NCBI GenBank assembly: GCA_964415355.1
Contig: CAYPYS010000002.1
Coordinates: 8,048 to 72,047 of the forward strand
DNA: 64,000 nucleotides
Reading direction: 5' to 3'
Source: an uncultured Planctomycetia bacterium
GTDB lineage: Bacteria > Omnitrophota > Gorgyraeia > Gorgyraeales > Gorgyraeaceae
Shown: positions 1 through 64,000 of the stretch, piece after piece
Position numbering within the stretch: the stretch's first letter is position 1
How the letters are laid out: every line of letters starts with the position of its first letter
Translations under genes and position numbers: made by a program
Notes under the pieces: generated by a model
Told to the model about the DNA's origin: nothing
What the model saw: the letters and a program-made list of their open reading frames with translations, nothing else
Database searches by the model: none

Positions 1-86
1 TTTTAACGGGCGCAGGCCTGGACAGAAAAGAGATAGAAGAGGTCTTTAAGAATTCTGAAAAGTTGGTGCGCCGTCTCCAGCCCTAA
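1..86 (+). CDS. 3' end of an upstream gene (partial; ...EKLVRRLQP*). Stop TAA at 84-86 lies inside repeat copy 1
   Basis: open frame running into window start; stop embedded in palindromic element. Confidence 0.3.
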   Translation, partial: LTGAGLDRKEIEEVFKNSEKLVRRLQP

Positions 87-127
87 GTTTACATTTTAAC
101 AATGTTAAAATGTAAACTTAGGGCTGG
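77..127. repeat. palindromic intergenic element copy 1 (51-bp perfect-palindrome variant ccagccctaagtttacattttaacaatgttaaaatgtaaacttagggctgg)
   Basis: read directly; self-complementary. Confidence 0.85.
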
Positions 128-191
128 TCTTGACACAGTGTATTTATTATAGTATGCTTTATGGAAAGTATAAATATAAATGGAGGGGAAT

Positions 192-656
192 ATGATTAAG
201 ATAAGTTCTGCATTTATCATCTTTTTATTTTCAGCCTTTGTTTTAGCTGGTTGCGCTACAGATTACCAGGGTCGTTCGTACAGCGATGATTCAACCAGAG
301 GGAGATCTCTGGGCGTAGCCTCTATATTGCGTTTTGATGATATCCCGGTTCCAGCGGGATTCAAGACGCTTAATAATGAATCCTTTGCGTTTCAAAATGA
401 CGTTACAAGGGTGGCTTTGATCAAGTATTCAGGCTCAAAAAACGCAGACCAGATGGTACTGTTTTTCAAAGAACAGATGCCCCTTTATAACTGGAGCCCG
501 ATCAATATAATAGAGTACGAGCGCAGGATATTGAATTACGAAAAAGGCTCGGAAAGCTGCATAGTGACCATTGAATCCAGAGGCATGAGGAGCATCGTAA
601 CTATAGCTATTTCACCAAAATCAAGGCCAATGAAGGTCGAAACAAAGATAAACTGA
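192..656 (+). CDS. hypothetical lipoprotein (signal peptide plus lipobox LAGC)
   Basis: RBS ggagggg before ATG at 192; N-terminal hydrophobic stretch and LAGC. Confidence 0.5.
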   Translation: MIKISSAFIIFLFSAFVLAGCATDYQGRSYSDDSTRGRSLGVASILRFDDIPVPAGFKTLNNESFAFQNDVTRVALIKYSGSKNADQMVLFFKEQMPLYNWSPINIIEYERRILNYEKGSESCIVTIESRGMRSIVTIAISPKSRPMKVETKIN

Positions 657-669
657 AGCCAATTAAGTC

Positions 670-698
670 TTGACAACGTTGTATATATAAGGTATACT
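670..698 (+). promoter_or_regulatory. sigma70-like promoter (TTGACA-17-TATACT)
   Basis: consensus hexamers with 17-bp spacer upstream of the OMP gene. Confidence 0.5.
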
Positions 699-889
699 TC
701 TTTTTTAATAATAGGGTATGTTTGGATATACCGCCGTAGGCTGCTTTAATCAGGGCGAAGAAGGGAGGGAAAATAAAAACTAGAAAGCCTGAAGTAGTCA
801 AAAAAATTGGCGATATATTTATAAATGAAAAAATAATTTAGGTAATAGCCTAAAGATTTAATAAAGCAATAACCAAGGAGGAAAACTAA

Positions 890-2326
890 ATGAAGAAATT
901 AATGACACTTTGCATAGCTCTTACTGCGATTGCTGTTATAGCAGCACCGGCATTAGCAGAAGTGCAGAATGTAAAGGTAAGCGGAGATATTTCTTCCGCT
1001 GGCGTTTATCGCAATAGCTATGACCTTTTCCCGGCAACCAGAAATTCCGTTACCGGTGATACCAATGAAGATGGTCAGGTTAGCGATAACGACAATTTCC
1101 TTTACACTATAGCAAGAATAAGAGTAGACGCAGATCTTACAGACAACGTAATGGCAACCATTCGTTTGCTCACAGAGTATGATTGGAACACAGAAGATAG
1201 CACATATGATGCTGGCGATGACCTGGATCTTGATCTCGCTAATGTTACTTTAAAGGAAGCTTTCTACGCTCCTTTGACAGTGACTGTTGGTAGGCAGGAA
1301 CTAAGGTATGGAAACGCGTTTATCGTTGGCGATCCAGATACCAATGGTACCTCAAAAGATGGCAATATAACATCAACAGATATGAGCAAACGTAAGTCTT
1401 TTGACGCTATAAGAGGTGTTTTGGATTACAACCCTTATACGATAGATGTTATCTTTGCCAAGATAGACGAAACAAACAACACAGAGGCTTCTGACGAAGA
1501 TCTGTTTGGTGTCAACGCAGCATGGGATGTCGGTAGCTACAACTCAGAAGTAGAAGGATACTGGTTCTATAACAGGGATCAGGATCAGGATACAGTTAAC
1601 GTTGCTAATGACAGCACGTCACCGGGCCACGATATTCACGTATTTGGCGTAAGAGGCAGCCTGGAGCCAATTGAAAATTTGACCTTAATTGGTGAATTCG
1701 CATGGCAGCGTGGTGATTTTGAAACTGCTTCAGATGATGGCACGACTACCAAGAGAGATCAGGATGCAAACGCATTCCAGATAGCTGGAGACTATGCACT
1801 TTCTGGCTGGAATTGGGAGCCGACTATCAGAGCTGGCTGGACGCATTATTCAGGAGAAGGTTATGCTGATGATGGTGATAATGGATCCTGGATACCTCTT
1901 TACGAAGACCAGAGTCATGGTATAGTTGCAAACTACGTATTGAGCGGTATCAATGGCGGACAGAACAGTAACGCTGATATTCTTAACATAGGCGCGACTG
2001 CTACGCCGATGGAAGACCTGACTGTAAGTATTGATTATTACAATTTCTTGTCAGATGAGAACATTGTTACATCTAATACTTCAGCCAATAACAACTCGGC
2101 GCTTAATTGGACCAATCTTACGGAATCCAGCTATAACATGACTGCAGATGACGAACTCGGTTATGAAATAGACATAGCTCTTAACTATGACTATACTGAG
2201 GACGTTCAGATGGGTCTTTCTGCTGGTTTCTTCGAACCTGGCAAGGCATTTGAAGGCGAATCTTCAGGTAACAGGAATGATGAAGACGCTGTTCAGGTGT
2301 TAGCAACATTAGACGTTGCTTTTTAA
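890..2326 (+). CDS. outer-membrane beta-barrel protein (porin-like), signal peptide, C-terminal aromatic residue
   Basis: AGGAGG RBS; N-terminal signal peptide ending ALA-EV; alternating beta-strand pattern; ends ...LDVAF. Confidence 0.5.
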   Translation: MKKLMTLCIALTAIAVIAAPALAEVQNVKVSGDISSAGVYRNSYDLFPATRNSVTGDTNEDGQVSDNDNFLYTIARIRVDADLTDNVMATIRLLTEYDWNTEDSTYDAGDDLDLDLANVTLKEAFYAPLTVTVGRQELRYGNAFIVGDPDTNGTSKDGNITSTDMSKRKSFDAIRGVLDYNPYTIDVIFAKIDETNNTEASDEDLFGVNAAWDVGSYNSEVEGYWFYNRDQDQDTVNVANDSTSPGHDIHVFGVRGSLEPIENLTLIGEFAWQRGDFETASDDGTTTKRDQDANAFQIAGDYALSGWNWEPTIRAGWTHYSGEGYADDGDNGSWIPLYEDQSHGIVANYVLSGINGGQNSNADILNIGATATPMEDLTVSIDYYNFLSDENIVTSNTSANNNSALNWTNLTESSYNMTADDELGYEIDIALNYDYTEDVQMGLSAGFFEPGKAFEGESSGNRNDEDAVQVLATLDVAF

Positions 2327-2360
2327 CATCTGCTAGGTTTAGTTGTTTTAGTTTTGAGAT

Positions 2361-2394
2361 TCCCCGGAGGAGTAATCCTCCGGGGAATTTTTTT
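2361..2394 (+). terminator. rho-independent terminator (tccccggagg agtaat cctccgggg plus T7)
   Basis: 9-bp GC stem followed by T-run. Confidence 0.75.
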
Positions 2395-2395
2395 G

Positions 2396-2436
2396 CCTAA
2401 CTTTACATTTCAACAACGTTAAAATGTAAAGTTAGA
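2396..2436. repeat. palindromic intergenic element copy 2
   Basis: gcctaactttacatttcaacaacgttaaaatgtaaagttagac. Confidence 0.85.
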
Positions 2437-2437
2437 C

Positions 2438-2466
2438 TTGAATTGTCGGATTTTTGTGGCATAATT
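2438..2466 (+). promoter_or_regulatory. promoter TTGAAT-17-ATAATT driving riboswitch leader
   Basis: hexamers with 17-bp spacing immediately upstream of the GEMM aptamer. Confidence 0.5.
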
Positions 2467-2485
2467 CTAATAGAGACAACTGAAT

Positions 2486-2585
2486 ATTTAGGAACGAAAA
2501 GGCAAACCACTTGAAAGGGTGGGGCGCAAAATCACAGGCCTAAAGTCAGGACAGACTAAGGTGGCTGGATCGCCGAAACCAAAAA
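2486..2585 (+). promoter_or_regulatory. c-di-GMP-I (GEMM) riboswitch aptamer
   Basis: GGCAAACCACUUGAAAGGGUGGGGCGCAAAAUCACAGGCCUAAAG matches the Vc2 core (GGCAAACC..GAAAG.GUGGGACGCAAAGCC...GGCCUAAAC); GNRA tetraloop hairpin. Confidence 0.7.
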
Positions 2586-2621
2586 GCCTATTCTCTTAAG
2601 TGGGGGATAGGTTTTTTTATT
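2586..2621 (+). terminator. riboswitch expression-platform terminator (cctat..atagg plus T-run)
   Basis: hairpin then ttttttt just before the start codon region. Confidence 0.55.
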
Positions 2622-2625
2622 TTAG

Positions 2626-3018
2626 GTGTCTCCCATGAAGATCCTAGCGGTTGCTTTAGTAGCTATGCTCTTGAGCTTGAGCATGCCCCTGACATACCTA
2701 TATAATACCCCTGTAGTGTTCAATGGCATGGCGTCTTGGTATTCTGAACAGGACCCAGGCGTTTTAAAGACAACTGCCAACATGGAAACATTTGATGATT
2801 CCAAGCTTACATGCGCTATGTGGGACATGCCCTTTAATGCCCTATTAAAGGTAACTAATGTAGAAAACGGTAAATTTGTCTATGTAAGAGTAAACGACAG
2901 AGGTCCGGCAAAGAGATTGGTTCAAGAGGGGAGGGTAATTGATCTTACAAAAAAGGCATTTTCTTATATAAATAGTTTAGAAACTGGCCTTATTGAGGTC
3001 GAGATTGAGATAATATAA
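2626..3018 (+). CDS. RlpA-like double-psi beta-barrel (DPBB) protein, secreted
   Basis: ASWYSEQ...TANME-FDDSKLTCAM...VRVNDRGP...VIDLTKKAF matches RlpA/3D-domain signature. Confidence 0.6.
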   Translation: MSPMKILAVALVAMLLSLSMPLTYLYNTPVVFNGMASWYSEQDPGVLKTTANMETFDDSKLTCAMWDMPFNALLKVTNVENGKFVYVRVNDRGPAKRLVQEGRVIDLTKKAFSYINSLETGLIEVEIEII

Positions 3019-3043
3019 AATTAAATAAACGGTAAAGTTATTA

Positions 3044-3075
3044 TTCCGGGACTCTTTGGTCTCGGATTTTTTATA
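3044..3075 (+). terminator. probable terminator (tccgggac..gtctcgga plus T-run)
   Basis: stem with one G-T wobble followed by tttttt. Confidence 0.4.
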
Positions 3076-3083
3076 TATGCCGG

Positions 3084-3124
3084 CTTAAGTATACATTTCA
3101 ACAATGTTAAAATGTATACTTAAG
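3084..3124. repeat. palindromic intergenic element copy 3 (gtatac variant)
   Basis: cttaagtatacatttcaacaatgttaaaatgtatacttaag; identical core to the copy at 34325. Confidence 0.8.
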
Positions 3125-3158
3125 AAGAGGAAAGGTGGAAATTTTTTTTATTTTTATG

Positions 3159-3187
3159 TTGACATAGATGTTTAATTAATTTATAAT
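3159..3187 (+). promoter_or_regulatory. consensus sigma70 promoter TTGACA-17-TATAAT
   Basis: perfect hexamers and 17-bp spacer, 45 bp upstream of the PKD-protein start. Confidence 0.65.
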
Positions 3188-3231
3188 ACTTAATAAATAT
3201 ATGAAATAACTTTATTCACAAGGAGGGGTTT

Positions 3232-5781
3232 ATGAGTAAGAAGATTCTGATTTGTGCGCTTGGTTTAATCATCTTTGTAAGTCTAATCGGTGTAAGAGAC
3301 GCTTTATGCTATAGAGTGCCACCTGAAGAGAGCAATGTTCGGTATCTATACGTATTTGGCGAGGATGGTAAAAAGAGTTACGGAGCAAAGGACGAGCCTC
3401 AGATCGTATTTCTAAAGGTCCCGGCAAATTATACAGGGACAGTAGAGATATCTGTTTACGACCCTGATGTCGGTGGATATGTTGACGAAAAGAGCGGGAG
3501 ATGGAATACTGAAACCCGCTTTTCTATTTTTGGAGGAAAGAAAGCGTTTTCGTCTTTAGAGGGTATAGTCGAGGCAGACGCGAGAGATCTTCTTCAGGGT
3601 ACTCTTTTAGACGCAAAGACTTTCGGAGAAGATAAAAAATACGACAAGAAATTTTATCATTTTACCCCGGTCAACGCAACGCAGGGAGAAAAGATAGGCG
3701 CTTTTAGATATTTCAAGATCGTTGCCGAAGGATTGTCAGGCGACGACAACAACGTCTTTTCATTAGACGTTTCTCCTGATGTGGCTGAGGCGTTCAGCTA
3801 TTCTTTATCACTCAGGCTTTCAGAGCGTCGCGGCACAAAGATGATGCTGTATCCTGATATACCTAAGAATGTAGCGCAGATTACTGAACACAATTTCGAT
3901 GTGGATCCTACAGGAGGCTCCATAGATCTTATAAGCGCTTCCAAGGCGTATAAAATAAATGCTTCAGGAACAGGCGCGTGGACTGACACCAAGATAAATG
4001 TTTCTCCATCTGAGGCAGGCAGGAGATGGGTTTATGAAATAACAAAAGATACGCAGCCCAACGCAAACATGGCTATGTACATAACTGCGGCCGATGGTTC
4101 CGCTGTTCCGGTATTTTTCAGGCCGGGAGAAGGCGGACCAAAGATGGTTTTTGTCGAAAGAAAAGCTGGGAAGGTCAAAGAGGCAGCGCCGTGGGAAGAA
4201 TCCAAGATATCATGCAGCACTTTTAAGTTCGATGGTTCTAAGTCATATGACCCGGATGATCAGCAACTGACATATTTTTGGGATTTCGGTGACGGCTCTA
4301 CGAGCAATCAGATCAGGTCAATGCATACCTATAAGGAAGCCGGTAAATATCTTGTTCGTTTAACTGTTACCGATGTATCCGAAGCAGACTGTAACACCGC
4401 GACTACCCAGCAGGTAGTCAAGGTTAACCAGCCTCCGTGCGCTATTGCCACCGGACCCGGTATTTCCTGTATAAACACAGAGATATCTTTTGATGGCAGT
4501 CAATCAACGGATAGCCCGGATGACAAGTTGACATACAGATGGGACTTTGGCGACGGAGAAACAGCTAAAGGAGCAAAGGTATCTCATAAGTATAAAAAGG
4601 GAGGCGATTACGTAGTCACGCTTACTGTAATAGATGATTCAGGCAGTATGTGCGATACAGGCGTAGACAAGTTGAATGTGGCTGTAAACACTCCTCCTGT
4701 AGCAGACGCTGGCGACAATATAATGATTTGTAAGGACAGCCCCTATGATTCGCTGGAGGTTACTTTTGACGCATCGAAATCCAAAGACGCAGACGGACAT
4801 AAGCTTACCTATATATGGGATTTCGGAGACGGAGAAACACAGGAAGGCAAGACAGTGATACATAAATACGAAAAGGGAGGCGACTACGTAGCAAAGCTAT
4901 TGGTTATAGATGAAACAGATACAGAGTGCAACAGGTCGACCCAGACAAAACTTGTCAAATTAAACAGAGCGCCTCTTGCTGATGCGGGCGGAAATTTAAA
5001 TATATGTTTGACGGAAAAGGCTGATTTCGACGCTTCTAATTCATTTGATAGCGACGGAGACGCCCTTACTTATAGCTGGGATTTCGGCGACGGACAGACA
5101 GCGACAGGCAAAAAGGTCTCGCATAAATACGGAAGAGGGGGAGTTTACAAAGCAACCCTTACTGTCAATGACAATACCAGGACAGATTGTTCTGCTGTTA
5201 AGGAGACGATAGTGGTGGACGTTAACTCTTCTCCTGCGGCAAATATTTCCGCAGATGATATCGCATGTGTCGACGAATTAGTGAAATTTAACGGGACCAA
5301 GTCGGCAGATCCGGATGGCGACAAATTGATCTACACTTGGGATTTCGGCGATGGCAATACTGCGAGCGGCAACAATGTAAAGCATTCCTATTTAAAAGGA
5401 GGTCTGTACAAGGCGACGCTTTTTGTTGATGATGGCAAGAACTCGGATTGCTCGGGTTCGACAAAAATGCATTACGTGAATGTAAATACGCCTCCTACGG
5501 CAGAAGCAGGCCCGGATCTTCTTATTTGCGTGAAAGATAAGGTTGACTTCGATGCCACAGCGTCCTACGATCCGGACAATGACAACCTTACTTACTCCTG
5601 GGATTTCGGGGACGGGACAACGGCAAGAGGTCCGAAAGCAAGTCATACCTACAGGGGTATAGGTATTTATAAAGTAGTTCTGACGGTTACTGATGATTCA
5701 GGCACAGAGTGTAACGTGTCGCAAGATACTCTGGTGGCGACTGTCAACGCAGAGCCAGTACCTGTCATAGAAGTTATTTAA
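3232..5781 (+). CDS. secreted/cell-surface protein with about 6 tandem PKD domains and an about 330-aa N-terminal domain
   Basis: repeated TYxWDFGDGxT...HxY...G.Y...LTV.D motif; signal/TM at N-terminus. Confidence 0.7.
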   Translation: MSKKILICALGLIIFVSLIGVRDALCYRVPPEESNVRYLYVFGEDGKKSYGAKDEPQIVFLKVPANYTGTVEISVYDPDVGGYVDEKSGRWNTETRFSIFGGKKAFSSLEGIVEADARDLLQGTLLDAKTFGEDKKYDKKFYHFTPVNATQGEKIGAFRYFKIVAEGLSGDDNNVFSLDVSPDVAEAFSYSLSLRLSERRGTKMMLYPDIPKNVAQITEHNFDVDPTGGSIDLISASKAYKINASGTGAWTDTKINVSPSEAGRRWVYEITKDTQPNANMAMYITAADGSAVPVFFRPGEGGPKMVFVERKAGKVKEAAPWEESKISCSTFKFDGSKSYDPDDQQLTYFWDFGDGSTSNQIRSMHTYKEAGKYLVRLTVTDVSEADCNTATTQQVVKVNQPPCAIATGPGISCINTEISFDGSQSTDSPDDKLTYRWDFGDGETAKGAKVSHKYKKGGDYVVTLTVIDDSGSMCDTGVDKLNVAVNTPPVADAGDNIMICKDSPYDSLEVTFDASKSKDADGHKLTYIWDFGDGETQEGKTVIHKYEKGGDYVAKLLVIDETDTECNRSTQTKLVKLNRAPLADAGGNLNICLTEKADFDASNSFDSDGDALTYSWDFGDGQTATGKKVSHKYGRGGVYKATLTVNDNTRTDCSAVKETIVVDVNSSPAANISADDIACVDELVKFNGTKSADPDGDKLIYTWDFGDGNTASGNNVKHSYLKGGLYKATLFVDDGKNSDCSGSTKMHYVNVNTPPTAEAGPDLLICVKDKVDFDATASYDPDNDNLTYSWDFGDGTTARGPKASHTYRGIGIYKVVLTVTDDSGTECNVSQDTLVATVNAEPVPVIEVI

Positions 5782-5876
5782 AAGTAGTAAGACATAAATG
5801 CTCAACCAAGAGAGGCCCCAGATGCAAAATTTAGGAATAATTTTGTGCGGGGCTTTTTTTGTGATATAATGTTCGC

Positions 5877-7973
5877 ATGTCGGGCACTGGTTATAAAATC
5901 ATGACAAAGAAAAAAGCAATTTTAACAACTTTCCTTTCAATAATGCTTCTCTTGATAGCGCGGCCGTCTTTTGCCCGTAATCTCACCATTGTCTTTACAG
6001 GCGATACGCGCGGGGAAATAGAGAATTGCCATTGCCCTAAAGAAGATTATGGCGGACTGCCCAGAAGGGCCAAGTATATAGACGAGGTCAAGGAAGAGGT
6101 GGGAGATCTATTGCTCCTTGATACAGGGGATGTCTTGCAGCTTTACGCGTCGGATCTCGAAAAGAAGGATACCCTGCATAAGGCAGTTATATCTTTTAAG
6201 GCAATGGATATGATGAACTATTCTGTCATGAATGTAGGCGAAAGCGACTTTGTCTTGGGAGAAGATTTTTTAAGCGAGAGAGAATCAGTTGTTTCTTTTC
6301 CGTTTATCTCAGCCAACATAGTAGACAAAAATACAAAAGAGCTCTTTTTTGAGCCATATTTTGTAAAAGAAATGGAAAATGGCCTTAAGGTGGGAGTGAT
6401 CGGTCTTGTGAATGAGCGGTATGTAGTTAATTCGGATAAGCTGTCCATAATTCCGCATAAAGATGCAATTGACAGGTTCTTGCCGGAGCTAAAGGCCAGG
6501 TCAGACATAGTTATTGCCCTGGCTCATCTGGGATTGCCGTATTCTATAGAGCTTGCAAATTACACCAAAGACATCGATGTTATACTTAGCGGGCACTGGG
6601 ACGCAAATAGCCAGGAACCCATGAAGGTAAACAACTCGTTGGTTATGCCCACGACTTATCATTCGAGGAAGATAGGCAGGCTTAATCTTGAGGTCGGGAG
6701 AAAAGGCGTTTACTCTTATAGATGGGAGTCTACGCCGCTCGACGAAGATTATGACGGAAATACTATTTTTGAAGAGCTTATCGCTACAATGCCAGACTTA
6801 GGAGGCATAGAAGAGAAAAATGTTTTAGGCGGAAGCGAGACGTTTAATGGGACGCCTTTAAGGGTCTTTGTTTTTTATTCTCCTGGCTGCAGGGCATGCA
6901 TTGAGATAGAAAAAGACTTTTTGCCCGGGATCGAGGAAAAATATGGACCCCGGATAGCTCTGGAGCAGTATGACGTGAGCGTGTTAAAAAATTACGAACA
7001 GATGTTAAGGCTTGAGGAACTGTACGGGGTAGAGGAAGGCGGGTATGTCCCGGAGGTCATAGTTTCAGAATATGTTTTAATGGGTAAAGAAGATATAGTG
7101 GCTAATTTAGATGAGACAATACAGAAGGCCTTGATAGAGGCTAGTGAGTTAAAAAAAAACAATAAGGATTCAAAGGTAGAAGCAGTCGAGTATCAGTTGC
7201 CCACCGGTTCTCTTGTTTTATCCAGATTTCAATCGTTTAGCTTGTTCGCCGTCATGATGGCTGGTTTGTTGGACGGCGTAAATCCATGCGCCTTTACCAC
7301 CATAGTATTTTTTATCTCATTTCTTTCTCTCGTAGGATATAAGAGGCGCGAGATGTTTGCCGCAGGCTCTTCTTTTACCGTCGCTGTATTTATAGCGTAC
7401 TTGTTGATCGGCCTGGGCATCTTTAGATTTTTAAGGTCATTGCAAGGTTTTGGCCACGTGATTTATGCTATAAATATATTCATAGGCGGTTCGGCTTTTA
7501 TTCTCGGCATATTGAGTCTGGTGGATTATTTCAAATTCAAAAAAACCAAGGATCCCAAAAGTATCATATTGAAGCTACCGCAGTCTATCAAGAACAAGAT
7601 ACATTCGGTCATAGGCTCTGATTTCAGGCCAGGTCGGAAATCAGGCAAGAGAACGCTGTTGGGTATAGTATGGATCGCGTTTACAGCAGGTTTTATGGTT
7701 TCTGTGTTGGAATCCTTTTGTACTGGGCAGGTATATTTACCCACAATAGCCTTTGTGCTCAAAATGCCGGATAAAAAGACCCCAGCCTTTATATATCTGA
7801 TTCTTTACAATCTCGCTTTTATCGTGCCTCTTATAGTGGTTTTCTTTTTAGGGTTTTTTGGCGCCACTTCAAAGGCCTTTTCAAAATTCATGGAAAGACG
7901 TCTTGGCGCTGTTAAGCTTTGCACGGCCGCACTGTTTTTCCTGCTCGCCTCCGCCCTAATACTCTTCCGTTAA
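5877..7973 (+). CDS. fusion protein: N-terminal periplasmic domain(s) (metallophosphoesterase/thioredoxin-like) plus C-terminal DsbD/CcdA-type transmembrane domain
   Basis: LLDGVNPCAF motif typical of CcdA/DsbD TM region; about 9 C-terminal TM helices; alternative start ATG 5901. Confidence 0.45.
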   Translation: MSGTGYKIMTKKKAILTTFLSIMLLLIARPSFARNLTIVFTGDTRGEIENCHCPKEDYGGLPRRAKYIDEVKEEVGDLLLLDTGDVLQLYASDLEKKDTLHKAVISFKAMDMMNYSVMNVGESDFVLGEDFLSERESVVSFPFISANIVDKNTKELFFEPYFVKEMENGLKVGVIGLVNERYVVNSDKLSIIPHKDAIDRFLPELKARSDIVIALAHLGLPYSIELANYTKDIDVILSGHWDANSQEPMKVNNSLVMPTTYHSRKIGRLNLEVGRKGVYSYRWESTPLDEDYDGNTIFEELIATMPDLGGIEEKNVLGGSETFNGTPLRVFVFYSPGCRACIEIEKDFLPGIEEKYGPRIALEQYDVSVLKNYEQMLRLEELYGVEEGGYVPEVIVSEYVLMGKEDIVANLDETIQKALIEASELKKNNKDSKVEAVEYQLPTGSLVLSRFQSFSLFAVMMAGLLDGVNPCAFTTIVFFISFLSLVGYKRREMFAAGSSFTVAVFIAYLLIGLGIFRFLRSLQGFGHVIYAINIFIGGSAFILGILSLVDYFKFKKTKDPKSIILKLPQSIKNKIHSVIGSDFRPGRKSGKRTLLGIVWIAFTAGFMVSVLESFCTGQVYLPTIAFVLKMPDKKTPAFIYLILYNLAFIVPLIVVFFLGFFGATSKAFSKFMERRLGAVKLCTAALFFLLASALILFR

Positions 7974-8008
7974 CTTTACATTTCAACAACGTTAAAGTGT
8001 AAAGTTAA
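7971..8008. repeat. palindromic intergenic element copy 4 (contains stop TAA of the upstream gene)
   Basis: taactttacatttcaacaacgttaaagtgtaaagttaag. Confidence 0.85.
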
Positions 8009-8079
8009 GCCTCTTCAATTTACCACTATTTAAAAATTATATTTGACGCGAGAATTGTTTTGACATACACTTATCCTAT

Positions 8080-8853
8080 ATGAGTCGTATATTGCTTCTT
8101 ATTTTACTTATGTGCGGGCTGTCTTCCTGTGTGAGCCAGGAGTACAATACTGCTACAGGCACAGAAGATATTATCTTTGTGTCTACCGAGAAAGAAATCG
8201 ATATGGGGCGTAACATAGCAGACGGTATTGAGAAAAACCCTGATATTACGCTGGATCCGGACCCTATAATGACAGAACGCGTCAAGCAGATCGGCGAAAA
8301 GATAGCGTCTGTTTCAGACAGAAAAGAGGTGTCTTATACTTTTAGGGTGATAGACGATGATGACGTTAACGCATTTGCTCTGCCAGGCGGGTATATATTT
8401 ATCTTCAGGGGCCTCATAGAGGAGACCGAGTCTGACGACGAACTCGCTTCGGTAATCGCTCATGAGATAGCGCATGTAGTAGCAAGGCATTCTGTCAAGC
8501 GCTTGCAAGGGGGGATCGGGTTTAATATTTTACAGATATTAATGGCAACCACGCGGGCGCAAAATACAAATAAGATCAACGCCGCTATCGGCCAGCTTGT
8601 AATGGCTTATTCAAGAGAAGACGAGGCGCTTGCTGATAAGATAGCGGTTAAATATTTAAGAGAATCAGGATACGACCCTATGGCAATGATATATTTTCTG
8701 GAAAAACTACAGGAGGTGCGAAGAAAGTCTCCTATCAGGACATACAGCGCGTATCGTTCGCACCCGCTTATTGCTAATCGCATACGAATGGTAAAGCAGG
8801 AGCTTACCGGAGAAGTAGAGTTTAGCGACTACATGAACAAGCCAATAGACTAA
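8080..8853 (+). CDS. M48-family zinc metallopeptidase lipoprotein (BepA/YcaL-like)
   Basis: HEIAHV HExxH motif; ALPGGYIFIFRGL; lipobox GLSSC. Confidence 0.7.
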   Translation: MSRILLLILLMCGLSSCVSQEYNTATGTEDIIFVSTEKEIDMGRNIADGIEKNPDITLDPDPIMTERVKQIGEKIASVSDRKEVSYTFRVIDDDDVNAFALPGGYIFIFRGLIEETESDDELASVIAHEIAHVVARHSVKRLQGGIGFNILQILMATTRAQNTNKINAAIGQLVMAYSREDEALADKIAVKYLRESGYDPMAMIYFLEKLQEVRRKSPIRTYSAYRSHPLIANRIRMVKQELTGEVEFSDYMNKPID

Positions 8854-8888
8854 CTTTACACTTTAACGTTGTTGAAATGTAAAGTTAA
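8851..8888. repeat. palindromic intergenic element copy 5 (opposite orientation; contains upstream stop TAA)
   Basis: taactttacactttaacgttgttgaaatgtaaagttaag. Confidence 0.85.
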
Positions 8889-8904
8889 GAGGAGGAGGAA
8901 GTTG

Positions 8905-9561
8905 ATGCCGAGGATAATAAAAGCGTCTGATTTTAGATCAGAAGACCCGTGGCGCATATTCAGGATCATGTCGGAATTCGTAGAAGGTTTTAACGAGCTA
9001 TCTCAGATCGGGCCAGCGGTTTCCATCTTTGGTTCTGCCAGGACAAAGCCAAAGGATAAATATTATAAGCTCGCTGAAAAAACAGCCGATCTTTTATGTA
9101 AAAATGGTTTCGCGATCATTACAGGCGCGGGCCCTGGCATAATGGAGGCAGCCAATAAGGGGGCTAAGGCTGCAGGCGGCCTTTCTGTAGGGCTTAATAT
9201 AGAGGTACCTATAGTCCAGAAGCCAAATAAGTTTATCACGAAGCTTATAAATTTCAGATATTTTTTCTCTCGCAAGGTCATGTTTTTAAAATACGCTAAG
9301 GCGTTCCTTGTTTTTCCCGGAGGCTTCGGTACTATGGATGAGTTTTTTGAAGCGATCACCCTTGTACAGACAAAGAGGGTAGAGGCGTTTCCGGTTATAT
9401 TAATAGGCAGGGAATACTGGAAAGGCCTTGTTGATTGGATCAAAGGCGACATGTTAAAAAAGGATCGCATAGTCAAGAAAGATCTGTGTATTTTTCAGGT
9501 AGTAGATAGTCCCGAAGAGGCCCTAAAAATAATAAAAGTTTTCTATTCAAACTCAGACTGA
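8905..9561 (+). CDS. LOG-family protein (cytokinin riboside 5'-monophosphate phosphoribohydrolase-like, TIGR00730)
   Basis: TGAGPGIMEAANKGA...PGGFGTMDE motifs; the ORF-track start at 8869 (MLKCKV) is a repeat artefact. Confidence 0.7.
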   Translation: MPRIIKASDFRSEDPWRIFRIMSEFVEGFNELSQIGPAVSIFGSARTKPKDKYYKLAEKTADLLCKNGFAIITGAGPGIMEAANKGAKAAGGLSVGLNIEVPIVQKPNKFITKLINFRYFFSRKVMFLKYAKAFLVFPGGFGTMDEFFEAITLVQTKRVEAFPVILIGREYWKGLVDWIKGDMLKKDRIVKKDLCIFQVVDSPEEALKIIKVFYSNSD

Positions 9562-9617
9562 TTTGTTATACAATGTTATCATTATTAAAGAGGTTCTTTA
9601 AGAGAGAGGGGGTGGCT

Positions 9618-10049
9618 ATGAAGAAGAAAAAAAAGAAGAAGGCCAGGAGACCCGTTAAGAGAAAAAAGAAGCCGGCTAAAAAGACAAAGAAGCGCAGGGT
9701 AGTTAAGAAGGCAAAGAAAAAGTCCATTAAAAGAAAGAAATCGACCAAGGCCAAGAAAAAAGTAGCCAGAAAGACTGTTTTGCCTCCGGGCGCATCGCTG
9801 GAAGAGATAGGGGTCGTGACTCATTATTTTTCTCATGTCGAGGCCGCTGTTATTAAAATGACCAGAGGTTCGCTTTCTCAGGGAGACACAATCGTTATTA
9901 AGGGGCACACGACTGATTTTAAGGAAAAGATAAACTCTATGCAGCTGGATCACGCGCCAATATCAAATGCAGTCGCGGGTCAGGAGATAGGCCTAAAGGT
10001 CAAGGCAAAGGTCAGAGAGCACGACACCGTCTATAAACTTATAGTCTAA
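9618..10049 (+). CDS. lysine-rich histone H1-like protein with C-terminal beta-barrel (EF-Tu domain-2-like) domain
   Basis: RBS gagagggggtgg; (K/R)-rich 60-aa N-terminus; the ORF-track start at 9573 is unlikely. Confidence 0.45.
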   Translation: MKKKKKKKARRPVKRKKKPAKKTKKRRVVKKAKKKSIKRKKSTKAKKKVARKTVLPPGASLEEIGVVTHYFSHVEAAVIKMTRGSLSQGDTIVIKGHTTDFKEKINSMQLDHAPISNAVAGQEIGLKVKAKVREHDTVYKLIV

Positions 10050-10119
10050 CTTTACACCCCGCTTTACTTCCTTAAGGACTCGCGGGGCATGCTTTAACGT
10101 TGTTGAAATGTAAAGTTAG
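10047..10119. repeat. palindromic intergenic element copy 6 interrupted by a 35-bp hairpin insertion (10057-10091)
   Basis: taactttaca [ccccgc...gcggggcatg] ctttaacgttgttgaaatgtaaagttag. Confidence 0.75.
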
Positions 10120-10265
10120 AGATGCTGTATCTTGAATTTCTCGTAGTCGTGTGATATAATTATAGCGAAGCCGATAAAGTTATAAAAATACGCCTGATAT
10201 AAGGCAAAGCCAGATCGCGCTATGCGATCAATCTTTATCGGCTTCTTTTTTTATCTAGCGAGGAA

Positions 10266-12050
10266 ATGGTAAATTACTCTAAAAGAGAAGATATAGGAGT
10301 AATCGAGTTTAACGATACGGATTCCAAGGTCAATCTCCTTTCGCGTGCAAATCTGGATGCATTAACGCATATCATAGATCGAATCATTGAGCAGGAAAAT
10401 CCCTTAAAATCTTTGTTTTTCGTCAGCAAAAAAGAGGATATATTCATAGCCGGCGCTGACATAAAGGAATTAGCAGAAATCCGCACGAGAGAACAGGCGC
10501 TTGAGCTGTGCAGGAAAGGCCAGGAGCTGTTCAATAAAATAGAAGGCCTGGATTTTCCTACCTTTGCGGTCGTAAACGGCGCATGTATCGGAGGGGGATT
10601 AGAGCTGGCTCTTTCTTGCAGGTATATTTTTTCCACTAATAACAAAAAAGTAAGATTCGGGCTTCCAGAGATAAAACTGGGGATTGTTCCAGGTTTTGGA
10701 GGGATCCATCGCCTGATACACAGGGTAGGGCTGCGTAGCGCCAACTCTCTTATTTTTTCAGGTAAGCTTATTAACGTAAAGGAAGCCCTGGATTTAGATC
10801 TTATAAGTCGAATCATCCCTGAGCCGCAGCAATTTTGTTACAAAAAACTCAACTCTTCTATGTGGCGGCCCGTTCACCGCGAAGAACCTGATCGGAAACT
10901 GACAGACGAGATCGAGAAGCATGAAAGAGAGATTTTAGCAGATAAGATACTTCAGGAGCATGCCAAAAATTCTTTTTCCGCGTATTTACTCGCAAGTAAA
11001 TATAAAAATTACAAGTGGGCTGACAATGGAACTGACAGAGAGTGTTCTGTGAATAGATGCGCGATCGCAGGCGCTGGCGCTATGGGCAGAGGTATTGCCT
11101 ATCTAGTAAGCTCTGAGATGGGCATATCAGTTGATTTAAGGGAAATAGACAAGGCTGCCCTGAAGAAAGCCAGGCTGTATATAAAAAGGGTTTATGATGA
11201 CGCGGTAGAAAGGGGCTTGTTGCGCCCGGCCGAAGCCAGGGGCAGATTCAAATGTATAGCCTTTGGAAACGGTTGCCTCAAGGAAGCAGATATAGTCATT
11301 GAAACAGTGACAGAGGACATTGCAACAAAAAAGAGTCTTTTTGCTAAAACAGAACCTGAGCTGCGGAAAAACTGTATCATAGCCTCAAACACATCCTGTA
11401 TCTCTATAAATGAATTAGCAAAATCTCTTGAACGGCCTGAAAATTTTATTGGAGTACATTTTTTTAATCCAGCTTATAAGATGAAACTGGTAGAAGTTGT
11501 TCCTTCAGAGCTTACAGACAGGTCGGTGATAGAGAGGACGATGCTTTTCTTGCAGAGACTCAGGAAAATACCTGTGATCGTAAAGGATAGCCCTGGATTT
11601 CTTGTTAATAGAATGCTCTTGCCTTACCTTAACGAGGCCCTGTTTATGTTGCAGGAAGGACATTCGGCAGAAGATATAGATGCTGCGATGCTTTGGTTTG
11701 GCATGCCGGTCGGACCGTTACGGCTTTTAAACGATATAGGGATAGGGGTGGTTTATAGGGCGAGCAGGATACTGGAGGATGGATTCGGGTCCAGGCTGAG
11801 AATGTCGAAGATGTTAGAGGAATTATTCGATCAAGGCAAGTCCTTAAATGCAAAAAATATTACCCATGACCTGAGGAAGACGCCTTTTCTTAAAAGTAAA
11901 TTATATCAAGACATTGTCAGTAGATTGCTTTTCCCTGTACAGAGAGAAGCTAGGCTTTGCCTGGAAGAGAAGGTCGTGGAGACCAAGGAGATCGTAGACC
12001 TGGCGTTGTTGCTTGGCGTCGGATTTCCCGGTTCCAAAAGGATCTGGTAA
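10266..12050 (+). CDS. fatty-acid oxidation multifunctional protein (enoyl-CoA hydratase plus 3-hydroxyacyl-CoA dehydrogenase), FadB/FadJ-like
   Basis: N-terminal crotonase fold; AGAGAMGRGIAY Rossmann motif; 3HCDH C-terminal domains. Confidence 0.75.
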   Translation: MVNYSKREDIGVIEFNDTDSKVNLLSRANLDALTHIIDRIIEQENPLKSLFFVSKKEDIFIAGADIKELAEIRTREQALELCRKGQELFNKIEGLDFPTFAVVNGACIGGGLELALSCRYIFSTNNKKVRFGLPEIKLGIVPGFGGIHRLIHRVGLRSANSLIFSGKLINVKEALDLDLISRIIPEPQQFCYKKLNSSMWRPVHREEPDRKLTDEIEKHEREILADKILQEHAKNSFSAYLLASKYKNYKWADNGTDRECSVNRCAIAGAGAMGRGIAYLVSSEMGISVDLREIDKAALKKARLYIKRVYDDAVERGLLRPAEARGRFKCIAFGNGCLKEADIVIETVTEDIATKKSLFAKTEPELRKNCIIASNTSCISINELAKSLERPENFIGVHFFNPAYKMKLVEVVPSELTDRSVIERTMLFLQRLRKIPVIVKDSPGFLVNRMLLPYLNEALFMLQEGHSAEDIDAAMLWFGMPVGPLRLLNDIGIGVVYRASRILEDGFGSRLRMSKMLEELFDQGKSLNAKNITHDLRKTPFLKSKLYQDIVSRLLFPVQREARLCLEEKVVETKEIVDLALLLGVGFPGSKRIW

Positions 12051-12086
12051 CTTTACACTTTAACGTTGTTGAAATGTAAAGTTAGG
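12048..12086. repeat. palindromic intergenic element copy 7
   Basis: taactttacactttaacgttgttgaaatgtaaagttaggg. Confidence 0.85.
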
Positions 12087-12095
12087 GATTGAGAT

Positions 12096-13634
12096 ATGCA
12101 TTCCAAAGTAATATCTATTTATAGTATTACGGAGAGGCAGAGCAAAAAAGAGTACGCTATCAATCTCGCAACAGCCCTGTCCATTGTTACCAAAGAAAAG
12201 GTCATGCTTATAGAGGCAGGCCAGCCTTCTGCAAGCATAAGGGAATCGCTCAAGATAGGTAACGGTATATTGAAAAACAGAGTACTACCTACTGACATAG
12301 GACTGGACATCTTAAGCTTAGAGCAGGTCAGATGGAATCAGCTGGGTCAATTTAAAAACAAATACAGATACATAGTTGTGGATGTTTATAGCGATCCTGC
12401 TGCGCTGGATTTTGGCGTATTTCATTTTTCTGATTCAGTTCATCTGTTTTTGGATTCCACCAAAGATGATCTCGAGGGCGGGTATAAGTTTTTTGAAGAA
12501 GTGCTCAATAGAGGGGAAAGAGATATAAATAGGGCGTTGAAGGTCATTGTAAACAGGCTGAATATATTTGATAAGCTTTCTGTCGAGGAGATGTCTTGGC
12601 TGGTCAGGAGGGACATATGGGGCGTAGTGCCTGAACCAGGCGCATTGGACGCGTCTGTAGATTTAAAGGGGAGACCTTTGGTTTTAAGATCCCATGTATC
12701 GGATTATTCTAAGTCAGTGCTAAGGCTGGCGAAGAGAGAGGCTGGGATGCTTTTGGGTCTGGCTCTTGGAAGCGGGGCTGCTTTTGGCCTTGCGCACATA
12801 GGTGTCTTGAATATCCTGGAAGAAAGAAATATCCCGGTGGATATTGTTTCCGGTTCTAGCATAGGCGCGCTTATTGCGAGTCTATGGGGGCTGGGATTTT
12901 CTCCTTCAGAGATGGAACTTATCGCGAGAAAACTTAAAAACAAGCTTAATATAATGAGGTTGATGGATTTTACAATACCTATATCTAGCATACTGGCCGG
13001 CAAGAGACTGAAGGTGTTTTTGATGAATATATTGGGAGAAAAAAGATTTGAAGATTTAAAAATACCTGTTAAGATAATGGTATACGACCTGGCCAACAGG
13101 GAAACACTTACGATAGAAAAAGGCAGACTGGTAGATGCTGTCTATGCCAGCATTGCGATACCAGGCATCTTTAAGCCGAAGGCGGACAGAGACAGATTGA
13201 TAGTTGACGGGGGAGTTTCGGATCCTGTGCCTGTCGACATATTATTAAAGCAAGGCGTTAAAAAAATAATAGCAGTAAATGTTTTGCCGGGCCCTAAGGA
13301 TATACACAAAAGGAATATGCTGTTAAAAAAGAGGGCAGCGAAAGAAACTGATGCGCTATGCCGGGCGCCGTTTTACATAAAATCGGCAGCCAATGTTCGA
13401 AAATTTTTTAGAAAAGTTTTTAACCCGAACATATTTGATATTATCATGACCAGCATGCAGTCGATAGAATACGTTCTTGCCGAGAATAGCTGCAAGAAGG
13501 CCAGCGTGGCGCTGCGCCCTGTATTAGCTGAAGCGACCTCTATAGATTTTCAATTAGTTAAGGATTTTATCAGGACAGGAGAGGGAGAGGCGTTGTCGCA
13601 TATCAAAGAGATAGAAGATCTGATCTCTAGATAA
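12096..13634 (+). CDS. patatin-like phospholipase with about 220-aa N-terminal degenerate ParA/MinD-like domain
   Basis: GSSIGA (GxSxG) and DGG catalytic dyad motifs; N-terminus resembles P-loop ATPase but lacks GKT. Confidence 0.6.
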   Translation: MHSKVISIYSITERQSKKEYAINLATALSIVTKEKVMLIEAGQPSASIRESLKIGNGILKNRVLPTDIGLDILSLEQVRWNQLGQFKNKYRYIVVDVYSDPAALDFGVFHFSDSVHLFLDSTKDDLEGGYKFFEEVLNRGERDINRALKVIVNRLNIFDKLSVEEMSWLVRRDIWGVVPEPGALDASVDLKGRPLVLRSHVSDYSKSVLRLAKREAGMLLGLALGSGAAFGLAHIGVLNILEERNIPVDIVSGSSIGALIASLWGLGFSPSEMELIARKLKNKLNIMRLMDFTIPISSILAGKRLKVFLMNILGEKRFEDLKIPVKIMVYDLANRETLTIEKGRLVDAVYASIAIPGIFKPKADRDRLIVDGGVSDPVPVDILLKQGVKKIIAVNVLPGPKDIHKRNMLLKKRAAKETDALCRAPFYIKSAANVRKFFRKVFNPNIFDIIMTSMQSIEYVLAENSCKKASVALRPVLAEATSIDFQLVKDFIRTGEGEALSHIKEIEDLISR

Positions 13635-13645
13635 AAAGGATCCAG

Positions 13646-14803
13646 ATGGAAAAAAAGACAATAAAGACACTATTAATAGAATTTGGCCCGCAGAATATAA
13701 CGAAGATAGAAAATGTCTTTGCGGGACAAATAGACGTTTCCTACGAGATCTTGTTATTGCAGAAGGAGGAAAAAGTCCTTAATAAAGTCGATAGAGGGGA
13801 CTTTGACGTAATTCTTCTTTCGTGCGACATCCCGGGGTCTAATGGCATTGAAATGCTTTCTGATCTGCAATACAAAGAGCTTAAGGGCCCGGTTATTATG
13901 ATGGCCAATAAGGAGGATGAGGAGTTTTCTGCTCAGGCAATGCGGTTGGGCGCATATGATTTTGTAATACGCAATGAAGGCTTCGAAAAAGGGCTGCCTC
14001 TGGTCATACATAATGCCCTTATAGCCTTTCGGGCAGCAAAAGAAAGAGAGAGATTACAGAATGAAATAGCCGCGAAGAAATCAGAATTAGAGTCGGCGAA
14101 CAAGAGATTAAAGGAGCTGGATAACCTAAAGTCCAGTTTTGTTTCAAATGTGGCCCATGAGTTCAGGACCCCTTTGACTATTATAAAGGGCAATGTTGAC
14201 ATGGTCGTCAAGGGCCGCCTCGGAAATGTATCGCCTGAACAGAAAGACATGCTTGATGGCGCCGTAAATATCGCCAATAGATTATCCAGGCTTGTAAATG
14301 ATCTGCTGGATATATCAAAGATAGAATCCGGAAAACTACAATTAAAGAAAAAACCTGTAAATATAAATGAGATAATCGAGCAGAACATCAATATTTTTGA
14401 TAAGATATTAAAAGACAAAAAGCAGACCCTTAAAAAAGAGCTTGCCAGGAAATCCTTGGTCGTAAATGCCGACCTGGATAAAACAACACAGGTCTTTGTA
14501 AATCTTCTCAGTAATGCCATAAAATACAGTCCAGAAGGCGGGACTATAACAGTAAAAAGCCTGGATTTAGAAAAAGAGATAATGGTGGAAGTCTCGGATG
14601 CCGGCGAAGGAATATGCCTGGAAGATATAGATAAGATATTCGACAAGTTCACGCGCGTGACTGCCGAGAAAAAAGAAGGCACAGGCTTGGGCCTTCCTAT
14701 AGCAAAAGATATCGTAGAGCTTCATAAAGGGAGGATGTGGGTGAAGAGTGAAGCTGGCAAGGGAAGCCAGTTTTACTTTACCCTTCCAAAGTCAGGCGCT
14801 TAA
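13646..14803 (+). CDS. hybrid response-regulator receiver plus histidine kinase (HisKA plus HATPase_c)
   Basis: receiver Asp in LLSCDIPG; H-box VAHEFRTPLT; G-boxes. Confidence 0.65.
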   Translation: MEKKTIKTLLIEFGPQNITKIENVFAGQIDVSYEILLLQKEEKVLNKVDRGDFDVILLSCDIPGSNGIEMLSDLQYKELKGPVIMMANKEDEEFSAQAMRLGAYDFVIRNEGFEKGLPLVIHNALIAFRAAKERERLQNEIAAKKSELESANKRLKELDNLKSSFVSNVAHEFRTPLTIIKGNVDMVVKGRLGNVSPEQKDMLDGAVNIANRLSRLVNDLLDISKIESGKLQLKKKPVNINEIIEQNINIFDKILKDKKQTLKKELARKSLVVNADLDKTTQVFVNLLSNAIKYSPEGGTITVKSLDLEKEIMVEVSDAGEGICLEDIDKIFDKFTRVTAEKKEGTGLGLPIAKDIVELHKGRMWVKSEAGKGSQFYFTLPKSGA

Positions 14804-14814
14804 AGGAGAAGCAG

Positions 14815-14949
14815 ATGAAGAAAGCATTGCTTATGATTTTATTGTTAATTTTGATCCCTGCTGTAGCAACGGGTTGTGCCCGTACGAAGCGCATTGCCAA
14901 TGACATCGATTGGGTTGTCTTTGACGGCGAACCCAAGAAAGACAACTAA
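14815..14949 (+). CDS. 44-aa lipoprotein-like peptide (MKKALLMILLLILIPAVATGCAR...), stop TAA inside repeat copy 8
   Basis: RBS aaggagaagcag; lipobox ATGC; not in ORF track (<60 aa). Confidence 0.25.
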   Translation: MKKALLMILLLILIPAVATGCARTKRIANDIDWVVFDGEPKKDN

Positions 14950-14985
14950 CTTTACATTTCAACAACGTTAAAGTGTAAAGTTAGG
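14947..14985. repeat. palindromic intergenic element copy 8
   Basis: taactttacatttcaacaacgttaaagtgtaaagttaggg. Confidence 0.85.
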
Positions 14986-15025
14986 GATTTTATTCTTAAT
15001 TATAGAGAGACAGAGGAGGACTTGC

Positions 15026-15739
15026 ATGTTTATAGACATGATGAAAGAAGATATAAAATCTGCCAAAGAAAAAGATCCGGCAGTAAAAAACGCTCTGGAA
15101 ATAATATTATGCTATCCAGGGCTTCATGCCCTATGGTTTCATAGAATAGCCAAATTTTTCTATCTGAAAAGGTTTTATGTGATAGCAAGGATCATCTCTC
15201 ATGCATCAAGATTTCTTACGGGGATAGAGATACATCCTGGAGCAAAAATAGGCCGCCGTGTCTTTATAGACCATGGCATGGGCGTTGTCGTCGGTGAGAC
15301 CGCTGAGATAGGGGACAATGTGCTTCTTTATAAAGGGGTGGTTTTAGGCGGCACAAGCCTTGAGAAAGGAAAACGTCACCCGACAGTTGGGAAAAACGTT
15401 GTCATAGGTTCCAACTCGTGTATCCTCGGACCGGTTACGATAGGCGACAATGCAAAGATAGGGTCCGGTTCTGTTGTTATAAAAGACGTTCCTGCAGGCG
15501 CGACTGTGGTGGGCGTGCCCGGCAAGGTCGTTGAGAAAAAGACAATGGAAAAATTAACCCTGGATTTCGAGCATGGTAATTTACCTGATCCTATAGCAGA
15601 TGTTGTGCGCATCATGCTAAAGATGCAGCACGAATTAGAAGAGAGATTAAAGACTATAGAGAAAGATCATAACATAAAGACGAGGGGCATTTTTCACGAT
15701 TACGAAGAGAAGGCCACTGAGGAGTTGCCAGGTCAATAG
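15026..15739 (+). CDS. cysE: serine O-acetyltransferase
   Basis: hexapeptide-repeat LbH region; characteristic N-terminal SAT helix domain ([13 protein letters not shown]...). Confidence 0.8.
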
Positions 15740-15843
15740 ATCGAGGAATTTGACAAAACTCCGACGGGGGTGCTATACTTATTTCGAATTTATACCTTGC
15801 GAAAAAAAGGGGTTTCGCGAGGTGAATGAAAAGGAGTAGAATC

Positions 15844-16044
15844 ATGAAAGGGAAGATCAAGTGGTTTGATAACAAAAAAGGTTATGGGTTTATTGTTCCT
15901 GAAAACGGCAAGGAAGTATTTGTCCATCACACAGCTATAAAGGCAGAAGGTTACAGGAGCCTTGCAGAGGGAGAAGAAGTGGAATTTGATATCGTTCAGG
16001 GCCCAAAGGGAGAGCAAGCAGCTAACGTAGTCAAGCTGTCGTAA
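15844..16044 (+). CDS. cspA: cold-shock protein (CspA family)
   Basis: [17 protein letters not shown]...FVHH RNP motifs; RBS aaggag. Confidence 0.85.
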
Positions 16045-16062
16045 TCTATATAGTAATTTTTT

Positions 16063-16101
16063 ATCCCCGCATCTTTTTATATAAGGTGCGGGGTATTTTT
16101 T
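16063..16101 (+). terminator. rho-independent terminator (ccccgca..tgcgggg plus T-run)
   Basis: GC stem then tattttttg. Confidence 0.65.
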
Positions 16102-16104
16102 GAT

Positions 16105-16392
16105 ATGTCTGATTTTATACGAGTATGGACAAAGATTGATATAAGCGATGTTATGGCCCATCTTCTTATAGTCGGTGAGTCCACGGGAGATTGTGCTAAG
16201 TGTCGGGAACTGGGTATAAATTATTCAGAAGCAACTACCTGCCCGAAATGCGGTACGCCTTTTAAATATATCACTTCCCGGACCAGAGAAGTAACAAGAA
16301 TAAAAAATAAAAGGCCTCATCTAGTATTTATTGATTTCGACGATTACAAAAAGGCAACAGGTAAGTTAAAAGCCAGGGGATTGTTCGGTTAG
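16105..16392 (+). CDS. hypothetical small protein with CxxC...CxxC zinc-ribbon
   Basis: CAKC...CPKC spacing. Confidence 0.3.
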   Translation: MSDFIRVWTKIDISDVMAHLLIVGESTGDCAKCRELGINYSEATTCPKCGTPFKYITSRTREVTRIKNKRPHLVFIDFDDYKKATGKLKARGLFG

Positions 16393-17087
16393 CCTGTTAT
16401 GGGATATTTTATTACAGACCAGAGTACATTGAGCGAACAAAGAGGGTGGAATTTTTTCCCTTCCTTGAAAGTCCTCGCCTTATAAGGGACAGCTGTTTCT
16501 TTTATCTTAAAACCTCTCTTGGTAACTTTCGTAGTAAGCTCGGCGTCGGTTCCAAAGCCTTTGCAGGTAAGCTTCATGCCTTCCAGCGTCTTTTTTCTAA
16601 AAACTTTAAAGCATGTCATGGGGTCAGTGAGATGTATGCCGTTTAGAAGGTTCATCAGGAGCGTCCCGAAGCGATTGGCGAAAAAATATAACGTACTCAT
16701 GTTTTCCGGATGAGCTTTATATAAGAACCTGGACCCATATACGATGTCAGCATTTCCTTCGACAATCGGTTTTAAAAGCACAGGATAGAGAGATGGCCTG
16801 TATTCCAGATCTGCGTCCTGGATTATTATTATGTCTCCGGTGGCGTGCGGTATGCCTGAGGTAAGCGCGGCGCCTTTACCTTGATTTTTTATATGGTGTA
16901 TGACTTTCATGTCTGGAATGACATTTAGAGCCTTTTCAACTGTTTTGTCAGTGGAACCGTCGTTTATGAGAATGATCTCTTTTTCCCGTATACCCATGTT
17001 CGAGAGGTCGAGAGATTTTATTTCTGACAGTATCTCTTGTATGAAAAGCTCTTCATTATACGCGGGAATCAAAATCGAAAGTTTCAT
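16389..17087 (-). CDS. family-2 glycosyltransferase (polyprenol-phosphate/dolichol-phosphate mannosyltransferase-like)
   Basis: MKLSILIPAYNEE..., DxD (QDADLEY); start trimmed to MKLSIL. Confidence 0.65.
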   Translation of the reverse strand: MKLSILIPAYNEELFIQEILSEIKSLDLSNMGIREKEIILINDGSTDKTVEKALNVIPDMKVIHHIKNQGKGAALTSGIPHATGDIIIIQDADLEYRPSLYPVLLKPIVEGNADIVYGSRFLYKAHPENMSTLYFFANRFGTLLMNLLNGIHLTDPMTCFKVFRKKTLEGMKLTCKGFGTDAELTTKVTKRGFKIKETAVPYKARTFKEGKKFHPLCSLNVLWSVIKYPITG

Positions 17088-17169
17088 AGCCTTTATTATA
17101 ACAGAGTATATTTTCTTTGCAACAATATGATTAGTAAAACTTATAAAGGCACTATGAATCATTCTCGGC

Positions 17170-17206
17170 TAACTTTACACTTTAACGTTGTTGAAATGTA
17201 AAGTTA
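17170..17206. repeat. palindromic intergenic element copy 9
   Basis: ctaactttacactttaacgttgttgaaatgtaaagtta. Confidence 0.85.
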
Positions 17207-17247
17207 TTCTGGTTGACCGTGGATTTTTTTTAATCTATAATAATAAT

Positions 17248-18705
17248 ATGGCAACGAGAAAGGTATTGCTAGCCGAGCACGACAAAAACATCGTAGATAT
17301 ATTGACTTATTTGTTGAAGGCATGGGATTACGAGGTCGTCACTGCAACGGGTGGATTGTCAGTCCTTGGAACAGTAAGACGCGAGCAGCCGGACATAATC
17401 ATTGTTGATTTTAACTTGCCGGAAATAGACGGACTGCAGCTTTCCAAACTCCTAAAAGAAGATTTCCTTACTGCCCATATCCCCGTAATAATACTCATAG
17501 ACAAAAAGCAGATCAGAAAGAAGATGCTCGAGATAGAACAGGGCGTAGATGATTATATCGTAAATCCGCCTGATCCTATTGATCTGGAAGTGAGGATGGA
17601 AATGGCGTTGCGCAGGATAATGCACCAGCTCCACGCGAACGCATTGACGAGACTGCCTGGGAATCGCCAGATAGAAAAGATAATCCAGACGAAGCTTGAG
17701 GAGGGCAAGATTTTTTCAGTGGCATATTATGATATTGATAATTTTAAATCCTTCAATGACAAATATGGATACAGAAAAGGGGATAGCGTGATAAGGCATA
17801 CGGCCTATATCATATCAAATACCGTGAAGAAATATGGAAATAAAAATGATTTCGTAGGGCACATAGGCGGGGATGATTTTGTCGTTGTTACTACGCCTAA
17901 GCGGGAAAGATTGATAGCGTCAGAATCAATACTGGATTTCAACAGGTTGACCTCTTTTCATTATAACGCGAATGACAGGGAGAGGGGTTGCATTGTCGCT
18001 AAAGATCGCAAAGGGAAAGTGGTGGAGATGCCGCTCATGAGTATCTCCGTGGCCATAGCAAGCAACAACGAGTGCAAGATACAGAACATCGTGGAGCTCA
18101 TGGAAATAATAACAGAGATAAAGCGACATTTAAAGACGCTTCCGGGTAGCAATTTTTTAATAAATCGCAGGAAGGAAATAAAAAAGGAGTTTACTCCCGT
18201 AGAAGAGTCGTCTGGCAAGGCCCCTCGCAAAGAATATCGAGCGGAGCCGAAATTTAACTACAGACCTTTAGGCCAGATTCTTCTGGAATCCCAGATTTTA
18301 GATCGTAATCAACTTGAGATGGCTTTGGATAAACATTGGAGCACGGGCCAGAAGATAGGCCAAAGCATCATAGATCTTGGTTATGCTTCGTCAGGTGACA
18401 TTGTGAGGGCATTGGAATCACAGCTTAATATACCGCATTATGACATTAGATCTCTGGATAAAAATAATAAGTTAGAGGAGTGCGCAAAGAACATACCGGA
18501 AAGGCTTATCAAGGAGCGCAGAGTTATTCCTATTGACCAGGAAAAGGATGTGATAAGCGTTGTCATGCTAAATCCCAAGGATATTGAGGCCTTAAACGAA
18601 ATAAGAAGTTTTACTGGATGCAATGTTGCGCCGTTTTTTGTTCTTGAAGGTGAATTTGACGAGATATATAAGAGGGTAATGAAAAAAGCCGATAAAGGCC
18701 AGTAG
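17248..18705 (+). CDS. response regulator: REC plus degenerate GGDEF (GGDDF) plus T2SS-E N-terminal (MshEN-like) domains
   Basis: receiver Asp in IIIVDFNLP; GGDDF in place of GG(D/E)EF; C-terminal tandem GspE_N-like segments; the ORF-track start at 17188 (MLKCKV) is a repeat artefact. Confidence 0.55.
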   Translation: MATRKVLLAEHDKNIVDILTYLLKAWDYEVVTATGGLSVLGTVRREQPDIIIVDFNLPEIDGLQLSKLLKEDFLTAHIPVIILIDKKQIRKKMLEIEQGVDDYIVNPPDPIDLEVRMEMALRRIMHQLHANALTRLPGNRQIEKIIQTKLEEGKIFSVAYYDIDNFKSFNDKYGYRKGDSVIRHTAYIISNTVKKYGNKNDFVGHIGGDDFVVVTTPKRERLIASESILDFNRLTSFHYNANDRERGCIVAKDRKGKVVEMPLMSISVAIASNNECKIQNIVELMEIITEIKRHLKTLPGSNFLINRRKEIKKEFTPVEESSGKAPRKEYRAEPKFNYRPLGQILLESQILDRNQLEMALDKHWSTGQKIGQSIIDLGYASSGDIVRALESQLNIPHYDIRSLDKNNKLEECAKNIPERLIKERRVIPIDQEKDVISVVMLNPKDIEALNEIRSFTGCNVAPFFVLEGEFDEIYKRVMKKADKGQ

Positions 18706-18914
18706 CGTCGGCTTTTCATCGCTCGGTAACCCAGCCACCTTATTACTTCTGATCGCCTAACTAACCCTTTGAAATATAATAGGTTACGGCTTATCACTAG
18801 TAACTTAGGTCTGTTGGCTTTGCGCCCCCTGATTTCTCTAGGGTTCGCCCTTATCGGCTACTATAAGTTTATCATAGATTAGAGGTGTTTTCAAGCCATA
18901 CGAGGAGGAGATGA

Positions 18915-19976
18915 ATGGAGAGAAAAAGTTTTAGCATCTTGGTGTTTTTATTGTTTCTCGCGGTATCATTTTTTATTTTTGACAAAGGTTTTGCGTTTGC
19001 AGATGACTGGGATGAGGAAAATGATTACATGAACGGCGGACCCTTAAGAATAAGGAATCAGATGCCTTTGCACCTGATTTATTTGCAGATGGTCCCGGAT
19101 AAGGCGTCAGTCAGAGAGCGTAATAGATTTACTGCGAATGCAAATTATACAGTTTCAAATATTACAGTAAGCGCTTTTACGCCTATTTCATCGCTTTACG
19201 ATATAGATATAGACATGGAGGTTTCAACCGTGACCTTGGATTTCAGGTACGGGCTTTACGATAATCTTGAAATAGGGCTGGAGGTGCCGTATACAAGTTT
19301 TTCCAGCGGATATCTGGATGATTTTATAGAGAGCTTTGAGGATGGGATCGGGGCCAGGACGCCTCGGTCAAGGGAAAGACAGGGCTCGAACGAATTTGAT
19401 TATTCTTTTATATACAACTCCAGAAGCGTGATCTCCATTAAAAAATCCGTAGAAGGCATTGGCGATGTGGTGCTTAACGCGAAATATCAATTTCTGCGGG
19501 ATGAAGGTTGGTTATGGCCAAATTTCTCCTTAAGGTCAGCTGTTAAATTTCCAACAGCAGAAGAGGATGACATGCTGGGCAGCGGGAAATTTGATTATGG
19601 TTTTGGCATTTTGCTGGACAAGCGTCTTTTTAACAGGTTCTTTATATATGGAGGCGCTAATATCGTAGCCATAGAAAAACCCAAGGTTTTTGATGAGCTG
19701 GGCATAGGCGAACATATCTATTCGTATCTCCTGGCATTGGAATATTGTTTTACAAAAAGATTTTCTATATTGACTCAGGTCACAGGAAACACGACCCCTT
19801 ACCCGTATAGCGACACAAATCCATTAGATAATGACAGTCATGACTTTGGCATAGCGTTTAATTATACATGGAAGGAGAAGAGTGACGTATCCTGTCATTT
19901 TGGGATAACGGAGAATATAAGCGCTGCTTCAAGCCCGGATGTTAGTCTGCAGACCGGGTTGACATGGAAATTCTAA
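18915..19976 (+). CDS. outer-membrane beta-barrel protein (unknown family)
   Basis: signal peptide; ends ...LTWKF. Confidence 0.45.
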   Translation: MERKSFSILVFLLFLAVSFFIFDKGFAFADDWDEENDYMNGGPLRIRNQMPLHLIYLQMVPDKASVRERNRFTANANYTVSNITVSAFTPISSLYDIDIDMEVSTVTLDFRYGLYDNLEIGLEVPYTSFSSGYLDDFIESFEDGIGARTPRSRERQGSNEFDYSFIYNSRSVISIKKSVEGIGDVVLNAKYQFLRDEGWLWPNFSLRSAVKFPTAEEDDMLGSGKFDYGFGILLDKRLFNRFFIYGGANIVAIEKPKVFDELGIGEHIYSYLLALEYCFTKRFSILTQVTGNTTPYPYSDTNPLDNDSHDFGIAFNYTWKEKSDVSCHFGITENISAASSPDVSLQTGLTWKF

Positions 19977-20000
19977 AGTAAAAGTATTATAACAAGATTC

Positions 20001-20037
20001 TAACTTTACACTTTAACGTTGTTGAAATGTAAAGTTA
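20001..20037. repeat. palindromic intergenic element copy 10
   Basis: taactttacactttaacgttgttgaaatgtaaagtta. Confidence 0.85.
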
Positions 20038-20052
20038 ATCGCGGGAGGAGAT

Positions 20053-21057
20053 ATGCAATTTAACACACCAGAAGATCTTTTGGGACCCGGAGGGAAGAAA
20101 AAAGAAGGGGCTAACTTTCCTGATATTAAGAAGTATATAGTTCCGGCAGTGGGCGGTTTTTTTGCGCTGATATTTGTTTTTTCAGGCCTGTATTCAGTGG
20201 GGCCTGACGAGGTCGGGGTCATAAGGCGTTTCGGCAAATATATTCGCACGACAAACCCGGGCTTGCACTTTAAGGTCCCGATGGGGGTCGAAAAGGTCAA
20301 TAAGGTCAAGGTGCGTTATATTTTCAAAGAAGAGTTTGGGTTTAGGACGCTGAAGGCAGGGGTAAAGACCAGGTATTCGCCAAGGGAGTATTTTGACGAG
20401 TCTTTGATGCTTACAGGAGACTTAAATGTGCTGGTCGTGGAGTGGATAGTGCAGTTCAAGATAAAGGACCCTGTGAAATTATTGTTTAACATAAGAGACC
20501 CGCGTGAGACGATCCGCAATATATCAGAGGCGGTGATGAGACAGACCGTGGGAAACAGCTCTGTAAGCGAAGTCCTGACCACGAGACGAGTGGAAATAAA
20601 TCAGGAGGTCCAGGATGATCTTCAGAAAATACTCGATTCTTACGAAAGCGGCATCCAGGTCGTGACGGTTAAACTGCAGGATGTCAATCCAGCGGATGAG
20701 GTAAAGCCGTCTTTTAACGAAGTAAACGAGGCAAAGCAGGAAAAAGAGAAAGTGATAAATCAGGCGTGGGAGGCCTATAATAAAGCCATTCCAGCTGCCA
20801 AAGGCGAAGCCGAGAAGACTGTAAGAGAAGCCGAGGGTTATGGCTTAAATAGAGTAAACAGGTCTAAAGGGGACGCCCAAAGATTCATAGACATGCGGGA
20901 GTCTTACGACAGAGCAAAAGACGTGACCCGCAAGAGATTGTACTTGGAGACCATGAACGAGGTGTTGCCAAAGGCAGGCCATAAATACATAATAGATTCT
21001 TCTGCTCAGGGTATATTGCCTCTTCTGAAACTGAATAAAGAAGGGGGTGCAAGATGA
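20053..21057 (+). CDS. hflK: FtsH protease modulator HflK (SPFH/band-7)
   Basis: TM anchor then SPFH domain; overlaps start of hflC by 4 nt. Confidence 0.75.
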   Translation: MQFNTPEDLLGPGGKKKEGANFPDIKKYIVPAVGGFFALIFVFSGLYSVGPDEVGVIRRFGKYIRTTNPGLHFKVPMGVEKVNKVKVRYIFKEEFGFRTLKAGVKTRYSPREYFDESLMLTGDLNVLVVEWIVQFKIKDPVKLLFNIRDPRETIRNISEAVMRQTVGNSSVSEVLTTRRVEINQEVQDDLQKILDSYESGIQVVTVKLQDVNPADEVKPSFNEVNEAKQEKEKVINQAWEAYNKAIPAAKGEAEKTVREAEGYGLNRVNRSKGDAQRFIDMRESYDRAKDVTRKRLYLETMNEVLPKAGHKYIIDSSAQGILPLLKLNKEGGAR

Positions 21058-21992
21058 AGTTATTTATAAATATTGCAATAGGTTTTTTTGTCCTATCATT
21101 GTTGCTTTTTATGAGTGGCGCGCTTTATATTGTCGATGAGACGCAGCAGGTGGTCATTACCCAATTTGGCAGGCCTATGGGCGATCCGATAATAAAAGCA
21201 GGCCTGTATTTCAAATTGCCTTTTATTCAGCACGCGAATTATTTCGATAAAAGGCTTCTCCAGTGGGACGGGAATCCCAATCAGATCCCGACCAAAGATA
21301 AAAGATATATATGGGTCGATACAACAGCGAGATGGAAGATCAGCGATCCTCTCAGGTTCATGCAATCTGTCACAAATGAGACAGGCGCACATGCTAGATT
21401 GGACGATATAGTAGACTCTGCGACAAGGGATTATATAACAAATCACAATTTAGTGGAAGTGGTCAGGAATTCAAACAGGATCATCGAATCAAAAGTCATA
21501 AGCGAACAAGATGAGATAAAGGCTTCTGATGATGCCCTTGATGCTGTCGTGGTCGGTAGAGAAGAGATCACGAGAGGTATATTGGAACAGGCCTCGGTGA
21601 TGGCCCCTCAGTATGGAATCGAACTGGTAGACGTCAGGATAAAGAGGATAAATTACGTAAAAGAGGTCAGGGATAAGGTGTACGAAAGGATGATATCTGA
21701 GAGAAAAAGGGCAGCAGAGAGATATCGTTCGGAAGGGCAGGGAAAGAAGGCAGAGATATCAGGTCAGATGGGAAAGGAATTAAAAAAGATACGGTCAGAG
21801 GCATATAAGACAGCGGAGGAGATAAAAGGCAAGGCAGATGCAGAGGCTATTAGTATATACGCGGACGCCTACAACAGAGACCCCGAGTTTTATTCTTTCT
21901 TAAAGACACTGGATACATATAAAAATACGATCGATGATGAAACTACTGTGATCTTCAGTTCAGACAGCGAGTATTTCGAGTATTTTCAGTGA
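21054..21992 (+). CDS. hflC: FtsH protease modulator HflC (SPFH/band-7)
   Basis: paired with hflK; TM anchor plus SPFH plus coiled coil. Confidence 0.75.
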   Translation: MKLFINIAIGFFVLSLLLFMSGALYIVDETQQVVITQFGRPMGDPIIKAGLYFKLPFIQHANYFDKRLLQWDGNPNQIPTKDKRYIWVDTTARWKISDPLRFMQSVTNETGAHARLDDIVDSATRDYITNHNLVEVVRNSNRIIESKVISEQDEIKASDDALDAVVVGREEITRGILEQASVMAPQYGIELVDVRIKRINYVKEVRDKVYERMISERKRAAERYRSEGQGKKAEISGQMGKELKKIRSEAYKTAEEIKGKADAEAISIYADAYNRDPEFYSFLKTLDTYKNTIDDETTVIFSSDSEYFEYFQ

Positions 21993-22003
21993 CGGGTACG
22001 GTG

Positions 22004-22044
22004 CCTAAGTTTACACTTTAACGTTGTTGAAATGTAAAGTTAGG
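22004..22044. repeat. palindromic intergenic element copy 11
   Basis: cctaagtttacactttaacgttgttgaaatgtaaagttagg. Confidence 0.85.
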
Positions 22045-22053
22045 CGGGCAAAG

Positions 22054-22743
22054 ATGCGGTTACAGACTTTTTTATCTAAGGCTGGGATAGCGTCGCGGCG
22101 GGGCGCGGTCGATATTATAAAATCCGGCAGGATAAGCGTCGACGGCAAAAAAATTTTTGAACCATCGTTTAAAATAGATCCTGAAAAAAATACCGTCCTC
22201 TATGATAAAAAGAGGGTGTTTTTAAAAGAAAAAAAGTACGTAATGCTTAACAAGCCCAAAGGGGTTACGAGCACAAGAAAAGACCCTTTTGCGGAAAAGA
22301 CAGTAATGGATTGTCTGCCTCAGGACTTGAGATATTTAAATCCTGTTGGCAGATTGGATAAAGATACGACAGGTTTGCTTTTATTGACAAATGACGGCGA
22401 ACTAATCAACAAGCTCACTCATCCTAGATTCAATATAAAGAAGCTATATATAGTAGAGCTTGATAAAAGATTGGATCTTGGGCATAAAAATAAGCTGGAA
22501 AAAGGCGTTTTGATAGACGGAAAACCTACGGCGCCTTGCAGTATAGGATATAGAGAGAAAAACAAGGTAGAGATAACGCTGCGCGAAGGCAGGAAGCGCC
22601 AGGTAAAGAGGATGTTTAAAAAAGCAGGCTATAAGGTCGTGGGTCTAAAGAGATCAGGAGAAGGGGCTTTGAGCTTAGGGGCCTTGCCTTTGGGCAAATG
22701 GAGGTTTCTTACAAAGGAAGAGGTGTCCGGGCTTAAAAAATAA
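22054..22743 (+). CDS. pseudouridine synthase, RsuA/RluB family (S4 domain plus catalytic domain)
   Basis: S4 motif; GRLDKDTTGLLLLTNDG catalytic-Asp motif; the ORF-track start at 22024 is a repeat artefact. Confidence 0.7.
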   Translation: MRLQTFLSKAGIASRRGAVDIIKSGRISVDGKKIFEPSFKIDPEKNTVLYDKKRVFLKEKKYVMLNKPKGVTSTRKDPFAEKTVMDCLPQDLRYLNPVGRLDKDTTGLLLLTNDGELINKLTHPRFNIKKLYIVELDKRLDLGHKNKLEKGVLIDGKPTAPCSIGYREKNKVEITLREGRKRQVKRMFKKAGYKVVGLKRSGEGALSLGALPLGKWRFLTKEEVSGLKK

Positions 22744-22940
22744 AATCTTCAATCACCCTTGACTATTCTCCGAACAGTGTGTAAACTATTACATTAAGAA
22801 TTATTGTCTTTTGCTATCTTGTATAAAAAAGAAAGGGGGGAGGAAATAGCAGTTTATACTAGATAGGATTTTTTAAATACCTAGATAATTTTAATAATAT
22901 AAAAATATACTTTTAAGAAAATATATCAAGGAGGGAACAG

Positions 22941-23720
22941 ATGAGATTATTATTAGCAGCACTAATGGTAATTGGTTTCGCAGGCGCAGCTTACGCTGCT
23001 CCGGTAGGACTTACTTCAGAGGCAGACGCAACGAGCGCAGAATGGGCGTATAATGATGTTACTGCGAGCATAGGATTTATCGGTGACTCACTTGAAAGAA
23101 ACATTGACATGGATAGTGGTAATTTTGAAGCATCAGTATACGCAGCTAGGCTCGGGTTGAATATTACAGAAAAATTCAATATCTATGTTGATCTTGGCCA
23201 GGCTCAGGATATGGAAATAAGTGCCATGATTAAAGGTGAAACCATAAAATATGATTTTGATGATGATTTTTTATGGGGAATAGGCGGAAACGCATTGATC
23301 TATCGCTGGGACAATGGCCTTGAGGTAGGCGTGAATGCAGCTTACAGGCAAGCTGATATGACACTCAATAAAGCTGATGTAGACTCCCAGCAGTATGATA
23401 GAGTAGACTTGACCAATGTAAAAGACGGGGAATACTCAGATTGGCATCTAGCTTGTGAACTGGCTTGGAAGACAGAATATCTAATACCATATGTTGGCGT
23501 AAGATATTCAGATATAGAAGTAGATGGATATTTTGAAGAAGGTGGCGAAGCAAAAGATGCCTCAGGAAAGAATTCTTCAGAGAACGTAGGCGCTTTTGTT
23601 GGCTTGACTATTACACCTAAAGTAGAAGGATCTCCAAAGAGCGAGCAGATATCAATAAATGTAGAAGGCAGGTTTATTGATGAAGAAGCCTTTAGCGTAG
23701 GAGTAAATTATAGGTTTTAA
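22941..23720 (+). CDS. outer-membrane beta-barrel protein (OmpA-like N-terminal barrel / porin)
   Basis: signal peptide AYA-AP; ends VNYRF. Confidence 0.5.
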   Translation: MRLLLAALMVIGFAGAAYAAPVGLTSEADATSAEWAYNDVTASIGFIGDSLERNIDMDSGNFEASVYAARLGLNITEKFNIYVDLGQAQDMEISAMIKGETIKYDFDDDFLWGIGGNALIYRWDNGLEVGVNAAYRQADMTLNKADVDSQQYDRVDLTNVKDGEYSDWHLACELAWKTEYLIPYVGVRYSDIEVDGYFEEGGEAKDASGKNSSENVGAFVGLTITPKVEGSPKSEQISINVEGRFIDEEAFSVGVNYRF

Positions 23721-23754
23721 GCAGAGAATTATACACGTGAATAGTTTTTAACAA

Positions 23755-23791
23755 AAAGCGTAGCGGGTTAAAAAGGCCCGCTACGCTTTTT
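23755..23791 (+). terminator. rho-independent terminator (agcgtagcgggt..gcccgctacgct plus T5)
   Basis: 12-bp stem plus T-run. Confidence 0.75.
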
Positions 23792-23815
23792 ATGTTTACA
23801 TAGGGGTGCACTATT

Positions 23816-24877
23816 ATGGAATTAAAGACGTTATTAAAAGGCATGATTGAAAAAAAAGCGTCTGACCTGGTTATTAAGGCGGGCAGTCCGGCATGCATGA
23901 GGATCAATGGGTCTCTTTTTAAGGACGGGGCTGAACTGACAGATAAGTGCGTTAGCGGATTGGTCGATGAGATACAAAAAAGAAGCGGGCTTAATACTTT
24001 AAAAGAGAAAAGCGAATCAGTCCTATCTTTTGGCGTGGAGGATATGGGAAGATTCAGGACTACTGTTTTTAGAGAGAAGGGTAGTTTTGTAATTGTGGTG
24101 CGGGCCGTAAATACCGCTATCCCCACATTCGCGGATTTGAATCTTCCGGCAAAGGTGCTAGAGAGGCTGTGTACTGAAAAGCGCGGCCTGGTCTTGATCA
24201 CCGGCACGACTGGAAGCGGAAAATCCACCAGCGTGGCCAGTATGCTGGAATACATAAATAAAAACATGGCTCGCCACATAATAACGCTTGAGGATCCGAT
24301 CGAATTTATGTTTGAGGATAAGAAATCTATCGTGACCCAGAGAGAAATCAGGGTAGATACAAATAGTTTCCAGAGTGCGCTCGAATTCATAATGCTGCAG
24401 ACGCCTGACACGATATTTATAGGAGACATAAGAAATTCAGAGGTCATGTCAACGGCCCTAACGGCTGCAGAGACAGGGCAGCTGGTAATAGCGAACCTGC
24501 ACACGATAAATACTACTCACACCATAGAGAGGATCGTTAATTTTTTCCAGCCGCACCAGCATGCAGAGATCAGGATGCAGCTCTCTCTATTGTTAAAGGG
24601 CATTTTGTCGCTGAGATTAATGCCTCTTCTGGATGGCAGCGGTCGGGTTCCGGCTTGTGAGGTCCTTATATCAACGCCTACTATAGTGGAGTTGATCAGG
24701 GAAGGAAAGATCGACGAAATAGAATATTATATCAAAGACGGGGGCCTTTATGGCATGCAGACCTTTGACCATGCCTTGCTTAGCCTGTACAAGGAAAAGA
24801 AGATATCGGAAGAGACGGCCCTGGCTTACGCAGACAGAAGAAATGAACTCATAATGAACATAAAAGAACTAAGCTAA
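23816..24877 (+). CDS. pilT: type IV pilus retraction ATPase
   Basis: Walker A GTTGSGKST; PilT-family length and motifs. Confidence 0.8.
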   Translation: MELKTLLKGMIEKKASDLVIKAGSPACMRINGSLFKDGAELTDKCVSGLVDEIQKRSGLNTLKEKSESVLSFGVEDMGRFRTTVFREKGSFVIVVRAVNTAIPTFADLNLPAKVLERLCTEKRGLVLITGTTGSGKSTSVASMLEYINKNMARHIITLEDPIEFMFEDKKSIVTQREIRVDTNSFQSALEFIMLQTPDTIFIGDIRNSEVMSTALTAAETGQLVIANLHTINTTHTIERIVNFFQPHQHAEIRMQLSLLLKGILSLRLMPLLDGSGRVPACEVLISTPTIVELIREGKIDEIEYYIKDGGLYGMQTFDHALLSLYKEKKISEETALAYADRRNELIMNIKELS

Positions 24878-24912
24878 CTTTACATTTCAACAACGTTAAA
24901 ATGTAAAGTTAG
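24875..24912. repeat. palindromic intergenic element copy 12 (contains pilT stop TAA)
   Basis: taactttacatttcaacaacgttaaaatgtaaagttagg. Confidence 0.85.
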
Positions 24913-24920
24913 GAAGGGCT

Positions 24921-26723
24921 ATGAAGAAATTATTTATTTTTTTGTTTTTTATCCTCATAATTGCCGCAGTAACCCTTCTCGTATTCCTTTTGACATTTGA
25001 TGCGAATAAATACAAACCCTTGTTAACAGAAAAAATAGAGCAGGCTATAGATAAAGACGTTAAAATAGGAAATATATCGCTGGGTTTTTTGCCTGCGATC
25101 AAGCTGCGGCTAGACGGAGTTTCTATAAAAGGCCGCAATGAGACATGGGAGGATTCTGATCTGAGGACTTCCTCTATAGAGGCTAATATCAAGCTTCTGC
25201 CGCTCCTGAAGAAGGATGTTCAGATCGAGCACATCGCGGTCAGGGGCATGGATATAACTATTGCAAGGGGTTTTGAACCAGCGTCAGTTAGTAAGGCAGT
25301 CACAGGAGAGGATGAGGATATCGGGTTAGCTGCGATAGGTGCGTTGAATTTTTTGGCAAAATCAGTATCTATAATAGATTCGAGTATTCAATATGACAAT
25401 ATAAAGGTGGATGTCGCAAAAGCCGTGCTTGAAAATATATCGTTATTCGGACCTGTGAATGCCAATGCCAGGCTGTCTCTCTTTGCGAGGGGGGCCGAGA
25501 ACGTGGATTTAAAAGCCGTGTTCTATCCTGAATTAGAAACTAAAAAACCTTATATCAAAAATCTTGACCTAAAGATAGACCTGGCCAGGCTTGACCTTAG
25601 GGGAGCCCTGGATGCGCTTGGGCAGGATGATATTGCAGATAAGATCATTGGGAAGGAATTCAAGGGAGATCTGGTTATAAACTCAGAAAAGATGTACCTT
25701 GATCCAAGGCGGATCTACGAATCGAATCTATATGTCAATCTGTCCGATGTTGAAACAGACCTTGTCCCTGTAAAAGGAGGCATTAGAGACATAGTGCTTA
25801 AAGCTGAGATAGAACGCGGCGACCTGATTATGCAAAAGCTCAGTGGTTCGCTTTCCAGAGGTTCTTTTATAGCCAAAGGCAGCATTAAAGATATTTTGTC
25901 CAGCCAATATTCTAGCCTGGACATCGAATTGAGTGATATTGAGATATCCTCGTTATTTTTTGCTATATCACCTGACAGGCCATACCTGGAAGGGCGCCTG
26001 AGCGCGGATATCCTTTCCTCTGTCAGAGGATTGTCAAAAGAGAAAATCTTTAATACGTTAAAGGCGAAAGGCGCTGTCAGGATAAACGAGGCTGTGTTGA
26101 AAAACATGAACCTTCTGACTGTCGCGCTTGATAAGCTTGATATGCTGCCGGGCCTGGTGCGGAAATTAAAAAGTAATCTGTCTGCTCGTTACAGGGAGCT
26201 CTTGAGGCAAAATTTCACGGTCTTCGAACCTATAGACCTGAATTTTAATGTCGAAGGCGATACATTGTTTCTGCAGGAGACGGTTATAGAGTCGGATGGT
26301 TTTTACATTATATGCGACGGCTATTTGAAAGCGAACGGAGATTTTATAATGGATTCCGATCTGTTTATAGCAGCTGACCTTTCAGATGCCTTTGTGGACG
26401 CGGTCCGTGAGTTTAAGTATTTACAGAATAGACAGGGCATGATAACGATGCCGCTGGATATCTATGGTAAATTTCCCGATGTTGTAGTAAAACCGGATCT
26501 AGACTATGTAATACAGAGACTGGCTGTCTCAAAGGGCCAGGAATTGCTGGAGGATATTTTTAAAGTAAAAAGGCGAAGAAAGCCGGATGATGTGCCTGGC
26601 ACAGAGACAGAGCCTGGATCTGAGCAAGAGGACAGCCAGAGACAAGAGCAGGACGAAGAGATTAGCCCGGAAGAAGCGATCATAAGGACGATATTCGACA
26701 TAATCAGCCCTCCAAGCAATTAA
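24921..26723 (+). CDS. AsmA-family protein (N-terminal TM anchor, acidic C-terminus)
   Basis: N-terminal AsmA-like region following a single TM helix. Confidence 0.55.
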   Translation: MKKLFIFLFFILIIAAVTLLVFLLTFDANKYKPLLTEKIEQAIDKDVKIGNISLGFLPAIKLRLDGVSIKGRNETWEDSDLRTSSIEANIKLLPLLKKDVQIEHIAVRGMDITIARGFEPASVSKAVTGEDEDIGLAAIGALNFLAKSVSIIDSSIQYDNIKVDVAKAVLENISLFGPVNANARLSLFARGAENVDLKAVFYPELETKKPYIKNLDLKIDLARLDLRGALDALGQDDIADKIIGKEFKGDLVINSEKMYLDPRRIYESNLYVNLSDVETDLVPVKGGIRDIVLKAEIERGDLIMQKLSGSLSRGSFIAKGSIKDILSSQYSSLDIELSDIEISSLFFAISPDRPYLEGRLSADILSSVRGLSKEKIFNTLKAKGAVRINEAVLKNMNLLTVALDKLDMLPGLVRKLKSNLSARYRELLRQNFTVFEPIDLNFNVEGDTLFLQETVIESDGFYIICDGYLKANGDFIMDSDLFIAADLSDAFVDAVREFKYLQNRQGMITMPLDIYGKFPDVVVKPDLDYVIQRLAVSKGQELLEDIFKVKRRRKPDDVPGTETEPGSEQEDSQRQEQDEEISPEEAIIRTIFDIISPPSN

Positions 26724-26725
26724 GG

Positions 26726-27055
26726 ATGATTAGAATGGGATCTTACATCTCGATTTTTATTACAGCGCCTGATAAGCGAGAGGCAAAAAAGATCAGCAGC
26801 GCGCTTCTTGATATGCGCATGATAGCATGCGCCAACATAATAGATAATATAGAGTCTTATTTTTGGTGGAAAGGCAAGAAAGAAAAAACCAGAGAGTGCC
26901 TTGTTATCGCCAAGACAAAAAAGTCTCGCCTCAGCAAGATCATTAAAAAGGTAAAATCTATCCATCCTTACGAGGTGCCTGAAATAATAGCCTTGCCGAT
27001 CATAGGCGGGTATAAACAATATTTAGAGTGGATAGATAGGGAGGCCCGGCCATGA
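26726..27055 (+). CDS. cutA: divalent-cation tolerance protein CutA
   Basis: size and conserved CutA1 motifs (IACANI...). Confidence 0.65.
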   Translation: MIRMGSYISIFITAPDKREAKKISSALLDMRMIACANIIDNIESYFWWKGKKEKTRECLVIAKTKKSRLSKIIKKVKSIHPYEVPEIIALPIIGGYKQYLEWIDREARP

Positions 27056-27486
27056 AACTTTCAAGTCCAGAATTCGAGCACAATGGACATATCCCTAAAA
27101 AATTTACGTGTCAAGGAGATGATATAAGCCCTGCGCTGATCGTTGAAGATATTCCTGAAGGCGCGAGGACGCTAGCTTTAGTAGTAGATGATCCGGACGC
27201 GCCAATGGGGACATGGGTGCATTGGGTCGTGTACAATATCTCCCCTGCGATGTCCAGGATCAAGGAAGACAGTATTCCCGGAATACAGGTTATGAATAAT
27301 TTTGGCCGGATTGAATACGGAGGTCCTTGTCCGCCGTCCGGCACTCACCGTTATTTTTTTAAGGTATACGCATTAGATACAGAGCTTAGCCTGAAAGAAA
27401 ATTCTAGAAAAAAAGACCTGGAAAAGGCCATGGAAGGCCGTATATTGGGCAAGGCTGAATTAATAGGTCTTTATAAAAAGCAATAG
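27052..27486 (+). CDS. YbhB/YbcL-family phosphatidylethanolamine-binding (PEBP) protein
   Basis: DDPDAP...HW...GPCPPSG.HRY motifs. Confidence 0.7.
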   Translation: MKLSSPEFEHNGHIPKKFTCQGDDISPALIVEDIPEGARTLALVVDDPDAPMGTWVHWVVYNISPAMSRIKEDSIPGIQVMNNFGRIEYGGPCPPSGTHRYFFKVYALDTELSLKENSRKKDLEKAMEGRILGKAELIGLYKKQ

Positions 27487-27489
27487 GCA

Positions 27490-27993
27490 ATGGATACTTT
27501 AGACGCGATAAGACAAAGACGCTCTGTAAGGCAATACAAGAAGAAATTGCCGTCGGAGAATGATATAAAAACGATCCTTGAGGCTGCGAGGTGGGCGCCA
27601 TCGGGTTTAAATAATCAACCGTGGAGATTTTTGATCATAAAGGATAAGGTCAAGAAAGACGGCCTGGCAAAGTTTACAAAATATGGTGAGATAATAAAAG
27701 ATGCCCCGCTGACTATCGTTGTGTTTATAGATAACGCTGATTCTTACAACAGGGAAAAGGATTTAATGGCCATAGGCGCCTGTATCCAGAATATGATGCT
27801 CGAGGCATATTCTAAGGGCTTAGGGGCGTGCTGGCTGGGAGAGATATTAAATAGGAAAAAAGAGGTAATAGAGTATTTAGATCTTAACGAAGATCTGGAA
27901 TTAATGGCTGTCGTGACATTGGGTTACGGCGACGAAGAGATCACCAAGTCCTGCAGGAAGCCTCTAAAAAATCTCATTCTCAATCTCAAGTAA
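27490..27993 (+). CDS. nitroreductase-family protein
   Basis: RRSVRQY...APSGLNNQPW motifs. Confidence 0.65.
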   Translation: MDTLDAIRQRRSVRQYKKKLPSENDIKTILEAARWAPSGLNNQPWRFLIIKDKVKKDGLAKFTKYGEIIKDAPLTIVVFIDNADSYNREKDLMAIGACIQNMMLEAYSKGLGACWLGEILNRKKEVIEYLDLNEDLELMAVVTLGYGDEEITKSCRKPLKNLILNLK

Positions 27994-28029
27994 CTTTACA
28001 TTTCAACAACGTTAAAGTGTAAAGTTAGG
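27991..28029. repeat. palindromic intergenic element copy 13
   Basis: taactttacatttcaacaacgttaaagtgtaaagttaggc. Confidence 0.85.
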
Positions 28030-28031
28030 CA

Positions 28032-29012
28032 ATGGAGTACTCAATGGCAGAAGGTTTTTATAATTTTCATTCTATAGCGTATGGGATATTAAAGATATTC
28101 TTTTTGCTCGCTATAGGATTTGCGCTTTATACGAAAAAGATCGTAAAAAAAGATTCTCTGGAGGGCCTTAGCAATATATTGATCTGGGCGTGTATTCCTG
28201 CCTTGATCTTTACTAAAATAACGTCTGCGTTTGATCCTTTTTCGTTTCCGAAATGGTGGATCTTACCCCTAAGCTCGATGATCATGGCTTTTACAGGCAT
28301 GGGCATCGGGTATTTATTCCAAAAGCCATTAAAGGGTTTTAAGTCGGGTCGGGAATTTATGATGTCCTGCGCATTCCAGAACTCAGGGTATCTGCCCATG
28401 GCCCTTGTGGCCTTTGTCTGCACAGGCCCGTTCTGCGACAAGGTCCTTGTTTATATATTTCTCTTTCTTATGGGATTTAATATACTTATATGGTCGTTCG
28501 GCCCCGCGTTTCTTTCGAAAAATTTCAGGGGAGATTTTAAGCTCAGCGCTATTTTAAATCCGCCTGTCACAGTTACCATCTTTTCGATCTCATGGGTTTT
28601 TTTAATGGGTAAAGGCAGCGTCCATGATCTAGTTTTTGATCCGTTGGTTATGCTGGGTAATTCGAGTTTTCCTCTGGCGTTGATAGTGCTTGGTGCGCAG
28701 CTCGCAGCTTATCGTGGATTTAAGGCTGAGAACTGGAGCGCATTGGCAAGCTGTTTGTCCGCTAAGCTTATAGCATTGCCTATTATAGCGCTTGGCCTGG
28801 TCAGGTATCTGCCGCTGCCGTACGCCTTGAAGTTTTTTATTTTTTTAGAGGCTACAATGCCTGCAGCCGTAAGTCTCGTTGTGATAGGGCAATATGTCAA
28901 CGCTGACAATAGATTTTTAAGCGGCATTATAGTATATTCGCACTTGCTCGCCGTCATAACTATACCTGCGTGGCTATTGATATTCCGCCTGACCGTTAAC
29001 TTTACGTTTTAA
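28032..29012 (+). CDS. polytopic membrane protein, probably auxin-efflux-carrier (AEC) family transporter; last 5 codons encoded by the repeat arm
   Basis: about 10 TM helices, about 320 aa; C-terminal ...NFTF* from taactttacgttttaa. Confidence 0.4.
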   Translation: MEYSMAEGFYNFHSIAYGILKIFFLLAIGFALYTKKIVKKDSLEGLSNILIWACIPALIFTKITSAFDPFSFPKWWILPLSSMIMAFTGMGIGYLFQKPLKGFKSGREFMMSCAFQNSGYLPMALVAFVCTGPFCDKVLVYIFLFLMGFNILIWSFGPAFLSKNFRGDFKLSAILNPPVTVTIFSISWVFLMGKGSVHDLVFDPLVMLGNSSFPLALIVLGAQLAAYRGFKAENWSALASCLSAKLIALPIIALGLVRYLPLPYALKFFIFLEATMPAAVSLVVIGQYVNADNRFLSGIIVYSHLLAVITIPAWLLIFRLTVNFTF

Positions 29013-29192
29013 CACAAGTTACTCTCTCCGCTCGTAACTTGTTTCAAAGGGGTTTCACCCCTATGACGCTACGCAATGCTCCTCTGCGTCGCATTGCTCC
29101 ATTGTTACCCCTCGAGGGGATGCAGGCATTCCCTCGAGCTCCCCAGTTGCATGGAATTAAAATTCCATGCAATGTTGAAGTGTAAAGTTAGG
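28997..29192. mobile_element. expanded (about 196-bp) structured variant of the palindromic element (MITE-like), copy E1
   Basis: repeat arms at both ends; internal hairpins caagttac/gtaacttg, ggggtttcacccc, gcaatgc/gcattgc, ccctcgag x2, gttgcatggaatt..aattccatgcaa; about 90% identical to copy E2. Confidence 0.7.
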
Positions 29193-29225
29193 CTTTTATT
29201 GACTATTCGCACAAAAAGGTGTAAA

Positions 29226-29777
29226 ATGAATATAATGGATAATAAAGGTATATTGAAACTTTCAATAATGGTCTTGTTTGCCTTGCTTATAGGCACGTAT
29301 GTCATAGGATATTTTATGTATAAAGATTATAGTGAAAAAACCGCGTATTTAAATGACCAGGCCCAGCTTGCCACGGATAGATTTAAGGAGATGGAAGACG
29401 GCATGAGGGATATTGATGTTGTCTTGTCGAACGCGACAGACGAGAACAAGATAGAGATAAGAAAGATGTTGTCACAGTTGGATTCGATGCAGGGGATCCT
29501 TAAAGATTGGGAAACGGAATACAATAAAACTGTTTCAGATCTCAAGGGTGAGATCAGCGATTTAAAAGTCAGCAGGCTCAGGAGGAGAATGGAAAAGCTG
29601 CAGGATGAGATAGATGGTTTCAAGATGGCGATGCAGGATTGGGACCTGAAGATATACGATGACAACAGGGCGTTGACCTATAAAGAAGGCATTGAAGGCG
29701 TGGACCTCGGCAAGATCTCGGTTAAAAAAAAGAGTGACGGCAAGAGAGAGCAGGAACGAGAGACCAAGAAAAAGTAA
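29226..29777 (+). CDS. membrane-anchored coiled-coil protein (unknown)
   Basis: TM helix then heptad-rich region; the upstream portion of the ORF-track call lies in element E1. Confidence 0.4.
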   Translation: MNIMDNKGILKLSIMVLFALLIGTYVIGYFMYKDYSEKTAYLNDQAQLATDRFKEMEDGMRDIDVVLSNATDENKIEIRKMLSQLDSMQGILKDWETEYNKTVSDLKGEISDLKVSRLRRRMEKLQDEIDGFKMAMQDWDLKIYDDNRALTYKEGIEGVDLGKISVKKKSDGKREQERETKKK

Positions 29778-29855
29778 AAACGCGAATTGAGAGCATACTT
29801 ACCTTTTAATATCATCAATCCACAAGTTTTAAAATAAATTAGGCTCTAGGCTTAG

Positions 29856-31388
29856 ATGAGGGATATGGGGAAGTCCGGAGTTACAGGCATAGCGCGGGAT
29901 TATTTTGATTATATGGCGAGGAATTATCCTGTGATGTGCATGAGCGATGAATTTTATTTCTTCCCGAGGGCGAAGAAGGCAATTGAATATCCGGATATCC
30001 TGGATAGCCTTGATGAAGACAAGATCAAGCAGGATGTCTCGCGCATAAAAAGTCTTAAAAGTAGACTCGAAAAAATAAACCTTCCTGGTACAGACATCGA
30101 AGCGCATATCGATTTTTCTCTCCTCAAACAAAGCATGTCGACATTTTTAAGGGAATTCGGCCAGGTCAAGATATGGCAGACAGATCCTAGTATTTACTTG
30201 AAGATTTCCCTTTTGGGTTGTTGTCTATCAATCAAAAGAATTTCTCAAATACCGCGCTTACTGCAAGAGGGAAAGAGGAATTTAAAAAATGTTCCCGCGG
30301 CCTACCTTGAAGTTGCCAGAGAAATGACAGATGCTTCAATAGCATACCTAGGTTTTGTTGATTTTTCTGGCATAGAGACCAGGTCGATAAAAAAGGCAAT
30401 AGAGGCATTGGAGGAGTTTAAAAGATTTTTGATAAAAATGCCTTCGAGAGACATTATTATTAAAGATAAGAGTCTTATAGAAAGCATATTGAGGGATTCT
30501 TTTTCTTGCGATAAGGATCTTAATGAGATCTTTGAGATAGCATACGAAGAATATCGCAGGACGCTCGAAGAATTAAAGGATGTTGCGGGTAGCGTGAAGG
30601 CTGGGGCGGGATGGAAAAATATACTCTCCGAACACAATATGACTGCAAAGACGCCTGAAGCGCTGTTGACTATGTATACTGATGAAATAAAAAAATTAAA
30701 GGGATTTATTAAAGAAAAAGATGTGATCACTATCCCTGAGATGCAGGACATAGCCGTTGAGTTTACCCCTAAATTTCTGAGGCCTATAAGGGCTTCGGCG
30801 TCCTATAGATCTCCGGTCACAGGGGACAGGCGCGAAGCCGCTTATTTTTACATAACAGCTGATTTCAGCAACGTACACAATGAGTACATATTTGTAAGTG
30901 CGCATGAGACATATCCAGGGCATCACTTATTGGATTCTATAAGACGAGGCATGGAGAACCCTGTCAGGCAGCAGGTCGAATCTCCTTTGTTTTACGAAGG
31001 CTGGGCTTCTTATAGCGAAAGGCTTATTGATAGATTAGGGTATATAAAGGATCCTGTGCATAAGTTATTGGGATTAAAACGCCAGGCGTGGAGGGCTGTA
31101 AGGGCAATGCTGGATGTTGGCATCAGGATCGATAAATTAAAATTTAAAGAGGCTGAGGGCCTGCTTATAGATTTAGGCTATGAACCAAAGATAGCCAGGT
31201 TTATGTTCAGGCATTACGCGCTTTCGCCGGGATATCAGCTGTGCTATACTGTTGGTAAATTCGAGATCGACAGGTTAAGGCAGAAATTTTCTTCTAAGCT
31301 GGGCCTGAAAGGATTTCACGATCTACTTTTGCAGGGCGGCGAGGCTCCGTTCGAGTTGATCGAAAAGAGATTAGAAAGACAAAGTTAG
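29856..31388 (+). CDS. DUF885-family protein (putative metallopeptidase)
   Basis: HETYPGHH motif typical of DUF885. Confidence 0.5.
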   Translation: MRDMGKSGVTGIARDYFDYMARNYPVMCMSDEFYFFPRAKKAIEYPDILDSLDEDKIKQDVSRIKSLKSRLEKINLPGTDIEAHIDFSLLKQSMSTFLREFGQVKIWQTDPSIYLKISLLGCCLSIKRISQIPRLLQEGKRNLKNVPAAYLEVAREMTDASIAYLGFVDFSGIETRSIKKAIEALEEFKRFLIKMPSRDIIIKDKSLIESILRDSFSCDKDLNEIFEIAYEEYRRTLEELKDVAGSVKAGAGWKNILSEHNMTAKTPEALLTMYTDEIKKLKGFIKEKDVITIPEMQDIAVEFTPKFLRPIRASASYRSPVTGDRREAAYFYITADFSNVHNEYIFVSAHETYPGHHLLDSIRRGMENPVRQQVESPLFYEGWASYSERLIDRLGYIKDPVHKLLGLKRQAWRAVRAMLDVGIRIDKLKFKEAEGLLIDLGYEPKIARFMFRHYALSPGYQLCYTVGKFEIDRLRQKFSSKLGLKGFHDLLLQGGEAPFELIEKRLERQS

Positions 31389-31428
31389 CCTAAGTTTACA
31401 CTTTAACGTTGTTGAAATGTAAAGTTAA
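31389..31428. repeat. palindromic intergenic element copy 15
   Basis: cctaagtttacactttaacgttgttgaaatgtaaagttaacg. Confidence 0.85.
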
Positions 31429-31440
31429 CGAGGTGTAAGA

Positions 31441-32817
31441 ATGACAAAGGAGTTTTTAGGGTATCACTCTGAATGGAATCTGGGCAGCCCCGGTGGCTGG
31501 GATTACCAGAAAATGGCCCAGGAGATCGGCAAGATCGCATGGGCGAGGATAAAAAAGAACAGCGGCGTGGATGTCGAGCTGGATTTCGATGACCCGATAT
31601 TAAACCCTGTGCCAAATTTTGCAGAGCTTCTTATGAGGGCGCATCAGAGGAATTTTCCCAAAGAAGACGCTTTTATTGCTATTGTGGCGGAGAAAGAGAC
31701 ACTGGATAAAGTAGGAGAAAATATAAGATTTACCGGGTATCTCAACAGCCTTCCGGGCGTCAAGGCGGTTTTGGTCGACCCGACCAGATTAGAACTGAAA
31801 GATGGCAAGGTTTGCGTCGGTGGGGATAGGTTGACAGCTGTTTTTTTGGATTTTAACAACAATGTCATTGTGAGGTTGAAAAAAACGCATAATATCAATG
31901 GGCTTCTGTCAGCTATAGAGCAGGACTTGGTCACGAATCCAAGAGGCATGGAGCCTGTAGGTGCAAAAGGCGTCTTTGAGATAGTGACTTCAGAGTATAA
32001 AGACAAGCTGTCAGATACGACTGTCAGTAGGACGCCGTGGACAAGGCAGTTTTATAAGCGCGCTACGATAGGGCCTGATGGCAAAGATATCCCTGATCTA
32101 GTGAAATGGGTCAAGGATAATTGGGCTGAAATTATATTAAAACCAGTCCACGGCTATTCCGGAAAAGGCATTATTATAGGACACAAGGAACCTGATAAAG
32201 AAGCAGCCTGTGAGCGCGCGCTAAAAGCCGGCGATTACATTGTGCAGCCACTTGTGCCTATGGATCTGTGGGCTGAGGAATTTCCGTGGATAGACAGAGA
32301 CAAGAAAAGACTTTTTATAAAGCGCTGGCAGACTGATTTTCGCTGCTTTATAACAGATGTCGGGCTCATCGGTTTTGTGACAAGATTCGGCGGGATTCCT
32401 ACGAATGTCGGCTGTGGCGGAGGCGTCCAGAGCAGCGCGATACTGCGCTCTAAGATATCCATAAAAGATGCGGTCAAAAGGGTCAATGAGGCGATTTTGA
32501 ATCTTGGGTTTGATTTTGCCTTGGAGCTGCAGCAGGAGATGGACAAGAGATCCGTAGAGATAGGCAATGTTTATTTGCTAGGGCCTTTGATGAACACATT
32601 AAGGCCGCGTATTATTAATGAGGCGCATGTTGGGCAATTAAAAGAATACGCTCAAAATCTATGGAAGGACGCATTGGTTTTAGAGAAATTATGGATAGAA
32701 GGCAAACTTACTAAGTATGCGCAGATCAGCAAAGCAGAGGAGGACATAGCAAAGCTGGCCTCGTGGAGGGGCAAGCCGGCTTTGCTAGCCTCGGATGGCT
32801 TATTCGGCTTTATCTAA
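31441..32817 (+). CDS. ATP-grasp-fold protein (RimK/glutathionylspermidine-synthase-like), function unknown
   Basis: KPVHGYSGKGI and DFRCFITDVG...GGIPTNVGCGGG resemble ATP-grasp motifs. Confidence 0.4.
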   Translation: MTKEFLGYHSEWNLGSPGGWDYQKMAQEIGKIAWARIKKNSGVDVELDFDDPILNPVPNFAELLMRAHQRNFPKEDAFIAIVAEKETLDKVGENIRFTGYLNSLPGVKAVLVDPTRLELKDGKVCVGGDRLTAVFLDFNNNVIVRLKKTHNINGLLSAIEQDLVTNPRGMEPVGAKGVFEIVTSEYKDKLSDTTVSRTPWTRQFYKRATIGPDGKDIPDLVKWVKDNWAEIILKPVHGYSGKGIIIGHKEPDKEAACERALKAGDYIVQPLVPMDLWAEEFPWIDRDKKRLFIKRWQTDFRCFITDVGLIGFVTRFGGIPTNVGCGGGVQSSAILRSKISIKDAVKRVNEAILNLGFDFALELQQEMDKRSVEIGNVYLLGPLMNTLRPRIINEAHVGQLKEYAQNLWKDALVLEKLWIEGKLTKYAQISKAEEDIAKLASWRGKPALLASDGLFGFI

Positions 32818-32853
32818 CTTTACATTTCAACAATGTTAAAGTGTAAAGTTAGG
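32815..32853. repeat. palindromic intergenic element copy 16
   Basis: taactttacatttcaacaatgttaaagtgtaaagttaggg. Confidence 0.85.
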
Positions 32854-32860
32854 GAGGGGT

Positions 32861-33625
32861 ATGAAGGACTGGTGGAAGAAGTTTTTTAATGAGATATATC
32901 TGATCACAGATTCCAGGAGTGTCTGCGATAATGATTTGACGCGCAGGGAAACGGAATTACTGGAAAACATCCTGAAGCTGAACAAGAACGATAGAATTCT
33001 AGATCTCTGCGGGGGGCACGGAAGGCATTCTTTGGAATTAGTGAAGCGAGGTTATAGCGATCTGACGGTACTGGATTTTTCAGATTATCTCATAAGGTTA
33101 GGCAAGAAAATGGCAAAAGAGGCGCGCTGCAAAGTAAAATTTGTGCGTCGCGACGCGCGCTTCAGCGGGCTAAAATCAGACGATTACTCCGCGATATTCA
33201 TAATGGCCAATTCATTCGGTTATTTTCCGGACGAGAAAGAAAATAGCCGTATTTTAAAAGAGGTTCATAGATTATTAAAAAAAGGAGGCAGGTTATTATT
33301 GGACATAGTCGATCCCAGCCATGTAAAAAATAACCTTAAGTCTATTTCCTGGCACGAGGCTAATAGTGACGTGTTGGTGTGTCGGCAGAGGCAGCTCGAA
33401 GGTGATATTGTAAAAGCCAGAGAAATAGTGCTATCGAAAAAAAGGGGGCTTTTGAGAGACGGTTTTTATTGCGAAAGGATTTATAATAAGGATACAATCG
33501 CGCGTCTTTTAAAAACCGCCGGTTTTAGCGCGGTTTCCGTAAAAAAAGGAGTGTCTTTACATAGGCAGAAGAGAGACTATGGTTTTCTGACATCCAGGAT
33601 GTTTGTAACAGCGGTTAAAAAATAA
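32861..33625 (+). CDS. class I SAM-dependent methyltransferase
   Basis: motif I ILDLCGGHGRH. Confidence 0.65.
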   Translation: MKDWWKKFFNEIYLITDSRSVCDNDLTRRETELLENILKLNKNDRILDLCGGHGRHSLELVKRGYSDLTVLDFSDYLIRLGKKMAKEARCKVKFVRRDARFSGLKSDDYSAIFIMANSFGYFPDEKENSRILKEVHRLLKKGGRLLLDIVDPSHVKNNLKSISWHEANSDVLVCRQRQLEGDIVKAREIVLSKKRGLLRDGFYCERIYNKDTIARLLKTAGFSAVSVKKGVSLHRQKRDYGFLTSRMFVTAVKK

Positions 33626-33635
33626 GGAGTCAGAC

Positions 33636-34313
33636 ATGAAGCTATGCAAGGTTTTTATTTTTGCGATATTTTTAATAAGCTTCGCGCTTAGCGGTCGCGC
33701 GACGGCTGGCGAGAACAAATGGGTTGATCTAGTAGAGGAATGCGGCAAGGTTCTGGGCGAGATACAGAAGATGCCTGACCAGAGCATCCCGGAAGATCTT
33801 ATTTTTAAATGTGAGGCTATTGCTATTTTCCCGAATACAATATCTGCTGGCTTGGGCATTGGCGGTAAATATGGCCAGGGCGTAATCATGGTGCGCAATA
33901 AAAGCGGTTCTGGTTGGTCGAGCCCAGCTATCTTCACTCTGGCAGGAGGGAGCCTTGGTTGGCAGATAGGAGGTCAGGCAACAGATATAGTCCTCCTTAT
34001 AATGAACAGACGTAGCGTAGACGGGATATTGCAGGGTAAATTCAAACTTGGCGCAGATGCTGGCGTGTCAGCAGGGCCTGTTGGCAGGAATGCCGAGGCA
34101 TCGACAGATGCGCAGTTAAGAGGCGGGATTCTTTCTTACTCCAGGAGCAGGGGGTTGTTTGCCGGAGTCAAACTAGAAGGAGCTGTTATTAAAGAGCACA
34201 AGGACGGCAATGCTACTCTTTACGGCCAGGCCTTGTCAGCAGACGAGATCTTGATTCGGGGCAAAGGTAGCATGCCTAAAGAGGCAGGCCAGATCGTGAG
34301 GATTTTAAGATAG
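33636..34313 (+). CDS. SYLF (Ysc84/DUF500) domain lipid-binding protein, secreted
   Basis: signal peptide; LSYSRSRGLFAGVKLEGAVI SYLF signature. Confidence 0.6.
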   Translation: MKLCKVFIFAIFLISFALSGRATAGENKWVDLVEECGKVLGEIQKMPDQSIPEDLIFKCEAIAIFPNTISAGLGIGGKYGQGVIMVRNKSGSGWSSPAIFTLAGGSLGWQIGGQATDIVLLIMNRRSVDGILQGKFKLGADAGVSAGPVGRNAEASTDAQLRGGILSYSRSRGLFAGVKLEGAVIKEHKDGNATLYGQALSADEILIRGKGSMPKEAGQIVRILR

Positions 34314-34324
34314 CGCTTCCCTGT

Positions 34325-34361
34325 TAAGTATACATTTCAACAATGTTAAAATGTATACTTA
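34325..34361. repeat. palindromic intergenic element copy 17 (gtatac variant)
   Basis: taagtatacatttcaacaatgttaaaatgtatactta. Confidence 0.8.
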
Positions 34362-34401
34362 TGAGGTGCGGTTGTAGGCTGAAAATGTGAAATTGTGCAA
34401 T

Positions 34402-34429
34402 TTGACTATTTCGCAAAATATGGTATACT
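34402..34429 (+). promoter_or_regulatory. promoter TTGACT-16/17-TATACT driving second GEMM leader
   Basis: hexamers read directly. Confidence 0.55.
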
Positions 34430-34451
34430 TATAGTAGACAATTAAATAAGT

Positions 34452-34545
34452 GCTCCGTAAAAGGGCAACTTATCTGAAAGGGTAAGGCGCAAAGCCAGGT
34501 GCCTAAAGCCGCATGAAGCGGACAAGGTCGACCAGCTGCCGTAGA
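34452..34545 (+). promoter_or_regulatory. c-di-GMP-I (GEMM) riboswitch aptamer no. 2
   Basis: GGGCAACUUAUCUGAAAGGGUAAGGCGCAAAGCCAGGUGCCUAAAGCCGC matches the GEMM core; GNRA hairpin. Confidence 0.7.
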
Positions 34546-34555
34546 GAAGATATTG

Positions 34556-34609
34556 AGCCTTATCCTTTCAGACGGCTATCTAGCTTGAAAGAATAAGGCG
34601 TTTTTTTTG
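34556..34609 (+). terminator. intrinsic terminator of riboswitch expression platform (gccttatcctttc...gaaagaataaggc plus T8)
   Basis: 13-bp stem plus T8. Confidence 0.7.
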
Positions 34610-34635
34610 AAATAAATAAAAGGGAGTGATGAGTC

Positions 34636-35268
34636 ATGGTAGGCAAGACTAATAATAATGGTAATGGCGGGTTAAAGGCAGGCCGCGTGGTAGTAAATCT
34701 CACCCGCGAAGAGCTCGAATTCATAGACAATATAGGCAGGGATGCCTTGTTTACTACAGGGAAACGCCTGACCAATAATAAGATTATCTGTGCCTTTATC
34801 AGTGTTATGAGAGAGATAAAGATAAAGGGTGATGGTTTGTATAATGCCAAGGAGCTGAAAAATAGGATACTTGTGAAATTAAGAATAAAGGAAGAACAGA
34901 GGATATATCCTAGATTTAAAAAAGAAGTGACGGTTTCATGGCGCAAGGCGTCATCGGACGAGAAGCATGAAGAAGGCCTTGCATCTGATATATGTGAAGG
35001 CGGATTTAGGATAGAGTTAAAAGAAGAGAGAAAAATCGGAGAACTTCTTGAATTTGCGATAAATGACCCTGACGAGCCATACAGCCCTATTACGCTATTT
35101 GGTCATATCTGCTGGATAAAAAAACGAGACGAAGATAGCGGATTAGAGGCAGGCATTAAAATAACCGAGCTCGCCGAGAAAGACAGGCCTAGATTTAGCA
35201 GGCTGCTTTACAAGGAATTTTACCCTGGTTTTTATTCTACCAAAAGAAAAGACCTCTCTAAGAAATAA
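34636..35268 (+). CDS. PilZ-domain c-di-GMP receptor protein
   Basis: RIYPR (RxxxR) and DICEGGFRI (DxSxGG) PilZ motifs. Confidence 0.55.
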   Translation: MVGKTNNNGNGGLKAGRVVVNLTREELEFIDNIGRDALFTTGKRLTNNKIICAFISVMREIKIKGDGLYNAKELKNRILVKLRIKEEQRIYPRFKKEVTVSWRKASSDEKHEEGLASDICEGGFRIELKEERKIGELLEFAINDPDEPYSPITLFGHICWIKKRDEDSGLEAGIKITELAEKDRPRFSRLLYKEFYPGFYSTKRKDLSKK

Positions 35269-35290
35269 ATCTCTTTTGATTTTACCCCGC

Positions 35291-35329
35291 TAACTTTACA
35301 ATTTAACGTTGTTGAAATGTAAAGTTAGG
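35291..35329. repeat. palindromic intergenic element copy 18
   Basis: taactttacaatttaacgttgttgaaatgtaaagttaggc. Confidence 0.85.
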
Positions 35330-35368
35330 CGTTGTCTTTGCTCTCCCCGTGTGCTAATATAATGAAAT

Positions 35369-35785
35369 ATGAAGACGTGCACAGAGTACCTGACGTTTAA
35401 TACAAAAAATCGATACGAGATTATAAATATCACTCCTCATGTTGAGCAGGCCCTCAGAAAGAGCAAGGTAAAAGAGGGCCTTTGCCTTGTAAACAGTATG
35501 CATATTACATCCAGTATTTTTATCAATGATAACGAAAGCGGGCTGCACCAGGATTTTATGGAGTGGGTCGAAAAGCTCGCACCTTACAATGTAAAAAAAT
35601 ACAAACACAATCTGACTGGCGAAGATAATGCTGACGCGCACTTAAAAAGGACTCTGATGGGAAGAGAGGTCGTGGTTGCCGTCACTGGCGGCGAGCTTGA
35701 TTTTGGGCCATGGGAGCAGATATTCTATGGCGAATTCGACGGCCAGCGCGACAAAAGGATCCTTGTAAAGATTATAGGCGAATAA
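35369..35785 (+). CDS. YjbQ/UPF0047 family protein
   Basis: conserved YjbQ motifs ([12 protein letters not shown]..., [22 protein letters not shown]). Confidence 0.7.
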
Positions 35786-35795
35786 GGAGGTACTC

Positions 35796-36212
35796 GTGGT
35801 GAAGAATTTGGTGAGGACAAAAGAAATCAGTGTAGGGCTTAGAAATGAAGTCGGCGTATTGGCGCGCATGATGTCATTTTTAGTCAATCACGGGATAAAC
35901 GTAGAGGCGATAGCAGGGTATTCTGACAGGACCGGCACGCAAGGCAGCCTTATATTTATAACCAATAACAATCGAAAAACTATCGCTGAATTGATAAATA
36001 ACGGGTATGATGATATCGAGGAAAGAGACGTAATCGTCGCAGAGCTTGAGAATAAACCAGGGACACTGAAGAATCTTTCCGAGCTCCTTGCCTCTAACGG
36101 CGTGAATATAGAATATATGTATTGTACGACCTGTTCAGGCGGCTGTGCGGCCAAGATAGTATTCGCTGCTTCGAATAATGACGTGGCGTTCGGGCTTCTG
36201 AATTCGAAATAG
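35796..36212 (+). CDS. tandem ACT-domain protein
   Basis: two beta-alpha-beta-beta-alpha-beta-like regulatory repeats. Confidence 0.45.
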   Translation: MVKNLVRTKEISVGLRNEVGVLARMMSFLVNHGINVEAIAGYSDRTGTQGSLIFITNNNRKTIAELINNGYDDIEERDVIVAELENKPGTLKNLSELLASNGVNIEYMYCTTCSGGCAAKIVFAASNNDVAFGLLNSK

Positions 36213-36252
36213 AAATAAAAACACGGGTTAAAAACCAGAAGGAGGGATTATT

Positions 36253-36363
36253 ATGAGTTGGGGATTATTTGGACAGATAGTGTTATTGATAGTGATCCAT
36301 TCATTTGCGAAGTGCTTTGTAAGGTGCATGCACGATACTCTTTGCAAGGTCTGCAAGAAATAA
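36253..36363 (+). CDS. 36-aa Cys-rich hydrophobic peptide (speculative)
   Basis: RBS aggaggg; MSWGLFGQIVLLIVIHSFAKCFVRCMHDTLCKVCKK. Confidence 0.2.
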   Translation: MSWGLFGQIVLLIVIHSFAKCFVRCMHDTLCKVCKK

Positions 36364-36401
36364 CCAGGAAGGCTGAGGCAGAAAACAGAAAGGGAGCGCA
36401 G

Positions 36402-36441
36402 CCTAAGTTTACACTTTAACGTTGTTGAAATGTAAAGTTAG
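36402..36441. repeat. palindromic intergenic element copy 19
   Basis: gcctaagtttacactttaacgttgttgaaatgtaaagttag. Confidence 0.85.
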
Positions 36442-36486
36442 AGAGCTTTCTGCTTACAAAGCGAAGATCGACGCTGGGGAGGCGTT

Positions 36487-37017
36487 ATGCAGGACCAGGG
36501 ATTAAAAGAAACACTTAAAAAGGCGCTGGAGATGGAGGAAAAGGGTTACCGTTTCTACAGAGATTCTTCGAATAAGATAGAAAATGAGATAACGAAAAAG
36601 ACCTTTAAGTTTCTAGCTAATAATGAGCTCTTGCATATAAAGAGCATCAAGGATTTTTACGAGACCCTGGTGAAAAGCGGAGAATTCCCAAAGCTAGCTA
36701 TTGATAAGTTAAGAGACAAGAGAATAGAGGAGCTGAGTATATTTTCAAAGAATATCAATGAGTTAAAGGAGAAAATAAAGCCAAGCGACAGTGACAAGGA
36801 AGCGTGTGAGTTTGCGATAGATTTTGAAAATGCAGGCTACGCTTACTACGAGAAAATGCTAAAAGAGGCGAAGGATGACAATCTGAAGAGGCTTTTGGAA
36901 TTTTTGCTGGGAGAGGAAAAGAAGCACTGTGAGGCTATTATGACATTGCATTCGTTTATAACGGACTCAGCCAACTGGTACATGTATGAAGAAGGGTCTT
37001 TTCCCCAGGGAGGGTAG
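36487..37017 (+). CDS. ferritin-like / rubrerythrin-like di-iron four-helix-bundle protein
   Basis: two E..(H) helix pairs (NELLH, EEKKH). Confidence 0.45.
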   Translation: MQDQGLKETLKKALEMEEKGYRFYRDSSNKIENEITKKTFKFLANNELLHIKSIKDFYETLVKSGEFPKLAIDKLRDKRIEELSIFSKNINELKEKIKPSDSDKEACEFAIDFENAGYAYYEKMLKEAKDDNLKRLLEFLLGEEKKHCEAIMTLHSFITDSANWYMYEEGSFPQGG

Positions 37018-37018
37018 C

Positions 37019-37531
37019 GTGAAAAGCATAGGCAAGGTAACTCTTAAAGGTAATTCCCTCACGCTGGTAGGCGACGGAGGGCGGATCGGAGAAAAAGCGC
37101 CTGAATTCAAGGCGTTAAATAACAGCCTTGAAGAGGTGACCCTCGATAAGTTTAAGAATAAGATCAAGCTGATCGCGTCGGTTCCGTCTTTGGATACGCC
37201 TGTCTGCGACTCGGAAATAAAGAGATTCAATGACGAGGCAGCGGCATTGAGCAAAGACATTGCTATAATTTTTATTTCCATGGATCTTCCTTTTGCGCAG
37301 AAAAGGTTCTGTCAGGATTTTGACATAAGCAAGGTGGAGACCCTCTCTGACCATAGAGATGCTGACTTTGGAGAGAAATACGGGATCCTTATAAAGGAGC
37401 TCAGGCTTTTGGCCAGGGCTATTTTTATCATCGATAAAAAGGACGTGATACGGTATATAGAGCTTGTGCCTGAGGTATCCTCGCCGCCGGATTACGAAAA
37501 GGCATTAAAGGCGTTAAAGGAAAATTTATAG
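37019..37531 (+). CDS. tpx: thiol peroxidase (atypical 2-Cys peroxiredoxin)
   Basis: GTG start after GGAGGG; SVPSLDTPVC catalytic Cys motif. Confidence 0.7.
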   Translation: MKSIGKVTLKGNSLTLVGDGGRIGEKAPEFKALNNSLEEVTLDKFKNKIKLIASVPSLDTPVCDSEIKRFNDEAAALSKDIAIIFISMDLPFAQKRFCQDFDISKVETLSDHRDADFGEKYGILIKELRLLARAIFIIDKKDVIRYIELVPEVSSPPDYEKALKALKENL

Positions 37532-37544
37532 AAAGGGGTCGCGC

Positions 37545-37694
37545 ATGGCTGGATCTACGATACGGGTATTTAAGATGAAGAACCGCAGGGGGTTTGCAGC
37601 GATCTGCTGTGGACATTTGACAGAAGGCCGGACGCGCGAGCAGGCAAAGGACAGGATGCAAAAGGCGTTAAAGAGAAAGAAAAAGAGAATTTAA
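37545..37694 (+). CDS. 49-aa UPF0150/HicB-like small protein (speculative)
   Basis: CCGHLTEGRTREQAKDRMQKAL resembles the HicB/UPF0150 N-terminal motif. Confidence 0.2.
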   Translation: MAGSTIRVFKMKNRRGFAAICCGHLTEGRTREQAKDRMQKALKRKKKRI

Positions 37695-37717
37695 CCTTAC
37701 CAATATTACTACGGATC

Positions 37718-38749
37718 ATGCCTTCCTTTCCCGATATAAAAGATTTCACCTTAAGAGAACTGGAAAAAGATTTTTTGGATCTTGGCGAGCCACGTTATAG
37801 AGCGAAGCAGGTCTTCGAGTGGCTTTATAAAAAGGGTGTGTCTGATTTTGGAAGAATGAAAAACCTGCCATCAGGTTTTATAGACACATTAAATAAGAAT
37901 TATTCCGCGGGCGATATGGGGCTGGAGGAGCGGCGCAGGTCAAGAGAGGGCGCTGAGAAATTTGTGTTTAGGTTGGAAGACGATAAGCTTATAGAGACGG
38001 TTGTGCTATATGCCGGGAAGAGAAAGACAGTCTGTATTTCCACGCAGGTGGGCTGCAAATTTGCCTGTCCTTTTTGCGCGAGCGGGAAGCAGGGCTTTAC
38101 GAGAAACCTCAGGCCTTCTGAGATAACAGGGCAGGTACTTTTTTTAAAGAGCAATTTGCGCTATGATCTTACCAATTATGTCTTTATGGGCATGGGCGAG
38201 CCGCTGGACAACTATGAAAACCTGGCAAGGTCTATAATCATCATGAATTCAGAAGAAGGGCTCGGTATAGGCTCGAGAAGATTCACTGTGTCGACCTGCG
38301 GGATCGCACCCGGCATCGACGAGCTAAAGGGTCTGGGTCTGCAGGTAAATCTCTCGATATCCCTTCACGCGACAAATGACCCTCTCAGGAACATCCTTGT
38401 GCCTGTGAACAGGCGTTATCCGCTCGAGAAGCTTTTTAGGGCGTGCGAGAGGTATATAGAAGGCGTAGGGAGGCTTATAACGCTCGAGTATGTTTTGATA
38501 AAGGGTATAAATGATTCTACAAAGGATGCCTTGAGGCTTGGCGATATAGCGTGGAGGCTGCACGCCAAGGTAAATCTCATAAGATGCAGCGTGGTCGAGG
38601 GATGCGGCTACGAACCGCCTTCTGAAGACAGGGTGGATTTATTCACGAACACGCTTAAAAGGAAAAAGATAAAGGTTACATTGCGTAAATCCAAGGGCAG
38701 TGACATAGGTGCTGCGTGCGGCCAATTAGCCGGCTCTCTTCCCAGGTAA
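37718..38749 (+). CDS. rlmN: 23S rRNA/tRNA (adenine-C2)-methyltransferase RlmN (radical SAM)
   Basis: GCKFACPFCASG CxxxCxxC; conserved RlmN N-terminus. Confidence 0.8.
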   Translation: MPSFPDIKDFTLRELEKDFLDLGEPRYRAKQVFEWLYKKGVSDFGRMKNLPSGFIDTLNKNYSAGDMGLEERRRSREGAEKFVFRLEDDKLIETVVLYAGKRKTVCISTQVGCKFACPFCASGKQGFTRNLRPSEITGQVLFLKSNLRYDLTNYVFMGMGEPLDNYENLARSIIIMNSEEGLGIGSRRFTVSTCGIAPGIDELKGLGLQVNLSISLHATNDPLRNILVPVNRRYPLEKLFRACERYIEGVGRLITLEYVLIKGINDSTKDALRLGDIAWRLHAKVNLIRCSVVEGCGYEPPSEDRVDLFTNTLKRKKIKVTLRKSKGSDIGAACGQLAGSLPR

Positions 38750-38758
38750 TTTTGCTCG

Positions 38759-38956
38759 CCTAAGTTTACAATATAACACAAGTTACTCGCTTCGCTCGTA
38801 ACTTGTTTCAAAGGGGTTTTACCCCTATGACGCTACGCAATGTTTCTTTTCGTCACATTGCTCCACTGTTACCCCTCGAGGGACTGCCTGCAGCCCCTCG
38901 AGCTCCCCAGTTGCATGGAATTTTAATTCCATGCAATGTTGAAATGTAAAGTTAGC
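38759..38956. mobile_element. expanded (about 196-bp) structured variant of the palindromic element (MITE-like), copy E2
   Basis: collinear with E1; compensatory change gcaatgt/acattgc vs gcaatgc/gcattgc. Confidence 0.7.
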
Positions 38957-39144
38957 ACATAATCCCCCTCCTTGAAAGTAAGCGCTTTCTATGGTATACT
39001 AATAATATAAAAGATCATCCACATTCTTTCGGAAATAGTTGTTTTTGTTTCTGACATATCTAAGACAGAGTTAAGTTTTATTTAATATTTTTAGAGAAAA
39101 AATAATACAAAAGGTCGCTTTTTCTTAAGGGAGGTTTTTTCTCT

Positions 39145-41307
39145 ATGAAAACCAAGCGCAGCGTTACTAAGCGCTCTGTGAACGAAGCAGTACGCATGCA
39201 CAAACGTATTGTTGCTGCTTATAACATGACAGAGCGCCCTAGGGACCAGCTAAAAAAACTAAGTGAATGCTTTGCTAATTTCGGCGTAAACCCTGAGGAA
39301 AATATAAATCATCTGGTAAAGGTATGCGGGGAATTAATGGGCGCTGACTGCGCGCTCTATAATCGTCTGGAGGAAGACGCGCTTTATTCAATAGGCGTAT
39401 GGAATGTGCCTGATGGATTCAACCCCTGCATGAAGCCCCCTGAGGGATACATATGTTACGATTTAATCAAAAAAGAAGATGTCCAGATGTTTGTACTCCG
39501 CAATCTCTTAAAGACGAAATATGCGAAGACAGATCCGTATGTAAAAGAATACGGGCTCCGGACATATATAGGGCATGTGGTTAAATTAGGAGATATTCGT
39601 TTTGGCGCGCTATGCGTTGTTTACCAGAAAGACTTTGTTCCTCATAATGAAGAAAGACAGCTGATGGGAGCTATTGCCTCGGCAATTGCAACAGAGGAAC
39701 AGCGCAGGAAAGAAGAAAGCTATATTCGGAGGAGCGAAGAGGAGTTCAGGCTGGCTTTTGAGAGCGCCAAGGATGCCATATTTTGGGCAGATCCAAAGAC
39801 AGGCATTATAATAAGATGCAATAAGGCGGCAGAACTCCTTTTGGAAAAAACAAGAGATGAAATAATAGGCATCCATCAAACAGACCTTCATCCTGCGTCG
39901 ATGAAAAAGTATCACGCTTCTCAATTCAAGGACCACATAAAAATGAAAAGCGCGATTGATGCCTATGCAGAAGTAATAACCAAGTCAGGCAAGATCAAAC
40001 CCGTCCACATAACATCCTCTACTACTATTGTAGCCGGGCGAGATGTTATACAGGGCATCTTCCGGGATATTACAGAAATCAAGCGCAACGAGATGACCTT
40101 AAAACGTATGAACAGGAAACTGTTAGCGTTTAACCGCAGGCTGCATAAATTATCCCTTAAGGATCCTCATACAGGTCTATATAATCATAATTATTTCGGA
40201 GAGATCATAGAATCAGAATTTTATCGCGCCAAGAGAAACGTCCAGCCGCTTTCCATGATAATGATAGATATAGATTATTTCAAATCACTGAATGACGCAT
40301 ACGGGCATTCGTTCGGAGACTTCATCTTAAAACAATTTTCAAGGAAACTCAGGAAGTCCGTGCGGCTGCATGACCATGTCATAAGATTTGGCGGAGAGGA
40401 ATTTGCGATAGTGCTGCCAATGGCCAACAGGACTGATGCCCTGACCCTGGCAAAAAGGATAGCTGGTTTTATGAAAGGGCATAGTTTCGGGAACAAGAAA
40501 AACAGCATCAAATTAAAATTGAGCCTTGGTGTTTGTTCCTATCCTGACGATAACAGCATTTTTAAGAGTTCTGATTTTATCGAGGTGGCAGAGCGTATAT
40601 TGTCGAAGGCGAAGGAACTGGGAGGGGACAGGATATGCGATGTCAAGGATATAAAGGATAACGGATATTTTCCAAACAAGGTGCCGGAAGGATTGAGCGT
40701 ATCATTCATGAAACGAAAGCTTTCAGACATCACTATGCAGGTAAATCAGAGCCTTACAGAATCCATATTTGCTTTTGCAAAAACCATTAAATGTAAAGAT
40801 AGGTATGCCGGGCAGCATGTAGAGAAGACTGTTTTTTATGCCACAGAGATAGCGAAGAAGTTAGCGTTGCCCGAGGAGGATATCAGGATTATCGAGCAGG
40901 CAGCTATATTGCACGATCTGGGCAAGATAGGGATAAGTGAAAAGATCCTGCTCAAGAAAAAAAATCTTACAACTAAGGAATTCAGAAAGATAAAAGACCA
41001 CCCAAAAATAGCAATCGATATAATAAGGCCTATAAAATCCCTGCATGGTTTGATACCGTTGATCCTTTATCATCACGAGAGGTGGGATGGTAATGGTTAC
41101 CCCAGCGGTCTAAAAGGCAGAGAGATCCCGGTCGGCGCGCGCATAATCGCTATAGCGGATGTCTATCAGGCATTGACTTCAGACCGGCCATACCGCAAGG
41201 CGTTTTCAGAAAAAAAGGCGCTTAGTATAATCAGAGATAATTCTGGTACACAATTTGATCCTGAAATCGCATATGAGTTTTTGAATATCTTAGGAGAAAA
41301 GGAATAG
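39145..41307 (+). CDS. multidomain c-di-GMP turnover protein: N-terminal sensor plus PAS plus GGDEF (RFGGEEF) plus HD-GYP
   Basis: RFGGEEF; HDLGK...HHERWDGNGYP. Confidence 0.7.
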   Translation: MKTKRSVTKRSVNEAVRMHKRIVAAYNMTERPRDQLKKLSECFANFGVNPEENINHLVKVCGELMGADCALYNRLEEDALYSIGVWNVPDGFNPCMKPPEGYICYDLIKKEDVQMFVLRNLLKTKYAKTDPYVKEYGLRTYIGHVVKLGDIRFGALCVVYQKDFVPHNEERQLMGAIASAIATEEQRRKEESYIRRSEEEFRLAFESAKDAIFWADPKTGIIIRCNKAAELLLEKTRDEIIGIHQTDLHPASMKKYHASQFKDHIKMKSAIDAYAEVITKSGKIKPVHITSSTTIVAGRDVIQGIFRDITEIKRNEMTLKRMNRKLLAFNRRLHKLSLKDPHTGLYNHNYFGEIIESEFYRAKRNVQPLSMIMIDIDYFKSLNDAYGHSFGDFILKQFSRKLRKSVRLHDHVIRFGGEEFAIVLPMANRTDALTLAKRIAGFMKGHSFGNKKNSIKLKLSLGVCSYPDDNSIFKSSDFIEVAERILSKAKELGGDRICDVKDIKDNGYFPNKVPEGLSVSFMKRKLSDITMQVNQSLTESIFAFAKTIKCKDRYAGQHVEKTVFYATEIAKKLALPEEDIRIIEQAAILHDLGKIGISEKILLKKKNLTTKEFRKIKDHPKIAIDIIRPIKSLHGLIPLILYHHERWDGNGYPSGLKGREIPVGARIIAIADVYQALTSDRPYRKAFSEKKALSIIRDNSGTQFDPEIAYEFLNILGEKE

Positions 41308-41368
41308 TTTTTATCCCTCCCTTGTCTTTAATTCCTTCTTATGATAACATGATAAAAAGGCGTTTGCC

Positions 41369-41410
41369 CCTAACTTTACATTTCAACAACGTTAAAGTGT
41401 AAAGTTAGGC
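41369..41410. repeat. palindromic intergenic element copy 21
   Basis: cctaactttacatttcaacaacgttaaagtgtaaagttaggc. Confidence 0.85.
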
Positions 41411-41417
41411 GAGGAAT

Positions 41418-41708
41418 ATGGACGAAAATCTCTATAATCAGATCCAGGATAGGAAGCTTCATGAGCACGAGGCCTTATGCAAACGTTGCGGTAGCTGCTG
41501 TGGTGTTTTAGAGGGTGACCTTTGCGAACATCTGCAAAAAACGCCTGACAAAGGGTATTTCTGCGATATTTACGAGAATCGTTTCGGGCTGCGAAAGACT
41601 GTAAAAGGCGAACCAGTGCTGTGTGTCCCGATACGTGACATGCTCCACAGGACATGGTGGGGTCGCACCCAGTGCGCTTACGTGAGGCAAGGAGGAGAGA
41701 TAAGATGA
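41418..41708 (+). CDS. YkgJ/UPF0153-family Fe-S/zinc-binding protein
   Basis: CKRCGSCC cluster. Confidence 0.45.
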   Translation: MDENLYNQIQDRKLHEHEALCKRCGSCCGVLEGDLCEHLQKTPDKGYFCDIYENRFGLRKTVKGEPVLCVPIRDMLHRTWWGRTQCAYVRQGGEIR

Positions 41709-42331
41709 GGAAAATATTGCATATTATTGCGACACCGAGAGGCGGGGAGTCGAGGACGCTTAAGGTGAGCTGGGCGTTTTTGGAGACATTGCAGTCAAAA
41801 GGGCATGACTGGGACGTAGACACGCTGAATCTGTTCGAGGAAGAACTTCCAGAGCTTACAGTCAAGAGGGTCGACGGGAAATACGCGCTTCTTGGCGGCA
41901 AAGATTTGTCAGGAGAACTGAAAGCGTCATGGCAGGAGATCGTCGCGGTTATCGAGAGATTTTTATCAGCAGATGCTTATCTGATAAGCTCTCCGATGTG
42001 GAACTTCGGGATCCCCTATCGCTTGAAACATTATATAGACGTGATCATGCAGCCAAGATATCTCTTTAGTTATACTGCCAGCGGGCCTGAAGGGCTGGCA
42101 AAAAATAAGAAGATGGTAGTCGTGACAAGCCGGGGAGGGGATTATAGCTCTAAAGAGATGTCGAAGATGGATCTCGAGGAGCCCTATCTTCGTACTATTT
42201 TTGCATTGGCTGGCATCGAGGATATTGATTTTATAAACGCGCAGCCCATGGACGCGATGGGGCTGGATGTTCAGAAGCAAAAAATAGAAGAAGCTAAAAA
42301 GCTGGCAAGAAGCATGGCAGCGAGTTTATAA
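41705..42331 (+). CDS. azoR: FMN-dependent NADH-azoreductase-like flavodoxin-fold protein
   Basis: N-terminal ILHIIATPRGGESRT; about 200 aa; start trimmed to RBS-preceded ATG. Confidence 0.6.
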   Translation: MRKILHIIATPRGGESRTLKVSWAFLETLQSKGHDWDVDTLNLFEEELPELTVKRVDGKYALLGGKDLSGELKASWQEIVAVIERFLSADAYLISSPMWNFGIPYRLKHYIDVIMQPRYLFSYTASGPEGLAKNKKMVVVTSRGGDYSSKEMSKMDLEEPYLRTIFALAGIEDIDFINAQPMDAMGLDVQKQKIEEAKKLARSMAASL

Positions 42332-42332
42332 A

Positions 42333-42524
42333 ATGCCAGGATATATCTGTCCGAATTGTAAAAAGCCTATTTATGATGACGAGGCCTTGCTGTGCCTTTA
42401 TTGCGGAGACAGCCTTAAGCGCAGCGTAGGCTTTATGGGGAAGTTTAAATATCCGACGCCAAGAGTGATGCTGCTGATTATTATTGCGCTGACGCTCCTG
42501 GCTTTTTTATTATTAATATTATAG
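42333..42524 (+). CDS. small zinc-ribbon protein with C-terminal TM helix
   Basis: CPNC...CLYC. Confidence 0.3.
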   Translation: MPGYICPNCKKPIYDDEALLCLYCGDSLKRSVGFMGKFKYPTPRVMLLIIIALTLLAFLLLIL

Positions 42525-42537
42525 AAAGGAGTGGCGC

Positions 42538-43002
42538 ATGAAAAGAATCGTGCTTTTAGCTTTTGGTTTGGTTTTAATTGTTGCTGCGACAGCAATGGCT
42601 ATTCAACTGCCCGGTGTCGAGAACATTAAGGAAGATATGCCCGTTGGAGCTAAAAAGATCGCAGAGTCTTTTTCCAAGGCAGTGCTGGATAGGATTAGCG
42701 ACAAAACAGGGGTCCTTGAAAAAGATATCGAGGCGTATTTTCTTAGTATGGCCGTGATATTGATAAACGGAGGATTGGAGGTTAAAGAAGCAGAAGAGGT
42801 AATTGATAGGTCACTGCCTCTATATGAGACTTTTCTTGCAGAGATCATGGATGGAAACAAGCCAGATCCTTATATAAATACTTATATTGACAGGGTCCAG
42901 AAATTACTCAAAGAGTTTGGTTTTAGCAATGACGATACAACCAAGCTACTCATTCTTATAAAAAACCATTTCTTTAAACTATGGGAATCTATCGGTAGGT
43001 GA
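42538..43002 (+). CDS. secreted hypothetical protein
   Basis: signal peptide AMA-IQ. Confidence 0.4.
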   Translation: MKRIVLLAFGLVLIVAATAMAIQLPGVENIKEDMPVGAKKIAESFSKAVLDRISDKTGVLEKDIEAYFLSMAVILINGGLEVKEAEEVIDRSLPLYETFLAEIMDGNKPDPYINTYIDRVQKLLKEFGFSNDDTTKLLILIKNHFFKLWESIGR

Positions 43003-43028
43003 TAAGGTGTAAACTTAAGTGAGTAAAT

Positions 43029-44258
43029 ATGAAGAGAAATATTTTAAAACCTGAGCTTGTTTCGCCTGCAGGGGATTGGCCTTCATTGGTCGCTGCAGTG
43101 GAGGGCGGGGCGGATAGTGTATATTTTGGCGTAAAGATCCTCAATATGAGGAACCTGGCGGCTAACTTTGACGTAACAGAGCTTCCGAAGATAATGAAAT
43201 TCCTACGCGATAATGATAAAAAAGGCTATCTGGCTCTTAACGTGATAGTCATGGATAAGGAGCTTGCCAAGGTAGAGAGGATATTGCGCGCTGCGAAAAA
43301 AGCAGACGTAGACGCGGTTATATTATGGGATATGGCTGTTTTTTCTATAGCGAAGAGACTAGGCTTAAAGATCCATCTTTCAACGCAGGCCAGTGTCTCC
43401 AATAAAGAGGCGCTTTTGTTTTTTTCCAAGCTAGGCGCCAGAAGGGTAGTGCTGGCGAGAGAATGTTCCTTGGGGGATATAAAGGAGATCTCGAATTATA
43501 TCGCGAAAAAGCGCTTGAACTGCGAAATAGAAACGTTTATTCACGGCGCCATGTGCGTGAGCGTCTCAGGTAGATGTTTTTTATCCGAACATTCGTTTGG
43601 GAGGTCAGCGAATCGAGGCCAGTGCCTCCAGCCGTGCCGCAGGGAATATTATATTTCCGATGTAGAGGGGGAGGTTTCTTATCGCTTAGGCAAAGATTAT
43701 ATTTTAAGCCCAAAGGATTTGTGCGTGATCGATTTTATTGATGAACTGCTCGCGGCGGGCATGCACGCGCTTAAGATAGAAGGAAGGATGAAGTCTGCGG
43801 AATACACGAGAGTAGTGACGTTTGTTTATAGAAAAGCGATAGATCTTGCTTTAAAAGGTGCGCTTTCAGAAAAGCTAAAAAAGGATCTTAAAAAAGAATT
43901 AGAGGCAGTTTATAACCGCGGATTTTCAAAGGGGTTTTTATTTGGCGTTCCCGTGGGAGAGATAAGTAAAGGCGGAGAACATACTCACGAGAAAGTCTTT
44001 ATAGGCGAGGTGACAAAGTTTTTCAAGAAGATAAGCGTTGCCCGGATAAAGATATTTGATCATGCTTTTAAGGTGGGAGACGATATAATGTTTATCGGGA
44101 AAAACACGCCTGCCCGGGCTGCCTCGGTAAGCCAGATCGAACACAGGCATAAGCCCAGAAAAAAGGCCTTAAAGGGCGAGGAAGTCGGCGTAAAACTCCC
44201 TTTTTTTGTAAGGCAGAACGACAAAGTATTTCTCTGGCGTAAGAAACTTAGATCATGA
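43029..44258 (+). CDS. peptidase U32 family protein
   Basis: EIETFIHGAMCVSVSGRCFLS U32 signature. Confidence 0.75.
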   Translation: MKRNILKPELVSPAGDWPSLVAAVEGGADSVYFGVKILNMRNLAANFDVTELPKIMKFLRDNDKKGYLALNVIVMDKELAKVERILRAAKKADVDAVILWDMAVFSIAKRLGLKIHLSTQASVSNKEALLFFSKLGARRVVLARECSLGDIKEISNYIAKKRLNCEIETFIHGAMCVSVSGRCFLSEHSFGRSANRGQCLQPCRREYYISDVEGEVSYRLGKDYILSPKDLCVIDFIDELLAAGMHALKIEGRMKSAEYTRVVTFVYRKAIDLALKGALSEKLKKDLKKELEAVYNRGFSKGFLFGVPVGEISKGGEHTHEKVFIGEVTKFFKKISVARIKIFDHAFKVGDDIMFIGKNTPARAASVSQIEHRHKPRKKALKGEEVGVKLPFFVRQNDKVFLWRKKLRS

Positions 44259-44668
44259 CTATATTCAATGTAACCAGCGAAAAAGAAGACGTTTTAAAAG
44301 CTAAGATGGAGTCTCTCAACATAAAAGAAAGAGACATAGAGGAAAGGTTTATCCGCGCGAGCAAGAAGGGCGGACAAAAGGTCAATAAGACTTCCTCGTG
44401 CGTTTATCTTAAGCACAGGCCTACGGGAATAGAGGTCAAGTGCCAGAGAGAGCGCTCCCAGGCATTAAACAGGTTTCTGGCCAGAAGGATACTCGCTGAT
44501 AAGATCGAGTCGCTCGTCCTGGGCAAAAAGGCAGCGGAGCAAAAGAGAATAGAAAAGATAAGGCGCCAGAAGAGGAGGCGCTCCCGCCGCGCAAAAGAAA
44601 AGATGCTCAGGTATAAAAAAATCCGATCTCAAAAAAAGGAGCTGCGCAGGCCGCCCGCGCTGGCCTAA
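44255..44668 (+). CDS. arfB: alternative ribosome-rescue factor ArfB (GGQ peptidyl-tRNA hydrolase with basic C-tail)
   Basis: GGQKVNKT motif; about 137 aa; K/R-rich C-terminus; stop TAA inside repeat copy 23. Confidence 0.7.
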   Translation: MTIFNVTSEKEDVLKAKMESLNIKERDIEERFIRASKKGGQKVNKTSSCVYLKHRPTGIEVKCQRERSQALNRFLARRILADKIESLVLGKKAAEQKRIEKIRRQKRRRSRRAKEKMLRYKKIRSQKKELRRPPALA

Positions 44669-44703
44669 GTTTACACTTTAACGTTGTTGAAATGTAAAGT
44701 TAG
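44664..44703. repeat. palindromic intergenic element copy 23 (last copy in window)
   Basis: gcctaagtttacactttaacgttgttgaaatgtaaagttag. Confidence 0.85.
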
Positions 44704-44758
44704 TGTTATGATATTATTGTAAATAAAATGCAGTAAGCAAACAAAAGGAGGAATACCA

Positions 44759-44992
44759 ATGCCATATGATGCTTCTTTAGACAAGGAAATCTTTGGTAAG
44801 GCTGTTGAGAATGACATGGGGAGATTGTCAGTAAAGGTTATGGCTTACAATGAAGGCGTCAAGAAATTGCAGATATCCAGGGAGAGACGCGACGCGGAAG
44901 GCGAATATAAATTTGCCAAATTAGGGAGAATGACAAAGGAAGAGGCGGAGAGTATTGTTCCTTTGATCCAAGAAGCCCTGCCGCAGATGTAA
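44759..44992 (+). CDS. hypothetical small protein
   Basis: RBS aaaggagg. Confidence 0.35.
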   Translation: MPYDASLDKEIFGKAVENDMGRLSVKVMAYNEGVKKLQISRERRDAEGEYKFAKLGRMTKEEAESIVPLIQEALPQM

Positions 44993-45018
44993 GGATTCCG
45001 AAGACAGCTATAAGATAT

Positions 45019-45444
45019 ATGAGAATCAGGGTATTTTTGTTATTGGCTATGGTTTTGTTTTTGAAAAACCCGGCCTTGGCTGAAGCTGGCGTGGGAGAAA
45101 AGCTGGCCGGCGTGACCATTAAAAGCACGGTTAAGGTATATGTAGCAATAACAAACATTGAAAAGACAAAGAAGAAGATCGTTGATAAGATACAAAAAAC
45201 AGATAAAAAAGAATTCAGGGAACGATATGCCAAGCTTTATGAGCTGGTAAAGGATTTGCCTTCGGATATAAAGACTACTTACAGGATCACCCCTGGCATG
45301 ACCATGGAGCAGATGGTTGAAAATGTAAGATCAGTAGATAAGAAGGCGGTATATAAAATAATAAATAGCATGTCCGATAGAACTGTTACAGAGCTTTTTA
45401 AGCAATATCTTAAGGAGATGGGCAAAAAATCCAAAAAAATGTAA
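45019..45444 (+). CDS. secreted hypothetical protein
   Basis: signal peptide ALA-EA. Confidence 0.4.
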   Translation: MRIRVFLLLAMVLFLKNPALAEAGVGEKLAGVTIKSTVKVYVAITNIEKTKKKIVDKIQKTDKKEFRERYAKLYELVKDLPSDIKTTYRITPGMTMEQMVENVRSVDKKAVYKIINSMSDRTVTELFKQYLKEMGKKSKKM

Positions 45445-45470
45445 ACTATGATTACAATTAAATGCGGAAA

Positions 45471-45510
45471 GTAAAACCTTCACGGCGAAAGCTGTGAGGG
45501 TTTTTTATTT
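45471..45510 (+). terminator. terminator cassette copy 1 (ccttcacggc gaaa gctgtgaggg plus T-run)
   Basis: hairpin with G-U wobbles plus tttttt; near-identical copies at 45972 and (minus strand) 55371. Confidence 0.6.
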
Positions 45511-45567
45511 TTGACCCCGTCGCCATAAATCCTGAGATATTGGCCGATTGGTGATCCCTGCGACTTA

Positions 45568-45596
45568 TTGACTATTTTGAAGACAGGGTGTAGAAT
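45568..45596 (+). promoter_or_regulatory. promoter TTGACT-17-TAGAAT (promoter cassette copy A, 45523-45617)
   Basis: about 95-bp block nearly identical to 47284-47387. Confidence 0.6.
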
Positions 45597-45617
45597 GAAA
45601 TTAAGTGGGAGGTGCAT

Positions 45618-45890
45618 ATGGACTGGAAGATATTTTTGGCAACGTTTAGCGCTATATTTCTTGCAGAACTTGCAGATAAGACACAGTTTGTTGGTATTGG
45701 CATGTCAGCGAAGTCAGGGAAACCTTTATCGGTTTGGCTTGGCTCTATATCCGCGTATATCATTGTTACTGCTATCACGGTTTTGATCGGAGCTACTCTA
45801 GGAAAGTACATAAAACCCGAGATCGTAAGATATACTGGCGCATCGCTATTTGTAATAATCGGAATTTTGATGTTTTTCGGGAAAATATGA
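45618..45890 (+). CDS. UPF0016 (GDT1/TMEM165) family membrane protein, single-repeat form
   Basis: ELADKTQ motif; 3 TM helices; ATG 45618 after GGGAGG. Confidence 0.6.
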   Translation: MDWKIFLATFSAIFLAELADKTQFVGIGMSAKSGKPLSVWLGSISAYIIVTAITVLIGATLGKYIKPEIVRYTGASLFVIIGILMFFGKI

Positions 45891-45971
45891 AACCTTGACA
45901 AACCTGTGATCCCGATGTAAACTATGACTACAATTAAATAATGTCCCGTGTTTGAAGGATGAAATCCCGGA

Positions 45972-46012
45972 CAATAATAAAGTAAAACCTTCACGGCGAA
46001 AGCTGTGAGGGT
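45972..46012 (+). terminator. terminator cassette copy 2
   Basis: same hairpin plus T-run as 45471-45510, preceded by the same gtaaactatgaYtacaattaaat block. Confidence 0.6.
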
Positions 46013-46038
46013 TTTTTGTTTTATATAACTCCGTGCTA

Positions 46039-46139
46039 TTACCTAACAAATATATTAGAAGTACTGTTTGTTAGGTAACTTTCCTTATTGACATTTGTTA
46101 CCTAACAATGTATACTATTTAATAGAGTGTTAGGTAACA
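46039..46139 (+). promoter_or_regulatory. operator array: four TTACCTAACAA half-sites forming two inverted-repeat pairs overlapping promoter TTGACA(46088)-17-TATACT(46111)
   Basis: 46039-46050/46067-46078 and 46097-46108/46128-46139 read directly. Confidence 0.55.
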
Positions 46140-46151
46140 AGGGGGTGCAAT

Positions 46152-46469
46152 ATGGGCGTTATAAAAGGAGCCTTGAAAGAAGAGCTTGAAAATTCTCTGC
46201 GCATGAAGAAGGAATATGAAAAGGCCTTAAAGGAGCTTCCGGATGGATGCTTGGCCGAAAAGAAGATACGCGGCCATAAATATTATTATTTAGTCAAAAG
46301 GTTCCATAAGAAGGTCAAATATATCTATAAAGGTAAGCTTTTAAAGGAAGAGGTCGCTAAATACAACGACGCTAAGATCCTAAGGGCTAAATACAGAAAA
46401 TTGCTGTCGCAGGTTAAAAAGCAGATAAGGTTTTTAAGGAGTAGTCTACGTGGAAAAGAATCAATATAA
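46152..46469 (+). CDS. small basic hypothetical protein (candidate regulator/antitoxin of the downstream nucleotidyltransferase)
   Basis: overlaps downstream gene by 20 nt; strongly regulated promoter. Confidence 0.35.
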   Translation: MGVIKGALKEELENSLRMKKEYEKALKELPDGCLAEKKIRGHKYYYLVKRFHKKVKYIYKGKLLKEEVAKYNDAKILRAKYRKLLSQVKKQIRFLRSSLRGKESI

Positions 46470-47124
46470 ACTATGCCTCGAGGTCCTCAAGCGGTTTAAT
46501 AAAGCAGGTATTCTGGACGGATTCATTTTGATAGGCAGCTGGTGCCTGTATTTTTACAAGGCCTATTTCAAGAAAACCCCATATATAGATGTTTCTACGC
46601 TTAGAACCAGGGATATAGATTTTTTAATACCTATTCCGCCAAAGATTAGGAAAAGCGTTGATGTGCCAGAGCTACTCAAGGATCTTGGATTTGTGACGGA
46701 TTTTAAAGGAAGCAGAGGCTACATAAAGCTCGATCACCCTGACCTTATATTGGAATTTTTAGTACCGGAAAAAGGCAGAGGGGATGACAGGCCTTACAGG
46801 TTGCCACAATTAGGTATGAACGCTACGTCATTAAGGTTTCTAAGTTTTTTAATGGATAACGTTATCCGAATCAAGGTAGAAGATTTTTATATCAATGTAC
46901 CGCATCCCGCGAATTTCGCATTGCATAAACTTATTATTTTTCAGAGGAGAACAAAGGAGTATAAGGTTTTAAAAGATAAAAATACAGCTATTGGAGTTCT
47001 AAGGGCATTGCTCGATAAAGGCGAAGGCCATATAATCAAAAAGACACTGGGATCTGTTCCTCAGAAGTGGAAGAAAAAGATTATCAAAGGATTGGAGGGA
47101 GAGAAAGCGCTTCATATTTTCTAA
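46450..47124 (+). CDS. nucleotidyltransferase-fold protein (AbiEii/MNT-like GS...RxxDIDF motif)
   Basis: LIGSW...TLRTRDIDFLIP. Confidence 0.4.
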   Translation: MEKNQYKLCLEVLKRFNKAGILDGFILIGSWCLYFYKAYFKKTPYIDVSTLRTRDIDFLIPIPPKIRKSVDVPELLKDLGFVTDFKGSRGYIKLDHPDLILEFLVPEKGRGDDRPYRLPQLGMNATSLRFLSFLMDNVIRIKVEDFYINVPHPANFALHKLIIFQRRTKEYKVLKDKNTAIGVLRALLDKGEGHIIKKTLGSVPQKWKKKIIKGLEGEKALHIF

Positions 47125-47220
47125 TCTCATCTCAGTCGTACGTTCGAAGGGGTTCACTGCGACTCTAAACAATTAAAACCTTCTTTTGTCAACCGTACCA
47201 CCAAACAAAAGGAGGTTTTA

Positions 47221-47322
47221 ATGCTTATAGCCAAGGTTTTCCGACTTATCCTGATAACCATAATCTTCATAATAGCTTACCTTCCGATCACTATAAATCC
47301 TGAGATATTGGCCGATTGGTGA
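47221..47322 (+). CDS. 33-aa hydrophobic peptide (MLIAKVFRLILITIIFIIAYLPITINPEILADW), type I toxin-like or leader peptide
   Basis: RBS AGGAGG sequestered in hairpin aaaaccttcttttg..caaaaggaggtttt; paralogue on minus strand at 54869-55030. Confidence 0.35.
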   Translation: MLIAKVFRLILITIIFIIAYLPITINPEILADW

Positions 47323-47335
47323 TCCCTGTGACTTA

Positions 47336-47364
47336 TTGACTATTTTAGAGGATGAGGGTAGAAT
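47336..47364 (+). promoter_or_regulatory. promoter TTGACT-17-TAGAAT (promoter cassette copy B, 47284-47387)
   Basis: near-identical to copy A. Confidence 0.6.
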
Positions 47365-47372
47365 GAAATTAA

Positions 47373-48161
47373 ATGGGCAGCGCATATATGAATAAGAAAC
47401 CATTAAGCAAGATGACTCAAGATGAAATAAAAGAGGCAGTTAAAGAAAAATACAGCAAAGTGGCAAAAGAACCCTGCGTTTCGTTTAACTTCCCGGTAGG
47501 AAAGGCTTTTGCTTTAAAAGTAGGTTATCCTAAAGATATACTTGGCAGACTTCCTCGATCCATGTATGAATCCTTTACAGGCGCCAATAATCCTCAACCT
47601 TTTGTGGAGTTAAAAGAGGGAGAAACAGTCTTAGATTTAGGGTGTGGGGCAGGATTAGACCTTTATTTTTATGCAAAAGCAGTAGGAACTAATGGTAAGG
47701 TCTATGGCTTAGATATTTCGCAAGATATGATCAGTAAGGCAAGAGATAATATGGAAGCAGCAGGAGTTAAGAATGCAGAAATTAAATGCGGCCACTCCGA
47801 TAGCCTTCCTTTTGAAGATAATTTTTTTGATATTGTAGCCTCAAATGGAATCTATAATCTATCACCTAACAAAGAAAAAGTTATGAAAGAAGTATTCAGG
47901 GTATTGAAGCCCGGAGGTAGAACTGTTTTTAGTGAAGTTGTTCTAAAAGACAGCCTCCCGGAAAGCATAAAAAAGAATATTGATGACTGGTTTCGGTGTA
48001 TAGGTGGCGCATTGCCTGAAAGAGATTTTTTAGCACTTATGGAAAAGGTTGGATTTAGGAATATAGAGGTTATATCAAAAGTCAGGAATGCCAGAACAGG
48101 TCATAAGTTAGCCATTTGTGCCAACATCCGCGGTTATAAGGGAGGAGTTTTAAATGGATAA
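47373..48161 (+). CDS. ArsM-like class I SAM-dependent methyltransferase
   Basis: VLDLGCGAGLD motif I; DIVASNGIYNLSPNKEKVMKEVFRVLKPGGR matches the ArsM/UbiE-like core, but the GCGNP Cys motif is replaced (TGANNP); alternative start 47388. Confidence 0.55.
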   Translation: MGSAYMNKKPLSKMTQDEIKEAVKEKYSKVAKEPCVSFNFPVGKAFALKVGYPKDILGRLPRSMYESFTGANNPQPFVELKEGETVLDLGCGAGLDLYFYAKAVGTNGKVYGLDISQDMISKARDNMEAAGVKNAEIKCGHSDSLPFEDNFFDIVASNGIYNLSPNKEKVMKEVFRVLKPGGRTVFSEVVLKDSLPESIKKNIDDWFRCIGGALPERDFLALMEKVGFRNIEVISKVRNARTGHKLAICANIRGYKGGVLNG

Positions 48162-48489
48162 GCTTGCAGGAGAAGCGCTTAAATTGGTTGATATGGTGGA
48201 TTATCAAGCTGGGTCTGTGGTGAGCAAGCAGATAATAAAGAAAGACACAGGAACAGTGACTTTGTTTGCCTTTGATAAGGGACAGGGGTTGAGTGAACAT
48301 ACGGTGCCGTTTGACGCCCTGGTTTATATTTTTGACGGTGAGGCAGAGATCACTATAGATGGCAGGCCTAACTTAGTAGGGTCAGGCAATATGATAATCA
48401 TGCCGGCTAATAAACCGCATTCTGTAAAAGCAGCAAAGCGGTTCAAGATGCTTCTTGTAATGATAAAGGAAAAGAACTTAGGTATCTAA
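48154..48489 (+). CDS. cupin-domain protein
   Basis: G(X)5HXH-like EHTVPFDALVYIFDGEA...PANKPHS pattern. Confidence 0.55.
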   Translation: MDKLAGEALKLVDMVDYQAGSVVSKQIIKKDTGTVTLFAFDKGQGLSEHTVPFDALVYIFDGEAEITIDGRPNLVGSGNMIIMPANKPHSVKAAKRFKMLLVMIKEKNLGI

Positions 48490-48881
48490 TGAAAAGACTG
48501 ATAGTATTAATGATAATATTATTATCTATATTTGGATTTTTATTATTTAATAGCAAGGCGCTTCTGATCTACAGGGTAACTGAAGTCAGAGAAGGGGATG
48601 TTCATACGTCGCGCAAGGTGTTCTTTGATTGGGAGACGTTTTTGGATTACCTGAAAGATATTCCTGATAGAGTCATGGGGAGAGTTTTTTTAAAGGGCGT
48701 CAAAGCATCCGGAGATATTAAATTGACCGACAGGGAGCAGGAAAGCATTGGAGAGATAATAAAAGACGTGGGAGTATTGACAGATAAAATAGAAGATAAG
48801 GAAATCGCTGAAGAGATAAATAAGTTGATGGAGAATTACAAGGGCCTGGATGGCCTGATGGAAGAACTTGAACAAAAATAA
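48489..48881 (+). CDS. membrane-anchored hypothetical protein
   Basis: N-terminal TM helix. Confidence 0.35.
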   Translation: MKRLIVLMIILLSIFGFLLFNSKALLIYRVTEVREGDVHTSRKVFFDWETFLDYLKDIPDRVMGRVFLKGVKASGDIKLTDREQESIGEIIKDVGVLTDKIEDKEIAEEINKLMENYKGLDGLMEELEQK

Positions 48882-49422
48882 CAAACGAAGATCAGCTAGG
48901 GGTATCATGAATAAGAAAGGAAATAGCTCTATTATGTTTATATCTACGGTTATCATGGGAATATTGGCTGTGGTGTTGTTATTAGTAGCTTATTATAAAG
49001 GCGTGCATATGACAGGGCTGAATCAGGCCATGCGCATGACCATGCAGATATTGCCTTTGCTTATCTTTGCCTTTATAGTGGCAGGCATGGCGCAGGCGCT
49101 TTTGCCTCACGAGACCATATCCAGATGGATAGGTGAGGAGTCAGGTATGAAGGGCGTATTGATCGGGACAGTGGCCGGGGCAATGACACCTGGCGGGCCG
49201 TATTTGAGTTTACCGATAGTCGCGGGGCTTTTGAAGTCCGGCGCGAGCATAGGCGTGATGGTGGCGTATATTGCCGGCTGGAGTCTTTTGAATATCAGCA
49301 GATTGCCTATGGAGATAGGTATACTCGGGTGGAGATTTACTTTGGTGAGATTTTTGAGCGTTTTAATACTTCCGCCCATAGCCGGGGCCTTCGCGCATTA
49401 TATCAGCAAGGTTTTGAGATAG
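48868..49422 (+). CDS. DUF318-type permease subunit (half-size membrane permease)
   Basis: multi-TM; TPGGPY motif. Confidence 0.45.
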   Translation: MNKNNKRRSARGIMNKKGNSSIMFISTVIMGILAVVLLLVAYYKGVHMTGLNQAMRMTMQILPLLIFAFIVAGMAQALLPHETISRWIGEESGMKGVLIGTVAGAMTPGGPYLSLPIVAGLLKSGASIGVMVAYIAGWSLLNISRLPMEIGILGWRFTLVRFLSVLILPPIAGAFAHYISKVLR

Positions 49423-49916
49423 ACAGATCGTCATTGCGAGATCAATTGCATTGATCCTGCCAGAGTAACTAATAAAGCAAAAGATTAGTATATAGGGGGA
49501 GATTAAGGTTTGCGTAGAGGGTTTTAGCCATATAAACTTGGTTTCTTTATGATTAAGCCTAACCGCCTATAATGTATCTTATGTTAACTTGGTTATATGA
49601 GAAGAAAAGCCATAAGTCTATATGGCTCAATGAGTTGCGTATTTTTGTTAATTGTCTGTGAATAACTCTTTTTCTTCTTTGGTTGGTATATTGCTTGTCA
49701 TTCCCGCTTACACGGGAATCTTAATAGGTAGGTTATTATTACGCGTGTTTTGGCTTATTATAGCCCTTTATAGACCAGATTATTACTAGGTATAGCCTAA
49801 TTACTGCTTCTCCCCCGCTTGTCATCCTCGCGAAAGCGGGGATCCATTAGAAGCTATATTTTTACCCCTTATAAACCCATCGACCCCTAAAAACCAGTAG
49901 TCGATATAAACCTATA

Positions 49917-50453
49917 TTAATCTAATATCAGACGAAATGATTTTGTTCTCTCAAAAACAGTATTCCTTAGCTCCCTATGAACTCTTTGCAAAATTGGCAA
50001 TAGTCTAATTCTTCTAAAGTTATCCCAATCGTCAAATGTTCGATAATCATTATTAAAAACCATATTGTTTAATTCAGATTGCAATTGGGCGATTAAATCT
50101 ACTATCTCTGTACCATAATACAATCCCATCAGACCAAGCTGTAAATAGCTTTCTCTCGTAGCTCTATTAAAATTATCCAAAGAGACTTGTCTTCTTTGGA
50201 TAATTTCAGGATTATTGTTAGTTATGCTACCCTGTTGTATCTGTAGATTAATATTGGCAAGTTCCCACATCGAAATCAACATGAGACACAGACTATTCAA
50301 AATGTTTGTAGCTGTGTTATCCTTAGCAATAAGGTATTTAGTCTTTATGTCTCTTTCAAAGTGAAATTTGGCAATTTGTATAGTAGTGTAAGCAACAATA
50401 ATAGGCGATATAAGGCCGAATACTATTGTTTTAATAATTGCATCGGAAAACAT
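49917..50453 (-). CDS. hypothetical protein with N-terminal TM helix
   Basis: no recognisable motifs. Confidence 0.35.
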   Translation of the reverse strand: MFSDAIIKTIVFGLISPIIVAYTTIQIAKFHFERDIKTKYLIAKDNTATNILNSLCLMLISMWELANINLQIQQGSITNNNPEIIQRRQVSLDNFNRATRESYLQLGLMGLYYGTEIVDLIAQLQSELNNMVFNNDYRTFDDWDNFRRIRLLPILQRVHRELRNTVFERTKSFRLILD

Positions 50454-50571
50454 AATATCCCTACCAATCCTTTTTTAAATACTTATAGTGTTTGTAATAC
50501 TACCTAACAACCCCGCCCCTATCAACCTCTTCCTTGCTGTAAGCTGTGCTAAAATAAGACACTGCTATCGA

Positions 50572-51420
50572 TCACGCTTTAATATTACTGACCTCCCGAA
50601 CAAGTCTAATCCCAGTATACATTCTATCTAAGAATTGTCTTTCTAGTTTCATTTTCTCATACCTATTCCTTGGATGATGGGAAAGATTACGTACTCCTTT
50701 GTAAGATATTAAATCATTGCATAGCGTAACATCAAAATACTTCTTTTGCTTCTTTCGAGCACCGCCTTTATTCCTCCAATTAGGAGCCGATAACAGCTTA
50801 ATTTTTGTTTCAAAATTGTAATTTTGCACCTCTCCAATTGTCGGCACTATTTTTTTTGCCCTTGCCGCTGCTTCCGCTAATGTATCCACTAATCCTTCTA
50901 TTAGCTCAGTTATATCTCTAATCGCATCGATAAAGTTACCTTCGTTGAATTTTTCGCAAATCTTAACAATGTCTTTCCTGTATCTGCCCGGACGATGCAT
51001 CTCTGCTTCTCCGATTCTCATATTGCATTGCACGGCATTGCGATGCACGATAACGTTATTATCACACACCAATAAGATGCCTAAGCCATATTTCTTGGCT
51101 AACGTTAAAAAGCTATGAGAAAAAGAAGTTTCCTTATCATCTGTAGAATGAGGAAAGGCCAAAAATATTTCAATTCTTTCTTGGTTGATCAAGCATTCCT
51201 TAACAAAAGTCTCAAAATATTCTTGTAATTGTGGTTTTTCTTGTATTTCTATAACTAATACTGCTGAGCCGCGTTTATGACACACTAACGCTGGTTTGAA
51301 TTGATATTGGGGAGCAAGTGGTTTTTCGAATGAAATTCTTCTATAGGTTTTCTTTTCATAATATTTAATGAGCGTCTTAGCAATAGACCAAAGATTCTCG
51401 CTTAAAAATTGAAATTTCAT
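50572..51420 (-). CDS. hypothetical protein (unknown; co-operonic with ParB-like gene)
   Basis: 3-nt gap to upstream gene. Confidence 0.4.
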   Translation of the reverse strand: MKFQFLSENLWSIAKTLIKYYEKKTYRRISFEKPLAPQYQFKPALVCHKRGSAVLVIEIQEKPQLQEYFETFVKECLINQERIEIFLAFPHSTDDKETSFSHSFLTLAKKYGLGILLVCDNNVIVHRNAVQCNMRIGEAEMHRPGRYRKDIVKICEKFNEGNFIDAIRDITELIEGLVDTLAEAAARAKKIVPTIGEVQNYNFETKIKLLSAPNWRNKGGARKKQKKYFDVTLCNDLISYKGVRNLSHHPRNRYEKMKLERQFLDRMYTGIRLVREVSNIKA

Positions 51421-51422
51421 AA

Positions 51423-52364
51423 TTAAATAATTTTAGTTATAATCTTATATAATTCTTTCAGCTTATTTGCAACTTCTTTGTCTTCTTTGATCTTGCTGTC
51501 CATCCTTTTTAATTTATTAACTAGAGACTCTATTTCTTTTTTTAAATTCCTTTCTTGGTAAGCATCGGCGACAGATTCATTGTAAGCATCTTCTATCCTA
51601 TATTTTGGATTGTTTATTAACTTTTTAATTATAGGGATTGCTTTTTTACTTGGAACGCCTGCTTTCTCAGAACGAGCTATTTTGCTAACATCTCTTAATT
51701 TAACAATGTTAGATATTACACCATCTTTATACTTTTTAAAAAATCTTTGCATTATTTTTTCTTTAGAGTTACTTTCTAAAACTTCGGGCATATATCTTTC
51801 TATTGCCCTGCTTGCTTTCATGGCCTCCAAAAAGAAATCCTCCGAAAATTTTTGTTCTGCCTTGGGTTTTGAAAGCTCTTTTCTTAATAGATTTAAATAT
51901 TTCGTGGGCAAACTTAGTATATCAAAAGCTCTTTTTGCAGTTGCGGGAGTAATGCCTGTTACCGCTGTTATGTCTTTCAAAGAATAAGGCTTATTTTCTT
52001 TTTTTAATAAATTCTCTATTTCTTTAAGTTTCAGTGCTGTTGCAAACAAGTCCCATTGAACACGAACATTATGTATATTGAACATTCTTAAAATATTCTC
52101 TAGCCTAGTTGGCCTTGGTTCAATTATGGTAGGAACGCGAGATAAATTTAACTTCTTAGCACACAACCAGCGCCTTTCCCCATCAAGTAATATATACCTA
52201 TTACTTTTAACATCTTCATAAATAGCTAAAGGAACTCTAATGCCTACTTTTTGTATAGAATTTAATAGGACTTGGAGCTCTTCTTCTCTAAAAATTATAC
52301 GTGGATTATCTGGATTTCTCTTGATTTTGTCTGGATTAATATTGGCTAATCTGGTTCCTGACAT
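51423..52364 (-). CDS. ParB/Srx-fold (ParB-like nuclease domain) protein
   Basis: NPDNPR...LLNSIQKVG...RYILLDGERRWLCAKKL...VP ParB N-terminal signature. Confidence 0.6.
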   Translation of the reverse strand: MSGTRLANINPDKIKRNPDNPRIIFREEELQVLLNSIQKVGIRVPLAIYEDVKSNRYILLDGERRWLCAKKLNLSRVPTIIEPRPTRLENILRMFNIHNVRVQWDLFATALKLKEIENLLKKENKPYSLKDITAVTGITPATAKRAFDILSLPTKYLNLLRKELSKPKAEQKFSEDFFLEAMKASRAIERYMPEVLESNSKEKIMQRFFKKYKDGVISNIVKLRDVSKIARSEKAGVPSKKAIPIIKKLINNPKYRIEDAYNESVADAYQERNLKKEIESLVNKLKRMDSKIKEDKEVANKLKELYKIITKII

Positions 52365-52384
52365 AACCTGTCTCCTTATTTAAT

Positions 52385-53191
52385 TTAAAAATTTGTTATT
52401 ACTAATTCTGGGACTTTTTTTCTCTTCTTTACATTCCCTGCTATCAAGCTTCTTCTTTTAACAAGAGTTAAATTGAAATTCTTATACAACCTTCTTATAT
52501 AATCGTGCTCTGCATTGCTCATGATAATCTTGCATCCTTTTTTATCAAGCTCAACAACAGCATCTTTTAAGCGATTTTGATCTTTTAATGAAAATATTCT
52601 CGAATTATATTCTATAAAACCATTATTTTTATGTGAAGTAGTATAGGGAGGGTCTAAATAAATTAAATCACCTTCCGTAGTATCTTTTACTGCTTTTTCA
52701 AAATCAAGACCTCTTATAGTTACATTTTTTAATATCTTACTAACATTTTTTAATTTCTCTTCGTCGCAAATCGTCGGATTATCATATCGGCCTATAGGAA
52801 CATTAAATCTACCTTTGGGATTAACTCTATACAAACCGTTCCAGCATGTTTTATTAAGGTAGATAAATCGGGCAGCCCTTCTTAAATTATTTGACAATCT
52901 CTGTGAACGAATGTTGTAATAGTATTTCTTCTGGTAGGGCATATTTTTTAAAAATTTTATAACTCCGCCAACATTTCTTTTTATTTGTTGATAGCTATTT
53001 ATTAATTCTGAATTTAAGTCTGATAAATATGCTTCTTTAGGTTCTAATGCAAAAAACAAAGCACCACTACCCAAAAAGGGCTCAAAATAGCGGTTGTAAT
53101 TTTTTGGAATAATTTTTAGTAGTTCAGGTAATAGAGCTTTTTTGCCACCTGCCCATTTCAAAAAAGGCCTAGTAGTAACTTTTTTACTCAT
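52385..53191 (-). CDS. Dam-family (alpha-class) N6-adenine DNA methyltransferase
   Basis: FLKWAGGKK...EPFLGSGA motif I; DPPY motif IV. Confidence 0.85.
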   Translation of the reverse strand: MSKKVTTRPFLKWAGGKKALLPELLKIIPKNYNRYFEPFLGSGALFFALEPKEAYLSDLNSELINSYQQIKRNVGGVIKFLKNMPYQKKYYYNIRSQRLSNNLRRAARFIYLNKTCWNGLYRVNPKGRFNVPIGRYDNPTICDEEKLKNVSKILKNVTIRGLDFEKAVKDTTEGDLIYLDPPYTTSHKNNGFIEYNSRIFSLKDQNRLKDAVVELDKKGCKIIMSNAEHDYIRRLYKNFNLTLVKRRSLIAGNVKKRKKVPELVITNF

Positions 53192-53242
53192 TTTTGTTTT
53201 TTTAGTCTATTTTTAAAATAAATAGAGCTATGGTTCCGTCTG

Positions 53243-53878
53243 TTAAGGCTCTACTCCTAAAATTAACAAAGGTACTGGTGGGTTATTACGGCCATGACGT
53301 AGAATATTGTATACTTCTCCTTCATAATAAGCTACGCCACTTGACATCTGAGACTGCATTTTCTTTGTTGGTAGGATTTCAACACCAAGATTTATGACCC
53401 CGCCAGAATAAAAAAGCAAGTGCTTAACAAATAAGTCAAAAGCAACAAAGGCATATTTGCCAAACTGTACTTCTACGGCAACTTGTTTTTTTACAAAATC
53501 AGTTTGCTTATATGATGCAATTGGGTGCTTAGTACCGTTTTTAATCAGAAATTCTTTCTGTTTTTTGTAAGATAAAGGAACTAATTCTTGCATTATTTTA
53601 TAATCGGTTGTTACATAGTACTGATAGCGACTTTCTTTCCACCCATGAGTTCTAAATTTATTCCTGAATTTTTCATTAAGCGCTATAGGGCTATATAGAG
53701 GCTTGCCTTTCATGGTTTTCTCTTTGCTGATCTTTGTCATTAGCTTTTTAGCGTCTATGCTGTTTATGGTTTTGATAATCTCATTATACAAACTCTTGTG
53801 ATGGACTATTAAATACTCTTCTCCGTTTAGGTGGGAATGTTTCTGTGCTATACGCATACATAGGCTCCTTTCATCCAC
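53243..53878 (-). CDS. putative type II restriction endonuclease (BglII/BamHI-like arrangement EVQFGK..LGVEILP)
   Basis: position between two MTases; E-x-Q / hydrophobic pattern similar to the BamHI E111-E113 region. Confidence 0.4.
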   Translation of the reverse strand: MDERSLCMRIAQKHSHLNGEEYLIVHHKSLYNEIIKTINSIDAKKLMTKISKEKTMKGKPLYSPIALNEKFRNKFRTHGWKESRYQYYVTTDYKIMQELVPLSYKKQKEFLIKNGTKHPIASYKQTDFVKKQVAVEVQFGKYAFVAFDLFVKHLLFYSGGVINLGVEILPTKKMQSQMSSGVAYYEGEVYNILRHGRNNPPVPLLILGVEP

Positions 53879-54852
53879 TCTTTAGGAATTCTGGCCATTT
53901 TGTCATTAGGAGAAGGATTGTGTATGGGTTTATTGATAGGCCGAAGCTTTAGTTTATTGTTTTTTAACATTAATAAGCGTTTTTTGGCGGTTTCTATATA
54001 TTTTTTGTTGCTGTCTATTCCTATAGCATTTCTGTTGTTTTTCATAGCTGCGATTAATGTCGAGCCAACACCTGCATATGGATCTAATACCCAGCTGCCT
54101 TCTTTTGTTAAAGCGAGGATGCACCGTTCTACAAGTTCGACAGGAAATTGACAAGGATGAGTAGTTTTTTCAGGATGGTTTGCTTTAACATTTGGTATGT
54201 TCCAAAAGCCTTTTTCCCAATCTTTGCTTAAAATCTCCCATACATCAGAAGGATTTTTTCCATTAGGATTTCCAGAAAGCTTTCCTCTCTTGGGGCCCTT
54301 GAAATGTTTTTTTCCAGGATATTTTGCAGGTATACGTACATTATCTAAATTGAAAATATAGTCATTTGATTTAGAAAACCATAGGATTGTTTCGTACCTG
54401 CCTGAGAATCTCTTGGATGCATGTAGTCCGTGCCCAAAATGCCAAATTAATCTATTTCTAAGTTTTAAGCCGTGTTTTTTAAATATATTATAATAAAAAA
54501 TATCAAGTGGGAATATCTCTCCTTTATTAACGTAATTGCCTATTTGCCAACAAATACTGCCTCTTTTAGACGTTAACTTAACAAGCTGCTCGATGACTCT
54601 ACCTTGTTTATCTAAATACCGCTCTATTGATTCTTTATTTTCGTATTCCTTCCCTAGGTTATAAGGGGGAGAAGTAATTATTAGATCGAATTTTCCTTTA
54701 TCTAGTTTCTCTAAATTTCTGAGAGTGTCTCCTAGTATAAGCTTGGTCTCTGTATTTTTATACATATTGTTTATTTTAGTTAAATTAGAGCTCGCCATTT
54801 TCTTGGATTCTCCTGCTGAAGCTTGCCCAAAAAGATCATTAATTAATGTCAT
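53848..54852 (-). CDS. beta-class N6-adenine/N4-cytosine DNA methyltransferase
   Basis: SPPY motif IV near N-terminus; DPYAGVGST motif I near C-terminus; start set at second Met after AGGAGG. Confidence 0.75.
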   Translation of the reverse strand: MTLINDLFGQASAGESKKMASSNLTKINNMYKNTETKLILGDTLRNLEKLDKGKFDLIITSPPYNLGKEYENKESIERYLDKQGRVIEQLVKLTSKRGSICWQIGNYVNKGEIFPLDIFYYNIFKKHGLKLRNRLIWHFGHGLHASKRFSGRYETILWFSKSNDYIFNLDNVRIPAKYPGKKHFKGPKRGKLSGNPNGKNPSDVWEILSKDWEKGFWNIPNVKANHPEKTTHPCQFPVELVERCILALTKEGSWVLDPYAGVGSTLIAAMKNNRNAIGIDSNKKYIETAKKRLLMLKNNKLKLRPINKPIHNPSPNDKMARIPKEWMKGAYVCV

Positions 54853-54868
54853 TTTACACCTCCTTAGG

Positions 54869-55030
54869 TTAATAGTCAATAGCGCTGACTATATTATCTA
54901 ATTCTATATAATAGGACATACTATCTCTTGGGTTTCTTTCAAATGTTTTTGGATTTATTGTTATAGGCAGGTAGGTGATTATAAAGATAGCTGTTATTAG
55001 GATGCTTTTAATAAACTTGGTTAGAAACAC
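54869..55030 (-). CDS. 53-aa hydrophobic peptide (VFLTKFIKSILITAIFIITYLPITINPKTF...), paralogue of 47221-47322
   Basis: GTG start after AGGAGG inside hairpin aaaaccttctttac..gtaaaggaggtttt; shares LIT-IIFII-YLPITINP. Confidence 0.3.
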   Translation of the reverse strand: MFLTKFIKSILITAIFIITYLPITINPKTFERNPRDSMSYYIELDNIVSAIDY

Positions 55031-55223
55031 AAAAACCTCCTTTACGGTTATGTAAAGAAGGTTTTAATTATTTTATAGTCGCAGTTCCCCCTTCCTTAAC
55101 GTACGACTTGAGGATTTTCTTCTCAGGCATATATTGAAGACTAAAGCCACAGGCATCCTGCAAGGGTACGCACTACTATAAGTTGCACCAAAATAGGACG
55201 CCTGCTATTCCGCGTTCTATTGC

Positions 55224-55346
55224 TTATGCTTTTTTGATTCTTTCAACAACAGCGGTTCTTTTCTGCCTTCTCGCTCTTGCTACAGGAATAAATCTACCTG
55301 TTATAGCGCTTCTTCCAGCCAGCCTTGTTTTACTTTTCTTGCTCAT
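55224..55346 (-). CDS. 40-aa basic peptide MSKKSKTRLAGRSAITGRFIPVARARRQKRTAVVERIKKA (speculative)
   Basis: RBS gaaaggaggtgg; directly follows terminator cassette copy 3. Confidence 0.25.
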   Translation of the reverse strand: MSKKSKTRLAGRSAITGRFIPVARARRQKRTAVVERIKKA

Positions 55347-55370
55347 TGCAATCCACCTCCTTTCTCAAAA

Positions 55371-55410
55371 AACAGAAAAACCCTCACAGCTTTCGCCATG
55401 AAGGTTTTAC
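55371..55410 (-). terminator. terminator cassette copy 3 (minus strand)
   Basis: reverse complement = gtaaaaccttcatggcgaaagctgtgagggtttttctgtttttt. Confidence 0.45.
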
Positions 55411-55614
55411 TTTTTTAACGTCCGGGATTTACCCCTTCTTAACTCGGGACTTTATTTGATTATACTTATATTTTACATGCCAGGGGTGGGTTTGTCAAGG
55501 ATTTGCACTCTCGTTAACTCATTTGCAAATCACTTTTTAACCCCGTCTGCCCTCGCCTACCCTTTTCTCTCTATCTAAGACACTGCATCATCGAAGCCTT
55601 AAAGCTTTTCCTCG

Positions 55615-55661
55615 CCCTGTAGTGTTTCGGAGGTCTCTCACGCCTCCGAAACACTACAGGG
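55615..55661. repeat. perfect 19-bp-stem hairpin (ccctgtagtgtttcggagg-N9-cctccgaaacactacaggg), no T-run
   Basis: read directly. Confidence 0.6.
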
Positions 55662-55797
55662 CTCCCAAACCCAAAACACCTAAATGAGATCGCTTCGTCG
55701 CCTACGGCTCCTCGCAATGACGTTCTTCTCGACTCGCTTCGCTCGCTCGAAGAATATTACCTTTCTCTACTACCCCCCCCTATCTCTTCCCCTCCTA

Positions 55798-56160
55798 CTA
55801 CAATATACTAAACATAACCACTACCCCTAAAACCACTGTAAAAACCCCATATACCCGCCAGGCGATGAGAGGGCGGCTGGTGAAGTAGTTGAATGTGGAT
55901 ATTAGGGTGTTCCTGGGGGATATGAGTATGAATAGGGCTTTTATTAGGGATATTATGCCTAAGAGCTTTATGAAGAGCTGGAGGCGTGATGCAGGGTGAG
56001 CCCAGAGGAATAATATGCCTGCTAGTAAAGGCAGTATGAATAGGGGTTTTGTTGGCTTTATTAGCTTGGTATAAAAGGTTTTTGATTTTAAGGGGAATAT
56101 GAGAAATACTAGGCCTGCGAGGAGCCAGAAGACGGAAATTACTAATAGAAATATTTTCAT
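55798..56160 (-). CDS. small polytopic membrane protein (4 TM helices)
   Basis: hydrophobicity pattern. Confidence 0.45.
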   Translation of the reverse strand: MKIFLLVISVFWLLAGLVFLIFPLKSKTFYTKLIKPTKPLFILPLLAGILFLWAHPASRLQLFIKLLGIISLIKALFILISPRNTLISTFNYFTSRPLIAWRVYGVFTVVLGVVVMFSIL

Positions 56161-56168
56161 ATGTCACT

Positions 56169-56804
56169 TTACTCTTTTGGTTCAGTCAAAGTTTCTATTT
56201 CTTCATGGACTGTCTCTGCAGCTTCGGTTGCGACTTCTGCTGGCTCGGGTATGCTTTTTGCTGCAGGTCTCGTTCCCCCAGAGATTTCATGTAAAATAAT
56301 TTTCTTGGTTGCTTCATACTCTGTTTCCGTGATCAATTTCTTATCATATAAAGACTGTAATTGAACTAATTTATCTTCAAGCGTCGCATCTTTTTTTACT
56401 GCTCTTGAAGCGGAAGTCGCTGTAGCATTAGTTAATCTCTTCATCTCTACATGGACGCTTTCCGGGACAAGTTTCCATTGAGCGCCTGTCATAGCATCTA
56501 CTCCCCATCCTATCAAACCACCAAGAAGAATGTTTCCAGCAACAGCACCGCTTATAACATGCATCAATAACACATGTTCTGTTTCATAACCTTCTTTGGT
56601 AAATATAAGGTTATGATCTGTTTTTCTTCGCAGTTTTAAAGTCGTGGGTGTCTTATGGGAACCTGTTCCATCTACGCTAACTGTAGCACCTGGAGGATTA
56701 GTAGAAACCGGGACTCTTTGGTTTGGACCACAAGTAATTGTAGCACAACCAGACATGGTGAGAATAAAAACCATCAAGACTGCACAGATGAAGATTTTCT
56801 GCAT
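56169..56804 (-). CDS. lipoprotein with PEGA-like and C-terminal SHOCT domains
   Basis: lipobox MSGC; LVQLQSLYDKKLITETEYEATKKIIL SHOCT-like; start trimmed to MQKIF after RBS. Confidence 0.5.
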   Translation of the reverse strand: MQKIFICAVLMVFILTMSGCATITCGPNQRVPVSTNPPGATVSVDGTGSHKTPTTLKLRRKTDHNLIFTKEGYETEHVLLMHVISGAVAGNILLGGLIGWGVDAMTGAQWKLVPESVHVEMKRLTNATATSASRAVKKDATLEDKLVQLQSLYDKKLITETEYEATKKIILHEISGGTRPAAKSIPEPAEVATEAAETVHEEIETLTEPKE

Positions 56805-56948
56805 ATAGTGTTCCTTTCTTTTTATCTTCATTATGATATAACAACAAAAAGCAACCCCGACATTATGCCAAGATTGCTTTATATTATAGAAATATTGACT
56901 TCTTTCCCACTCCCACCCCATTGTGGTTATTGTATATATGATACTACG

Positions 56949-56977
56949 TTAGGCTTATTGAGTCAAGGTGAGGCGTG
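56949..56977 (-). promoter_or_regulatory. minus-strand promoter TTGACT-17-TATCAT within a conserved 45-bp module (copy 1)
   Basis: near-identical module at 60950-60998. Confidence 0.5.
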
Positions 56978-57042
56978 TTATGTACTAAATGTGGATAGCG
57001 GAAGACAGTGAGTAAAGGTTAGGTTAACTGTGTAGATAGAAT

Positions 57043-59277
57043 TTATTTGGCATATAAATGTTTTCTAACCAGGTCAAAATCATCTAATGCATCATGCGGC
57101 ATTGCAGCGCCATATCTTTCTATAATAGCTATATACTCCTCCCTTGTATCTCCTTGGACATTATCAGCTATTATAAAAACCGTTCTTTCAGGGATTTCAA
57201 TGCGTTTTCTTATTTCATCTTCTTGAGTCTTGAAATATACAATAATGACCGGAACTTCGTGCGGAGAAATATTACTAATTCCATGTCTAATTTTTTCTAA
57301 TCCAGCTTCATCCGCTAATATGTTACCTTCAAATAAGCTTGCTCCATTAAATAAGACAGGAGTTGCTTCTATTAAAGAAGAAGCGTGTTTATCATATTGC
57401 AGCTCAATATCCTTTTGAACAAAAGCAAGAACCATGGCAGCAATAAGCATTGGCGTGACTTCTTCTTTCGCTACAAGTTCTTGCATTAAAGGCAATTCAG
57501 ATGGACTAAGACCGATATCGTTAAGAACCTCTTGCGGTAATTCAGATAGGTCTAAATCAAAACCTGCAAAGTCTGCTGGTGAAAATTCAAATAAGTTTAG
57601 ACCAAAGCCAGCCCTGTACGCATGCCCTCCGCCCCATCTTCCTTTAGGTCCATTTATACATAAGAAGCTGACATCGATTTCATCAAAATCAGATCTCCGC
57701 GCCAAAAGTACAGCCATGCTATTATCTTCTGCTATATAATAATGTACCAATACTCTGTTGCCAAACTGACCATTATCATTAAGAAGGCCGAATACTATCT
57801 TGTGCACGAGAAGGGTAACGTTACCTTTTTCTGCCGGAATTTTATAAAAATAAACCTTCCTGTTAGAAGCAAGGAATTCTTTTATAGAGCCATCAACCTC
57901 GTTCATGATACCTCTGGACCACTCAAAGAAATCATCTCCGAATCTCCTCTGCATCGTTTCTTCAAGCCCTCTCCTTAAATCTTCAAAGGAACCGCTAGAA
58001 GAGATAACCTGAATGATTTCTTTCATTGCTCCGCGCCTTTTCGCGAGTTCTTCCGGTTTCCAATTAAATAAATAAGTCCCGCATAGATTAAGTAGCCCTG
58101 AAACATGCCTAGCTTCTTCTGAATCAAGATCTTTGTTTAGACTTGGGAAATTTGAAGAAGAATAATCGGCGTAAAGAGACAGTTGTTTTAAGAAATGATA
58201 CCAAGGATCACCTTCTGTCTTCATCAGGTCTGCTTCAAATGCACCTGAAGCATAGCTATCAGGATCCGCTACTTCTCCGATAATAAGGTGGACATTTATA
58301 AGAAATATTTTATCTCTTTCGTATTTATCAATACAATTGTTAAATGTTCCGATGTTATTAGCAGCTATAAACTCCTTGCTCCATTTATGGTGATCCTGCA
58401 CAATGATAGTATCGAAACCAAAAGAATCGCTTAAACTGCCTCTTTTATATCTATCAGGCTCGGGAAGAAAAACATCCCCTACAAAAAGAGCCCTTTTACC
58501 CTTTAATTCTGAAAAATCAATCATCCTTTCATCTTCTTTATAGTGTGACAAAGGCAAAAGACATATATAAAGCTTCCCGTCGTGCCTCGCATCATTAGGG
58601 TCAGTGATGAATTCTACGTCTCTACCTTTGCCTCCTGCTTCATGAACCAGTCTGCGGTATACTGCTGCAGAAAAAGTAAAAGAATCTCCATCTATCGGTA
58701 TTTTTTGATTGTCATGGGGCGATATAACGACAATAGAATACTCATCAATAATTTTCTCTATCAAGTTGTCCAATAGCTGCTTTATCTTATTAAGATTACT
58801 AGCTTTATTTTCCCATTCATGCGCCAGATACTCTTCTGTTTCTATGACACCCTTGTCCCTATTCTGAATCCTGCGAAACTCACTTTCTTCTTTAGGCCAA
58901 AATAATCCATCTTTATATATTGCATAAGTATTTGTTTCAGCGTGATGTATCCAGGCATTTCCATGGACATCCTCTATCACTTGAAGATCTTCATCTTCTA
59001 TAAACTTAGATAACTCAGGGTCTTTTCTTAAACTTTCAAGAAACTGCTGAGGCGAAATGTTTGTTTTATTCTTCAGTATTTTTTGATAAGCGGCTGATAG
59101 TGATGCCCAGAAATATCTAGAGATTGTATTGCTATCACTATTATTAAAATCAAGCTCTTTTCTAAGATGGGTTTTATTGGATAACTCTATACCATAGACT
59201 GCAGCGTTAAAGAAAAGTACTCCAGCTGCAATTATTGATATAATTTTATAAGTTAAGGGTTTACTAAAGTTTTTCAT
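57043..59277 (-). CDS. large exported/membrane-anchored DHH-DHHA1 family phosphoesterase with about 250-aa N-terminal extension
   Basis: DGD, DHH (IVQDHHKW) and GGGH (GRWGGGHAYRAG) motifs; N-terminal TM/signal. Confidence 0.5.
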   Translation of the reverse strand: MKNFSKPLTYKIISIIAAGVLFFNAAVYGIELSNKTHLRKELDFNNSDSNTISRYFWASLSAAYQKILKNKTNISPQQFLESLRKDPELSKFIEDEDLQVIEDVHGNAWIHHAETNTYAIYKDGLFWPKEESEFRRIQNRDKGVIETEEYLAHEWENKASNLNKIKQLLDNLIEKIIDEYSIVVISPHDNQKIPIDGDSFTFSAAVYRRLVHEAGGKGRDVEFITDPNDARHDGKLYICLLPLSHYKEDERMIDFSELKGKRALFVGDVFLPEPDRYKRGSLSDSFGFDTIIVQDHHKWSKEFIAANNIGTFNNCIDKYERDKIFLINVHLIIGEVADPDSYASGAFEADLMKTEGDPWYHFLKQLSLYADYSSSNFPSLNKDLDSEEARHVSGLLNLCGTYLFNWKPEELAKRRGAMKEIIQVISSSGSFEDLRRGLEETMQRRFGDDFFEWSRGIMNEVDGSIKEFLASNRKVYFYKIPAEKGNVTLLVHKIVFGLLNDNGQFGNRVLVHYYIAEDNSMAVLLARRSDFDEIDVSFLCINGPKGRWGGGHAYRAGFGLNLFEFSPADFAGFDLDLSELPQEVLNDIGLSPSELPLMQELVAKEEVTPMLIAAMVLAFVQKDIELQYDKHASSLIEATPVLFNGASLFEGNILADEAGLEKIRHGISNISPHEVPVIIVYFKTQEDEIRKRIEIPERTVFIIADNVQGDTREEYIAIIERYGAAMPHDALDDFDLVRKHLYAK

Positions 59278-59423
59278 AATGTAGGTAAAAAAATAGCCTC
59301 TCCTTTTTGACTATAAAGGAGAAAGGCTTGCCCTGGTTAATACTTAATCTTATCTTATTATATCATATATGGCTTATATCTCCAAGCCATCTCTTCTTAA
59401 ATTTAAGCTTTATCGGATCCGAT

Positions 59424-60779
59424 TTAATGCCGTTTGAAAGAAAATTTGGGCGTTACCTTTACCAGCTTGCCAGCTATTTCCAACACCGGATATGCAAGAA
59501 AGTTAATCGGACCTGAATCAGGGCCCGGCTCGATCGTAAGGTCCCTGCCGCGGCTGAGTTCGAAACGGTTTGCAGGATGATGTCCGAAGTAGTAGGTCGA
59601 AAGGCTCGAATACTTATCGGCCTCGGAAATATCGATAGGGCGCCACTTTTCTTCGGCATAGAACTCCACCCAACAGTGATAACCGTCTATTCCTCCATTA
59701 TTGCGTTCCGAAGGGATTGCCGCGCCTATAGCAAAGCGGGCTGGGATGCCAACAGCCCTTGCCAAAGATATAAAGTAAGCGTGAAAGTCAGTGCAGTTTC
59801 CTGTGCGGACATTGCATGCATAAACAGCGTCCCCCTTACCCCAGCCAGAGCCGTATTTCATGTAGCGCATGCGGTCGATGACGTGATCGTAAATGGCACG
59901 GGCTCGCACAAGGTTGCCCTTCTTGCCTTTGATAATTGTCTTGGCTATGTCTTTAAAATTTTCATCAATTGGGACGAGGCGGTCTGGCTCAAGACTTTTT
60001 TCCCGATCATCGGACTGCGGACTGTATGCGGATTTTTCAATGCGTTCTACCCGATAATGGATATCGATAGTCTTTGCGCTGTCTTCCGGCCCGAGCTCAA
60101 AGAAAAAAATCTTATTACCGTATTCGGTTTCCTCTAGTATGCGGTAATTTTTAGGTGAATCGATGCTGTCTATATTGACTTTCTGGAATGCGTCTGTTGC
60201 CGGAAAAGGAAGCCACATGCGGGCGATATCGCTTATCTCAGGAAGTTTTACTCTATATGTAAACTCAAACGCGTCTTGGCCCGTGATCACCCCGAGCAAT
60301 TGCGGTGCGGCGCCTTCTATGGGGACTCGTTTCCATGTGCCTCTCCAGTTTTGCTTCCACGCGTAGAACGGGATGCCGTTGAGCTTATGGAGGGTCGTCT
60401 CGGTTACAGTCATGGCGCCGGGGTCACCGGAAAGAAAAAAATCCATGTCATATACATCGCCGGATGTGTCTACCATGTCCACGCAGGCAAAATGGCGGCG
60501 CGGACCAAGGTTCGCCAGGTATTCAGTATGAACGCGTACCAGTTTAAACGAATGTTCCTTGTCGCTCGAGGAGAATTTAAAATAGCCTTCTCCTTGCACG
60601 GTCTGCTCTTCGATGTGTTTCTCTATGCCGGTTTGTATGTCCGATGTTACTACATTGGGCGTAGTTTTGCTTGCTTCTACCGGACTACACCCTTCAAGAG
60701 CAGCGCATAGTACGATTGCCACTGCTATTGTTATATGTCGAATGACAGCATATATTTCTAGCATATATTTTTGTAACAT
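59424..60779 (-). CDS. transglutaminase-like cysteine-protease-domain lipoprotein
   Basis: GNCTDFHAYFISLARAVGIPAR plus downstream His/Asp; lipobox LEGC. Confidence 0.65.
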   Translation of the reverse strand: MLQKYMLEIYAVIRHITIAVAIVLCAALEGCSPVEASKTTPNVVTSDIQTGIEKHIEEQTVQGEGYFKFSSSDKEHSFKLVRVHTEYLANLGPRRHFACVDMVDTSGDVYDMDFFLSGDPGAMTVTETTLHKLNGIPFYAWKQNWRGTWKRVPIEGAAPQLLGVITGQDAFEFTYRVKLPEISDIARMWLPFPATDAFQKVNIDSIDSPKNYRILEETEYGNKIFFFELGPEDSAKTIDIHYRVERIEKSAYSPQSDDREKSLEPDRLVPIDENFKDIAKTIIKGKKGNLVRARAIYDHVIDRMRYMKYGSGWGKGDAVYACNVRTGNCTDFHAYFISLARAVGIPARFAIGAAIPSERNNGGIDGYHCWVEFYAEEKWRPIDISEADKYSSLSTYYFGHHPANRFELSRGRDLTIEPGPDSGPINFLAYPVLEIAGKLVKVTPKFSFKRH

Positions 60780-60802
60780 GTATATGACAGTGAAATCAAT
60801 CT

Positions 60803-60928
60803 TTATTCAGGGTGGTCTGACTTTGGATGATCATGCGAAGGATGTTCTGCCCCAGAGTGTTTTTCGCAGCCTACAAGAGACAAGCTGATAACTGTGCACA
60901 TGAGCGCAAGCAACAATAATTTTTTCAT
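60803..60928 (-). CDS. 41-aa His-rich lipopeptide MKKLLLLALMCTVISLSLVGCEKHSGAEHPSHDHPKSDHPE
   Basis: strong RBS gagggggtag; lipobox LVGC; not in ORF track. Confidence 0.4.
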   Translation of the reverse strand: MKKLLLLALMCTVISLSLVGCEKHSGAEHPSHDHPKSDHPE

Positions 60929-60958
60929 GTCTACCCCCTCTCTGTGTTGATCATATAT

Positions 60959-60987
60959 ATGATACTACTTTGGGTTTATCAAGTCAA
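60959..60987 (-). promoter_or_regulatory. minus-strand promoter TTGACT-17-TATCAT (conserved 45-bp module, copy 2)
   Basis: 24-nt leader to the lipopeptide start. Confidence 0.5.
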
Positions 60988-61008
60988 GATGGGGAAAGCT
61001 CGGGGGAT

Positions 61009-64000
61009 CTATAGCGAGGTATCGGTAGGTTTAATATTTTCGATATGTCCAAATGGCTCAAATGTCATTGGGTTGACTAAAATATCTTCTACAAGAAATT
61101 TTTCTCCAGAATCAGTCACCTCGATCCTGTAGCTTCTAATCGGGTTTCTCAAGTTTGGATCTTCTGATCCCTCAGAAAAACCAAAGGTCTCGAGCAGCCA
61201 ATCCGAGGCTTTGATACCGGGCAGTAAGTTTCGTCTTATCATCTCTATTATAGTCGAAAGATTAAAATATCCTCTATTGCCTGCATAATCTGCCGGGCCT
61301 TTCAGCGCAACAGGCCTGCCGTCGTCTTCCCATGTTAGCCCTTCTACTGTAAATTCGCCTTGCACGTCAGGATTTCTATAGCCTATTTTTATCTCACTTT
61401 TGTCATCTGTTCTTACGATTCTTATAGGATAAGCCTCTCTGTCATTCCTTGTTTTATTATCTTCCGATCTTTGCCCTTCAAAAGAAATAATGCTAACGTC
61501 TCTTTCAGTTCTGAATGAAAACCTGCCTGTGCCTATAGAAATCTGAAATAAACGCTTATCGCCCGGGGCTGCGATGCCAGCTTCTATGCTTCTTTCCAAT
61601 GACTCATCGAAGTCTCTAAAAACACTTGATTCATGAAGATCGTAACCAGGCATCTCATCGCCATTAATAGATATGGTCCTGGTAATTTTTAATTTCGAGT
61701 CTTCTTCTAAAGGAATTATCTTTCCCTCTCTCCATTCATATCCAACTATATTGTCAGGATTAGCTATATCTTCGAACACAAGAAAACGAGCCTCATTTTC
61801 CCTGTCCCGGTAAATCCTTATCCTTCCTGGATGGGTCTCGTGCCACGATGGTAAATAAAGACGCCCGTGAAAATTTATGTATCTTTCTTTCTGCTCGTAA
61901 TCAACGCCAAACGTCTTATCCCTAAGATGTTGCGCTACAGCTAGCAATCTCTCTTTGCCCTGATCAAGTGGTATTGAAAATACAGTATCATAAAAATCAG
62001 AAAAAACAGGCATTAAAGTAAGCGTCAATGATGTCTTTCCTTCAATATCTGTCATATCTTCTGTAACCTTTTTTCCTGAAGGTCGAATATAAGTAAGTCT
62101 TAATATACCTTTTTCTTTGATGCACTCCAAGGTCAGCCTGTTTTTAGGATTTTTTATGTCCACAATATCTATTTTTGCCTCGTTTGAAATAGGTGTTTTT
62201 TGGGCAGATATTCGCACCCTTCCGTCTAGCTGACGCGGCAAGCGTATCCTTGCCCCGGCAAAAAGAAAATTCCTTCCAATCGTGATATTAGCCTTTCCGG
62301 AAAACTTTCCTATGCCATAATCAGAAGGATCAAGGTCGTTCGCTTGAAAATGTTTATATAATAATGCTACTGGATTACGGCTTATTCTCAAGCTTGGCAT
62401 AGCTTCTGCTGTTTCTCGTATATTAGGCGGTCTTTTTAATTGTTTTCTCAGTCTAGAAGCAATTCTTTTTATTTCGGAATCGAGCGCTTTTCTCGAATCC
62501 GGACCCCTTACTACTTTTACCAATATTCGACGGCCCTGTTCAAATATTGCCTCGTCAATATTCTTGACCTCGCCATCGACTATTTCAAAATATTCACCGC
62601 CTGCCCGCACATAAAAATTGTTATTATCCCCTATCCTTATCCGCTCCTGCAAATGATGCTCGGATTCATTGAATTCTTGCTTAATCTTTCTGTTTATAGT
62701 ATCAGCCTTAATGCCCGTAGCTTGAAGTTCCTGTATTCTTCGTATTACTATCAATCCCTTGGTCTTTGTTTTTATAGTAAGGATACCATCTTCTACTTCG
62801 AAGGAAATATTTATTAAGGCAGGATATTCTGTTAGAACTTTTTCTTTGCTGATACTTTTAATTCCATCTTCGTTTTTGTTAAAATCCAGGCAAGCTTGCA
62901 TGTACTCTTTGAATAAAAAAGGAGGCATGCTCTCGAAGTTCACTTCTCTAAAACCTTCTTTAGAGCTATCCCATAGGCCATAAAGAAGGCGTAATAAATA
63001 ATACATTTGCTCAAGATCAAGTTCTCGAAGATATTCAAATCCATTATCGAATCTGATATTTGACAGGAATTTATCAAATCTATCGTTCCAATCTAGGTCT
63101 AACTCGTCGTCGATAAAATTAAACGGGTTGTCACGATGGTAAGGGTTAGAATTCGCATGCTTTAGAAAGACTCCATAGAGCCTATAAAAATCTGTCCCAT
63201 TTTTAGTAATGTCATCGAGTATTTCTTTTCTTCTGCTTCCGGGAAGAGACGAATGGGCATTGAGAATCAAATCAACCACAGCTGCTAATCGAAGCGTGCT
63301 CATATATGCCTGTGACTCACCGATAATTATATTTTCTCCCGCAAGTTCTCTTTGCAAAACCGTTGCCTTGTTTATCCCGTTCAAGCAACTCATTGCCAAA
63401 GTAATTTCATCAGTTGTTAAGCTATCGGTTTCCGTTTGTAATTCAGAATGTAAATCTGCCAGGTCGGAAAGCACTCTTATTGGACCATTGTTATTTGGAT
63501 CGAAATATCTGCTTCCAGGGTATGGAATAGTTCTAAAAACAGAGGCCATATAAGAACCTGATTTCATCAAAAAATGTGCAGTCTTGATTATTGAACCAAA
63601 GCTCTGTCCGGGCAAGCCAACCTGTAAATATGAGACAACCACTATCCGGAGTTCTTCGGCAATTGCAATATTTTCAAGTACTTTGTCCATAGCAATTTTA
63701 GAGTCTTTGACGGCATTCATTAGTCCTTCATCTCCGCTTTCTATTCCCAAATATATCGTTGTAAGCCCAGAGTCCTTCATTGCTTCAAGCATTTCTCTGT
63801 CAAGCAAATCCGCTCTTGTGGTGCATGACCAGTAAAAATTATCACCTTCTTTCTCGGCTCGTAATTTATATTCTTTCATTATTGCTATGATTTGCATTGC
63901 TCTTTCTCTGACAAGGCTCCATGTTTCATCTCTGAATGAAAAAGCCCGGACACCCGTGCTATACAATTCCTCTATTTCTTGTCGCATAAGCTCAACGTCG
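61009..64000 (-). CDS. giant radical-SAM-domain protein, 5'-truncated by window end; C-terminal half of rSAM core followed by about 850-aa extension of unknown function
   Basis: ...WSCTTRADLLDREMLEAMKDSGLTTIYLGIESGDEGLMNAVKDS...GLPGQSF matches rSAM strands 4-6; ORF open to window edge. Confidence 0.5.
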   Translation of the reverse strand, partial: DVELMRQEIEELYSTGVRAFSFRDETWSLVRERAMQIIAIMKEYKLRAEKEGDNFYWSCTTRADLLDREMLEAMKDSGLTTIYLGIESGDEGLMNAVKDSKIAMDKVLENIAIAEELRIVVVSYLQVGLPGQSFGSIIKTAHFLMKSGSYMASVFRTIPYPGSRYFDPNNNGPIRVLSDLADLHSELQTETDSLTTDEITLAMSCLNGINKATVLQRELAGENIIIGESQAYMSTLRLAAVVDLILNAHSSLPGSRRKEILDDITKNGTDFYRLYGVFLKHANSNPYHRDNPFNFIDDELDLDWNDRFDKFLSNIRFDNGFEYLRELDLEQMYYLLRLLYGLWDSSKEGFREVNFESMPPFLFKEYMQACLDFNKNEDGIKSISKEKVLTEYPALINISFEVEDGILTIKTKTKGLIVIRRIQELQATGIKADTINRKIKQEFNESEHHLQERIRIGDNNNFYVRAGGEYFEIVDGEVKNIDEAIFEQGRRILVKVVRGPDSRKALDSEIKRIASRLRKQLKRPPNIRETAEAMPSLRISRNPVALLYKHFQANDLDPSDYGIGKFSGKANITIGRNFLFAGARIRLPRQLDGRVRISAQKTPISNEAKIDIVDIKNPKNRLTLECIKEKGILRLTYIRPSGKKVTEDMTDIEGKTSLTLTLMPVFSDFYDTVFSIPLDQGKERLLAVAQHLRDKTFGVDYEQKERYINFHGRLYLPSWHETHPGRIRIYRDRENEARFLVFEDIANPDNIVGYEWREGKIIPLEEDSKLKITRTISINGDEMPGYDLHESSVFRDFDESLERSIEAGIAAPGDKRLFQISIGTGRFSFRTERDVSIISFEGQRSEDNKTRNDREAYPIRIVRTDDKSEIKIGYRNPDVQGEFTVEGLTWEDDGRPVALKGPADYAGNRGYFNLSTIIEMIRRNLLPGIKASDWLLETFGFSEGSEDPNLRNPIRSYRIEVTDSGEKFLVEDILVNPMTFEPFGHIENIKPTDTSL

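Follow-up and report, generated by a model that had tools for sequence, protein, structure and literature searches.

Among the closest described counterparts of the element reported here are riboswitch and attenuator leaders, which include tandem arrangements and the small riboswitches built on H-type pseudoknots (preQ1-I/II, SAM-II and SAM-V), and the protein-dependent antitermination leaders, such as the BglG/LicT RAT, PyrR and ANTAR dual-hairpin targets. In the RAT, PyrR and ANTAR leaders, the hairpin overlaps the 5′ arm of the terminator. We found no sequence relationship between our leader and the leaders of riboswitches or attenuators (preQ1-I/II, SAM-II, SAM-V). A search of Rfam returned no family at the gathering score, and relaxing the cut-off to E ≤ 10 added no riboswitch family but only sub-threshold matches to generic terminator-containing leaders; a weak PyrR match (24.8 bits versus a gathering score of 54) covers the generic terminator only. 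A literature search on Omnitrophica and riboswitches yielded nothing relevant. Comparison of the sequences indicates that the locus carries a conserved, so far undescribed leader, which in uncultured relatives stands before an operon for envelope proteins. A 36-mer repeated at the locus is the terminator hairpin T1 of this promoter-proximal, putatively cis-regulatory leader, and with a probability of about 0.7 we take it to be a conditional terminator (attenuator).

Within the window, i.e. the whole 64-kb stretch of DNA analysed, the 36-mer with its hairpin and T-run occurs exactly three times, compared to none expected from 100 shuffles. The preliminary description had the number of copies right, but two of its positions need correcting, 45972 by 10 nt and 55371 by 4 nt (Table 1). 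Each copy folds into a stem of 14 bp with a 4-nt GAAA loop, followed by the T-run; copy 3 carries a C to T change at the Y position and ends in TTTTTC. There are two G-U pairs per hairpin, and three in copy 3. The fold is markedly strand-specific, as had been claimed, with energies on the transcribed strand and its complement of −22.8 and −13.6 kcal/mol for the region of copy 1, −29.0 and −21.2 kcal/mol for copy 2, and −27.2 and −17.0 kcal/mol for copy 3. The z-scores of the three regions range from −3.6 to −5.8. In all three copies a stable, G+C-containing stem-loop is followed by a U-tract on the transcribed strand, and the repeat is a predicted intrinsic (Rho-independent) terminator; the proposal that it functions as RNA in this orientation is thus borne out by the predicted fold and the T-run.

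A covariance model, R1, was built for units consisting of a small hairpin (H) and a terminator-type stem (T), and is ready for wider searches; the evidence base comprises 18 units from nine lineages. In the T1 alignment, 97% of the cells are paired, compared to 24–56% in slid controls, four pairs have changed on both sides, and RNAalifold independently recovered the same hairpin. The structure is conserved as for an intrinsic terminator, with an upper stem and loop that vary between lineages and a lower stem that is also conserved in sequence. The 5′ arm of T, AAAACCTTC, is invariant in 18 of 18 units, and its partner is GAGGG, GAAGG or GGAGG, with the pairing always kept. The linker from H to T measures 11–12 nt and is 82–100% A/U in 15 of the 16 units measured. 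H1 is a weak hairpin with a conserved GAAGGGG-type loop; the loop and the leader sequence are both preserved between lineages. Covariation in the H stem amounts to a single split between H1 and H2, one historical event. Copy 2 and contig L002 also contain a short ATG ORF that runs over H1.

The block gtaaactatgaYtacaattaaat that precedes the hairpin (45441–45463 and 45917–45939, with a diverged version before copy 3) had been described as abutting the stop codon of the upstream gene. This applies to copy 1, where the two overlap and the stop codon is the first half of a former −10 hexamer, TAAACT. It does not apply to copy 2, where the block begins 26 nt past the stop codon (45888–45890) and these 26 nt hold a TTGACA −35 box. 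Copies 2 and 3 both have their own sigma-70-type promoter, P1, and the small hairpin H1 just upstream, and in the 12-kb promoter scan P1 of unit X shares the best score with a site at 46088–46116. The sequence comparison indicates that the conserved block is the leader’s own −10 element and transcript start, not a gene 3′ end. Copy 1 is a deletion derivative that has lost the −35 element and H1; L002 has the full promoter and H1 after the homologous gene.

Table 1. Features of the leader units in the window.
Feature	Position	Strand	Evidence or remark
Unit Z, P1 remnant (−10 TAAACT, transcript start)	45439..45463	+	−35 deleted
Unit Z, TAA of former −10, current stop codon of 141-aa gene	45442-45444	+	
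Unit Z, T1 copy 1, hairpin 45473-45504 and T-run, without H1	45471..45506	+	
Deletion derivative: H2, 3′ end of stub ORF, P2	45520..45617	+	Sequence identity
P2, TTGACT-17-TAGAAT, predicted to drive GDT1 gene	45568-45596	+	Promoter scan
GDT1-family gene	45618-45890	+	
Unit Y, P1, TTGACA-17-TAAACT	45895..45923	+	10/12 matches in promoter scan
Unit Y, H1, GTCCCG...GAAGGAUG...CCCGGAC	45943..45972	+	Fold, R1
Unit Y, T1 copy 2, hairpin 45984-46015 and T-run	45982..46017	+	Fold, R1
Unit Y, H2	47135-47163	+	
Unit Y, T2	47175-47219	+	AAAACCUUC arm pairs with Shine-Dalgarno AAGGAGG (predicted)
Unit Y, stub ORF, 33 codons, VCBS-like signal-peptide remnant	47221..47322	+	N-terminal similarity
P2, TTGACT-17-TAGAAT, predicted to drive methyltransferase operon (47373 onward)	47336..47364	+	
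Unit X, P1, TTGACA-17-TAAAAT	55470..55498	−	11/12 matches
Unit X, H1	55420..55450	−	Fold, R1
Unit X, T1 copy 3, hairpin 55408-55377 and T-run	55375..55410	−	
Basic ORF, 40 aa, inserted between T1 and H2	55224..55346	−	
Unit X, H2	55107-55078	−	
Unit X, T2, sequesters Shine-Dalgarno before GTG at 55030	55065-55032	−	Predicted
Unit X, stub ORF, 53 codons, VCBS-like signal-peptide remnant	54869..55030	−	
Second promoter, TTGACT-17-TAAAAT, before type II restriction-modification genes	54851..54879	−	

Eight more lineages of related, Omnitrophota-like contigs carry the array, in the order P1, H1, T1, H2, T2 (a stem that would sequester the Shine-Dalgarno sequence), followed by an operon for a VCBS-like secreted protein. 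Seven array-bearing lineages encode VCBS-like proteins that are only 52–84% identical, and the R1 search found the leader to be absent from the more distant VCBS-like homologues L012–L015, L038 and L039. The order P1-H1-T1(-H2-T2)-ATG is kept in L007, L010 and L019, in which no other promoter-like site lies on that strand between T1 and the gene; L006 and L017 have the same array on contigs that end before P1. The upstream distance of P1 is constant across seven lineages: the window (copies 2 and 3), L002, L007, L010, L019, L020 and L036. In window copy 3, L020 and L036, a ribosome-binding site and start codon follow 19–29 nt past T1 (29 nt in copy 3) with no promoter in between, and therefore the gene must, as predicted, be transcribed through T1. 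In window copies 1 and 2 and in L002, a separate promoter serves the next gene, so that T1 may only insulate or terminate there. The leader thus lies on the same strand between promoter and ORF, and is linked to one gene family across diverged genomes.

The first view of the repeat was that of a plain 3′ terminator of the upstream units (the 141-aa gene, the GDT1-family gene and the minus-strand genes at 55798–59277), spread by duplication together with neighbouring sequence. A same-strand gene does lie upstream of each copy with no other strong terminator in between, copy 1 has a perfect T1 without promoter or H1, and any intrinsic terminator halts incoming transcripts. However, from lineage to lineage the unit keeps its downstream genes but changes its upstream neighbours, and in L019 the upstream gene is on the opposite strand and divergent. 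The unit also possesses its own conserved promoter and H1, and an invariant 5′ arm and fixed linker exceed what a terminator needs. The repeat is therefore not a 3′ cassette of the upstream genes, and a plain 3′ terminator is an unlikely explanation. Halting transcripts that arrive from upstream would be a by-product of every T1 copy under the conditional-terminator reading.

Judging from the relatives, the window appears to have gained copies of the leader array and lost parts of them; it holds two full arrays (45895–47364 on the plus strand and 55498–54851 on the minus strand) and a decayed one (45439–45617). R1 identifies four full units and one partial unit in the 64 kb, all at 45.4–47.4 and 54.9–55.5 kb, too few and too restricted for a dispersed repeat of the REP, MITE or Correia-like type that carries a terminator. 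The H2-T2 modules of unit Y (47135..47220) and unit X (55031..55107) score 74.5 and 79.1 bits, respectively, and T1 copy 1 is only a partial match of 29 bits. The segment after copy 1 (45520..45617) is 86% identical to 47288–47387. In unit Y, the Shine-Dalgarno sequence predicted to pair with T2 lies directly 5′ of the ATG at 47221, and the 33-codon stub that starts there resembles the N-termini of proteins of L006, L007, L017, L020 and L036. In alignments, the stubs match the signal peptides of VCBS-like proteins, and no full-length VCBS-like gene or operon partner was found in the window; the original gene appears to survive only as these stubs, with a second promoter and accessory genes behind them. 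The 40-aa basic ORF of unit X, which has no protein-family match, lacks a promoter of its own and would therefore be transcribed only through T1. The leader copies now flank the GDT1-family gene, a nucleotidyltransferase pair, the methyltransferase operon and a type II restriction-modification system; the 40-aa, 105-aa, 224-aa and 141-aa proteins have no NCBIfam or PADLOC match.

From this history, the promoter-gene-terminator appearance around the GDT1-family gene is best explained by duplication of the leader array and partial deletion. Of the gene-cassette organisation proposed earlier, modular promoter and terminator pieces around different genes are retained, and the promoter-gene-terminator unit is not. 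Variation of the flanked genes between strains, raised with that idea, appears only in comparison with L002, which is more distant than the 14 contigs from the same population; these share the same gene order and identical units. Metagenome assemblies of the population break at the locus because of the repeats.

Since T1 lies between the sole recognisable promoter and the genes, termination at T1 is most likely conditional; promoter use, termination and read-through are all predictions. A P1 transcript would consist of a leader of ~15 nt, H1, an 11-nt A/U-rich linker and T1, usually followed by a second, paralogous module (H2, linker and T2) with the same AAAACCUUC arm placed on the Shine-Dalgarno sequence. 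By default, transcription would stop at T1 to give an RNA of ~90 nt, and a signal that blocks formation of the T1 hairpin would allow read-through into the genes, which in the related bacteria are an operon of the VCBS-like secreted protein and its partners. In the switch that we envisage, GAAGG in the H loop would pair with CCUUC, an invariant part of the T 5′ arm, in the form of a pseudoknot or an alternative pairing possibly stabilised by a ligand or protein. T1 would thereby be disrupted, and the Shine-Dalgarno sequence of the second module released. The pairing would comprise 5–6 bp with energies of about −4.6 to −6.2 kcal/mol; with invariant sequences on both sides, it has no support from covariation, and the H1 variant CAAGG of L010 weakens it with no compensating change. 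H and T do not overlap, which argues against a simple mutually exclusive antiterminator. Tentatively, H1 and H2 could be the sensor of a new small class of riboswitch-like or protein-responsive RNA in Omnitrophota-type bacteria, in which the GAAGGGG loop forms an H-type pseudoknot with the anti-Shine-Dalgarno-like CCUUC across the fixed A-rich linker. One signal might then relieve T1 and T2 in tandem before envelope-protein genes, and the portable array might provide homology for swaps of accessory and defence genes; we consider this extended proposal possible but rather doubtful.

P1-H1-T1 could instead be a stand-alone, trans-acting sRNA of ~90 nt whose function is independent of the downstream genes. 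Its own promoter and strong terminator, and the H1 loop and leader sequence kept across lineages, would suit such an RNA, and the terminated leader would accumulate regardless. The ORFs that begin 19–29 nt past T1 without a promoter in three lineages indicate, however, that the unit does not stand apart from its genes, and the paralogous H2-T2, predicted to sequester the Shine-Dalgarno sequence of the next ORF, is clearly cis-acting. No target complementarity was found, and the unit is low in copy number and confined to one type of locus. We judge an sRNA role to be improbable.

The H and T inverted repeats might also act as DNA, as protein-binding or recombination sites of a mobile cassette system, with an incidental RNA fold. 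In four lineages (window units X and Y, L020 and L036), inserted genes separate T1 from H2, deletion junctions lie in or beside H2, and restriction-modification and other accessory genes are close by. Against this, the stems retain G-U pairs, which the complementary strand would render as A-C mismatches, and the T-runs, Shine-Dalgarno sequestration and promoter placement fit a role as RNA. In addition, no recombinase adjoins the units in the window, the gene inserted in L020 is an ordinary operon member elsewhere, and gene content is invariant among close strains, all of which makes a DNA-level element very unlikely.

Other candidates were rejected: leader-peptide attenuation (the short ATG ORF over H1 is absent in copy 3 and others), a type I toxin-antitoxin system (its would-be hydrophobic ORFs are what is left of a larger gene’s signal peptide, and the “sRNA” resembles the ORF leader instead of being complementary to it), CsrA-type GGA loop sites (GGA is missing from some H loops), integron attC sites for the unit (no attC-like architecture, no nearby integrase, with none among 20 ORFs at 43–56 kb) and attC sites for the 37-nt palindromes (both orientations present, no integrase nearby). 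Degenerate-pattern scans of genomes and metagenomes returned L001, L003, L004 and L005, which are unrelated G+C-rich terminators with GNRA loops from other organisms, and a pattern scan of viral contigs gave no matches.

The conditional-terminator reading corrects a mis-assignment, in that the sequence taken for a 3′ end common to several genes belongs to a 5′ leader as its terminator, and it yields a compact candidate for a regulatory RNA from an uncultured phylum that has been little studied. If the switch model is true, a single duplicated module would provide unusually simple transcriptional and translational control. Like integron cassettes and repeat-flanked arrays, the locus has short repeated modules between different accessory genes; unlike integron cassettes, the units have no attC-type site or adjacent integrase, contain promoters and terminators, and form arrays that seem to derive from duplication and deletion. 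With riboswitch and attenuator leaders they share the order of promoter, small conserved hairpin, terminator and ORF, a second module predicted to mask the Shine-Dalgarno sequence, an A-rich linker whose length is fixed and a loop complementary to a downstream segment, but they lack an Rfam match, and the putative sensor hairpin lies outside the terminator. As in antitermination leaders, a small conserved hairpin upstream of the leader terminator could bind a regulatory protein, but, in contrast to RAT, PyrR and ANTAR, H is separated from T by 11–12 nt. T1 resembles other intrinsic terminators in its G+C-containing stem of 13–15 bp, short loop (the GAAA tetraloop in the window), preceding A-tract, following U-tract and strand-specific G-U pairs. 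It differs from them in keeping the sequence of its lower 9 bp between lineages, with an invariant 5′ arm, and in its position ~90 nt past its own promoter and not at the end of a gene.

The 36-mer GTAAAACCTTCAYGGCGAAAGCTGTGAGGGTTTTTT, which contains the hairpin T1, is present three times in the window, twice on the + strand and once on the − strand as originally described, against none expected (100 shuffles). Of the positions first given, 45471 is exact, and 45972 and 55371 give way to those tabulated below. Each copy forms a hairpin of 14 bp capped by a GAAA loop, preceded by an A-tract and followed by a T-run, and folds much more strongly on the listed strand than on its complement (for example, −22.8 versus −13.6 kcal/mol), because two to three G-U pairs turn into A-C mismatches on the latter. 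The earlier argument from G-U wobbles for function as RNA thus holds, and T1 is a predicted intrinsic terminator of the ordinary kind.

The surroundings of T1 assign it to a leader. The block gtaaactatgaYtacaattaaat, thought to abut the upstream stop codon, overlaps that codon at copy 1 and begins 26 nt past it at copy 2; it is the putative −10 hexamer, with the earliest transcribed bases, of a promoter, P1. In a promoter scan over 12 kb, both P1 sites are among the top-ranking candidates. P1 and T1 are separated by a small hairpin, H1 (GTCCCG...GAAGG...CCCGGAC), and a paralogous module follows, with H2 (GTCGTA...GAAGGGG...CTGCGAC), an A/U-rich linker of 11-12 nt and T2, in which the AAAACCTTC arm found in T1 pairs with AAGGAGG; a short hydrophobic ORF has its start codon immediately after this sequence.

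Leader elements (coordinates in transcribed orientation) and c-di-GMP-I aptamers
Feature	Position	Strand	Detail
T1 copy 1	45471-45506	+	
T1 copy 2	45982-46017	+	
T1 copy 3	55410-55375	-	3' end reads TTTTTC
Block before T1 copy 1	45441-45463		
Block before T1 copy 2	45917-45939		
P1 before copy 2	45895-45923	+	TTGACA-17-TAAACT
P1 before copy 3	55498-55470	-	TTGACA-17-TAAAAT
H2-T2 module	47135-47220	+	downstream of T1
H2-T2 module	55107-55031	-	downstream of T1
P2 (second promoter)			TTGACT-17-TAGAAT or TAAAAT; 3' of hydrophobic ORF, accessory genes next
c-di-GMP-I aptamer	2491-2577	+	73 bits
c-di-GMP-I aptamer	34454-34543	+	62.5 bits
c-di-GMP-I aptamer	18722-18859	-	54.4 bits

Past P2, the + strand array carries a methyltransferase/cupin/permease operon and the − strand array a type II restriction-modification cluster (51423-54879: N4/N6 MTase, BglII-like REase, Dam-like MTase, then a ParB_N protein), which is driven by the predicted second promoter that took the place of the VCBS-like gene, the secreted-protein gene found downstream of the leader in relatives. 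Other genes are inserted between T1 and H2: after copy 3 a basic ORF of 40 aa, whose RBS and ATG lie 29 nt past T1, and after copy 2 a 105-aa/NTP_transf_8 pair served by a promoter of its own with operator-like flanks. This promoter is strong (TTGACA-17-TATACT, 46088-46116) and flanked by four copies of GTTACCTAAC/GTTAGGTAAC as two inverted pairs (46038-46138), an arrangement resembling an autoregulated operator.

In nine T1 sequences, 97% of cells are paired, versus 24-56% when the partners are slid, and both sides have changed in four pairs; RNAalifold independently yields the same hairpin. The lower part (AAAACCUUC/GR(R)GGUUUU) is kept across lineages, while the upper stem and loop vary, with several distinct versions among the nine. 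Over all 18 H-T units, a lower bound from an incomplete census of the family, 94.7% of cells are paired, and the AAAACCTTC 5′ arm is invariant (18/18) opposite GAGGG, GAAGG or GGAGG, with pairing kept. Pairs 4 and 6 of the H stem differ between H1 and H2 (C-G to G-C and G-C to A-U), a covariation that represents one H1/H2 split only. Folding energies are −4 to −9 kcal/mol for the weak H and −14 to −24 kcal/mol for the strong T, and in 15 of 16 measured units an A/U-rich linker of 11-12 nt joins the two. A long H1-T1 linker occurs solely in metagenome contig L006, where 54 inserted nt (1389-1453, − strand) fold as two additional hairpins. Within the window, the only matches of the covariance model R1 of the H-T unit are four full units plus the incomplete one at copy 1.

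In L006, H1, T1, H2 and T2 are followed by a 289-aa ORF whose homologues are labelled by their sources as VCBS repeat-containing proteins of Candidatus Omnitrophota. The leader also precedes six such homologues (L007/L016, L010, L017, L019, L020/L021 and L036; 52-84% protein identity among leader-bearing homologues), and is absent from the more distant L012-L015, L038 and L039. The position of P1 is conserved across lineages; in L007, L010 and L019 it is the sole promoter-like site on the gene's strand, and T1 separates it from the gene. L020 and L036 each have a gene inserted between T1 and H2, its RBS and ATG 19-20 nt past the U-tract; that of L020 is a homologue of the third gene of the L007 operon. 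A search of the window returned no full-length VCBS-like gene or operon partner. The window ORFs of 33 and 53 codons match the VCBS-like proteins in alignments of the signal-peptide region, and are therefore stubs.

Plain 3′ terminators of upstream genes, the main role first proposed, are contradicted by a unit that has its own promoter and is linked to downstream genes. The role survives as a secondary one, real all the same, since every T1 copy must also halt transcripts arriving from upstream. A stand-alone sRNA is contradicted by the ORFs that begin right past T1 and by the H2-T2 paralogue, which would act in cis. Recombination sites at the DNA level are contradicted by the G-U asymmetry of the stems, the lack of a recombinase next to the units and an unchanged arrangement across 14 contigs from the window's population.

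A terminator-type hairpin separates the conserved promoter from genes that have no other. We infer that T1 terminates conditionally and that T2, made from the same module, is a translational gate. The H-loop GAAGG could pair with CCUUC in the T 5′ arm (computed −4.6 to −6.2 kcal/mol), and this pseudoknot, spanning the A-rich linker, would disrupt T1 and free the Shine-Dalgarno sequence in T2. Pairing of the H1 loop GGG with a 3′ CC(C/U), suggested by RNAalifold, would mask the loop and could represent the off state. Invariance of the segments leaves these switch pairings without covariation support, and a protein bound to H would be an equally possible trigger.

Copy 1 is a decayed leader unit. 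Contig L002, labelled Planctomycetia, shares synteny and 80-90% identity with the window and has a complete P1-H1-T1, then H2 and P2, 3′ of its homologue of the 141-aa gene. At copy 1 H1 is gone, as is the −35 region, so that the 141-aa gene is fused to the −10 box, whose TAA serves as stop codon. The "promoter cassette" at 45520-45617 consists of H2 in which a stub ORF's 3′ end takes the place of the loop, by its sequence a deletion derivative of the 47135-47364 arrangement. Relative to L002, the window has additional DNA, comprising P2-GDT1-P1-H1-T1 and the 105-aa/224-aa gene pair. The modularity noted in the preliminary description is therefore real, but is the product of leader arrays that were duplicated and suffered deletions, and not of promoter-gene-terminator cassettes. 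Several metagenome contigs from the window's population break off at the leader or close to it: L025 ends inside H2-T2 of the copy 2 array, L028 ends ~15 nt past T1 copy 1, and L031-L035 begin 65-240 nt 5′ of T1 copy 3, as expected if assemblers were misled by the repeats.

The window has other repeats. A 195-nt direct repeat (28997-29191 and 38761-38955, 89% identical), with a P2-like promoter (TTATTGACTATT...TAAAAT) just past its first copy (29196-29235), is possibly another repeated leader. A + strand gene contains five tandem coding repeats (...WDFGDG... type, 261-276 nt each) at 4525-5622, and beyond copy 3 lies a 64-nt direct repeat (56910-56973 and 60931-60994, 75% identical) whose two copies are in intergenic or upstream regions.

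No Rfam family matches the leader or its hairpin, and a limited literature search on Omnitrophica and riboswitches found nothing relevant; the leader array is a candidate cis-regulatory RNA, as yet undescribed. Three c-di-GMP-I riboswitch aptamers, found by an Rfam-type search, fall inside one 35-kb stretch of the window. A 37-nt palindrome family, TAACTTTACA-N17-TGTAAAGTTA, likewise without an Rfam match, has 19 strict copies at 84-44702 (for example 8851-8887, 12048-12084, 24875-24911, 41371-41407 and 44666-44702), spaced 0.7-6 kb apart, and recurs in L002 (3363-3401, 5075-5111); a copy often ends 8-17 nt 5′ of the RBS/ATG of a + strand gene. Its occurrence in both orientations argues against an integron, although its ends are like the R''/R' boxes of integron attC sites.

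What the first reader, a model, noticed from the sequence alone, without database searches (positions are those of the whole stretch)
45523..47387. Portable about 100-bp promoter cassette duplicated in front of two unrelated genes
45523-45617 and 47284-47387 are nearly identical (aaatcctgagatattggccgattggtgatccctgYgacttaTTGACTattttRRaGRNNAGGGTRTAGAATgaaattaaRtgggNRgYgcatATG). They drive a UPF0016 transporter gene and an ArsM-like methyltransferase respectively. Conservation extends well beyond the -35/-10 hexamers, which suggests either a shared regulator site or recent module shuffling. Copy A is a truncated version that starts inside the 3' end of the hydrophobic-peptide ORF.
Basis: seen in the sequence. 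Interest (0 to 1): 0.6.

Follow-up and report, generated by a model that had tools for sequence, protein, structure and literature searches.

The report
Duplicated promoter region before two genes
A roughly 100-base promoter region is present twice, 1.8 kb apart, in an uncultured Omnitrophota bacterium because a local rearrangement copied the promoter of one operon; this is an ordinary case of promoter reuse, not a new kind of element.

Summary
The repeat is real. 45520-45619 and 47288-47387 match at 86/100 positions without gaps, including a 36-nt identical run, and each copy ends at a start codon (GDT1/UPF0016 half-transporter; ArsM-like methyltransferase). Each copy carries TTGACT-17-TAGAAT.

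The nearest relative found (L013/L022) has this promoter once, at the position that corresponds to copy A, driving a YgaP-like/ArsM-like operon. It lacks the GDT1 gene, the toxin-antitoxin-like pair and the peptide ORF.

The 30 nt at the start of the conserved stretch upstream of the -35 box are the last nine codons plus stop of a 33-aa hydrophobic-peptide gene. That gene is intact at copy B and truncated at copy A. The stretch has no dyad symmetry, no RNA structure and no counterpart in the relative's promoter, so a shared regulator site is not supported.

The pair meets the published operational definition of a "putative mobile promoter" doublet.

The more interesting observation is larger. 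An sRNA-like unit, a hairpin, an SD-sequestering hairpin, a hydrophobic-peptide ORF and a promoter-like site together recur, in whole or part, before three operons in this window. The function of this composite is unknown.

Promoter activity and co-regulation are inferred, not shown.

The parts
45520..45619 (+). Copy A of the duplicated promoter region: peptide-ORF 3' remnant 45525-45554, 8-mer CTGCGACT 45558-45565, -35 TTGACT 45568-45573, -10 TAGAAT 45591-45596, SD GGGAGG 45607-45612, ending at the GDT1 ATG (45618)
47288..47387 (+). Copy B: last 9 codons plus stop of the intact peptide ORF 47293-47322, 8-mer CTGTGACT 47326-47333, -35 TTGACT 47336-47341, -10 TAGAAT 47359-47364, degraded SD, then ATG at 47373 or 47388 of the ArsM-like gene
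45618..45890 (+). GDT1/UPF0016 half-size (90 aa) membrane protein gene, downstream of copy A
   Evidence: PF01169, E = 2.8e-22; 80-92% identical 90-aa homologs in Omnitrophota
47388..48161 (+). ArsM-like SAM methyltransferase, downstream of copy B (alternative start at 47373); two cysteines conserved in a solved ArsM are replaced
47221..47322 (+). 33-aa hydrophobic peptide ORF (MLIAKVFRLILITIIFIIAYLPITINPEILADW); its 3' end forms the upstream part of copy B
   Evidence: 9 synonymous vs 2 non-synonymous codon differences against the paralog, codons 10-27
47134..47222 (+). Leader of the peptide ORF: hairpin P1' 47134-47164 (AGTCGTA...TGCGACT) and an 18-bp hairpin 47172-47222 that sequesters the SD and start codon
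   Evidence: I4; z = -4.2
45439..45511 (+). Truncated sRNA-like unit (-35 and hairpin P1 deleted) that keeps an intrinsic terminator at 45473-45504; it shields copy A from upstream transcription and is the ortholog of the relative's sRNA-like unit
45893..46022 (+). Complete sRNA-like unit 2: TTGACA-17-TAAACT promoter, hairpin P1, terminator 45984-46015
46152..47124 (+). Putative toxin-antitoxin-like pair (105 aa plus NTP_transf_8 224 aa) with its own promoter at 46088-46116 and operator-like palindromes; it lies between the two promoter copies and is absent from the relative
   Evidence: (I3)
54851..55503 (-). Third, older copy of the composite module: sRNA-like unit 55503-55369, 40-aa ORF 55346-55224, P1' 55108-55077, SD hairpin 55065-55032, 53-aa peptide ORF 55030-54869, TTGACT-17-TAAAAT 54879-54851, then the DNA methyltransferase of a restriction-modification operon

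Best explanation
The two copies are paralogs of one lineage-specific sigma-70-type promoter region (TTGACT, 17 bp, TAGAAT, then a short 5' UTR). A local segmental duplication or recombination created the second copy. In the nearest relative the promoter exists once, after the 142-aa gene and an sRNA-like unit, and drives a YgaP-like/ArsM-like operon. In this genome a GDT1 gene, a second sRNA-like unit and a toxin-antitoxin-like pair lie between that position and the ArsM-like operon. The promoter, together with the last nine codons of an adjacent small hydrophobic-peptide gene, now stands before both GDT1 (copy A) and the ArsM-like gene (copy B). Copy A is probably the only promoter for GDT1, because a strong terminator lies 60 nt upstream of its -35 box. 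Copy B probably adds to read-through from the toxin-antitoxin operon. The extended identity upstream of the -35 box reflects shared descent, since it begins with the peptide gene's 3' end; it is not an operator. Shown here: the repeat, its boundaries, the single copy in the relative, and the peptide-ORF origin of the upstream block. Inferred: promoter activity, the direction and mechanism of the duplication, and any co-regulation.
For: The repeat is real and unique to these two sites in the window. Both copies score 10/12 to the consensus with a 17-nt spacer. The relative L013/L022 has CTGCGACTTATTGACTATTTTGAAGGAGGGGTGTAGAAT once, at the position of copy A, directly after the orthologous sRNA-like unit and upstream of YgaP-like plus an ArsM-like gene 90% identical in protein. 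It has no GDT1, no toxin-antitoxin pair and no peptide ORF. The hexamers and the 17-nt spacing are kept in all three promoters while the spacer varies: A differs from the relative at 3/12 positions, B from the relative at 5/12, and A from B at 7/12 (read). A terminator lies just upstream of copy A. The upstream block is the peptide ORF's 3' end in B and a frame remnant without a start codon in A. The peptide ORF is under purifying selection relative to its paralog. The pair fits the published criteria for promoter doublets, which that paper attributes to duplication by recombination (PMC3488235).
Against: Mismatches are not evenly spread. The 54 nt upstream have 1 mismatch while the 12-nt spacer has 7 (permutation p about 0.005-0.015). 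Simple neutral divergence after one duplication does not predict this, so selection on the upstream block, gene conversion, or post-duplication tuning of the spacer and SD must be invoked. The two copies share a 5' UTR that the relative lacks, so the order of events is unresolved. No transcription data are available. Only one relative genome carries the promoter. The rest of this organism's genome could not be searched.
Confidence: 0.7

Rival explanations
1. Shared regulator site: the perfectly conserved block upstream of the -35 box (45525-45565 and 47293-47333) binds one transcription factor that co-regulates GDT1 and the ArsM-like operon.
For: The block is identical in copy A although it is non-coding there, while the adjacent spacer has diverged strongly. 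GDT1 and ArsM-type genes are operon partners in other Omnitrophota contigs (L024, L026), so co-regulation would make biological sense.
Against: The block has no inverted repeat. It is absent from the orthologous promoter in the relative, where an unrelated hairpin sequence occupies that position. It does not recur elsewhere in the window. No regulator gene such as ArsR lies nearby. In copy B its first 30 nt are coding sequence.
Confidence: 0.13
2. Small non-autonomous mobile element: the 161-nt segment at 47165-47325 (SD hairpin, peptide ORF and upstream block) inserted next to the promoter with an 8-bp target duplication, and spreads by carrying or abutting an outward promoter.
For: CTGCGACT (47157-47164) and CTGTGACT (47326-47333) flank the segment. 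The relative has a single CTGCGACT and no segment, which looks like an empty site. Region C has the same layout.
Against: There are no terminal inverted repeats and no transposase nearby. Only two to three copies exist. The segment's left part continues an architecture (hairpin, linker, second hairpin) that it shares with the sRNA-like unit across the supposed insertion boundary, so a microhomology-mediated deletion in the relative explains the 'empty site' equally well. No matches were found in viral, phage or plasmid collections or in other genomes.
Confidence: 0.1
3. Cis-regulatory RNA (riboswitch or leader) shared by both mRNAs.
For: About 100 nt are conserved upstream of the start codons. 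The window contains three c-di-GMP-I riboswitches elsewhere.
Against: No Rfam match was found even at E up to 10. The predicted folds are no better than shuffled sequence (z = +0.68 and +1.32). If the promoter is real, the transcribed leader is only about 10-25 nt.
Confidence: 0.02

Closest known systems
Putative mobile promoters (PMPs), or promoter propagation in prokaryotes (Matus-Garcia, Nijveen, van Passel 2012, PMC3488235)
   Same: Two upstream regions align over more than 50 nt at 80% identity or better, right up to the start codons, while the upstream and downstream coding sequences are not homologous. It is a doublet, the commonest family size reported, which that paper attributes to duplication by homologous or non-homologous recombination.
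   Different: Here the origin can be traced: a relative keeps the single ancestral copy. Part of the 'promoter' is the 3' end of an unannotated small protein gene. The two copies are only 1.8 kb apart and flank the inserted DNA, so this looks like one local rearrangement rather than mobility.
Promoter duplication when an operon is split by inserted genes (general knowledge of operon evolution)
   Same: A terminator-bounded insertion lies between a promoter and its original operon, and both resulting units carry a copy of the promoter.
   Different: The gene now behind the ancestral-position copy (GDT1) is the newcomer. The mechanism (tandem duplication, Campbell-type integration or gene conversion) could not be resolved.
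Type I toxin-antitoxin loci (only for the neighbouring hydrophobic-peptide unit; a resemblance, not a filing)
   Same: A 33-53-aa peptide with a single hydrophobic stretch, its Shine-Dalgarno sequence and start codon buried in a stable hairpin, paralogous copies, a small terminator-ended transcription unit nearby, and a location in an island with toxin-antitoxin and restriction-modification genes.
   Different: The nearby sRNA-like unit is similar in sequence to the peptide leader rather than complementary to it. No convincing antisense promoter was established. Toxicity is untested. No homologs exist in databases.

Membership tests
Putative mobile promoter doublet (PMC3488235) | Upstream regions align over more than 50 nt at 80% identity or better, within about 150 nt of the start codon | tested here: met
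   100 nt at 86% identity, ending at the ATG
Putative mobile promoter doublet (PMC3488235) | Downstream coding sequences are not homologous | tested here: met
   GDT1 (PF01169) versus a SAM methyltransferase (PF13847); similarity stops at the start codons
Putative mobile promoter doublet (PMC3488235) | Upstream coding sequences are not homologous | tested here: met
   The 141-aa protein versus the NTP_transf_8 protein. Caveat: the repeat itself includes the 3' end of an unannotated 33-aa ORF
Putative mobile promoter doublet (PMC3488235) | Not explained by an IS end or a known riboswitch | tested here: inconclusive
   No Rfam match, no inverted repeats, no phage or plasmid matches. ISfinder was not available
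Sigma-70-type promoter | -35 and -10 hexamers close to TTGACA/TATAAT with 16-18 bp spacing | tested here: met
   TTGACT-17-TAGAAT, 10/12, in both copies. The same hexamers and spacing occur in the relative
Sigma-70-type promoter | An experimentally mapped transcription start downstream of the -10 box | not testable with these tools
   No transcript data available
Riboswitch or structured cis-regulatory RNA | A conserved secondary structure more stable than chance, or a match to a curated family | tested here: not met
   z = +0.68 and +1.32; no Rfam match at E up to 10
MITE or IS-derived element | Terminal inverted repeats | tested here: not met
   None in the module and none at the ends of the 161-nt peptide segment (by inspection)
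MITE or IS-derived element | Target-site duplication with an empty site in a relative | tested here: inconclusive
   8-nt CTGCGACT/CTGTGACT flank the peptide segment and the relative has one copy. This is equally compatible with a microhomology deletion
MITE or IS-derived element | Many dispersed copies | tested here: not met
   Two copies in 64 kb. The peptide-block core has no match in 185,579 genomes, in the metagenome set (that set lacks even this organism's own contigs, so it says little) or among the other loci held. The promoter 21-mer has one genome match, none viral
Type I toxin-antitoxin (neighbouring peptide unit) | A small hydrophobic peptide under 60 aa with an occluded ribosome-binding site | tested here: met
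   33 and 53 aa; 14-18-bp hairpins cover the SD and start codon
Type I toxin-antitoxin (neighbouring peptide unit) | An antitoxin RNA complementary to the toxin mRNA | tested here: inconclusive
   The adjacent sRNA-like unit has the same sense and a similar, not complementary, sequence. Only weak antisense promoter-like sites are present

The most novel reading that the evidence does not exclude
The duplicated promoter may be only the tail of a larger, so far undescribed composite 5' module of this Omnitrophota lineage. The module consists of a promoter plus hairpin plus terminator ('sRNA-like unit'), a second related hairpin, an SD-sequestering hairpin, a conserved hydrophobic-peptide ORF and a promoter-like site. 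It occurs in whole or part in front of three different operons in this window (GDT1, ArsM-like, restriction-modification) and partly in the relative. It could be a new portable regulatory or toxin-like cassette, for example a type-I-toxin-like peptide or a leader-peptide/attenuator system, that supplies expression signals to accessory operons.
Probability: 0.15. Interest if true: 0.6.

Novelty: new member of a known kind. Interest (0 to 1): 0.3.

Why it matters
On its own this is a traceable example of promoter reuse. A relative preserves the single-copy state, so one can see how a newly placed gene (GDT1) and a displaced operon (ArsM-like) each end up with the same expression signals. It would matter more if the two genes prove to be co-regulated, because GDT1 half-proteins recur next to arsenic-type genes in Omnitrophota. 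It would also matter more if the surrounding composite module proves to be a functional cassette, since almost nothing is known about gene regulation in this uncultured phylum.

Tried and rejected
1. Rfam gathering and E-value scans of the window, region C and the relative's locus found no family for the module, the sRNA-like unit or the leader.

2. Folding of both module copies gave nothing better than shuffled sequence.

3. Exact-pattern scans gave little. The 22-nt peptide-block core had 0 matches in genome contigs and metagenome contigs. The metagenome collection evidently lacks this organism's contigs, since the core is present in the loci already fetched.

4. The sRNA terminator pattern in metagenome contigs gave one chance hit inside a response-regulator gene (L021).

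5. The promoter and sRNA patterns had 0 matches in viral contigs.

6. blastn searches, of copy A with the truncated sRNA unit (45439-45640) against plasmids and of the copy B locus (47125-47400) against phages, gave no match.

7. A homology search with the 53-aa peptide found only itself.

8. Other ArsM-like neighbours (L015, L017, L018, L019) have unrelated upstream regions.

9. Upstream regions of GDT1 homologs (L024, L025, L026, L030) show no similarity to the module; similarity starts at the ATG.

10. A search for a dyad or operator in the module found none.

11. A consensus fold of the sRNA-like and leader units gave weak, alignment-dependent support only, so no RNA-family claim is made.

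12. MAFFT aligned the relative's P1' hairpin against the copy A/B upstream block. By my count that is about 33% identity, which is chance level, so I rejected homology between them.
Full report
**Observation.** The window holds a direct repeat, 45520-45619 and 47288-47387. It is 100 nt long and 86% identical without gaps. Its 34-nt and 22-nt cores occur exactly twice in the 64-kb window at up to 3 mismatches, and never in shuffled sequence. Copy A ends at the ATG (45618) of a 90-aa GDT1/UPF0016 half-size protein (PF01169, E = 2.8e-22). Copy B ends, with 2 extra bases, at the ATG (47388; alternative start 47373) of an ArsM-like SAM methyltransferase. The same arrangement is base-identical in more than ten independent metagenome assemblies, so it is genuine.

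**Anatomy.** Each copy contains TTGACT, a 17-nt spacer and TAGAAT (10/12 to consensus), followed by a short leader. The leader in copy A has a good Shine-Dalgarno sequence (GGGAGG); in copy B it is degraded (GGGCAG). The 14 mismatches are clustered: 7 lie in the 12-nt spacer and 4 in the SD region, while 45525-45578 has 1 mismatch in 54 nt, including a 36-nt identical run (permutation p = 0.005-0.015). The module has no dyad symmetry. Its predicted RNA folds are no better than shuffles (z = +0.68 and +1.32). It has no Rfam match even at E up to 10. A strong intrinsic terminator (45473-45504) lies 60 nt upstream of copy A's -35 box, so copy A is the only plausible promoter for GDT1. No canonical terminator separates the upstream operon from copy B.

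**What the conserved upstream block is.** In copy B, 47293-47322 are the last nine codons plus stop of a 33-aa hydrophobic-peptide ORF (47221-47322). In copy A the same 30 nt are a frame remnant with an upstream stop codon and no start codon. A paralog of the peptide ORF (53 aa; 55030-54869, minus strand) lies in front of a restriction-modification operon. Across codons 10-27 the two ORFs differ by 9 synonymous and 2 non-synonymous codon changes. This argues that the peptide is a real, selected small protein.

**Comparative evidence.** The ArsM-like protein is about 80% conserved across Candidatus Omnitrophota MAGs, which places the organism in that phylum. The closest relative recovered is L013. 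Its sequence is identical to L022 (GTDB genome contig CAYULJ010000002.1) where the two were compared, and its ArsM-like protein is 90% identical to the window's. The relative keeps the flanking 77-aa and 142-aa genes. After them comes an sRNA-like unit (TTGACG-17-TAAACT, hairpin, terminator), then a hairpin AGTCGTATGTTCGAAGGGGCTCACTGCGACT, then immediately TTGACT-17-TAGAAT, a 75-nt leader, a 60-aa YgaP-like gene and the ArsM-like gene.

The relative thus has one promoter copy. It lies at the position of copy A, and its spacer is closer to A's (3/12 differences) than to B's (5/12). It has no GDT1 gene, no toxin-antitoxin-like pair and no peptide ORF. The truncated sRNA-like unit before copy A is the ortholog of the relative's unit, with two clean deletions of 52 and 35 nt. 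A scan of 185,579 species-representative genomes with a 21-mer covering the -35 region found only this relative, once. The peptide-block core was found in none. Viral, phage and plasmid collections gave nothing.

**Interpretation.** The simplest reading is a local segmental duplication or recombination in this lineage. It left the native promoter of the ArsM-like operon in two copies flanking newly placed DNA: GDT1, a second sRNA-like unit and a toxin-antitoxin-like pair with its own promoter and operator-like palindromes. The hexamers and the 17-nt spacing are preserved in three promoters while the spacer varies, which is the pattern expected for a functional promoter.

The upstream block does not behave like an operator. 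It is missing from the relative's orthologous promoter, where an unrelated hairpin sequence sits (the MAFFT pairing of the two is about 33% identical by my count, which is chance level). It is not A/T-rich. In copy B its first 30 nt are coding.

The uneven spread of mismatches is not fully explained. Recent gene conversion of the upstream part, or tuning of the spacer and SD after duplication, are both possible. The order of events also remains open, because copies A and B share a leader that the relative lacks.

**Are the two genes unrelated?** Not obviously. The 90-aa GDT1 protein is a conserved Omnitrophota gene (80-92% identity, always 90 aa). In L024 it closes an operon of ArsP_1 permease, a canonical ArsM-type methyltransferase, thioredoxin and DsbD. 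In L026 it sits between an SBF/Acr3-type transporter and the N-terminus of what looks like a canonical ArsM (Cys-rich, truncated ORF, judged by eye). In L025 its neighbours are unrelated. The window's ArsM-like protein is a different paralog, 31% identical to the L024 enzyme. It has Ala and Gly where a solved ArsM has the cysteines of its GCGNP and SNC motifs. From my own knowledge these are arsenic-binding residues, so canonical arsenite methylation is doubtful.

**The larger picture.** The promoter copies are the 3' tails of a composite repeat. The composite consists of:
- an sRNA-like unit (complete at 45893-46022 and 55503-55369, truncated at 45439-45511, and two more copies in the relative);
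- a related hairpin, P1';
- a 14-18-bp hairpin that buries the SD and start codon of the peptide ORF;
- the peptide ORF;
- a TTGACT-17-TA..AT site.

In region C that last site overlaps the methyltransferase start codon. There the downstream operon must be transcribed from further upstream.

The 161 nt between P1' and the promoter in copy B are flanked by CTGCGACT and CTGTGACT, and the relative has a single CTGCGACT. This fits either an insertion with target duplication or a microhomology deletion in the relative. I favour the deletion, because the hairpin-linker-hairpin architecture is continuous across the boundary and is shared with the sRNA-like unit. No known RNA family matches these units, and the peptide has no database homologs. 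Their function is unknown. A type-I-toxin-like or leader-peptide role is a lead, not a finding.

**Comparison with known systems and verdict.** The pair satisfies the operational definition of a putative mobile promoter doublet: more than 50 nt at 80% identity or better upstream of non-homologous genes (PMC3488235). That study found thousands of such families, mostly doublets, and attributed them to recombination. This is therefore a new member of a known kind, with the added value that the ancestral single-copy state is visible in a relative. Promoter activity and co-regulation are inferred only. I score interest at 0.3. The composite module around the promoter is the part that deserves follow-up.

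Noticed in passing
window 45893-46022 (+), 55503-55369 (-), truncated 45439-45511 (+); L013 2102-2235 and 5890-5972: A repeated sRNA-like transcription unit: TTGACA-17-TAAA(C/A)T promoter, a hairpin with the conserved loop GTT.GAAGG.G, and a 14-bp intrinsic terminator. It has no Rfam family. It sits at the 5' side of accessory operons, so it could be an sRNA gene or a transcription attenuator.
   Followed up: partly
window 47134-47322 (+) and 55108-54869 (-): Paralogous leader plus hydrophobic-peptide genes (33 and 53 aa; shared core ILIT.IFII.YLPITINP). Their SD and start codon are buried in a stable hairpin. Codon differences are mostly synonymous (9 vs 2 in codons 10-27). No homologs were found in a 5.8-billion-protein database.
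   Followed up: partly
window 47157-47164 and 47326-47333; L013 2269-2276: 8-nt direct repeats CTGCGACT/CTGTGACT flank the 161-nt hairpin-plus-peptide segment, while the relative has a single copy and no segment. This is either an insertion with target duplication or a microhomology deletion.
   Followed up: partly
window 2491-2577 (+), 34454-34543 (+), 18859-18722 (-): Three c-di-GMP-I riboswitch aptamers above the Rfam gathering score (73, 62.5 and 54.4 bits).
   Followed up: no
window 46040-46140 and 46152-47124: A two-gene toxin-antitoxin-like operon (105 aa plus NTP_transf_8 224 aa). It is preceded by a strong promoter (46088-46116) embedded in repeated TTGTTACCTAACAA palindromes, which look like an autoregulatory operator.
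   Followed up: no
window 47388-48161: The 'ArsM-like' methyltransferase has Ala and Gly where a solved ArsM has the cysteines of its GCGNP and SNC motifs. It scores below the NCBIfam ArsM cut-offs, yet it is about 80% conserved across Omnitrophota, so it is probably not a canonical arsenite methyltransferase.
   Followed up: partly
window about 49900-54880 (-): A low-GC island (0.32-0.34 vs about 0.43). It carries two unknown genes, a ParB_N protein, a D12-class methyltransferase, a BglII-like endonuclease and an N4/N6 methyltransferase, i.e. a restriction-modification island. It converges on the ArsM-like operon.
   Followed up: no
L024 249-3773; L026 599-2172: The 90-aa GDT1 half-protein of Omnitrophota recurs beside arsenic-type genes: ArsP_1, canonical ArsM, thioredoxin and DsbD in L024; an SBF/Acr3-like transporter and the N-terminus of what looks like a canonical ArsM (judged by eye) in L026. 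This hints at a role in metalloid handling rather than in Mn/Ca transport alone.
   Followed up: partly
window 55346-55224 (-): A 40-aa highly basic ORF (MSKKSKTRLAGRSAITGRFIPVARARRQKRTAVVERIKKA) with a good SD, immediately after the terminator of sRNA-like unit 3. It has no Pfam match.
   Followed up: no
window about 55662-55613 (-): A long near-perfect hairpin (CCCTGTAGTGTTTCGGAGG...CCTCCGAAACACTACAGGG) upstream of sRNA-like unit 3. It matched only microRNA models at chance level.
   Followed up: no
L013 2321-2346: The relative's leader between the promoter and the YgaP-like gene contains a perfect 11-bp palindrome (GGTACTCAGAT TATT ATCTGAGTACC-like). It is a candidate operator or RNA hairpin and is absent from both window copies.
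   Followed up: no

Follow-up and report, generated by a model that had tools for sequence, protein, structure and literature searches.

A four-site operator over the promoter of a two-gene cassette: a probable autorepressed, toxin-antitoxin-like operon with a PF12281 nucleotidyltransferase

The autorepressed toxin-antitoxin operon is a well-known arrangement. It has been shown that Rv2827c represses the MenT4 operon via two pairs of inverted repeats, the downstream one of which straddles the promoter (PMC7319586), and that MenT toxins block growth by extending the 3' ends of tRNA and are neutralised by diverse antitoxins, including the 68-aa MenA1 (PMC10435456). The arm-type domain of tyrosine integrases is a helix-backed sheet of three strands that recognises about 10 bp of DNA through the major groove (PMC2831311). 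Here we describe a locus in a 64-kb stretch of DNA (called the window below) whose cassette combines a DUF6788-like protein with a PF12281 nucleotidyltransferase (NTase), two families on which we found no experimental work, and is abundant in poorly studied phyla. We propose, with a probability of roughly 0.72, that the four sites at its promoter form the operator of an autorepressed toxin-antitoxin-like operon, whose small protein would bind the inverted sites, repress the operon and neutralise the NTase. The DNA-binding partner in it probably represents a new type.

A sequence-only reading of this DNA had noticed a promoter overlaid by two pairs of half-sites, and all its pairs and coordinates proved correct: four copies of TTACCTAACAA make up two inverted pairs, 46039-46078 and 46097-46139, with perfectly complementary arms (Table 1). 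A repeat search of the window recovered both inverted repeats with 12-nt arms that are 100% complementary, and the second pair (sites 3 and 4) can be extended to arms of 19 nt. Counted with 12-nt arms, the spacers are 16 nt between sites 1 and 2 and 19 nt between sites 3 and 4; if the site is defined as the 11-mer TTACCTAACAA, the two pairs share one geometry, an 18-nt gap and 29-30 bp from centre to centre, and the 10-mer cores start 30 bp apart in both. The consensus promoter that had been read there, TTGACA-17-TATACT, is confirmed as well, with a 17-nt spacer, 11 of 12 consensus positions and the top place among promoter-like sites within 45500-47500. Transcription is predicted from the promoter spacing to start near 46123-46124, and the second pair does cover the spacer and the +1 region, as had been claimed, with site 3 in the former and site 4 at about +5 to +16.

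Table 1. Coordinates of the cassette features and of the terminator preceding them, in positions of the window
Feature	Position	Strand	Remarks
Operator site 1, left arm of IR1, TTACCTAACAAA	46039..46050	+	about -85 to -74 from the predicted transcription start; position kept in 41 loci
Operator site 2, right arm of IR1, TTTGTTAGGTAA	46067..46078	-	just upstream of -35
-35 hexamer TTGACA	46088..46093	+	
Operator site 3, left arm of IR2, GTTACCTAACAA	46097..46108	+	inside the -35/-10 spacer, about -27 to -16
-10 hexamer TATACT	46111..46116	+	between the IR2 arms
Operator site 4, right arm of IR2, TGTTAGGTAACA	46128..46139	-	about +5 to +16; abuts the ribosome-binding site
Ribosome-binding site GGGGGTG of the 105-aa ORF	46141-46147		
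105-aa basic protein, proposed operator-binding repressor/antitoxin	46152..46469	+	DUF6788-like; ATG start
Ribosome-binding site AAGGAG of the NTase ORF	46436-46441		
224-aa PF12281 (NTP_transf_8, 'GSU2403 family') nucleotidyltransferase, proposed toxin	46450..47124	+	GTG start
Intrinsic terminator of the upstream GDT1-family gene	45984..46015	+	14-bp stem; outside the cassette

At one mismatch or fewer, TTACCTAACAA matches six times in the 64 kb against 1.38 expected, a number reached in none of 100 shuffles, and four of the six matches fall within 100 bp. The motif search that had been suggested as a check came out in two ways within the window: the motif is enriched at this promoter, and outside the four sites it is not enriched. 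A fifth half-site had been placed near 50497; its sequence, CTACCTAACAA, is indeed present at 50500-50510, at chance level and partnerless. This match and the sixth one, at 47862, both mismatch at a T that the 41 aligned operators always or almost always keep, neither has a partner 30 bp away, and their count is that of chance, and for these reasons they were dropped from the system.

The gene upstream of the cassette encodes a 92-aa GDT1-family (PF01169) membrane protein (window 45612-46015), and its strong terminator insulates the cassette from upstream. Between the stop codon of this gene and the terminator there is a second promoter-like site, TTGACA-17-TAAACT (45895-45923). Downstream, on the minus strand at 51423-53191, lies the region previously noted as a restriction-modification island; as read from ORF translations only, it holds a 268-aa ORF with a DPPY motif, typical of adenine DNA methyltransferases, and an adjoining 313-aa ORF that looks ParB/nuclease-like.

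The layout of the operator turned out to be widely shared. A scan of one genome per species yielded 52 loci encoding relatives of the small protein, spanning Omnitrophota, Planctomycetota, Elusimicrobia, Nitrospirae, Zixibacteria, Saganbacteria, Clostridia, Lentisphaerae and others, so that the cassette has a patchy distribution in at least eight phylum-level groups. The promoter-straddling pair was found in 50 of 53 cassettes seeded on the small protein and both pairs in 41 of 53, the spacing within a pair being 30 bp in 86 of 91 pairs and the distance from site 2 to site 3 looser, at 27-29 bp. In 44 of 50 loci TTGACN stands upstream of site 3 by exactly 10 nt, with the -10 box between the arms, and in the alignment of 41 operators (A2) the -35 bases T53, T54 and G55 are invariant and A56 and C57 at least 90% conserved. 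Such geometry, with sites 30 bp apart bracketing the -10 box, is unusual and very rigid; arms so placed are too far apart for a conventional compact dimer, and a picture of two reading heads some three helical turns from each other suits the unit better. Between site 2 and the -35 hexamer most loci also conserve a tract rich in T (consensus TTTTTT; A2 columns 46-57; window 46079-46087), which is weaker in the window, CTTTCCTTA, and may be an UP-like or bending element.

In the window the GTG start of the NTase overlaps the small ORF by 20 nt, and this overlap is kept in 46 of 52 small-protein-seeded loci, while loci seeded on the NTase, which serve as an unbiased check, have the small gene, the 20-nt overlap and the operator in four cases out of four. 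The flanking genes differ, and none is shared between loci. Nucleotide homology to other cassettes starts at 46032-46039, that is at site 1, and stops by 47108 inside the NTase gene; the operator is therefore the left end of the mobile cassette. Judged from these comparisons, the cassette is a self-contained and horizontally mobile two-gene unit, of which the window has no other copies. Even a distant family member that is only 34% identical (L053, a relative of P0349) has four sites, TACCTAACAT and TTGCCTAACAT, around a TTGCTC-17-TATATT promoter; a metagenome scan with P0349 as the query gave a single locus. For finding the cassette in metagenomes, the signature TTRNCNNACA-N20-TGTNNGNYAA beside TTGACA can be used.

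The sites also vary together. Among the 41 aligned operators, arm positions T4, T5, A11 and C12 and their partners are invariant and two central positions vary; across phyla, little or no variation is seen at 6 to 7 of the 12 arm positions. When the arms are paired, 92.3% of the cells are complementary; with slid partners the share is 30-50%. Both sides have changed in eleven arm pairs, and no observed measure was reached in any of 500 shuffles. Within a locus, the four sites vary jointly and track the clade of the small protein: CCYAAC sites belong to the clade containing the window, CCATAC sites to a second clade, and in a Nitrospirae clade the left arms read CCTTAC and the right arms CCATAC, with further variants (GYCATAC, AACCAAC, GCCTAAC and CCAAAC) confined to single lineages. 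Residues 25, 33, 36 and 57 of the small protein fully separate the CCYAAC and CCATAC clades, 33, 36 and 57 being in the predicted sheet; positions 48, 49 and 53 separate them nearly, and residues 78-103 of the C-terminal helix are invariant across clades. A reading head that co-evolves with its site would leave such a pattern, but shared ancestry is a confounder. Taken together, the layout, the co-variation, the clade tracking and the edge of the cassette lend comparative support to the earlier suggestion that a repressor operator set sits on the promoter of the small-protein and nucleotidyltransferase pair, with the 105-aa protein as the candidate that binds it.

Two further peculiarities of the sites can be mentioned. 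The Nitrospirae arrangement, CCTTAC on the left and CCATAC on the right, is found consistently in both pairs of L020, L023, L031 and L044, and this asymmetry is not explained by a simple two-fold symmetric binder. The sites of the window are themselves near-palindromic (TTGTTA-CC-TAACAA, with an asymmetric CC/GG centre, at 46095-46108 and 46126-46139). We rejected this as a feature of the system: it is missing from the operators of the CCATAC class and is for that reason probably incidental in the window.

The 105-aa protein is strongly basic (pI 10.1), and its sheet carries 11 K/R against 2 D/E. An AlphaFold2 monomer model built with 48 sequences (pLDDT 89.9) consists of a helix at 2-28, strands at 33-39, 42-51 and 54-61 and a helix at 65-100, so the predicted shape is a helical hairpin capped by a three-stranded beta-sheet. 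The most conserved residues across the wide family, P30, G32, Y44, Y46, R50, Y59 and G61, are those of the sheet. No helix-turn-helix was found in the protein by Pfam scan, in the AlphaFold2 model or by structure search. The family is large, with more than 1000 close homologues, and at 50% identity it falls into 460 clusters, almost all made up of stand-alone proteins 100-115 aa long. The window protein itself found no family match in Pfam, NCBIfam, PADLOC or PDB, and searches of NCBIfam, PADLOC and PDB with the small protein, as a single sequence or as profiles, returned noise only. Many homologues at 75-90% identity carry a weak precomputed match to PF20586 (DUF6788); the window protein is unmatched by this model at E <= 1, and 13 of 62 family representatives match it, the best at E 3.7e-4. 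No mention of DUF6788 was found in a literature search.

A possible key to the way in which this protein would read DNA comes from its distant relatives. P0349, which is 34% identical over the full length (E 4e-15), reaches with residues 36-75, its sheet, the Pfam gathering score for Arm-DNA-bind_1 (PF09003; 22.8 against 22 bits, E 9.6e-5), and P0357 gives 15 bits for the same model. Weaker than these are matches to PF13356 (Arm-DNA-bind_3), in 2 of 48 members (E 0.079), and to PF07935 (SSV1 D-335), and Foldseek matched the P4-type arm domain 3rmp_C at E 1.5. A three-stranded antiparallel sheet followed by a helix, as in the arm-type domain, is present in the AlphaFold2 model; the window protein as such did not match the arm-domain models. 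When the family profile was compared by hhalign with P4-type and lambda Int N-domain sequences, the expected strands were aligned, at probabilities of 9% and 0.6%, which are not significant. Because of this, and of a single match at threshold level, we treat the arm-domain link as a lead and not as established homology.

Structure searches with the model of the small protein gave only helical hairpins and prefoldin beta, a subunit that resembles it in topology by matches that are not significant. Prefoldin is a chaperone subunit without a DNA role, and the likeness probably reflects a simple shared architecture. In rare cases the domain of the small protein is fused to others, namely to an NTP_transf_2/Pol-beta minimal (MNT-type) NTase in P0365 and to Peripla_BP_3 plus AraC-type helix-turn-helix regulators in P0319 and P0364. 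Such fusions suggest a portable partner of NTases and of transcription regulators, and they may also be artefacts of gene calling.

The second protein of the cassette, of 224 aa, matches PF12281 at E 8.5e-23 over residues 11-187, and its homologues are named by NCBI 'GSU2403 family nucleotidyltransferase fold protein'. In a Pfam scan at E <= 0.1 it gave PF12281 only, with no DUF1814/AbiEii match, and there were no matches in PADLOC and NCBIfam; a literature search for PF12281, NTP_transf_8 and GSU2403 brought up only the locus tag GSU2403 in an IHF study. The catalytic residues are intact, G29, S30 and D55 being invariant and D57 at least 90% conserved among homologues, and the fold of the AlphaFold2 model (pLDDT 86.8) is closest to MenT toxins.

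In L008, L013, L031, L027, L034 and L049 the NTase has suffered a frameshift, interruption, truncation or loss, with the small gene and the operator intact, and the orphan small genes of L027, L034 and L049 keep their operator without an intact NTase. In a set of loci mostly seeded on the small protein, such decay of the NTase first would fit a toxin. The MenT-like fold, the intact catalytic residues and the decay of the NTase give indirect support to toxicity, and several marks of toxin-antitoxin systems are seen in the cassette: an overlapping gene pair, a palindromic operator over its own promoter and a patchy mobile distribution with unrelated flanks. One finding counts against the antitoxin reading, namely the higher conservation of the small protein (75-90% identity, vs 60-68% for the NTase); an antitoxin is not usually the better conserved partner. 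On balance we lean slightly to the view that the NTase would be a toxin.

Two of the decayed loci show rearrangements of their own. The HEPN-MNT module pairs a minimal NTase with a HEPN protein. At L034:3318-4435 the PF12281 NTase is a short N-terminal remnant behind an intact small gene and operator, and the remnant precedes a gene for a winged-helix plus minimal-NTase protein (MNT-like, 201 aa), after which comes a 136-aa HEPN-like gene; by sequence, the toxin module of this locus appears to have been swapped for an MNT-HEPN pair. In L013 (3296-3457 and 5607-6308) the NTase gene has an interruption about 54 codons in, and some 2.7 kb farther downstream there is part of a second cassette copy, which may be an insertion or a tandem duplication.

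From the information discussed above, the following mechanism can be proposed. The 105-aa protein would bind each 11-12 bp site via its three-stranded beta-sheet head, in the manner of integrase arm-binding domains, and a symmetric oligomer of the long helical hairpins would hold two heads for inverted sites 30 bp apart, a distance of about three helical turns that would bring the heads to about the same face of DNA. The grounds for giving the small protein this role are the co-variation of sites and protein clades, its charge and its likeness to an arm-binding domain. Occupation of sites 3 and 4 would exclude RNA polymerase and switch off the operon's own transcription, and sites 1 and 2 (about -85 to -46) would add a second unit, probably cooperatively. 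The NTase is predicted to be translationally coupled to the small gene and to be catalytically intact, with its MenT-like fold; like the toxin of a toxin-antitoxin module, it would most likely be neutralised by the small protein. Autorepression of the operon by the small protein is, as a separate part of this scheme, a likely one in our estimate.

Type II toxin-antitoxin systems show conditional cooperativity, and one can suppose that the operator is read only by the complex of the small protein and the NTase, or chiefly by the NTase, with the small protein alone binding poorly. The 20-nt overlap of the genes in nearly all loci would agree with that, the invariant C-terminal helix of the small protein could well serve as a protein-protein interface, and a bridging complex could account for the rigid 30-bp spacing. 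However, the orphan small genes retain their operators intact without the NTase, the NTase is almost all catalytic domain (11-187 of 224) with no recognisable DNA-binding module, and the residues that go with the operator class sit in the sheet of the small protein, so we regard reading by a complex as unlikely.

A different role for the repeats would be that of recombination or mobility sites, bound in the arm-type manner to move the cassette, with the overlap of the promoter being secondary. The resemblance of the sheet to the integrase arm-binding domain speaks for this, as do the mobility of the cassette and the coincidence of its left boundary with site 1, but no recombinase is conserved beside the cassette, no matching sites are present at its right end, and recombination would not demand the base-exact -35/-10 register observed in 44 of 50 loci. 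We find this idea quite improbable.

Complementary and co-varying arms cannot alone tell a fold from a symmetric protein site, and the repeats could in principle be RNA or DNA hairpins (an attenuator, a processing site or a cruciform). Yet three of the four arms (both of pair 1 and the left one of pair 2) lie upstream of the predicted transcription start, the upstream terminator blocks read-through, and the arm sequence itself is conserved across phyla, unlike stems, which drift freely. The leader folded no better than shuffles (z 0.87), no family reached threshold in an Rfam search, and an RNA element was rejected on these two results; for hairpins as a whole we leave a very small chance. As for a host transcription factor encoded elsewhere, which would bind the sites with the cassette proteins uninvolved, it is the least credible of the alternatives, with nothing specific in its favour: in at least eight phylum-level groups the sites accompany the cassette between unrelated flanks, they vary with the clade of its own protein, and the 64-kb window shows no enrichment of the motif beyond them.

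Returning to repression by the small protein, if it binds as proposed, the DNA-binding folds of antitoxins would be joined by an arm-type beta-sheet head carried on a helical spacer, a function could be assigned to two domains of unknown function, and the site variants that track the clades would lend themselves readily to studies of DNA reading by a beta-sheet. A bolder suggestion, offered tentatively as one that we would not ourselves bet on, is that the 105-aa protein founds a new class of bacterial repressor/antitoxin, with an arm-type sheet on a rigid coiled-coil 'ruler' in a symmetric oligomer, 11-bp sites 30 bp apart and heads clamping the -10 box and the start, and that the PF12281 ('GSU2403') NTases may be a large unrecognised MenT-like branch, common in Omnitrophota and other uncultivated phyla.

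Of the closest known systems, the lambda Int N-domain (PF09003) shares with the small protein a sheet and a helix and reads sites of about 10 bp, a size that agrees with the 11-12 bp here; unlike tyrosine integrases, the small protein has no recombinase domains, it carries its sheet as an insertion at the turn of a long helical hairpin, and the function that we propose for it is transcriptional. The cassette differs from the HEPN-MNT module in having no HEPN gene, an MNT-HEPN pair occurring only as the replacement in L034. MenA1-MenT1 (Rv0078B-Rv0078A) has no sequence similarity to the cassette, and neither a DNA-binding sheet nor an operator has been reported for MenA1; modification of tRNA 3' ends is a demonstrated feature of MenT1, whereas for the PF12281 NTase the likeness is one of fold. 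The closest functional precedent for the four-site operator is Rv2827c-Rv2826c (MenA4-MenT4). The repeats of Rv2827c and AbiE are 23 bp long with gaps of 3 or 13 bp, while the sites here are of 11-12 bp and stand 30 bp apart from centre to centre; AbiEi is a two-domain winged-helix binder, in contrast to a 105-aa helix/beta-sheet/helix protein with no helix-turn-helix; and the AbiEii and MenT4 toxins belong to DUF1814, whereas the NTase of the cassette belongs to PF12281 and shares with them, by prediction, the MenT-type fold.

Follow-up and report, generated by a model that had tools for sequence, protein, structure and literature searches.

Conserved short transmembrane peptide genes of Omnitrophota and their two-part RNA leader

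The window analysed here, a 64,000-nucleotide stretch of a contig from the uncultured phylum Omnitrophota, carries two genes for short hydrophobic peptides and the remnant of a third. sORF A (type A; 47221-47322, plus strand) encodes the 33-aa peptide MLIAKVFRLILITIIFIIAYLPITINPEILADW, and sORF B (type B; 54869-55030, minus strand) starts with GTG and encodes the 53-aa peptide (M)FLTKFIKSILITAIFIITYLPITINPKTFERNPRDSMSYYIELDNIVSAIDY; the ORF list, translation and coding tests recovered both, with the same peptides, where a sequence-only reading of the window had placed them. The two peptides are 58% identical, and their DNA forms a 102-nt inverted repeat of 71% complementarity (47208-47309 versus 54942-55043), in agreement with the ~70% identity claimed in that reading. 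A degenerate codon pattern for YLPITINP matches at A and B only, with 0.09 matches expected by chance. The 3' fragment of a third copy, claimed at 45523-45553, is also present and is longer than claimed. Repeat alignment places this copy C at 45520-45554 (plus strand), a type A remnant made of the last nine codons (..INPEILADW) and the stop, joined directly to the tail of a degenerate leader unit, and 86% identity to 47288-47387 runs over 45520-45619, spanning these codons, the stop and a TTGACT-17-TAGAAT promoter.

The hairpin AAAACCTTCTTT...AAAGGAGGTTTT, described earlier as base-pairing the Shine-Dalgarno (SD) sequence, is present before both genes and is conserved with compensatory changes. 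At sORF A it is an 18-bp stem (47172-47222) that takes in the SD AAAGGAGG together with the first two bases of the AUG, and the 104-nt segment 47132-47235, comprising the hairpin H2, the SD hairpin and the ORF start, folds with -28.5 kcal/mol (z = -3.6). At sORF B the stem has 14 bp (55065-55032, minus strand; z = -3.0) and is also terminator-like, being followed by U5. The conserved block reaches ~60 nt further 5' of the SD hairpin than had been noticed, as H2, a hairpin of the type that we term the H-box (47134-47164, plus strand, loop GAAGGGG, covariance model (CM) score 73 bits; 55108-55077, minus strand, 66 bits). Also missed was a module of promoter, H1 hairpin and terminator, homologous to the native leader described below and located 0.34-1.2 kb further 5'.

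This module occurs in the window at 45895-46022 (plus strand; S2), at 55498-55370 (minus strand; S3) and as the degenerate copy S1 (45442-45512, plus strand), and the sequence of its terminator, T1, is identical in all three. S2 consists of the promoter P_S (TTGACA-17-TAAACT, 45895-45923), H1 (an H-box with loop GAAGGAUG, 45943-45972, 59 bits) and T1 (45984-46022), the 14-bp stem of which has the invariant 5' arm AAAACCUUC and is followed by a U tract. S3 has the same order, with P_S (TTGACA-17-TAAAAT) at 55470-55498, H1 at 55420-55450 (66 bits) and T1 with its U tract at 55366-55408 (stem 55408-55377). S1 retains the -10 box TAAACT and T1 (45473-45504), has lost the -35 box and H1, and gives a weak CM match at 45459-45485. 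Both peptide genes are split from their own P_S-H1-T1 by inserted genes. Between T1 and H2 of copy A (46023-47133) lie a 105-aa ORF (46152-46469) and a 224-aa NTP_transf_8 protein (46450-47124), preceded by a promoter of their own (46088-46116); the corresponding interval of copy B holds a basic ORF of 40 aa that has an RBS of its own (55224-55346, minus strand).

Relatives of the sORFs were found at ~20 loci, nearly all in Omnitrophota MAGs, with peptides of 33-64 aa; an exhaustive HMM search yielded 11 clusters of predicted products of 33-83 aa. The sequence-only reading had allowed that the similarity might reflect a shared non-coding module. All 13 further copies keep frame 0 open, whereas each of the other frames is interrupted by stops in most of them and open in at most two. 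Variability by codon position (97/54/158) and pN/pS (0.40 for frame 0, compared with 1.66 and 1.57 for the shifted frames) show a coding pattern of substitution, and sORF A differs from its relative at locus L005 by nine synonymous and two non-synonymous changes. Each peptide has two basic and ~15 hydrophobic residues and carries the conserved motif YLP(I/V)(T/S)(I/L)NP, with a peak Kyte-Doolittle hydrophobicity over 19 residues of 1.9-2.75. Thus, sORFs A and B are real, conserved genes for short transmembrane peptides of an undescribed Omnitrophota family; neither the peptides nor the leader gave any match in Rfam, Pfam or NCBIfam. Part of the family may be decaying, since several type B copies (L055, L060, L056, L024) are frameshifted or truncated.

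The native form of the leader, in which P_S, H1, T1, H2, the SD hairpin and the ATG are contiguous, is found in ten loci. It begins with P_S, a near-consensus sigma-70 promoter, followed by H1, an A-rich linker and the invariant UAAAACCUUC; this last element forms the 5' arm of the intrinsic terminator T1. H2 starts 8-15 nt past T1 in the relatives, and after it UAAAACCUUC recurs, now making up the 5' side of a 14-18-bp hairpin with the real SD and the AUG start in its 3' arm. In the H-box, as seen in H1, 4 bp are followed by a pyrimidine mismatch, a single pair, a bulge of 1 nt and 2-3 further pairs, and the loop contains AAGGGG; we regard this loop as an SD mimic because AAGGGGG serves as the genuine SD at L045. 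RNAalifold recovers four hairpins, with compensatory changes in five T1 pairs and two SD-hairpin pairs, and the fold z-scores of the leader elements range from -3.0 to -5.4. The H stem is 93.8% paired, compared with 31-44% in slid controls, and both partners of three of its pairs differ between the subtypes GUCC/GGAC, GUCG/CGAC and GUGC/GCAC, though these amount to ~3 subtype switches and hence few independent events. Single-unit versions occur at L005, L068, L069 and L073, and some units carry insertions of 30-150 nt in the loop or linker. This two-part RNA leader is previously undescribed.

A leader identical to the sORF type, together with a colinear N-terminus, was also found on secreted proteins of 100-303 aa (type C), in which the N-terminal segment is a predicted cleavable signal peptide. 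The alignment is ungapped over ~31 residues, and the n- and h-regions of these Sec signal peptides, from co-regulated FG-GAP-like and DUF3108-like proteins, share with the sORFs a (Y/F)(L/F)P(I/V)x(I/L)N motif as well as the upstream leader. Unlike them, the sORF peptides have no AXA cleavage site and stop 5-35 residues later; YLPI(T/S)INP is limited to the short forms, whereas the type C equivalent is F(L/F)P(I/V)Y(I/L)N(V/I)SAFA, as in ..INVSAFA followed by the predicted cleavage point. On sequence grounds, the sORF product is a predicted signal-anchor that stays uncleaved, and the cleavable signal peptide of the FG-GAP-like secreted proteins is its homologue.

The sequence-only reading had placed a methyltransferase gene behind each of the two ORFs. 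This is correct for A, which precedes an ArsM-like gene (47373-48161), and for B, which precedes an N6_N4 DNA methyltransferase (54851-53848). Remnant C precedes half of a GDT1 transporter. The B neighbour belongs to a type II R-M cluster identified by family scan (52385-54851, minus strand), along with a BglII-like endonuclease (53878-53243) and a D12 methyltransferase (53191-52385). As a general rule the association does not hold: type A sORFs precede genes for ArsM, flavodoxin, YjbQ, A2M and others, and DNA methyltransferases recur only behind the longer type B sORFs (four confirmed and one probable, of eight). In every one of 10 loci, the sORF and the gene that follows it are separated by a sigma-70-type sense promoter. 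Behind sORF A it is P2 (TTGACT-17-TAGAAT, 47336-47364), a P_S paralogue sharing AATTAAAT after the -10 box and predicted to drive the ArsM-like gene; an equivalent P2 past remnant C (45568-45596) is predicted to drive the GDT1 gene (45618-45890). The cargo behind such P_S-type promoters in the window is variable (ArsM cluster, R-M cluster, GDT1), and the H-box plus T1 unit itself also precedes unrelated genes, among them A2M, a RelA/SpoT-type HD gene, a DNA-repair radical SAM gene (rSAM_link_UDG), a Zn-ribbon ORF, another ORF and the 40-aa ORF of the window. Recombination scars, namely a deletion between two AAAACCTTC repeats at L005, the fusion of remnant C to T1 and the identity of the T1 sequence in the three window copies, suggest that the repeated promoter and leader pieces act as recombination points at which cargo is shuffled, and the methyltransferase genes likely came to lie beside the sORFs in this manner and not through a regulatory link.

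Taken together, we favour, with moderate confidence, a signal-anchor-like peptide that is gated twice and belongs to a modular system of promoter/leader cassettes. Judging from the predicted hairpins, the peptide would be made only after T1 has been read through and the SD hairpin has melted in turn. Each H loop (GAAGG) and the 3' arm downstream of it may compete for CCUUC, the loop forming an H-type pseudoknot that would switch T1 to read-through and open the SD hairpin. The bases of this putative pairing are invariant. Two H loops begin CAAGG or AAAGG, each of which would lose one pair. The SD hairpin (~14-18 bp) is far more stable than the 5-bp pseudoknot helix and therefore a helper factor must be assumed, probably a ligand or protein, or else a 30S subunit bound at the SD mimic.

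Such a design resembles small ON-logic pseudoknot riboswitches (fluoride/crcB, preQ1-I topology, SAM-II): a ~50-nt conserved domain comes right after the promoter, its topology of hairpin, A-rich linker and loop-complementary 3' strand is possibly H-type, and that strand overlaps the 5' arm of either a terminator or a helix that sequesters the SD. The presence of both platform types, the tandem arrangement and several copies per genome before diverse genes are common to the two as well. However, the polarity is reversed relative to preQ1-I, the H-box loop being SD-like and the tail of the putative pseudoknot anti-SD-like; Rfam holds no matching family and the gene set suggests no ligand. Alternatively, the H-box may depend on a protein, on the ribosome or on RNase III.

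The earlier proposal of a type I toxin-antitoxin system is unproven and in our view unlikely; in such a system, the terminator together with the SD hairpin would silence the peptides as membrane toxins. Size, the single TM segment and the occluded SD all fit. Type I toxin mRNAs (tisB/istR-1, hok/sok, fst/RNAII, txpA/ratA) likewise encode peptides of <60 aa with one TM helix behind an SD buried in stable 5' structure, and occur in multiple copies, some in mobile islands. In the tisB model an SD-like 'standby' element lies upstream, and both systems have an SD-like element in that position. There are several copies per genome (two plus the remnant in the window, L046 and L056 on one contig, L042 and L060 in one MAG), the frameshifted and truncated copies suggest counter-selection, and type B copies lie at the margins of R-M and Fic islands. 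As antitoxin one would have to invoke either an antisense RNA that escaped detection or trans action of the presumably abundant ~85-nt P_S-H1-T1 transcript, in which AAAACCUUC is able to pair with the SD of the sORF and the loop with the anti-SD arm. An antisense TTAATA-17-TATTAT site is indeed common to sORF B and L061, but antisense promoter-like sites are absent opposite the sORFs in 5 of 10 loci and inconsistently positioned in the others; neither a conserved antisense promoter nor a complementary sRNA gene, cis-antisense or divergent, was found in the ten loci. Moreover, the P_S-H1-T1 unit resembles the sORF leader in sequence and is not antisense to it, and it also precedes unrelated genes. 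The occluded RBS, taken earlier as a toxin hallmark, is not one here because the same SD-sequestering leader heads ordinary secreted proteins. Unlike the known toxin mRNAs, these have an intrinsic terminator within the leader and encode a signal-peptide homologue; the sORF peptides match no known type I toxin family, and their C-terminal tails are variable, acidic or neutral.

Somewhat less probable still, the sORFs could be relics, 5' stumps (leader and signal peptide) of secreted-protein genes whose mature part was replaced by cargo with its own promoter, persisting only by hitch-hiking with a useful promoter/terminator module. The N-terminus and whole leader shared with type C genes, the tails that vary the length from 33 to 64 aa, and the frameshifts or premature stops in some copies are as expected, and remnant C shows that such truncations occur. 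However, the short forms are themselves under purifying selection, the same length is kept in six diverged 33-aa copies, four of which end in W (window A, L053, L062, L064; P0003 is L062) and one, L005, in Y, and the short-form motif differs from its type C counterpart. A regulatory upstream ORF, a SecM/MifM-type leader or arrest peptide whose translation or membrane insertion controls a downstream gene such as the methyltransferase, is very improbable: the N-terminal TM segment, the strongly conserved proline-containing C-proximal motif, the type B stop codon 19 nt before the methyltransferase ATG with an RBS directly after it, and the recurrence of DNA methyltransferases behind type B would suit it, but the promoter separates the sORF from the next gene, no terminator or antiterminator follows the sORF in the ten loci, the downstream genes are very diverse and unrelated to secretion, and the sORF of L056 stops 27 nt earlier with the junction sequence still kept.

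The cassette component of the favoured reading has a parallel in the PeSL composite promoter/stem-loop modules of T4-like phages, short repeats that punctuate a hyperplastic region and mark gene-swap junctions (PMC4122927). Both are repeated promoter-plus-terminator modules at junctions of swapped unrelated genes, and the scars described above, from which recombination is deduced, fit homologous recombination between modules, as with PeSL. The Omnitrophota modules differ in being cellular and not of phage origin, much longer and more structured, and in including a predicted translated sORF.

The most valuable element of this region is an undescribed RNA, here named the H-box leader, and the finding is real and richer than the sequence-only reading had supposed. 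The leader precedes two small ORFs, sORF A (47221-47322 (+), 33 aa) and sORF B (54869-55030 (-), 53 aa), for which that reading had described hairpins pairing with the Shine-Dalgarno (SD) sequence; ORFs, translations and hairpins were all found exactly at the coordinates it gave. The SD hairpin of A (47172-47222) has 18 bp, with the AU of the AUG included (fold z = -3.6), and that of B (55065-55032) has 14 bp (fold z = -3.0). Beyond the earlier account, conservation extends ~60 nt upstream of each SD hairpin, forming a further hairpin, H2 (47134-47164 and 55108-55077; AGUCGUAYGUU..GAAGGGG..ACUGCGACU). Three copies of another module, unit 1, are present at 45895-46022 (+), at 55498-55370 (-) and, in degenerate form, at 45442-45512; it is made up of a consensus sigma-70-type promoter (P_S), a hairpin, H1, and a 14-bp intrinsic terminator, T1, which has one identical sequence in all three window copies and is freely variable across genomes. 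In ten loci the order is P_S, H1, an A-rich linker, UAAAACCUUC/T1, 8-15 nt, H2, an A-rich linker, UAAAACCUUC/SD hairpin and ATG, and because this T1-H2 order is continuous, the two hairpins are parts of a single leader and not the ends of an insert. The invariant UAAAACCUUC forms the 5' arm of either T1 or the SD hairpin, which makes these two interchangeable expression platforms.

Comparison across loci supports this architecture. RNAalifold predicts four hairpins, with compensatory changes in five T1 pairs and two SD-hairpin pairs, and the complete leader of the type B relative L056 folds at -65.5 kcal/mol (z = -5.4). In an alignment of 30 distinct H-box sequences, 25 columns are invariant and the 8-pair stem is 93.8% paired, compared with 31-44% in slid controls; three stem pairs change on both sides among GUCC/GGAC (H1), GUCG/CGAC (H2) and GUGC/GCAC, in few independent events. 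The last subtype is represented in the alignment by the L073 copy, and GUGC..GCAC is also seen in L063 and L069. The H loops carry AAGGGG(G), a motif that is the genuine SD in L045 and is complementary to CCUUC of the invariant 5' arm, the bases of this candidate pseudoknot being invariant. CM searches identify exactly four strong H-boxes and one remnant in the window, and the CM matches (59-76 bits) always lie 10-25 nt past a promoter or directly behind an upstream gene or terminator. No leader module matches Rfam at the gathering threshold, where the window's matches are three c-di-GMP-I riboswitches elsewhere, and the matches over the modules at E<=10 are noise, none of them credible.

In the window, other genes lie between T1 and H2. 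The interval of copy A holds a promoter of its own, a 105-aa ORF and an NTP_transf_8 gene, and that of copy B a very basic 40-aa ORF (55224-55346 (-), MSKKSKTRLAGRSAITGRFIPVARARRQKRTAVVERIKKA), which has a good RBS, lies directly behind T1 and has no family match. The 105-aa/NTP_transf_8 pair is probably an autoregulated TA-like operon; upstream of it, at 46030-46150, a near-consensus promoter (TTGACA-17-TATACT) is situated amid three palindromic operator-like motifs (TGTTAGGTAAC/GTTACCTAACA). In L005, a contig syntenic with the window, promoter and H1 are followed directly by the SD hairpin and an sORF of 33 aa; this locus is a deletion derivative, in which T1 and H2 were lost between its two AAAACCTTC repeats. 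L005 had also prompted the idea that a mobile element, bounded by T1 and H2, had inserted at a duplicated AAAACCTTC target; this was rejected given that T1 and H2 are adjacent in 10 relatives.

The A and B peptides have 58% of their residues in common, and their copies form a 102-nt inverted repeat with 71% complementarity; a degenerate codon pattern for YLPITINP matches the window at A and B only, with 0.09 matches expected by chance. A third copy (copy C, 45520-45554 (+)), a 3' remnant of a type A sORF that had been noticed earlier, is real and longer than claimed: positions 45520-45619 are 86% identical to 47288-47387 and take in the final nine codons with their stop codon as well as a TTGACT-17-TAGAAT promoter. 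An invertible switch between A and B was rejected: the 7.6-kb segment and its surroundings contain no recombinase, and identity between the arms reaches only 71%.

Judged by their substitution patterns, the sORF peptides are coding. The sense frame alone is open (13 of 13 copies), variability at codon positions 1, 2 and 3 is 97, 54 and 158, respectively, and mean pN/pS amounts to 0.40, whereas the shifted frames give 1.66 and 1.57; sORF A and its L005 counterpart differ by nine synonymous and two non-synonymous changes. An antisense ORF as the cause of conservation was rejected, each antisense frame having stops in most copies and being open in at most 2 of 13. The products range from 33 to 64 aa, with a maximum KD19 of 1.9-2.75 (a predicted TM helix), and match no family in Pfam (E<=0.01) or NCBIfam (E<=0.001).

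Peptide queries against proteins matched nothing beyond the B peptide of the window itself and an over-called ORF of 59 aa, which sits in L005, and tblastn with the peptides found nothing in GTDB genomes and JGI metagenomes. A DNA pattern of the hairpin identified three true relatives and a pattern of H2 nine further ones, nearly all labelled Candidatus Omnitrophota, and an HMM search run exhaustively over 1.84 billion representative proteins returned 11 clusters with predicted products of 33-83 aa, several of which could be assigned to contigs. Judging by these relatives, the organism behind the window almost certainly belongs to the Omnitrophota as well. Searches of the literature, Rfam, Pfam, NCBIfam and PADLOC turned up no earlier account of either the peptide family or the leader. 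The sORFs represent a phylum-restricted small-protein family mostly overlooked by gene callers, with about a dozen clusters among billions of predicted proteins.

Three protein classes are found behind the common leader. Type A (for example, window A, L005, L053, L062 and L064) has 33 aa, ends in NP.(I/V/A)(L/F)..(W/Y) before the stop and is followed after 6-50 nt by a P_S-type promoter. Type B (for example, window B, L024, L056, L061, L068 and L069) has 41-64 aa with ..INPKIFER.. and often a terminal ..IDY, and its 3' end overlaps TTGACTATTAA. Type C comprises secreted proteins of 100-303 aa, three of five resembling FG-GAP or DUF3108-like families weakly, below the Pfam threshold; their N-terminus aligns ungapped with the sORFs and then ends in a signal-peptidase site (..INVSAFA). 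Based on this alignment, the sORFs derive from, or are paralogous to, a signal peptide and are signal-anchor-like: they possess the n-region and h-region, homologous to those of real Sec signal peptides, but both the AXA cleavage site and the mature domain are absent.

The sequence-only reading had proposed type I-like toxins, that is, toxic peptides whose translation is blocked by SD occlusion. The sORFs (33-64 aa) do resemble the small (<60 aa) hydrophobic TM peptides of such systems, and a 14-18-bp hairpin with compensatory changes covers the SD. However, a promoter scan of 10 loci, which might miss an atypical sRNA, revealed no conserved antisense site and no antisense site at all in 5 of the 10; the unit 1 RNA is paralogous to the sORF leader, not antisense to it; and no match to Fst, Ldr, Hok, TisB, Ibs, TxpA and other toxins was obtained with Pfam or NCBIfam (E<=0.01 and E<=0.001, respectively). 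Frameshifted or truncated type B copies (L055, L060, L056 and L024) are compatible with toxin counter-selection and with plain decay alike. The TM peptide and the occluded SD of that proposal hold, but not a conserved antisense promoter or a known toxin family; the toxin label is not earned, and we regard a type I-like toxin as unlikely. If the peptides are toxic, the system would be type I-like, unusual for its double lock of terminator plus SD. The alternative offered with it, regulatory leader peptides, is unlikely, since in all ten scanned loci the sORF is separated from the next gene by a sense promoter (score of 10/12 or more), no terminator is found 3' of the sORF, and the downstream genes are diverse (ArsM, GDT1, flavodoxin, YjbQ, A2M, an FxLYD-domain protein, ACT/PCC genes and UvrD). 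Unlike in attenuation and arrest peptides such as trpL, SecM and MifM, the ORF ends do not overlap controlling structures or an RBS; the next RBS adjoins the sORF stop in type B only. A RiPP precursor beside a radical SAM enzyme was rejected, the rSAM found between T1 and H2 (L055, L062/L063) being of the DNA-repair type TIGR03916.

The signal-anchor reading can be combined with the leader into a plausible mechanism. The analysis demonstrates three elements: a strong promoter, an intrinsic terminator and a long helix that locks in the SD. Peptide synthesis would require read-through of T1 first and opening of the SD helix thereafter. The H loops may act as SD mimics that compete for the CCUUC arm in an H-type pseudoknot, and this loop:CCUUC pairing would bring termination and initiation under one signal. 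Because 5 bp unaided cannot outcompete 14-18 bp, a helper would be needed, be it a ligand, a protein, a docked 30S subunit or RNase III cutting the long helices. The peptide would then insert into the membrane as a signal anchor.

Regex and CM searches of the relative loci also place the H-box + T1 unit directly upstream of unrelated genes, viz., a 1617-aa alpha-2-macroglobulin gene immediately 3' of a 33-aa sORF, a RelA/SpoT-type HD gene, and rSAM_link_UDG, a DNA-repair radical SAM gene that in L055 is also found between T1 and H2 and in L070 is present as a remnant. Two consecutive units in L074 (12860-13240; IMG/VR UViG_3300027835_000015, classed as viral, a label that may be wrong) stand before two ORFs, one of them a Zn-ribbon ORF of 35 aa; the second unit, having no promoter of its own, is an intercistronic attenuator. 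A compact, highly conserved leader RNA with two kinds of platform and diverse genes is a typical signature of a riboswitch or an antitermination target. We tentatively suggest, as a possibility rather than an expectation, that the H-box (AAGGGG-loop hairpin, A-rich linker and invariant UAAAACCUUC) constitutes a new class of ligand- or factor-responsive RNA switch with terminator and SD-sequestering platforms, often in tandem, and defines an Omnitrophota-specific regulon of signal-anchor peptides, secreted adhesin-like proteins, A2M/PBP1C, a (p)ppGpp-hydrolase-like HD protein and a DNA-repair radical SAM enzyme. The Omnitrophota are uncultured and essentially nothing is known of their gene regulation.

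Adjacency to methyltransferase genes, which had been noted earlier for both sORFs, recurs for type B and for no other type. The type B cargo is an N6_N4 methyltransferase in the window, L056, L069 and probably L068, a D12 methyltransferase in L024, and DUF6996/6997 or RhuM+Fic in the remaining loci. The window, L056 and L061 have a common sequence through the RBS and the first three cargo codons (MTL; elsewhere the cargo begins with MSL in L069 and MPF in L068). That this sequence reaches into the cargo although the protein families differ suggests that cargo is exchanged at the module boundary.

The sORF region lies downstream of peptidase U32 and RF-1-domain genes, and its content differs between the window and the syntenic L005. 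Three copies of unit 1 and three of the sORF 3' end with P2, the promoter after the sORF, flank GDT1, the NTP_transf_8 operon, an ArsM-cupin-ArsP cluster and a type II R-M cluster, and deletion scars mark copy C and L005. Among published systems PeSL comes closest, a promoter/stem-loop module by which genes are shuffled in T4-like phages (PMC4122927); here, too, repeated promoter/terminator modules occur at variable-gene junctions, with recombinant scars. The promoter/leader modules thus punctuate a plasticity zone, and they may drive cassette-like exchange of defence and resistance genes.

Several minor elements accompany these modules. A 64-nt direct repeat (56910-56973 and 60931-60994; 75% identical, with TATATATGATACTAC), upstream of two genes on the minus strand, may be another shared promoter/leader module. 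A large protein within a few kb of the sORF modules is found in three genomes (window 57043-59277 (-), L046 5941-8000, L053 3281-7129), with a conserved N-terminus, ..K(I/L)(I/L)S(V/I)I..LCN..LY..; the window copy, the only one scanned, has no Pfam match. Structured GC-rich insertions of 30-150 nt (L061 45-215; L068 2060-2190; L070 2095-2135 and 2415-2450; L069 1215-1250), several built on GGCGGATCCGCC palindromes, lie within H loops, A-rich linkers or the SD-hairpin loop with their flanks intact, and look like a miniature repeat targeting RNA-element loops.

An imperfect 39-nt palindrome (CTAACTTTACACTTTAACGTTGTTGAAATGTAAAGTTAG) has at least 20 copies between positions 84 and 44714 of the window, intergenic, in both orientations and often right before an RBS and ATG (for example, 8843-8899, 24867-24923, 41363-41419 and 44658-44714), and also occurs in L005 (1997-2036). 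At its ends (GCCTAAC...GTTAGGC) it agrees with the integron attC R''/R' consensus, but copies lie in both orientations and no integrase was seen, and given the mixed orientation and 0.7-6-kb spacing it looks more like a REP-type element. Two copies (28997-29191 and 38761-38955; 89% identical) hold a ~150-nt structured insert with several perfect hairpins, and may represent either a miniature element in nested form or a version of the palindrome with a long loop. The c-di-GMP-I riboswitches lie at 2491-2577 (+), 34454-34543 (+) and 18722-18859 (-), with 73, 62.5 and 54 bits, above the Rfam gathering score, and one of them carries a 52-nt insertion. Five to six tandem repeats of 261-276 nt with a WDFGDG motif (PKD-like domain repeats) are present within a large ORF at 4267-5622.
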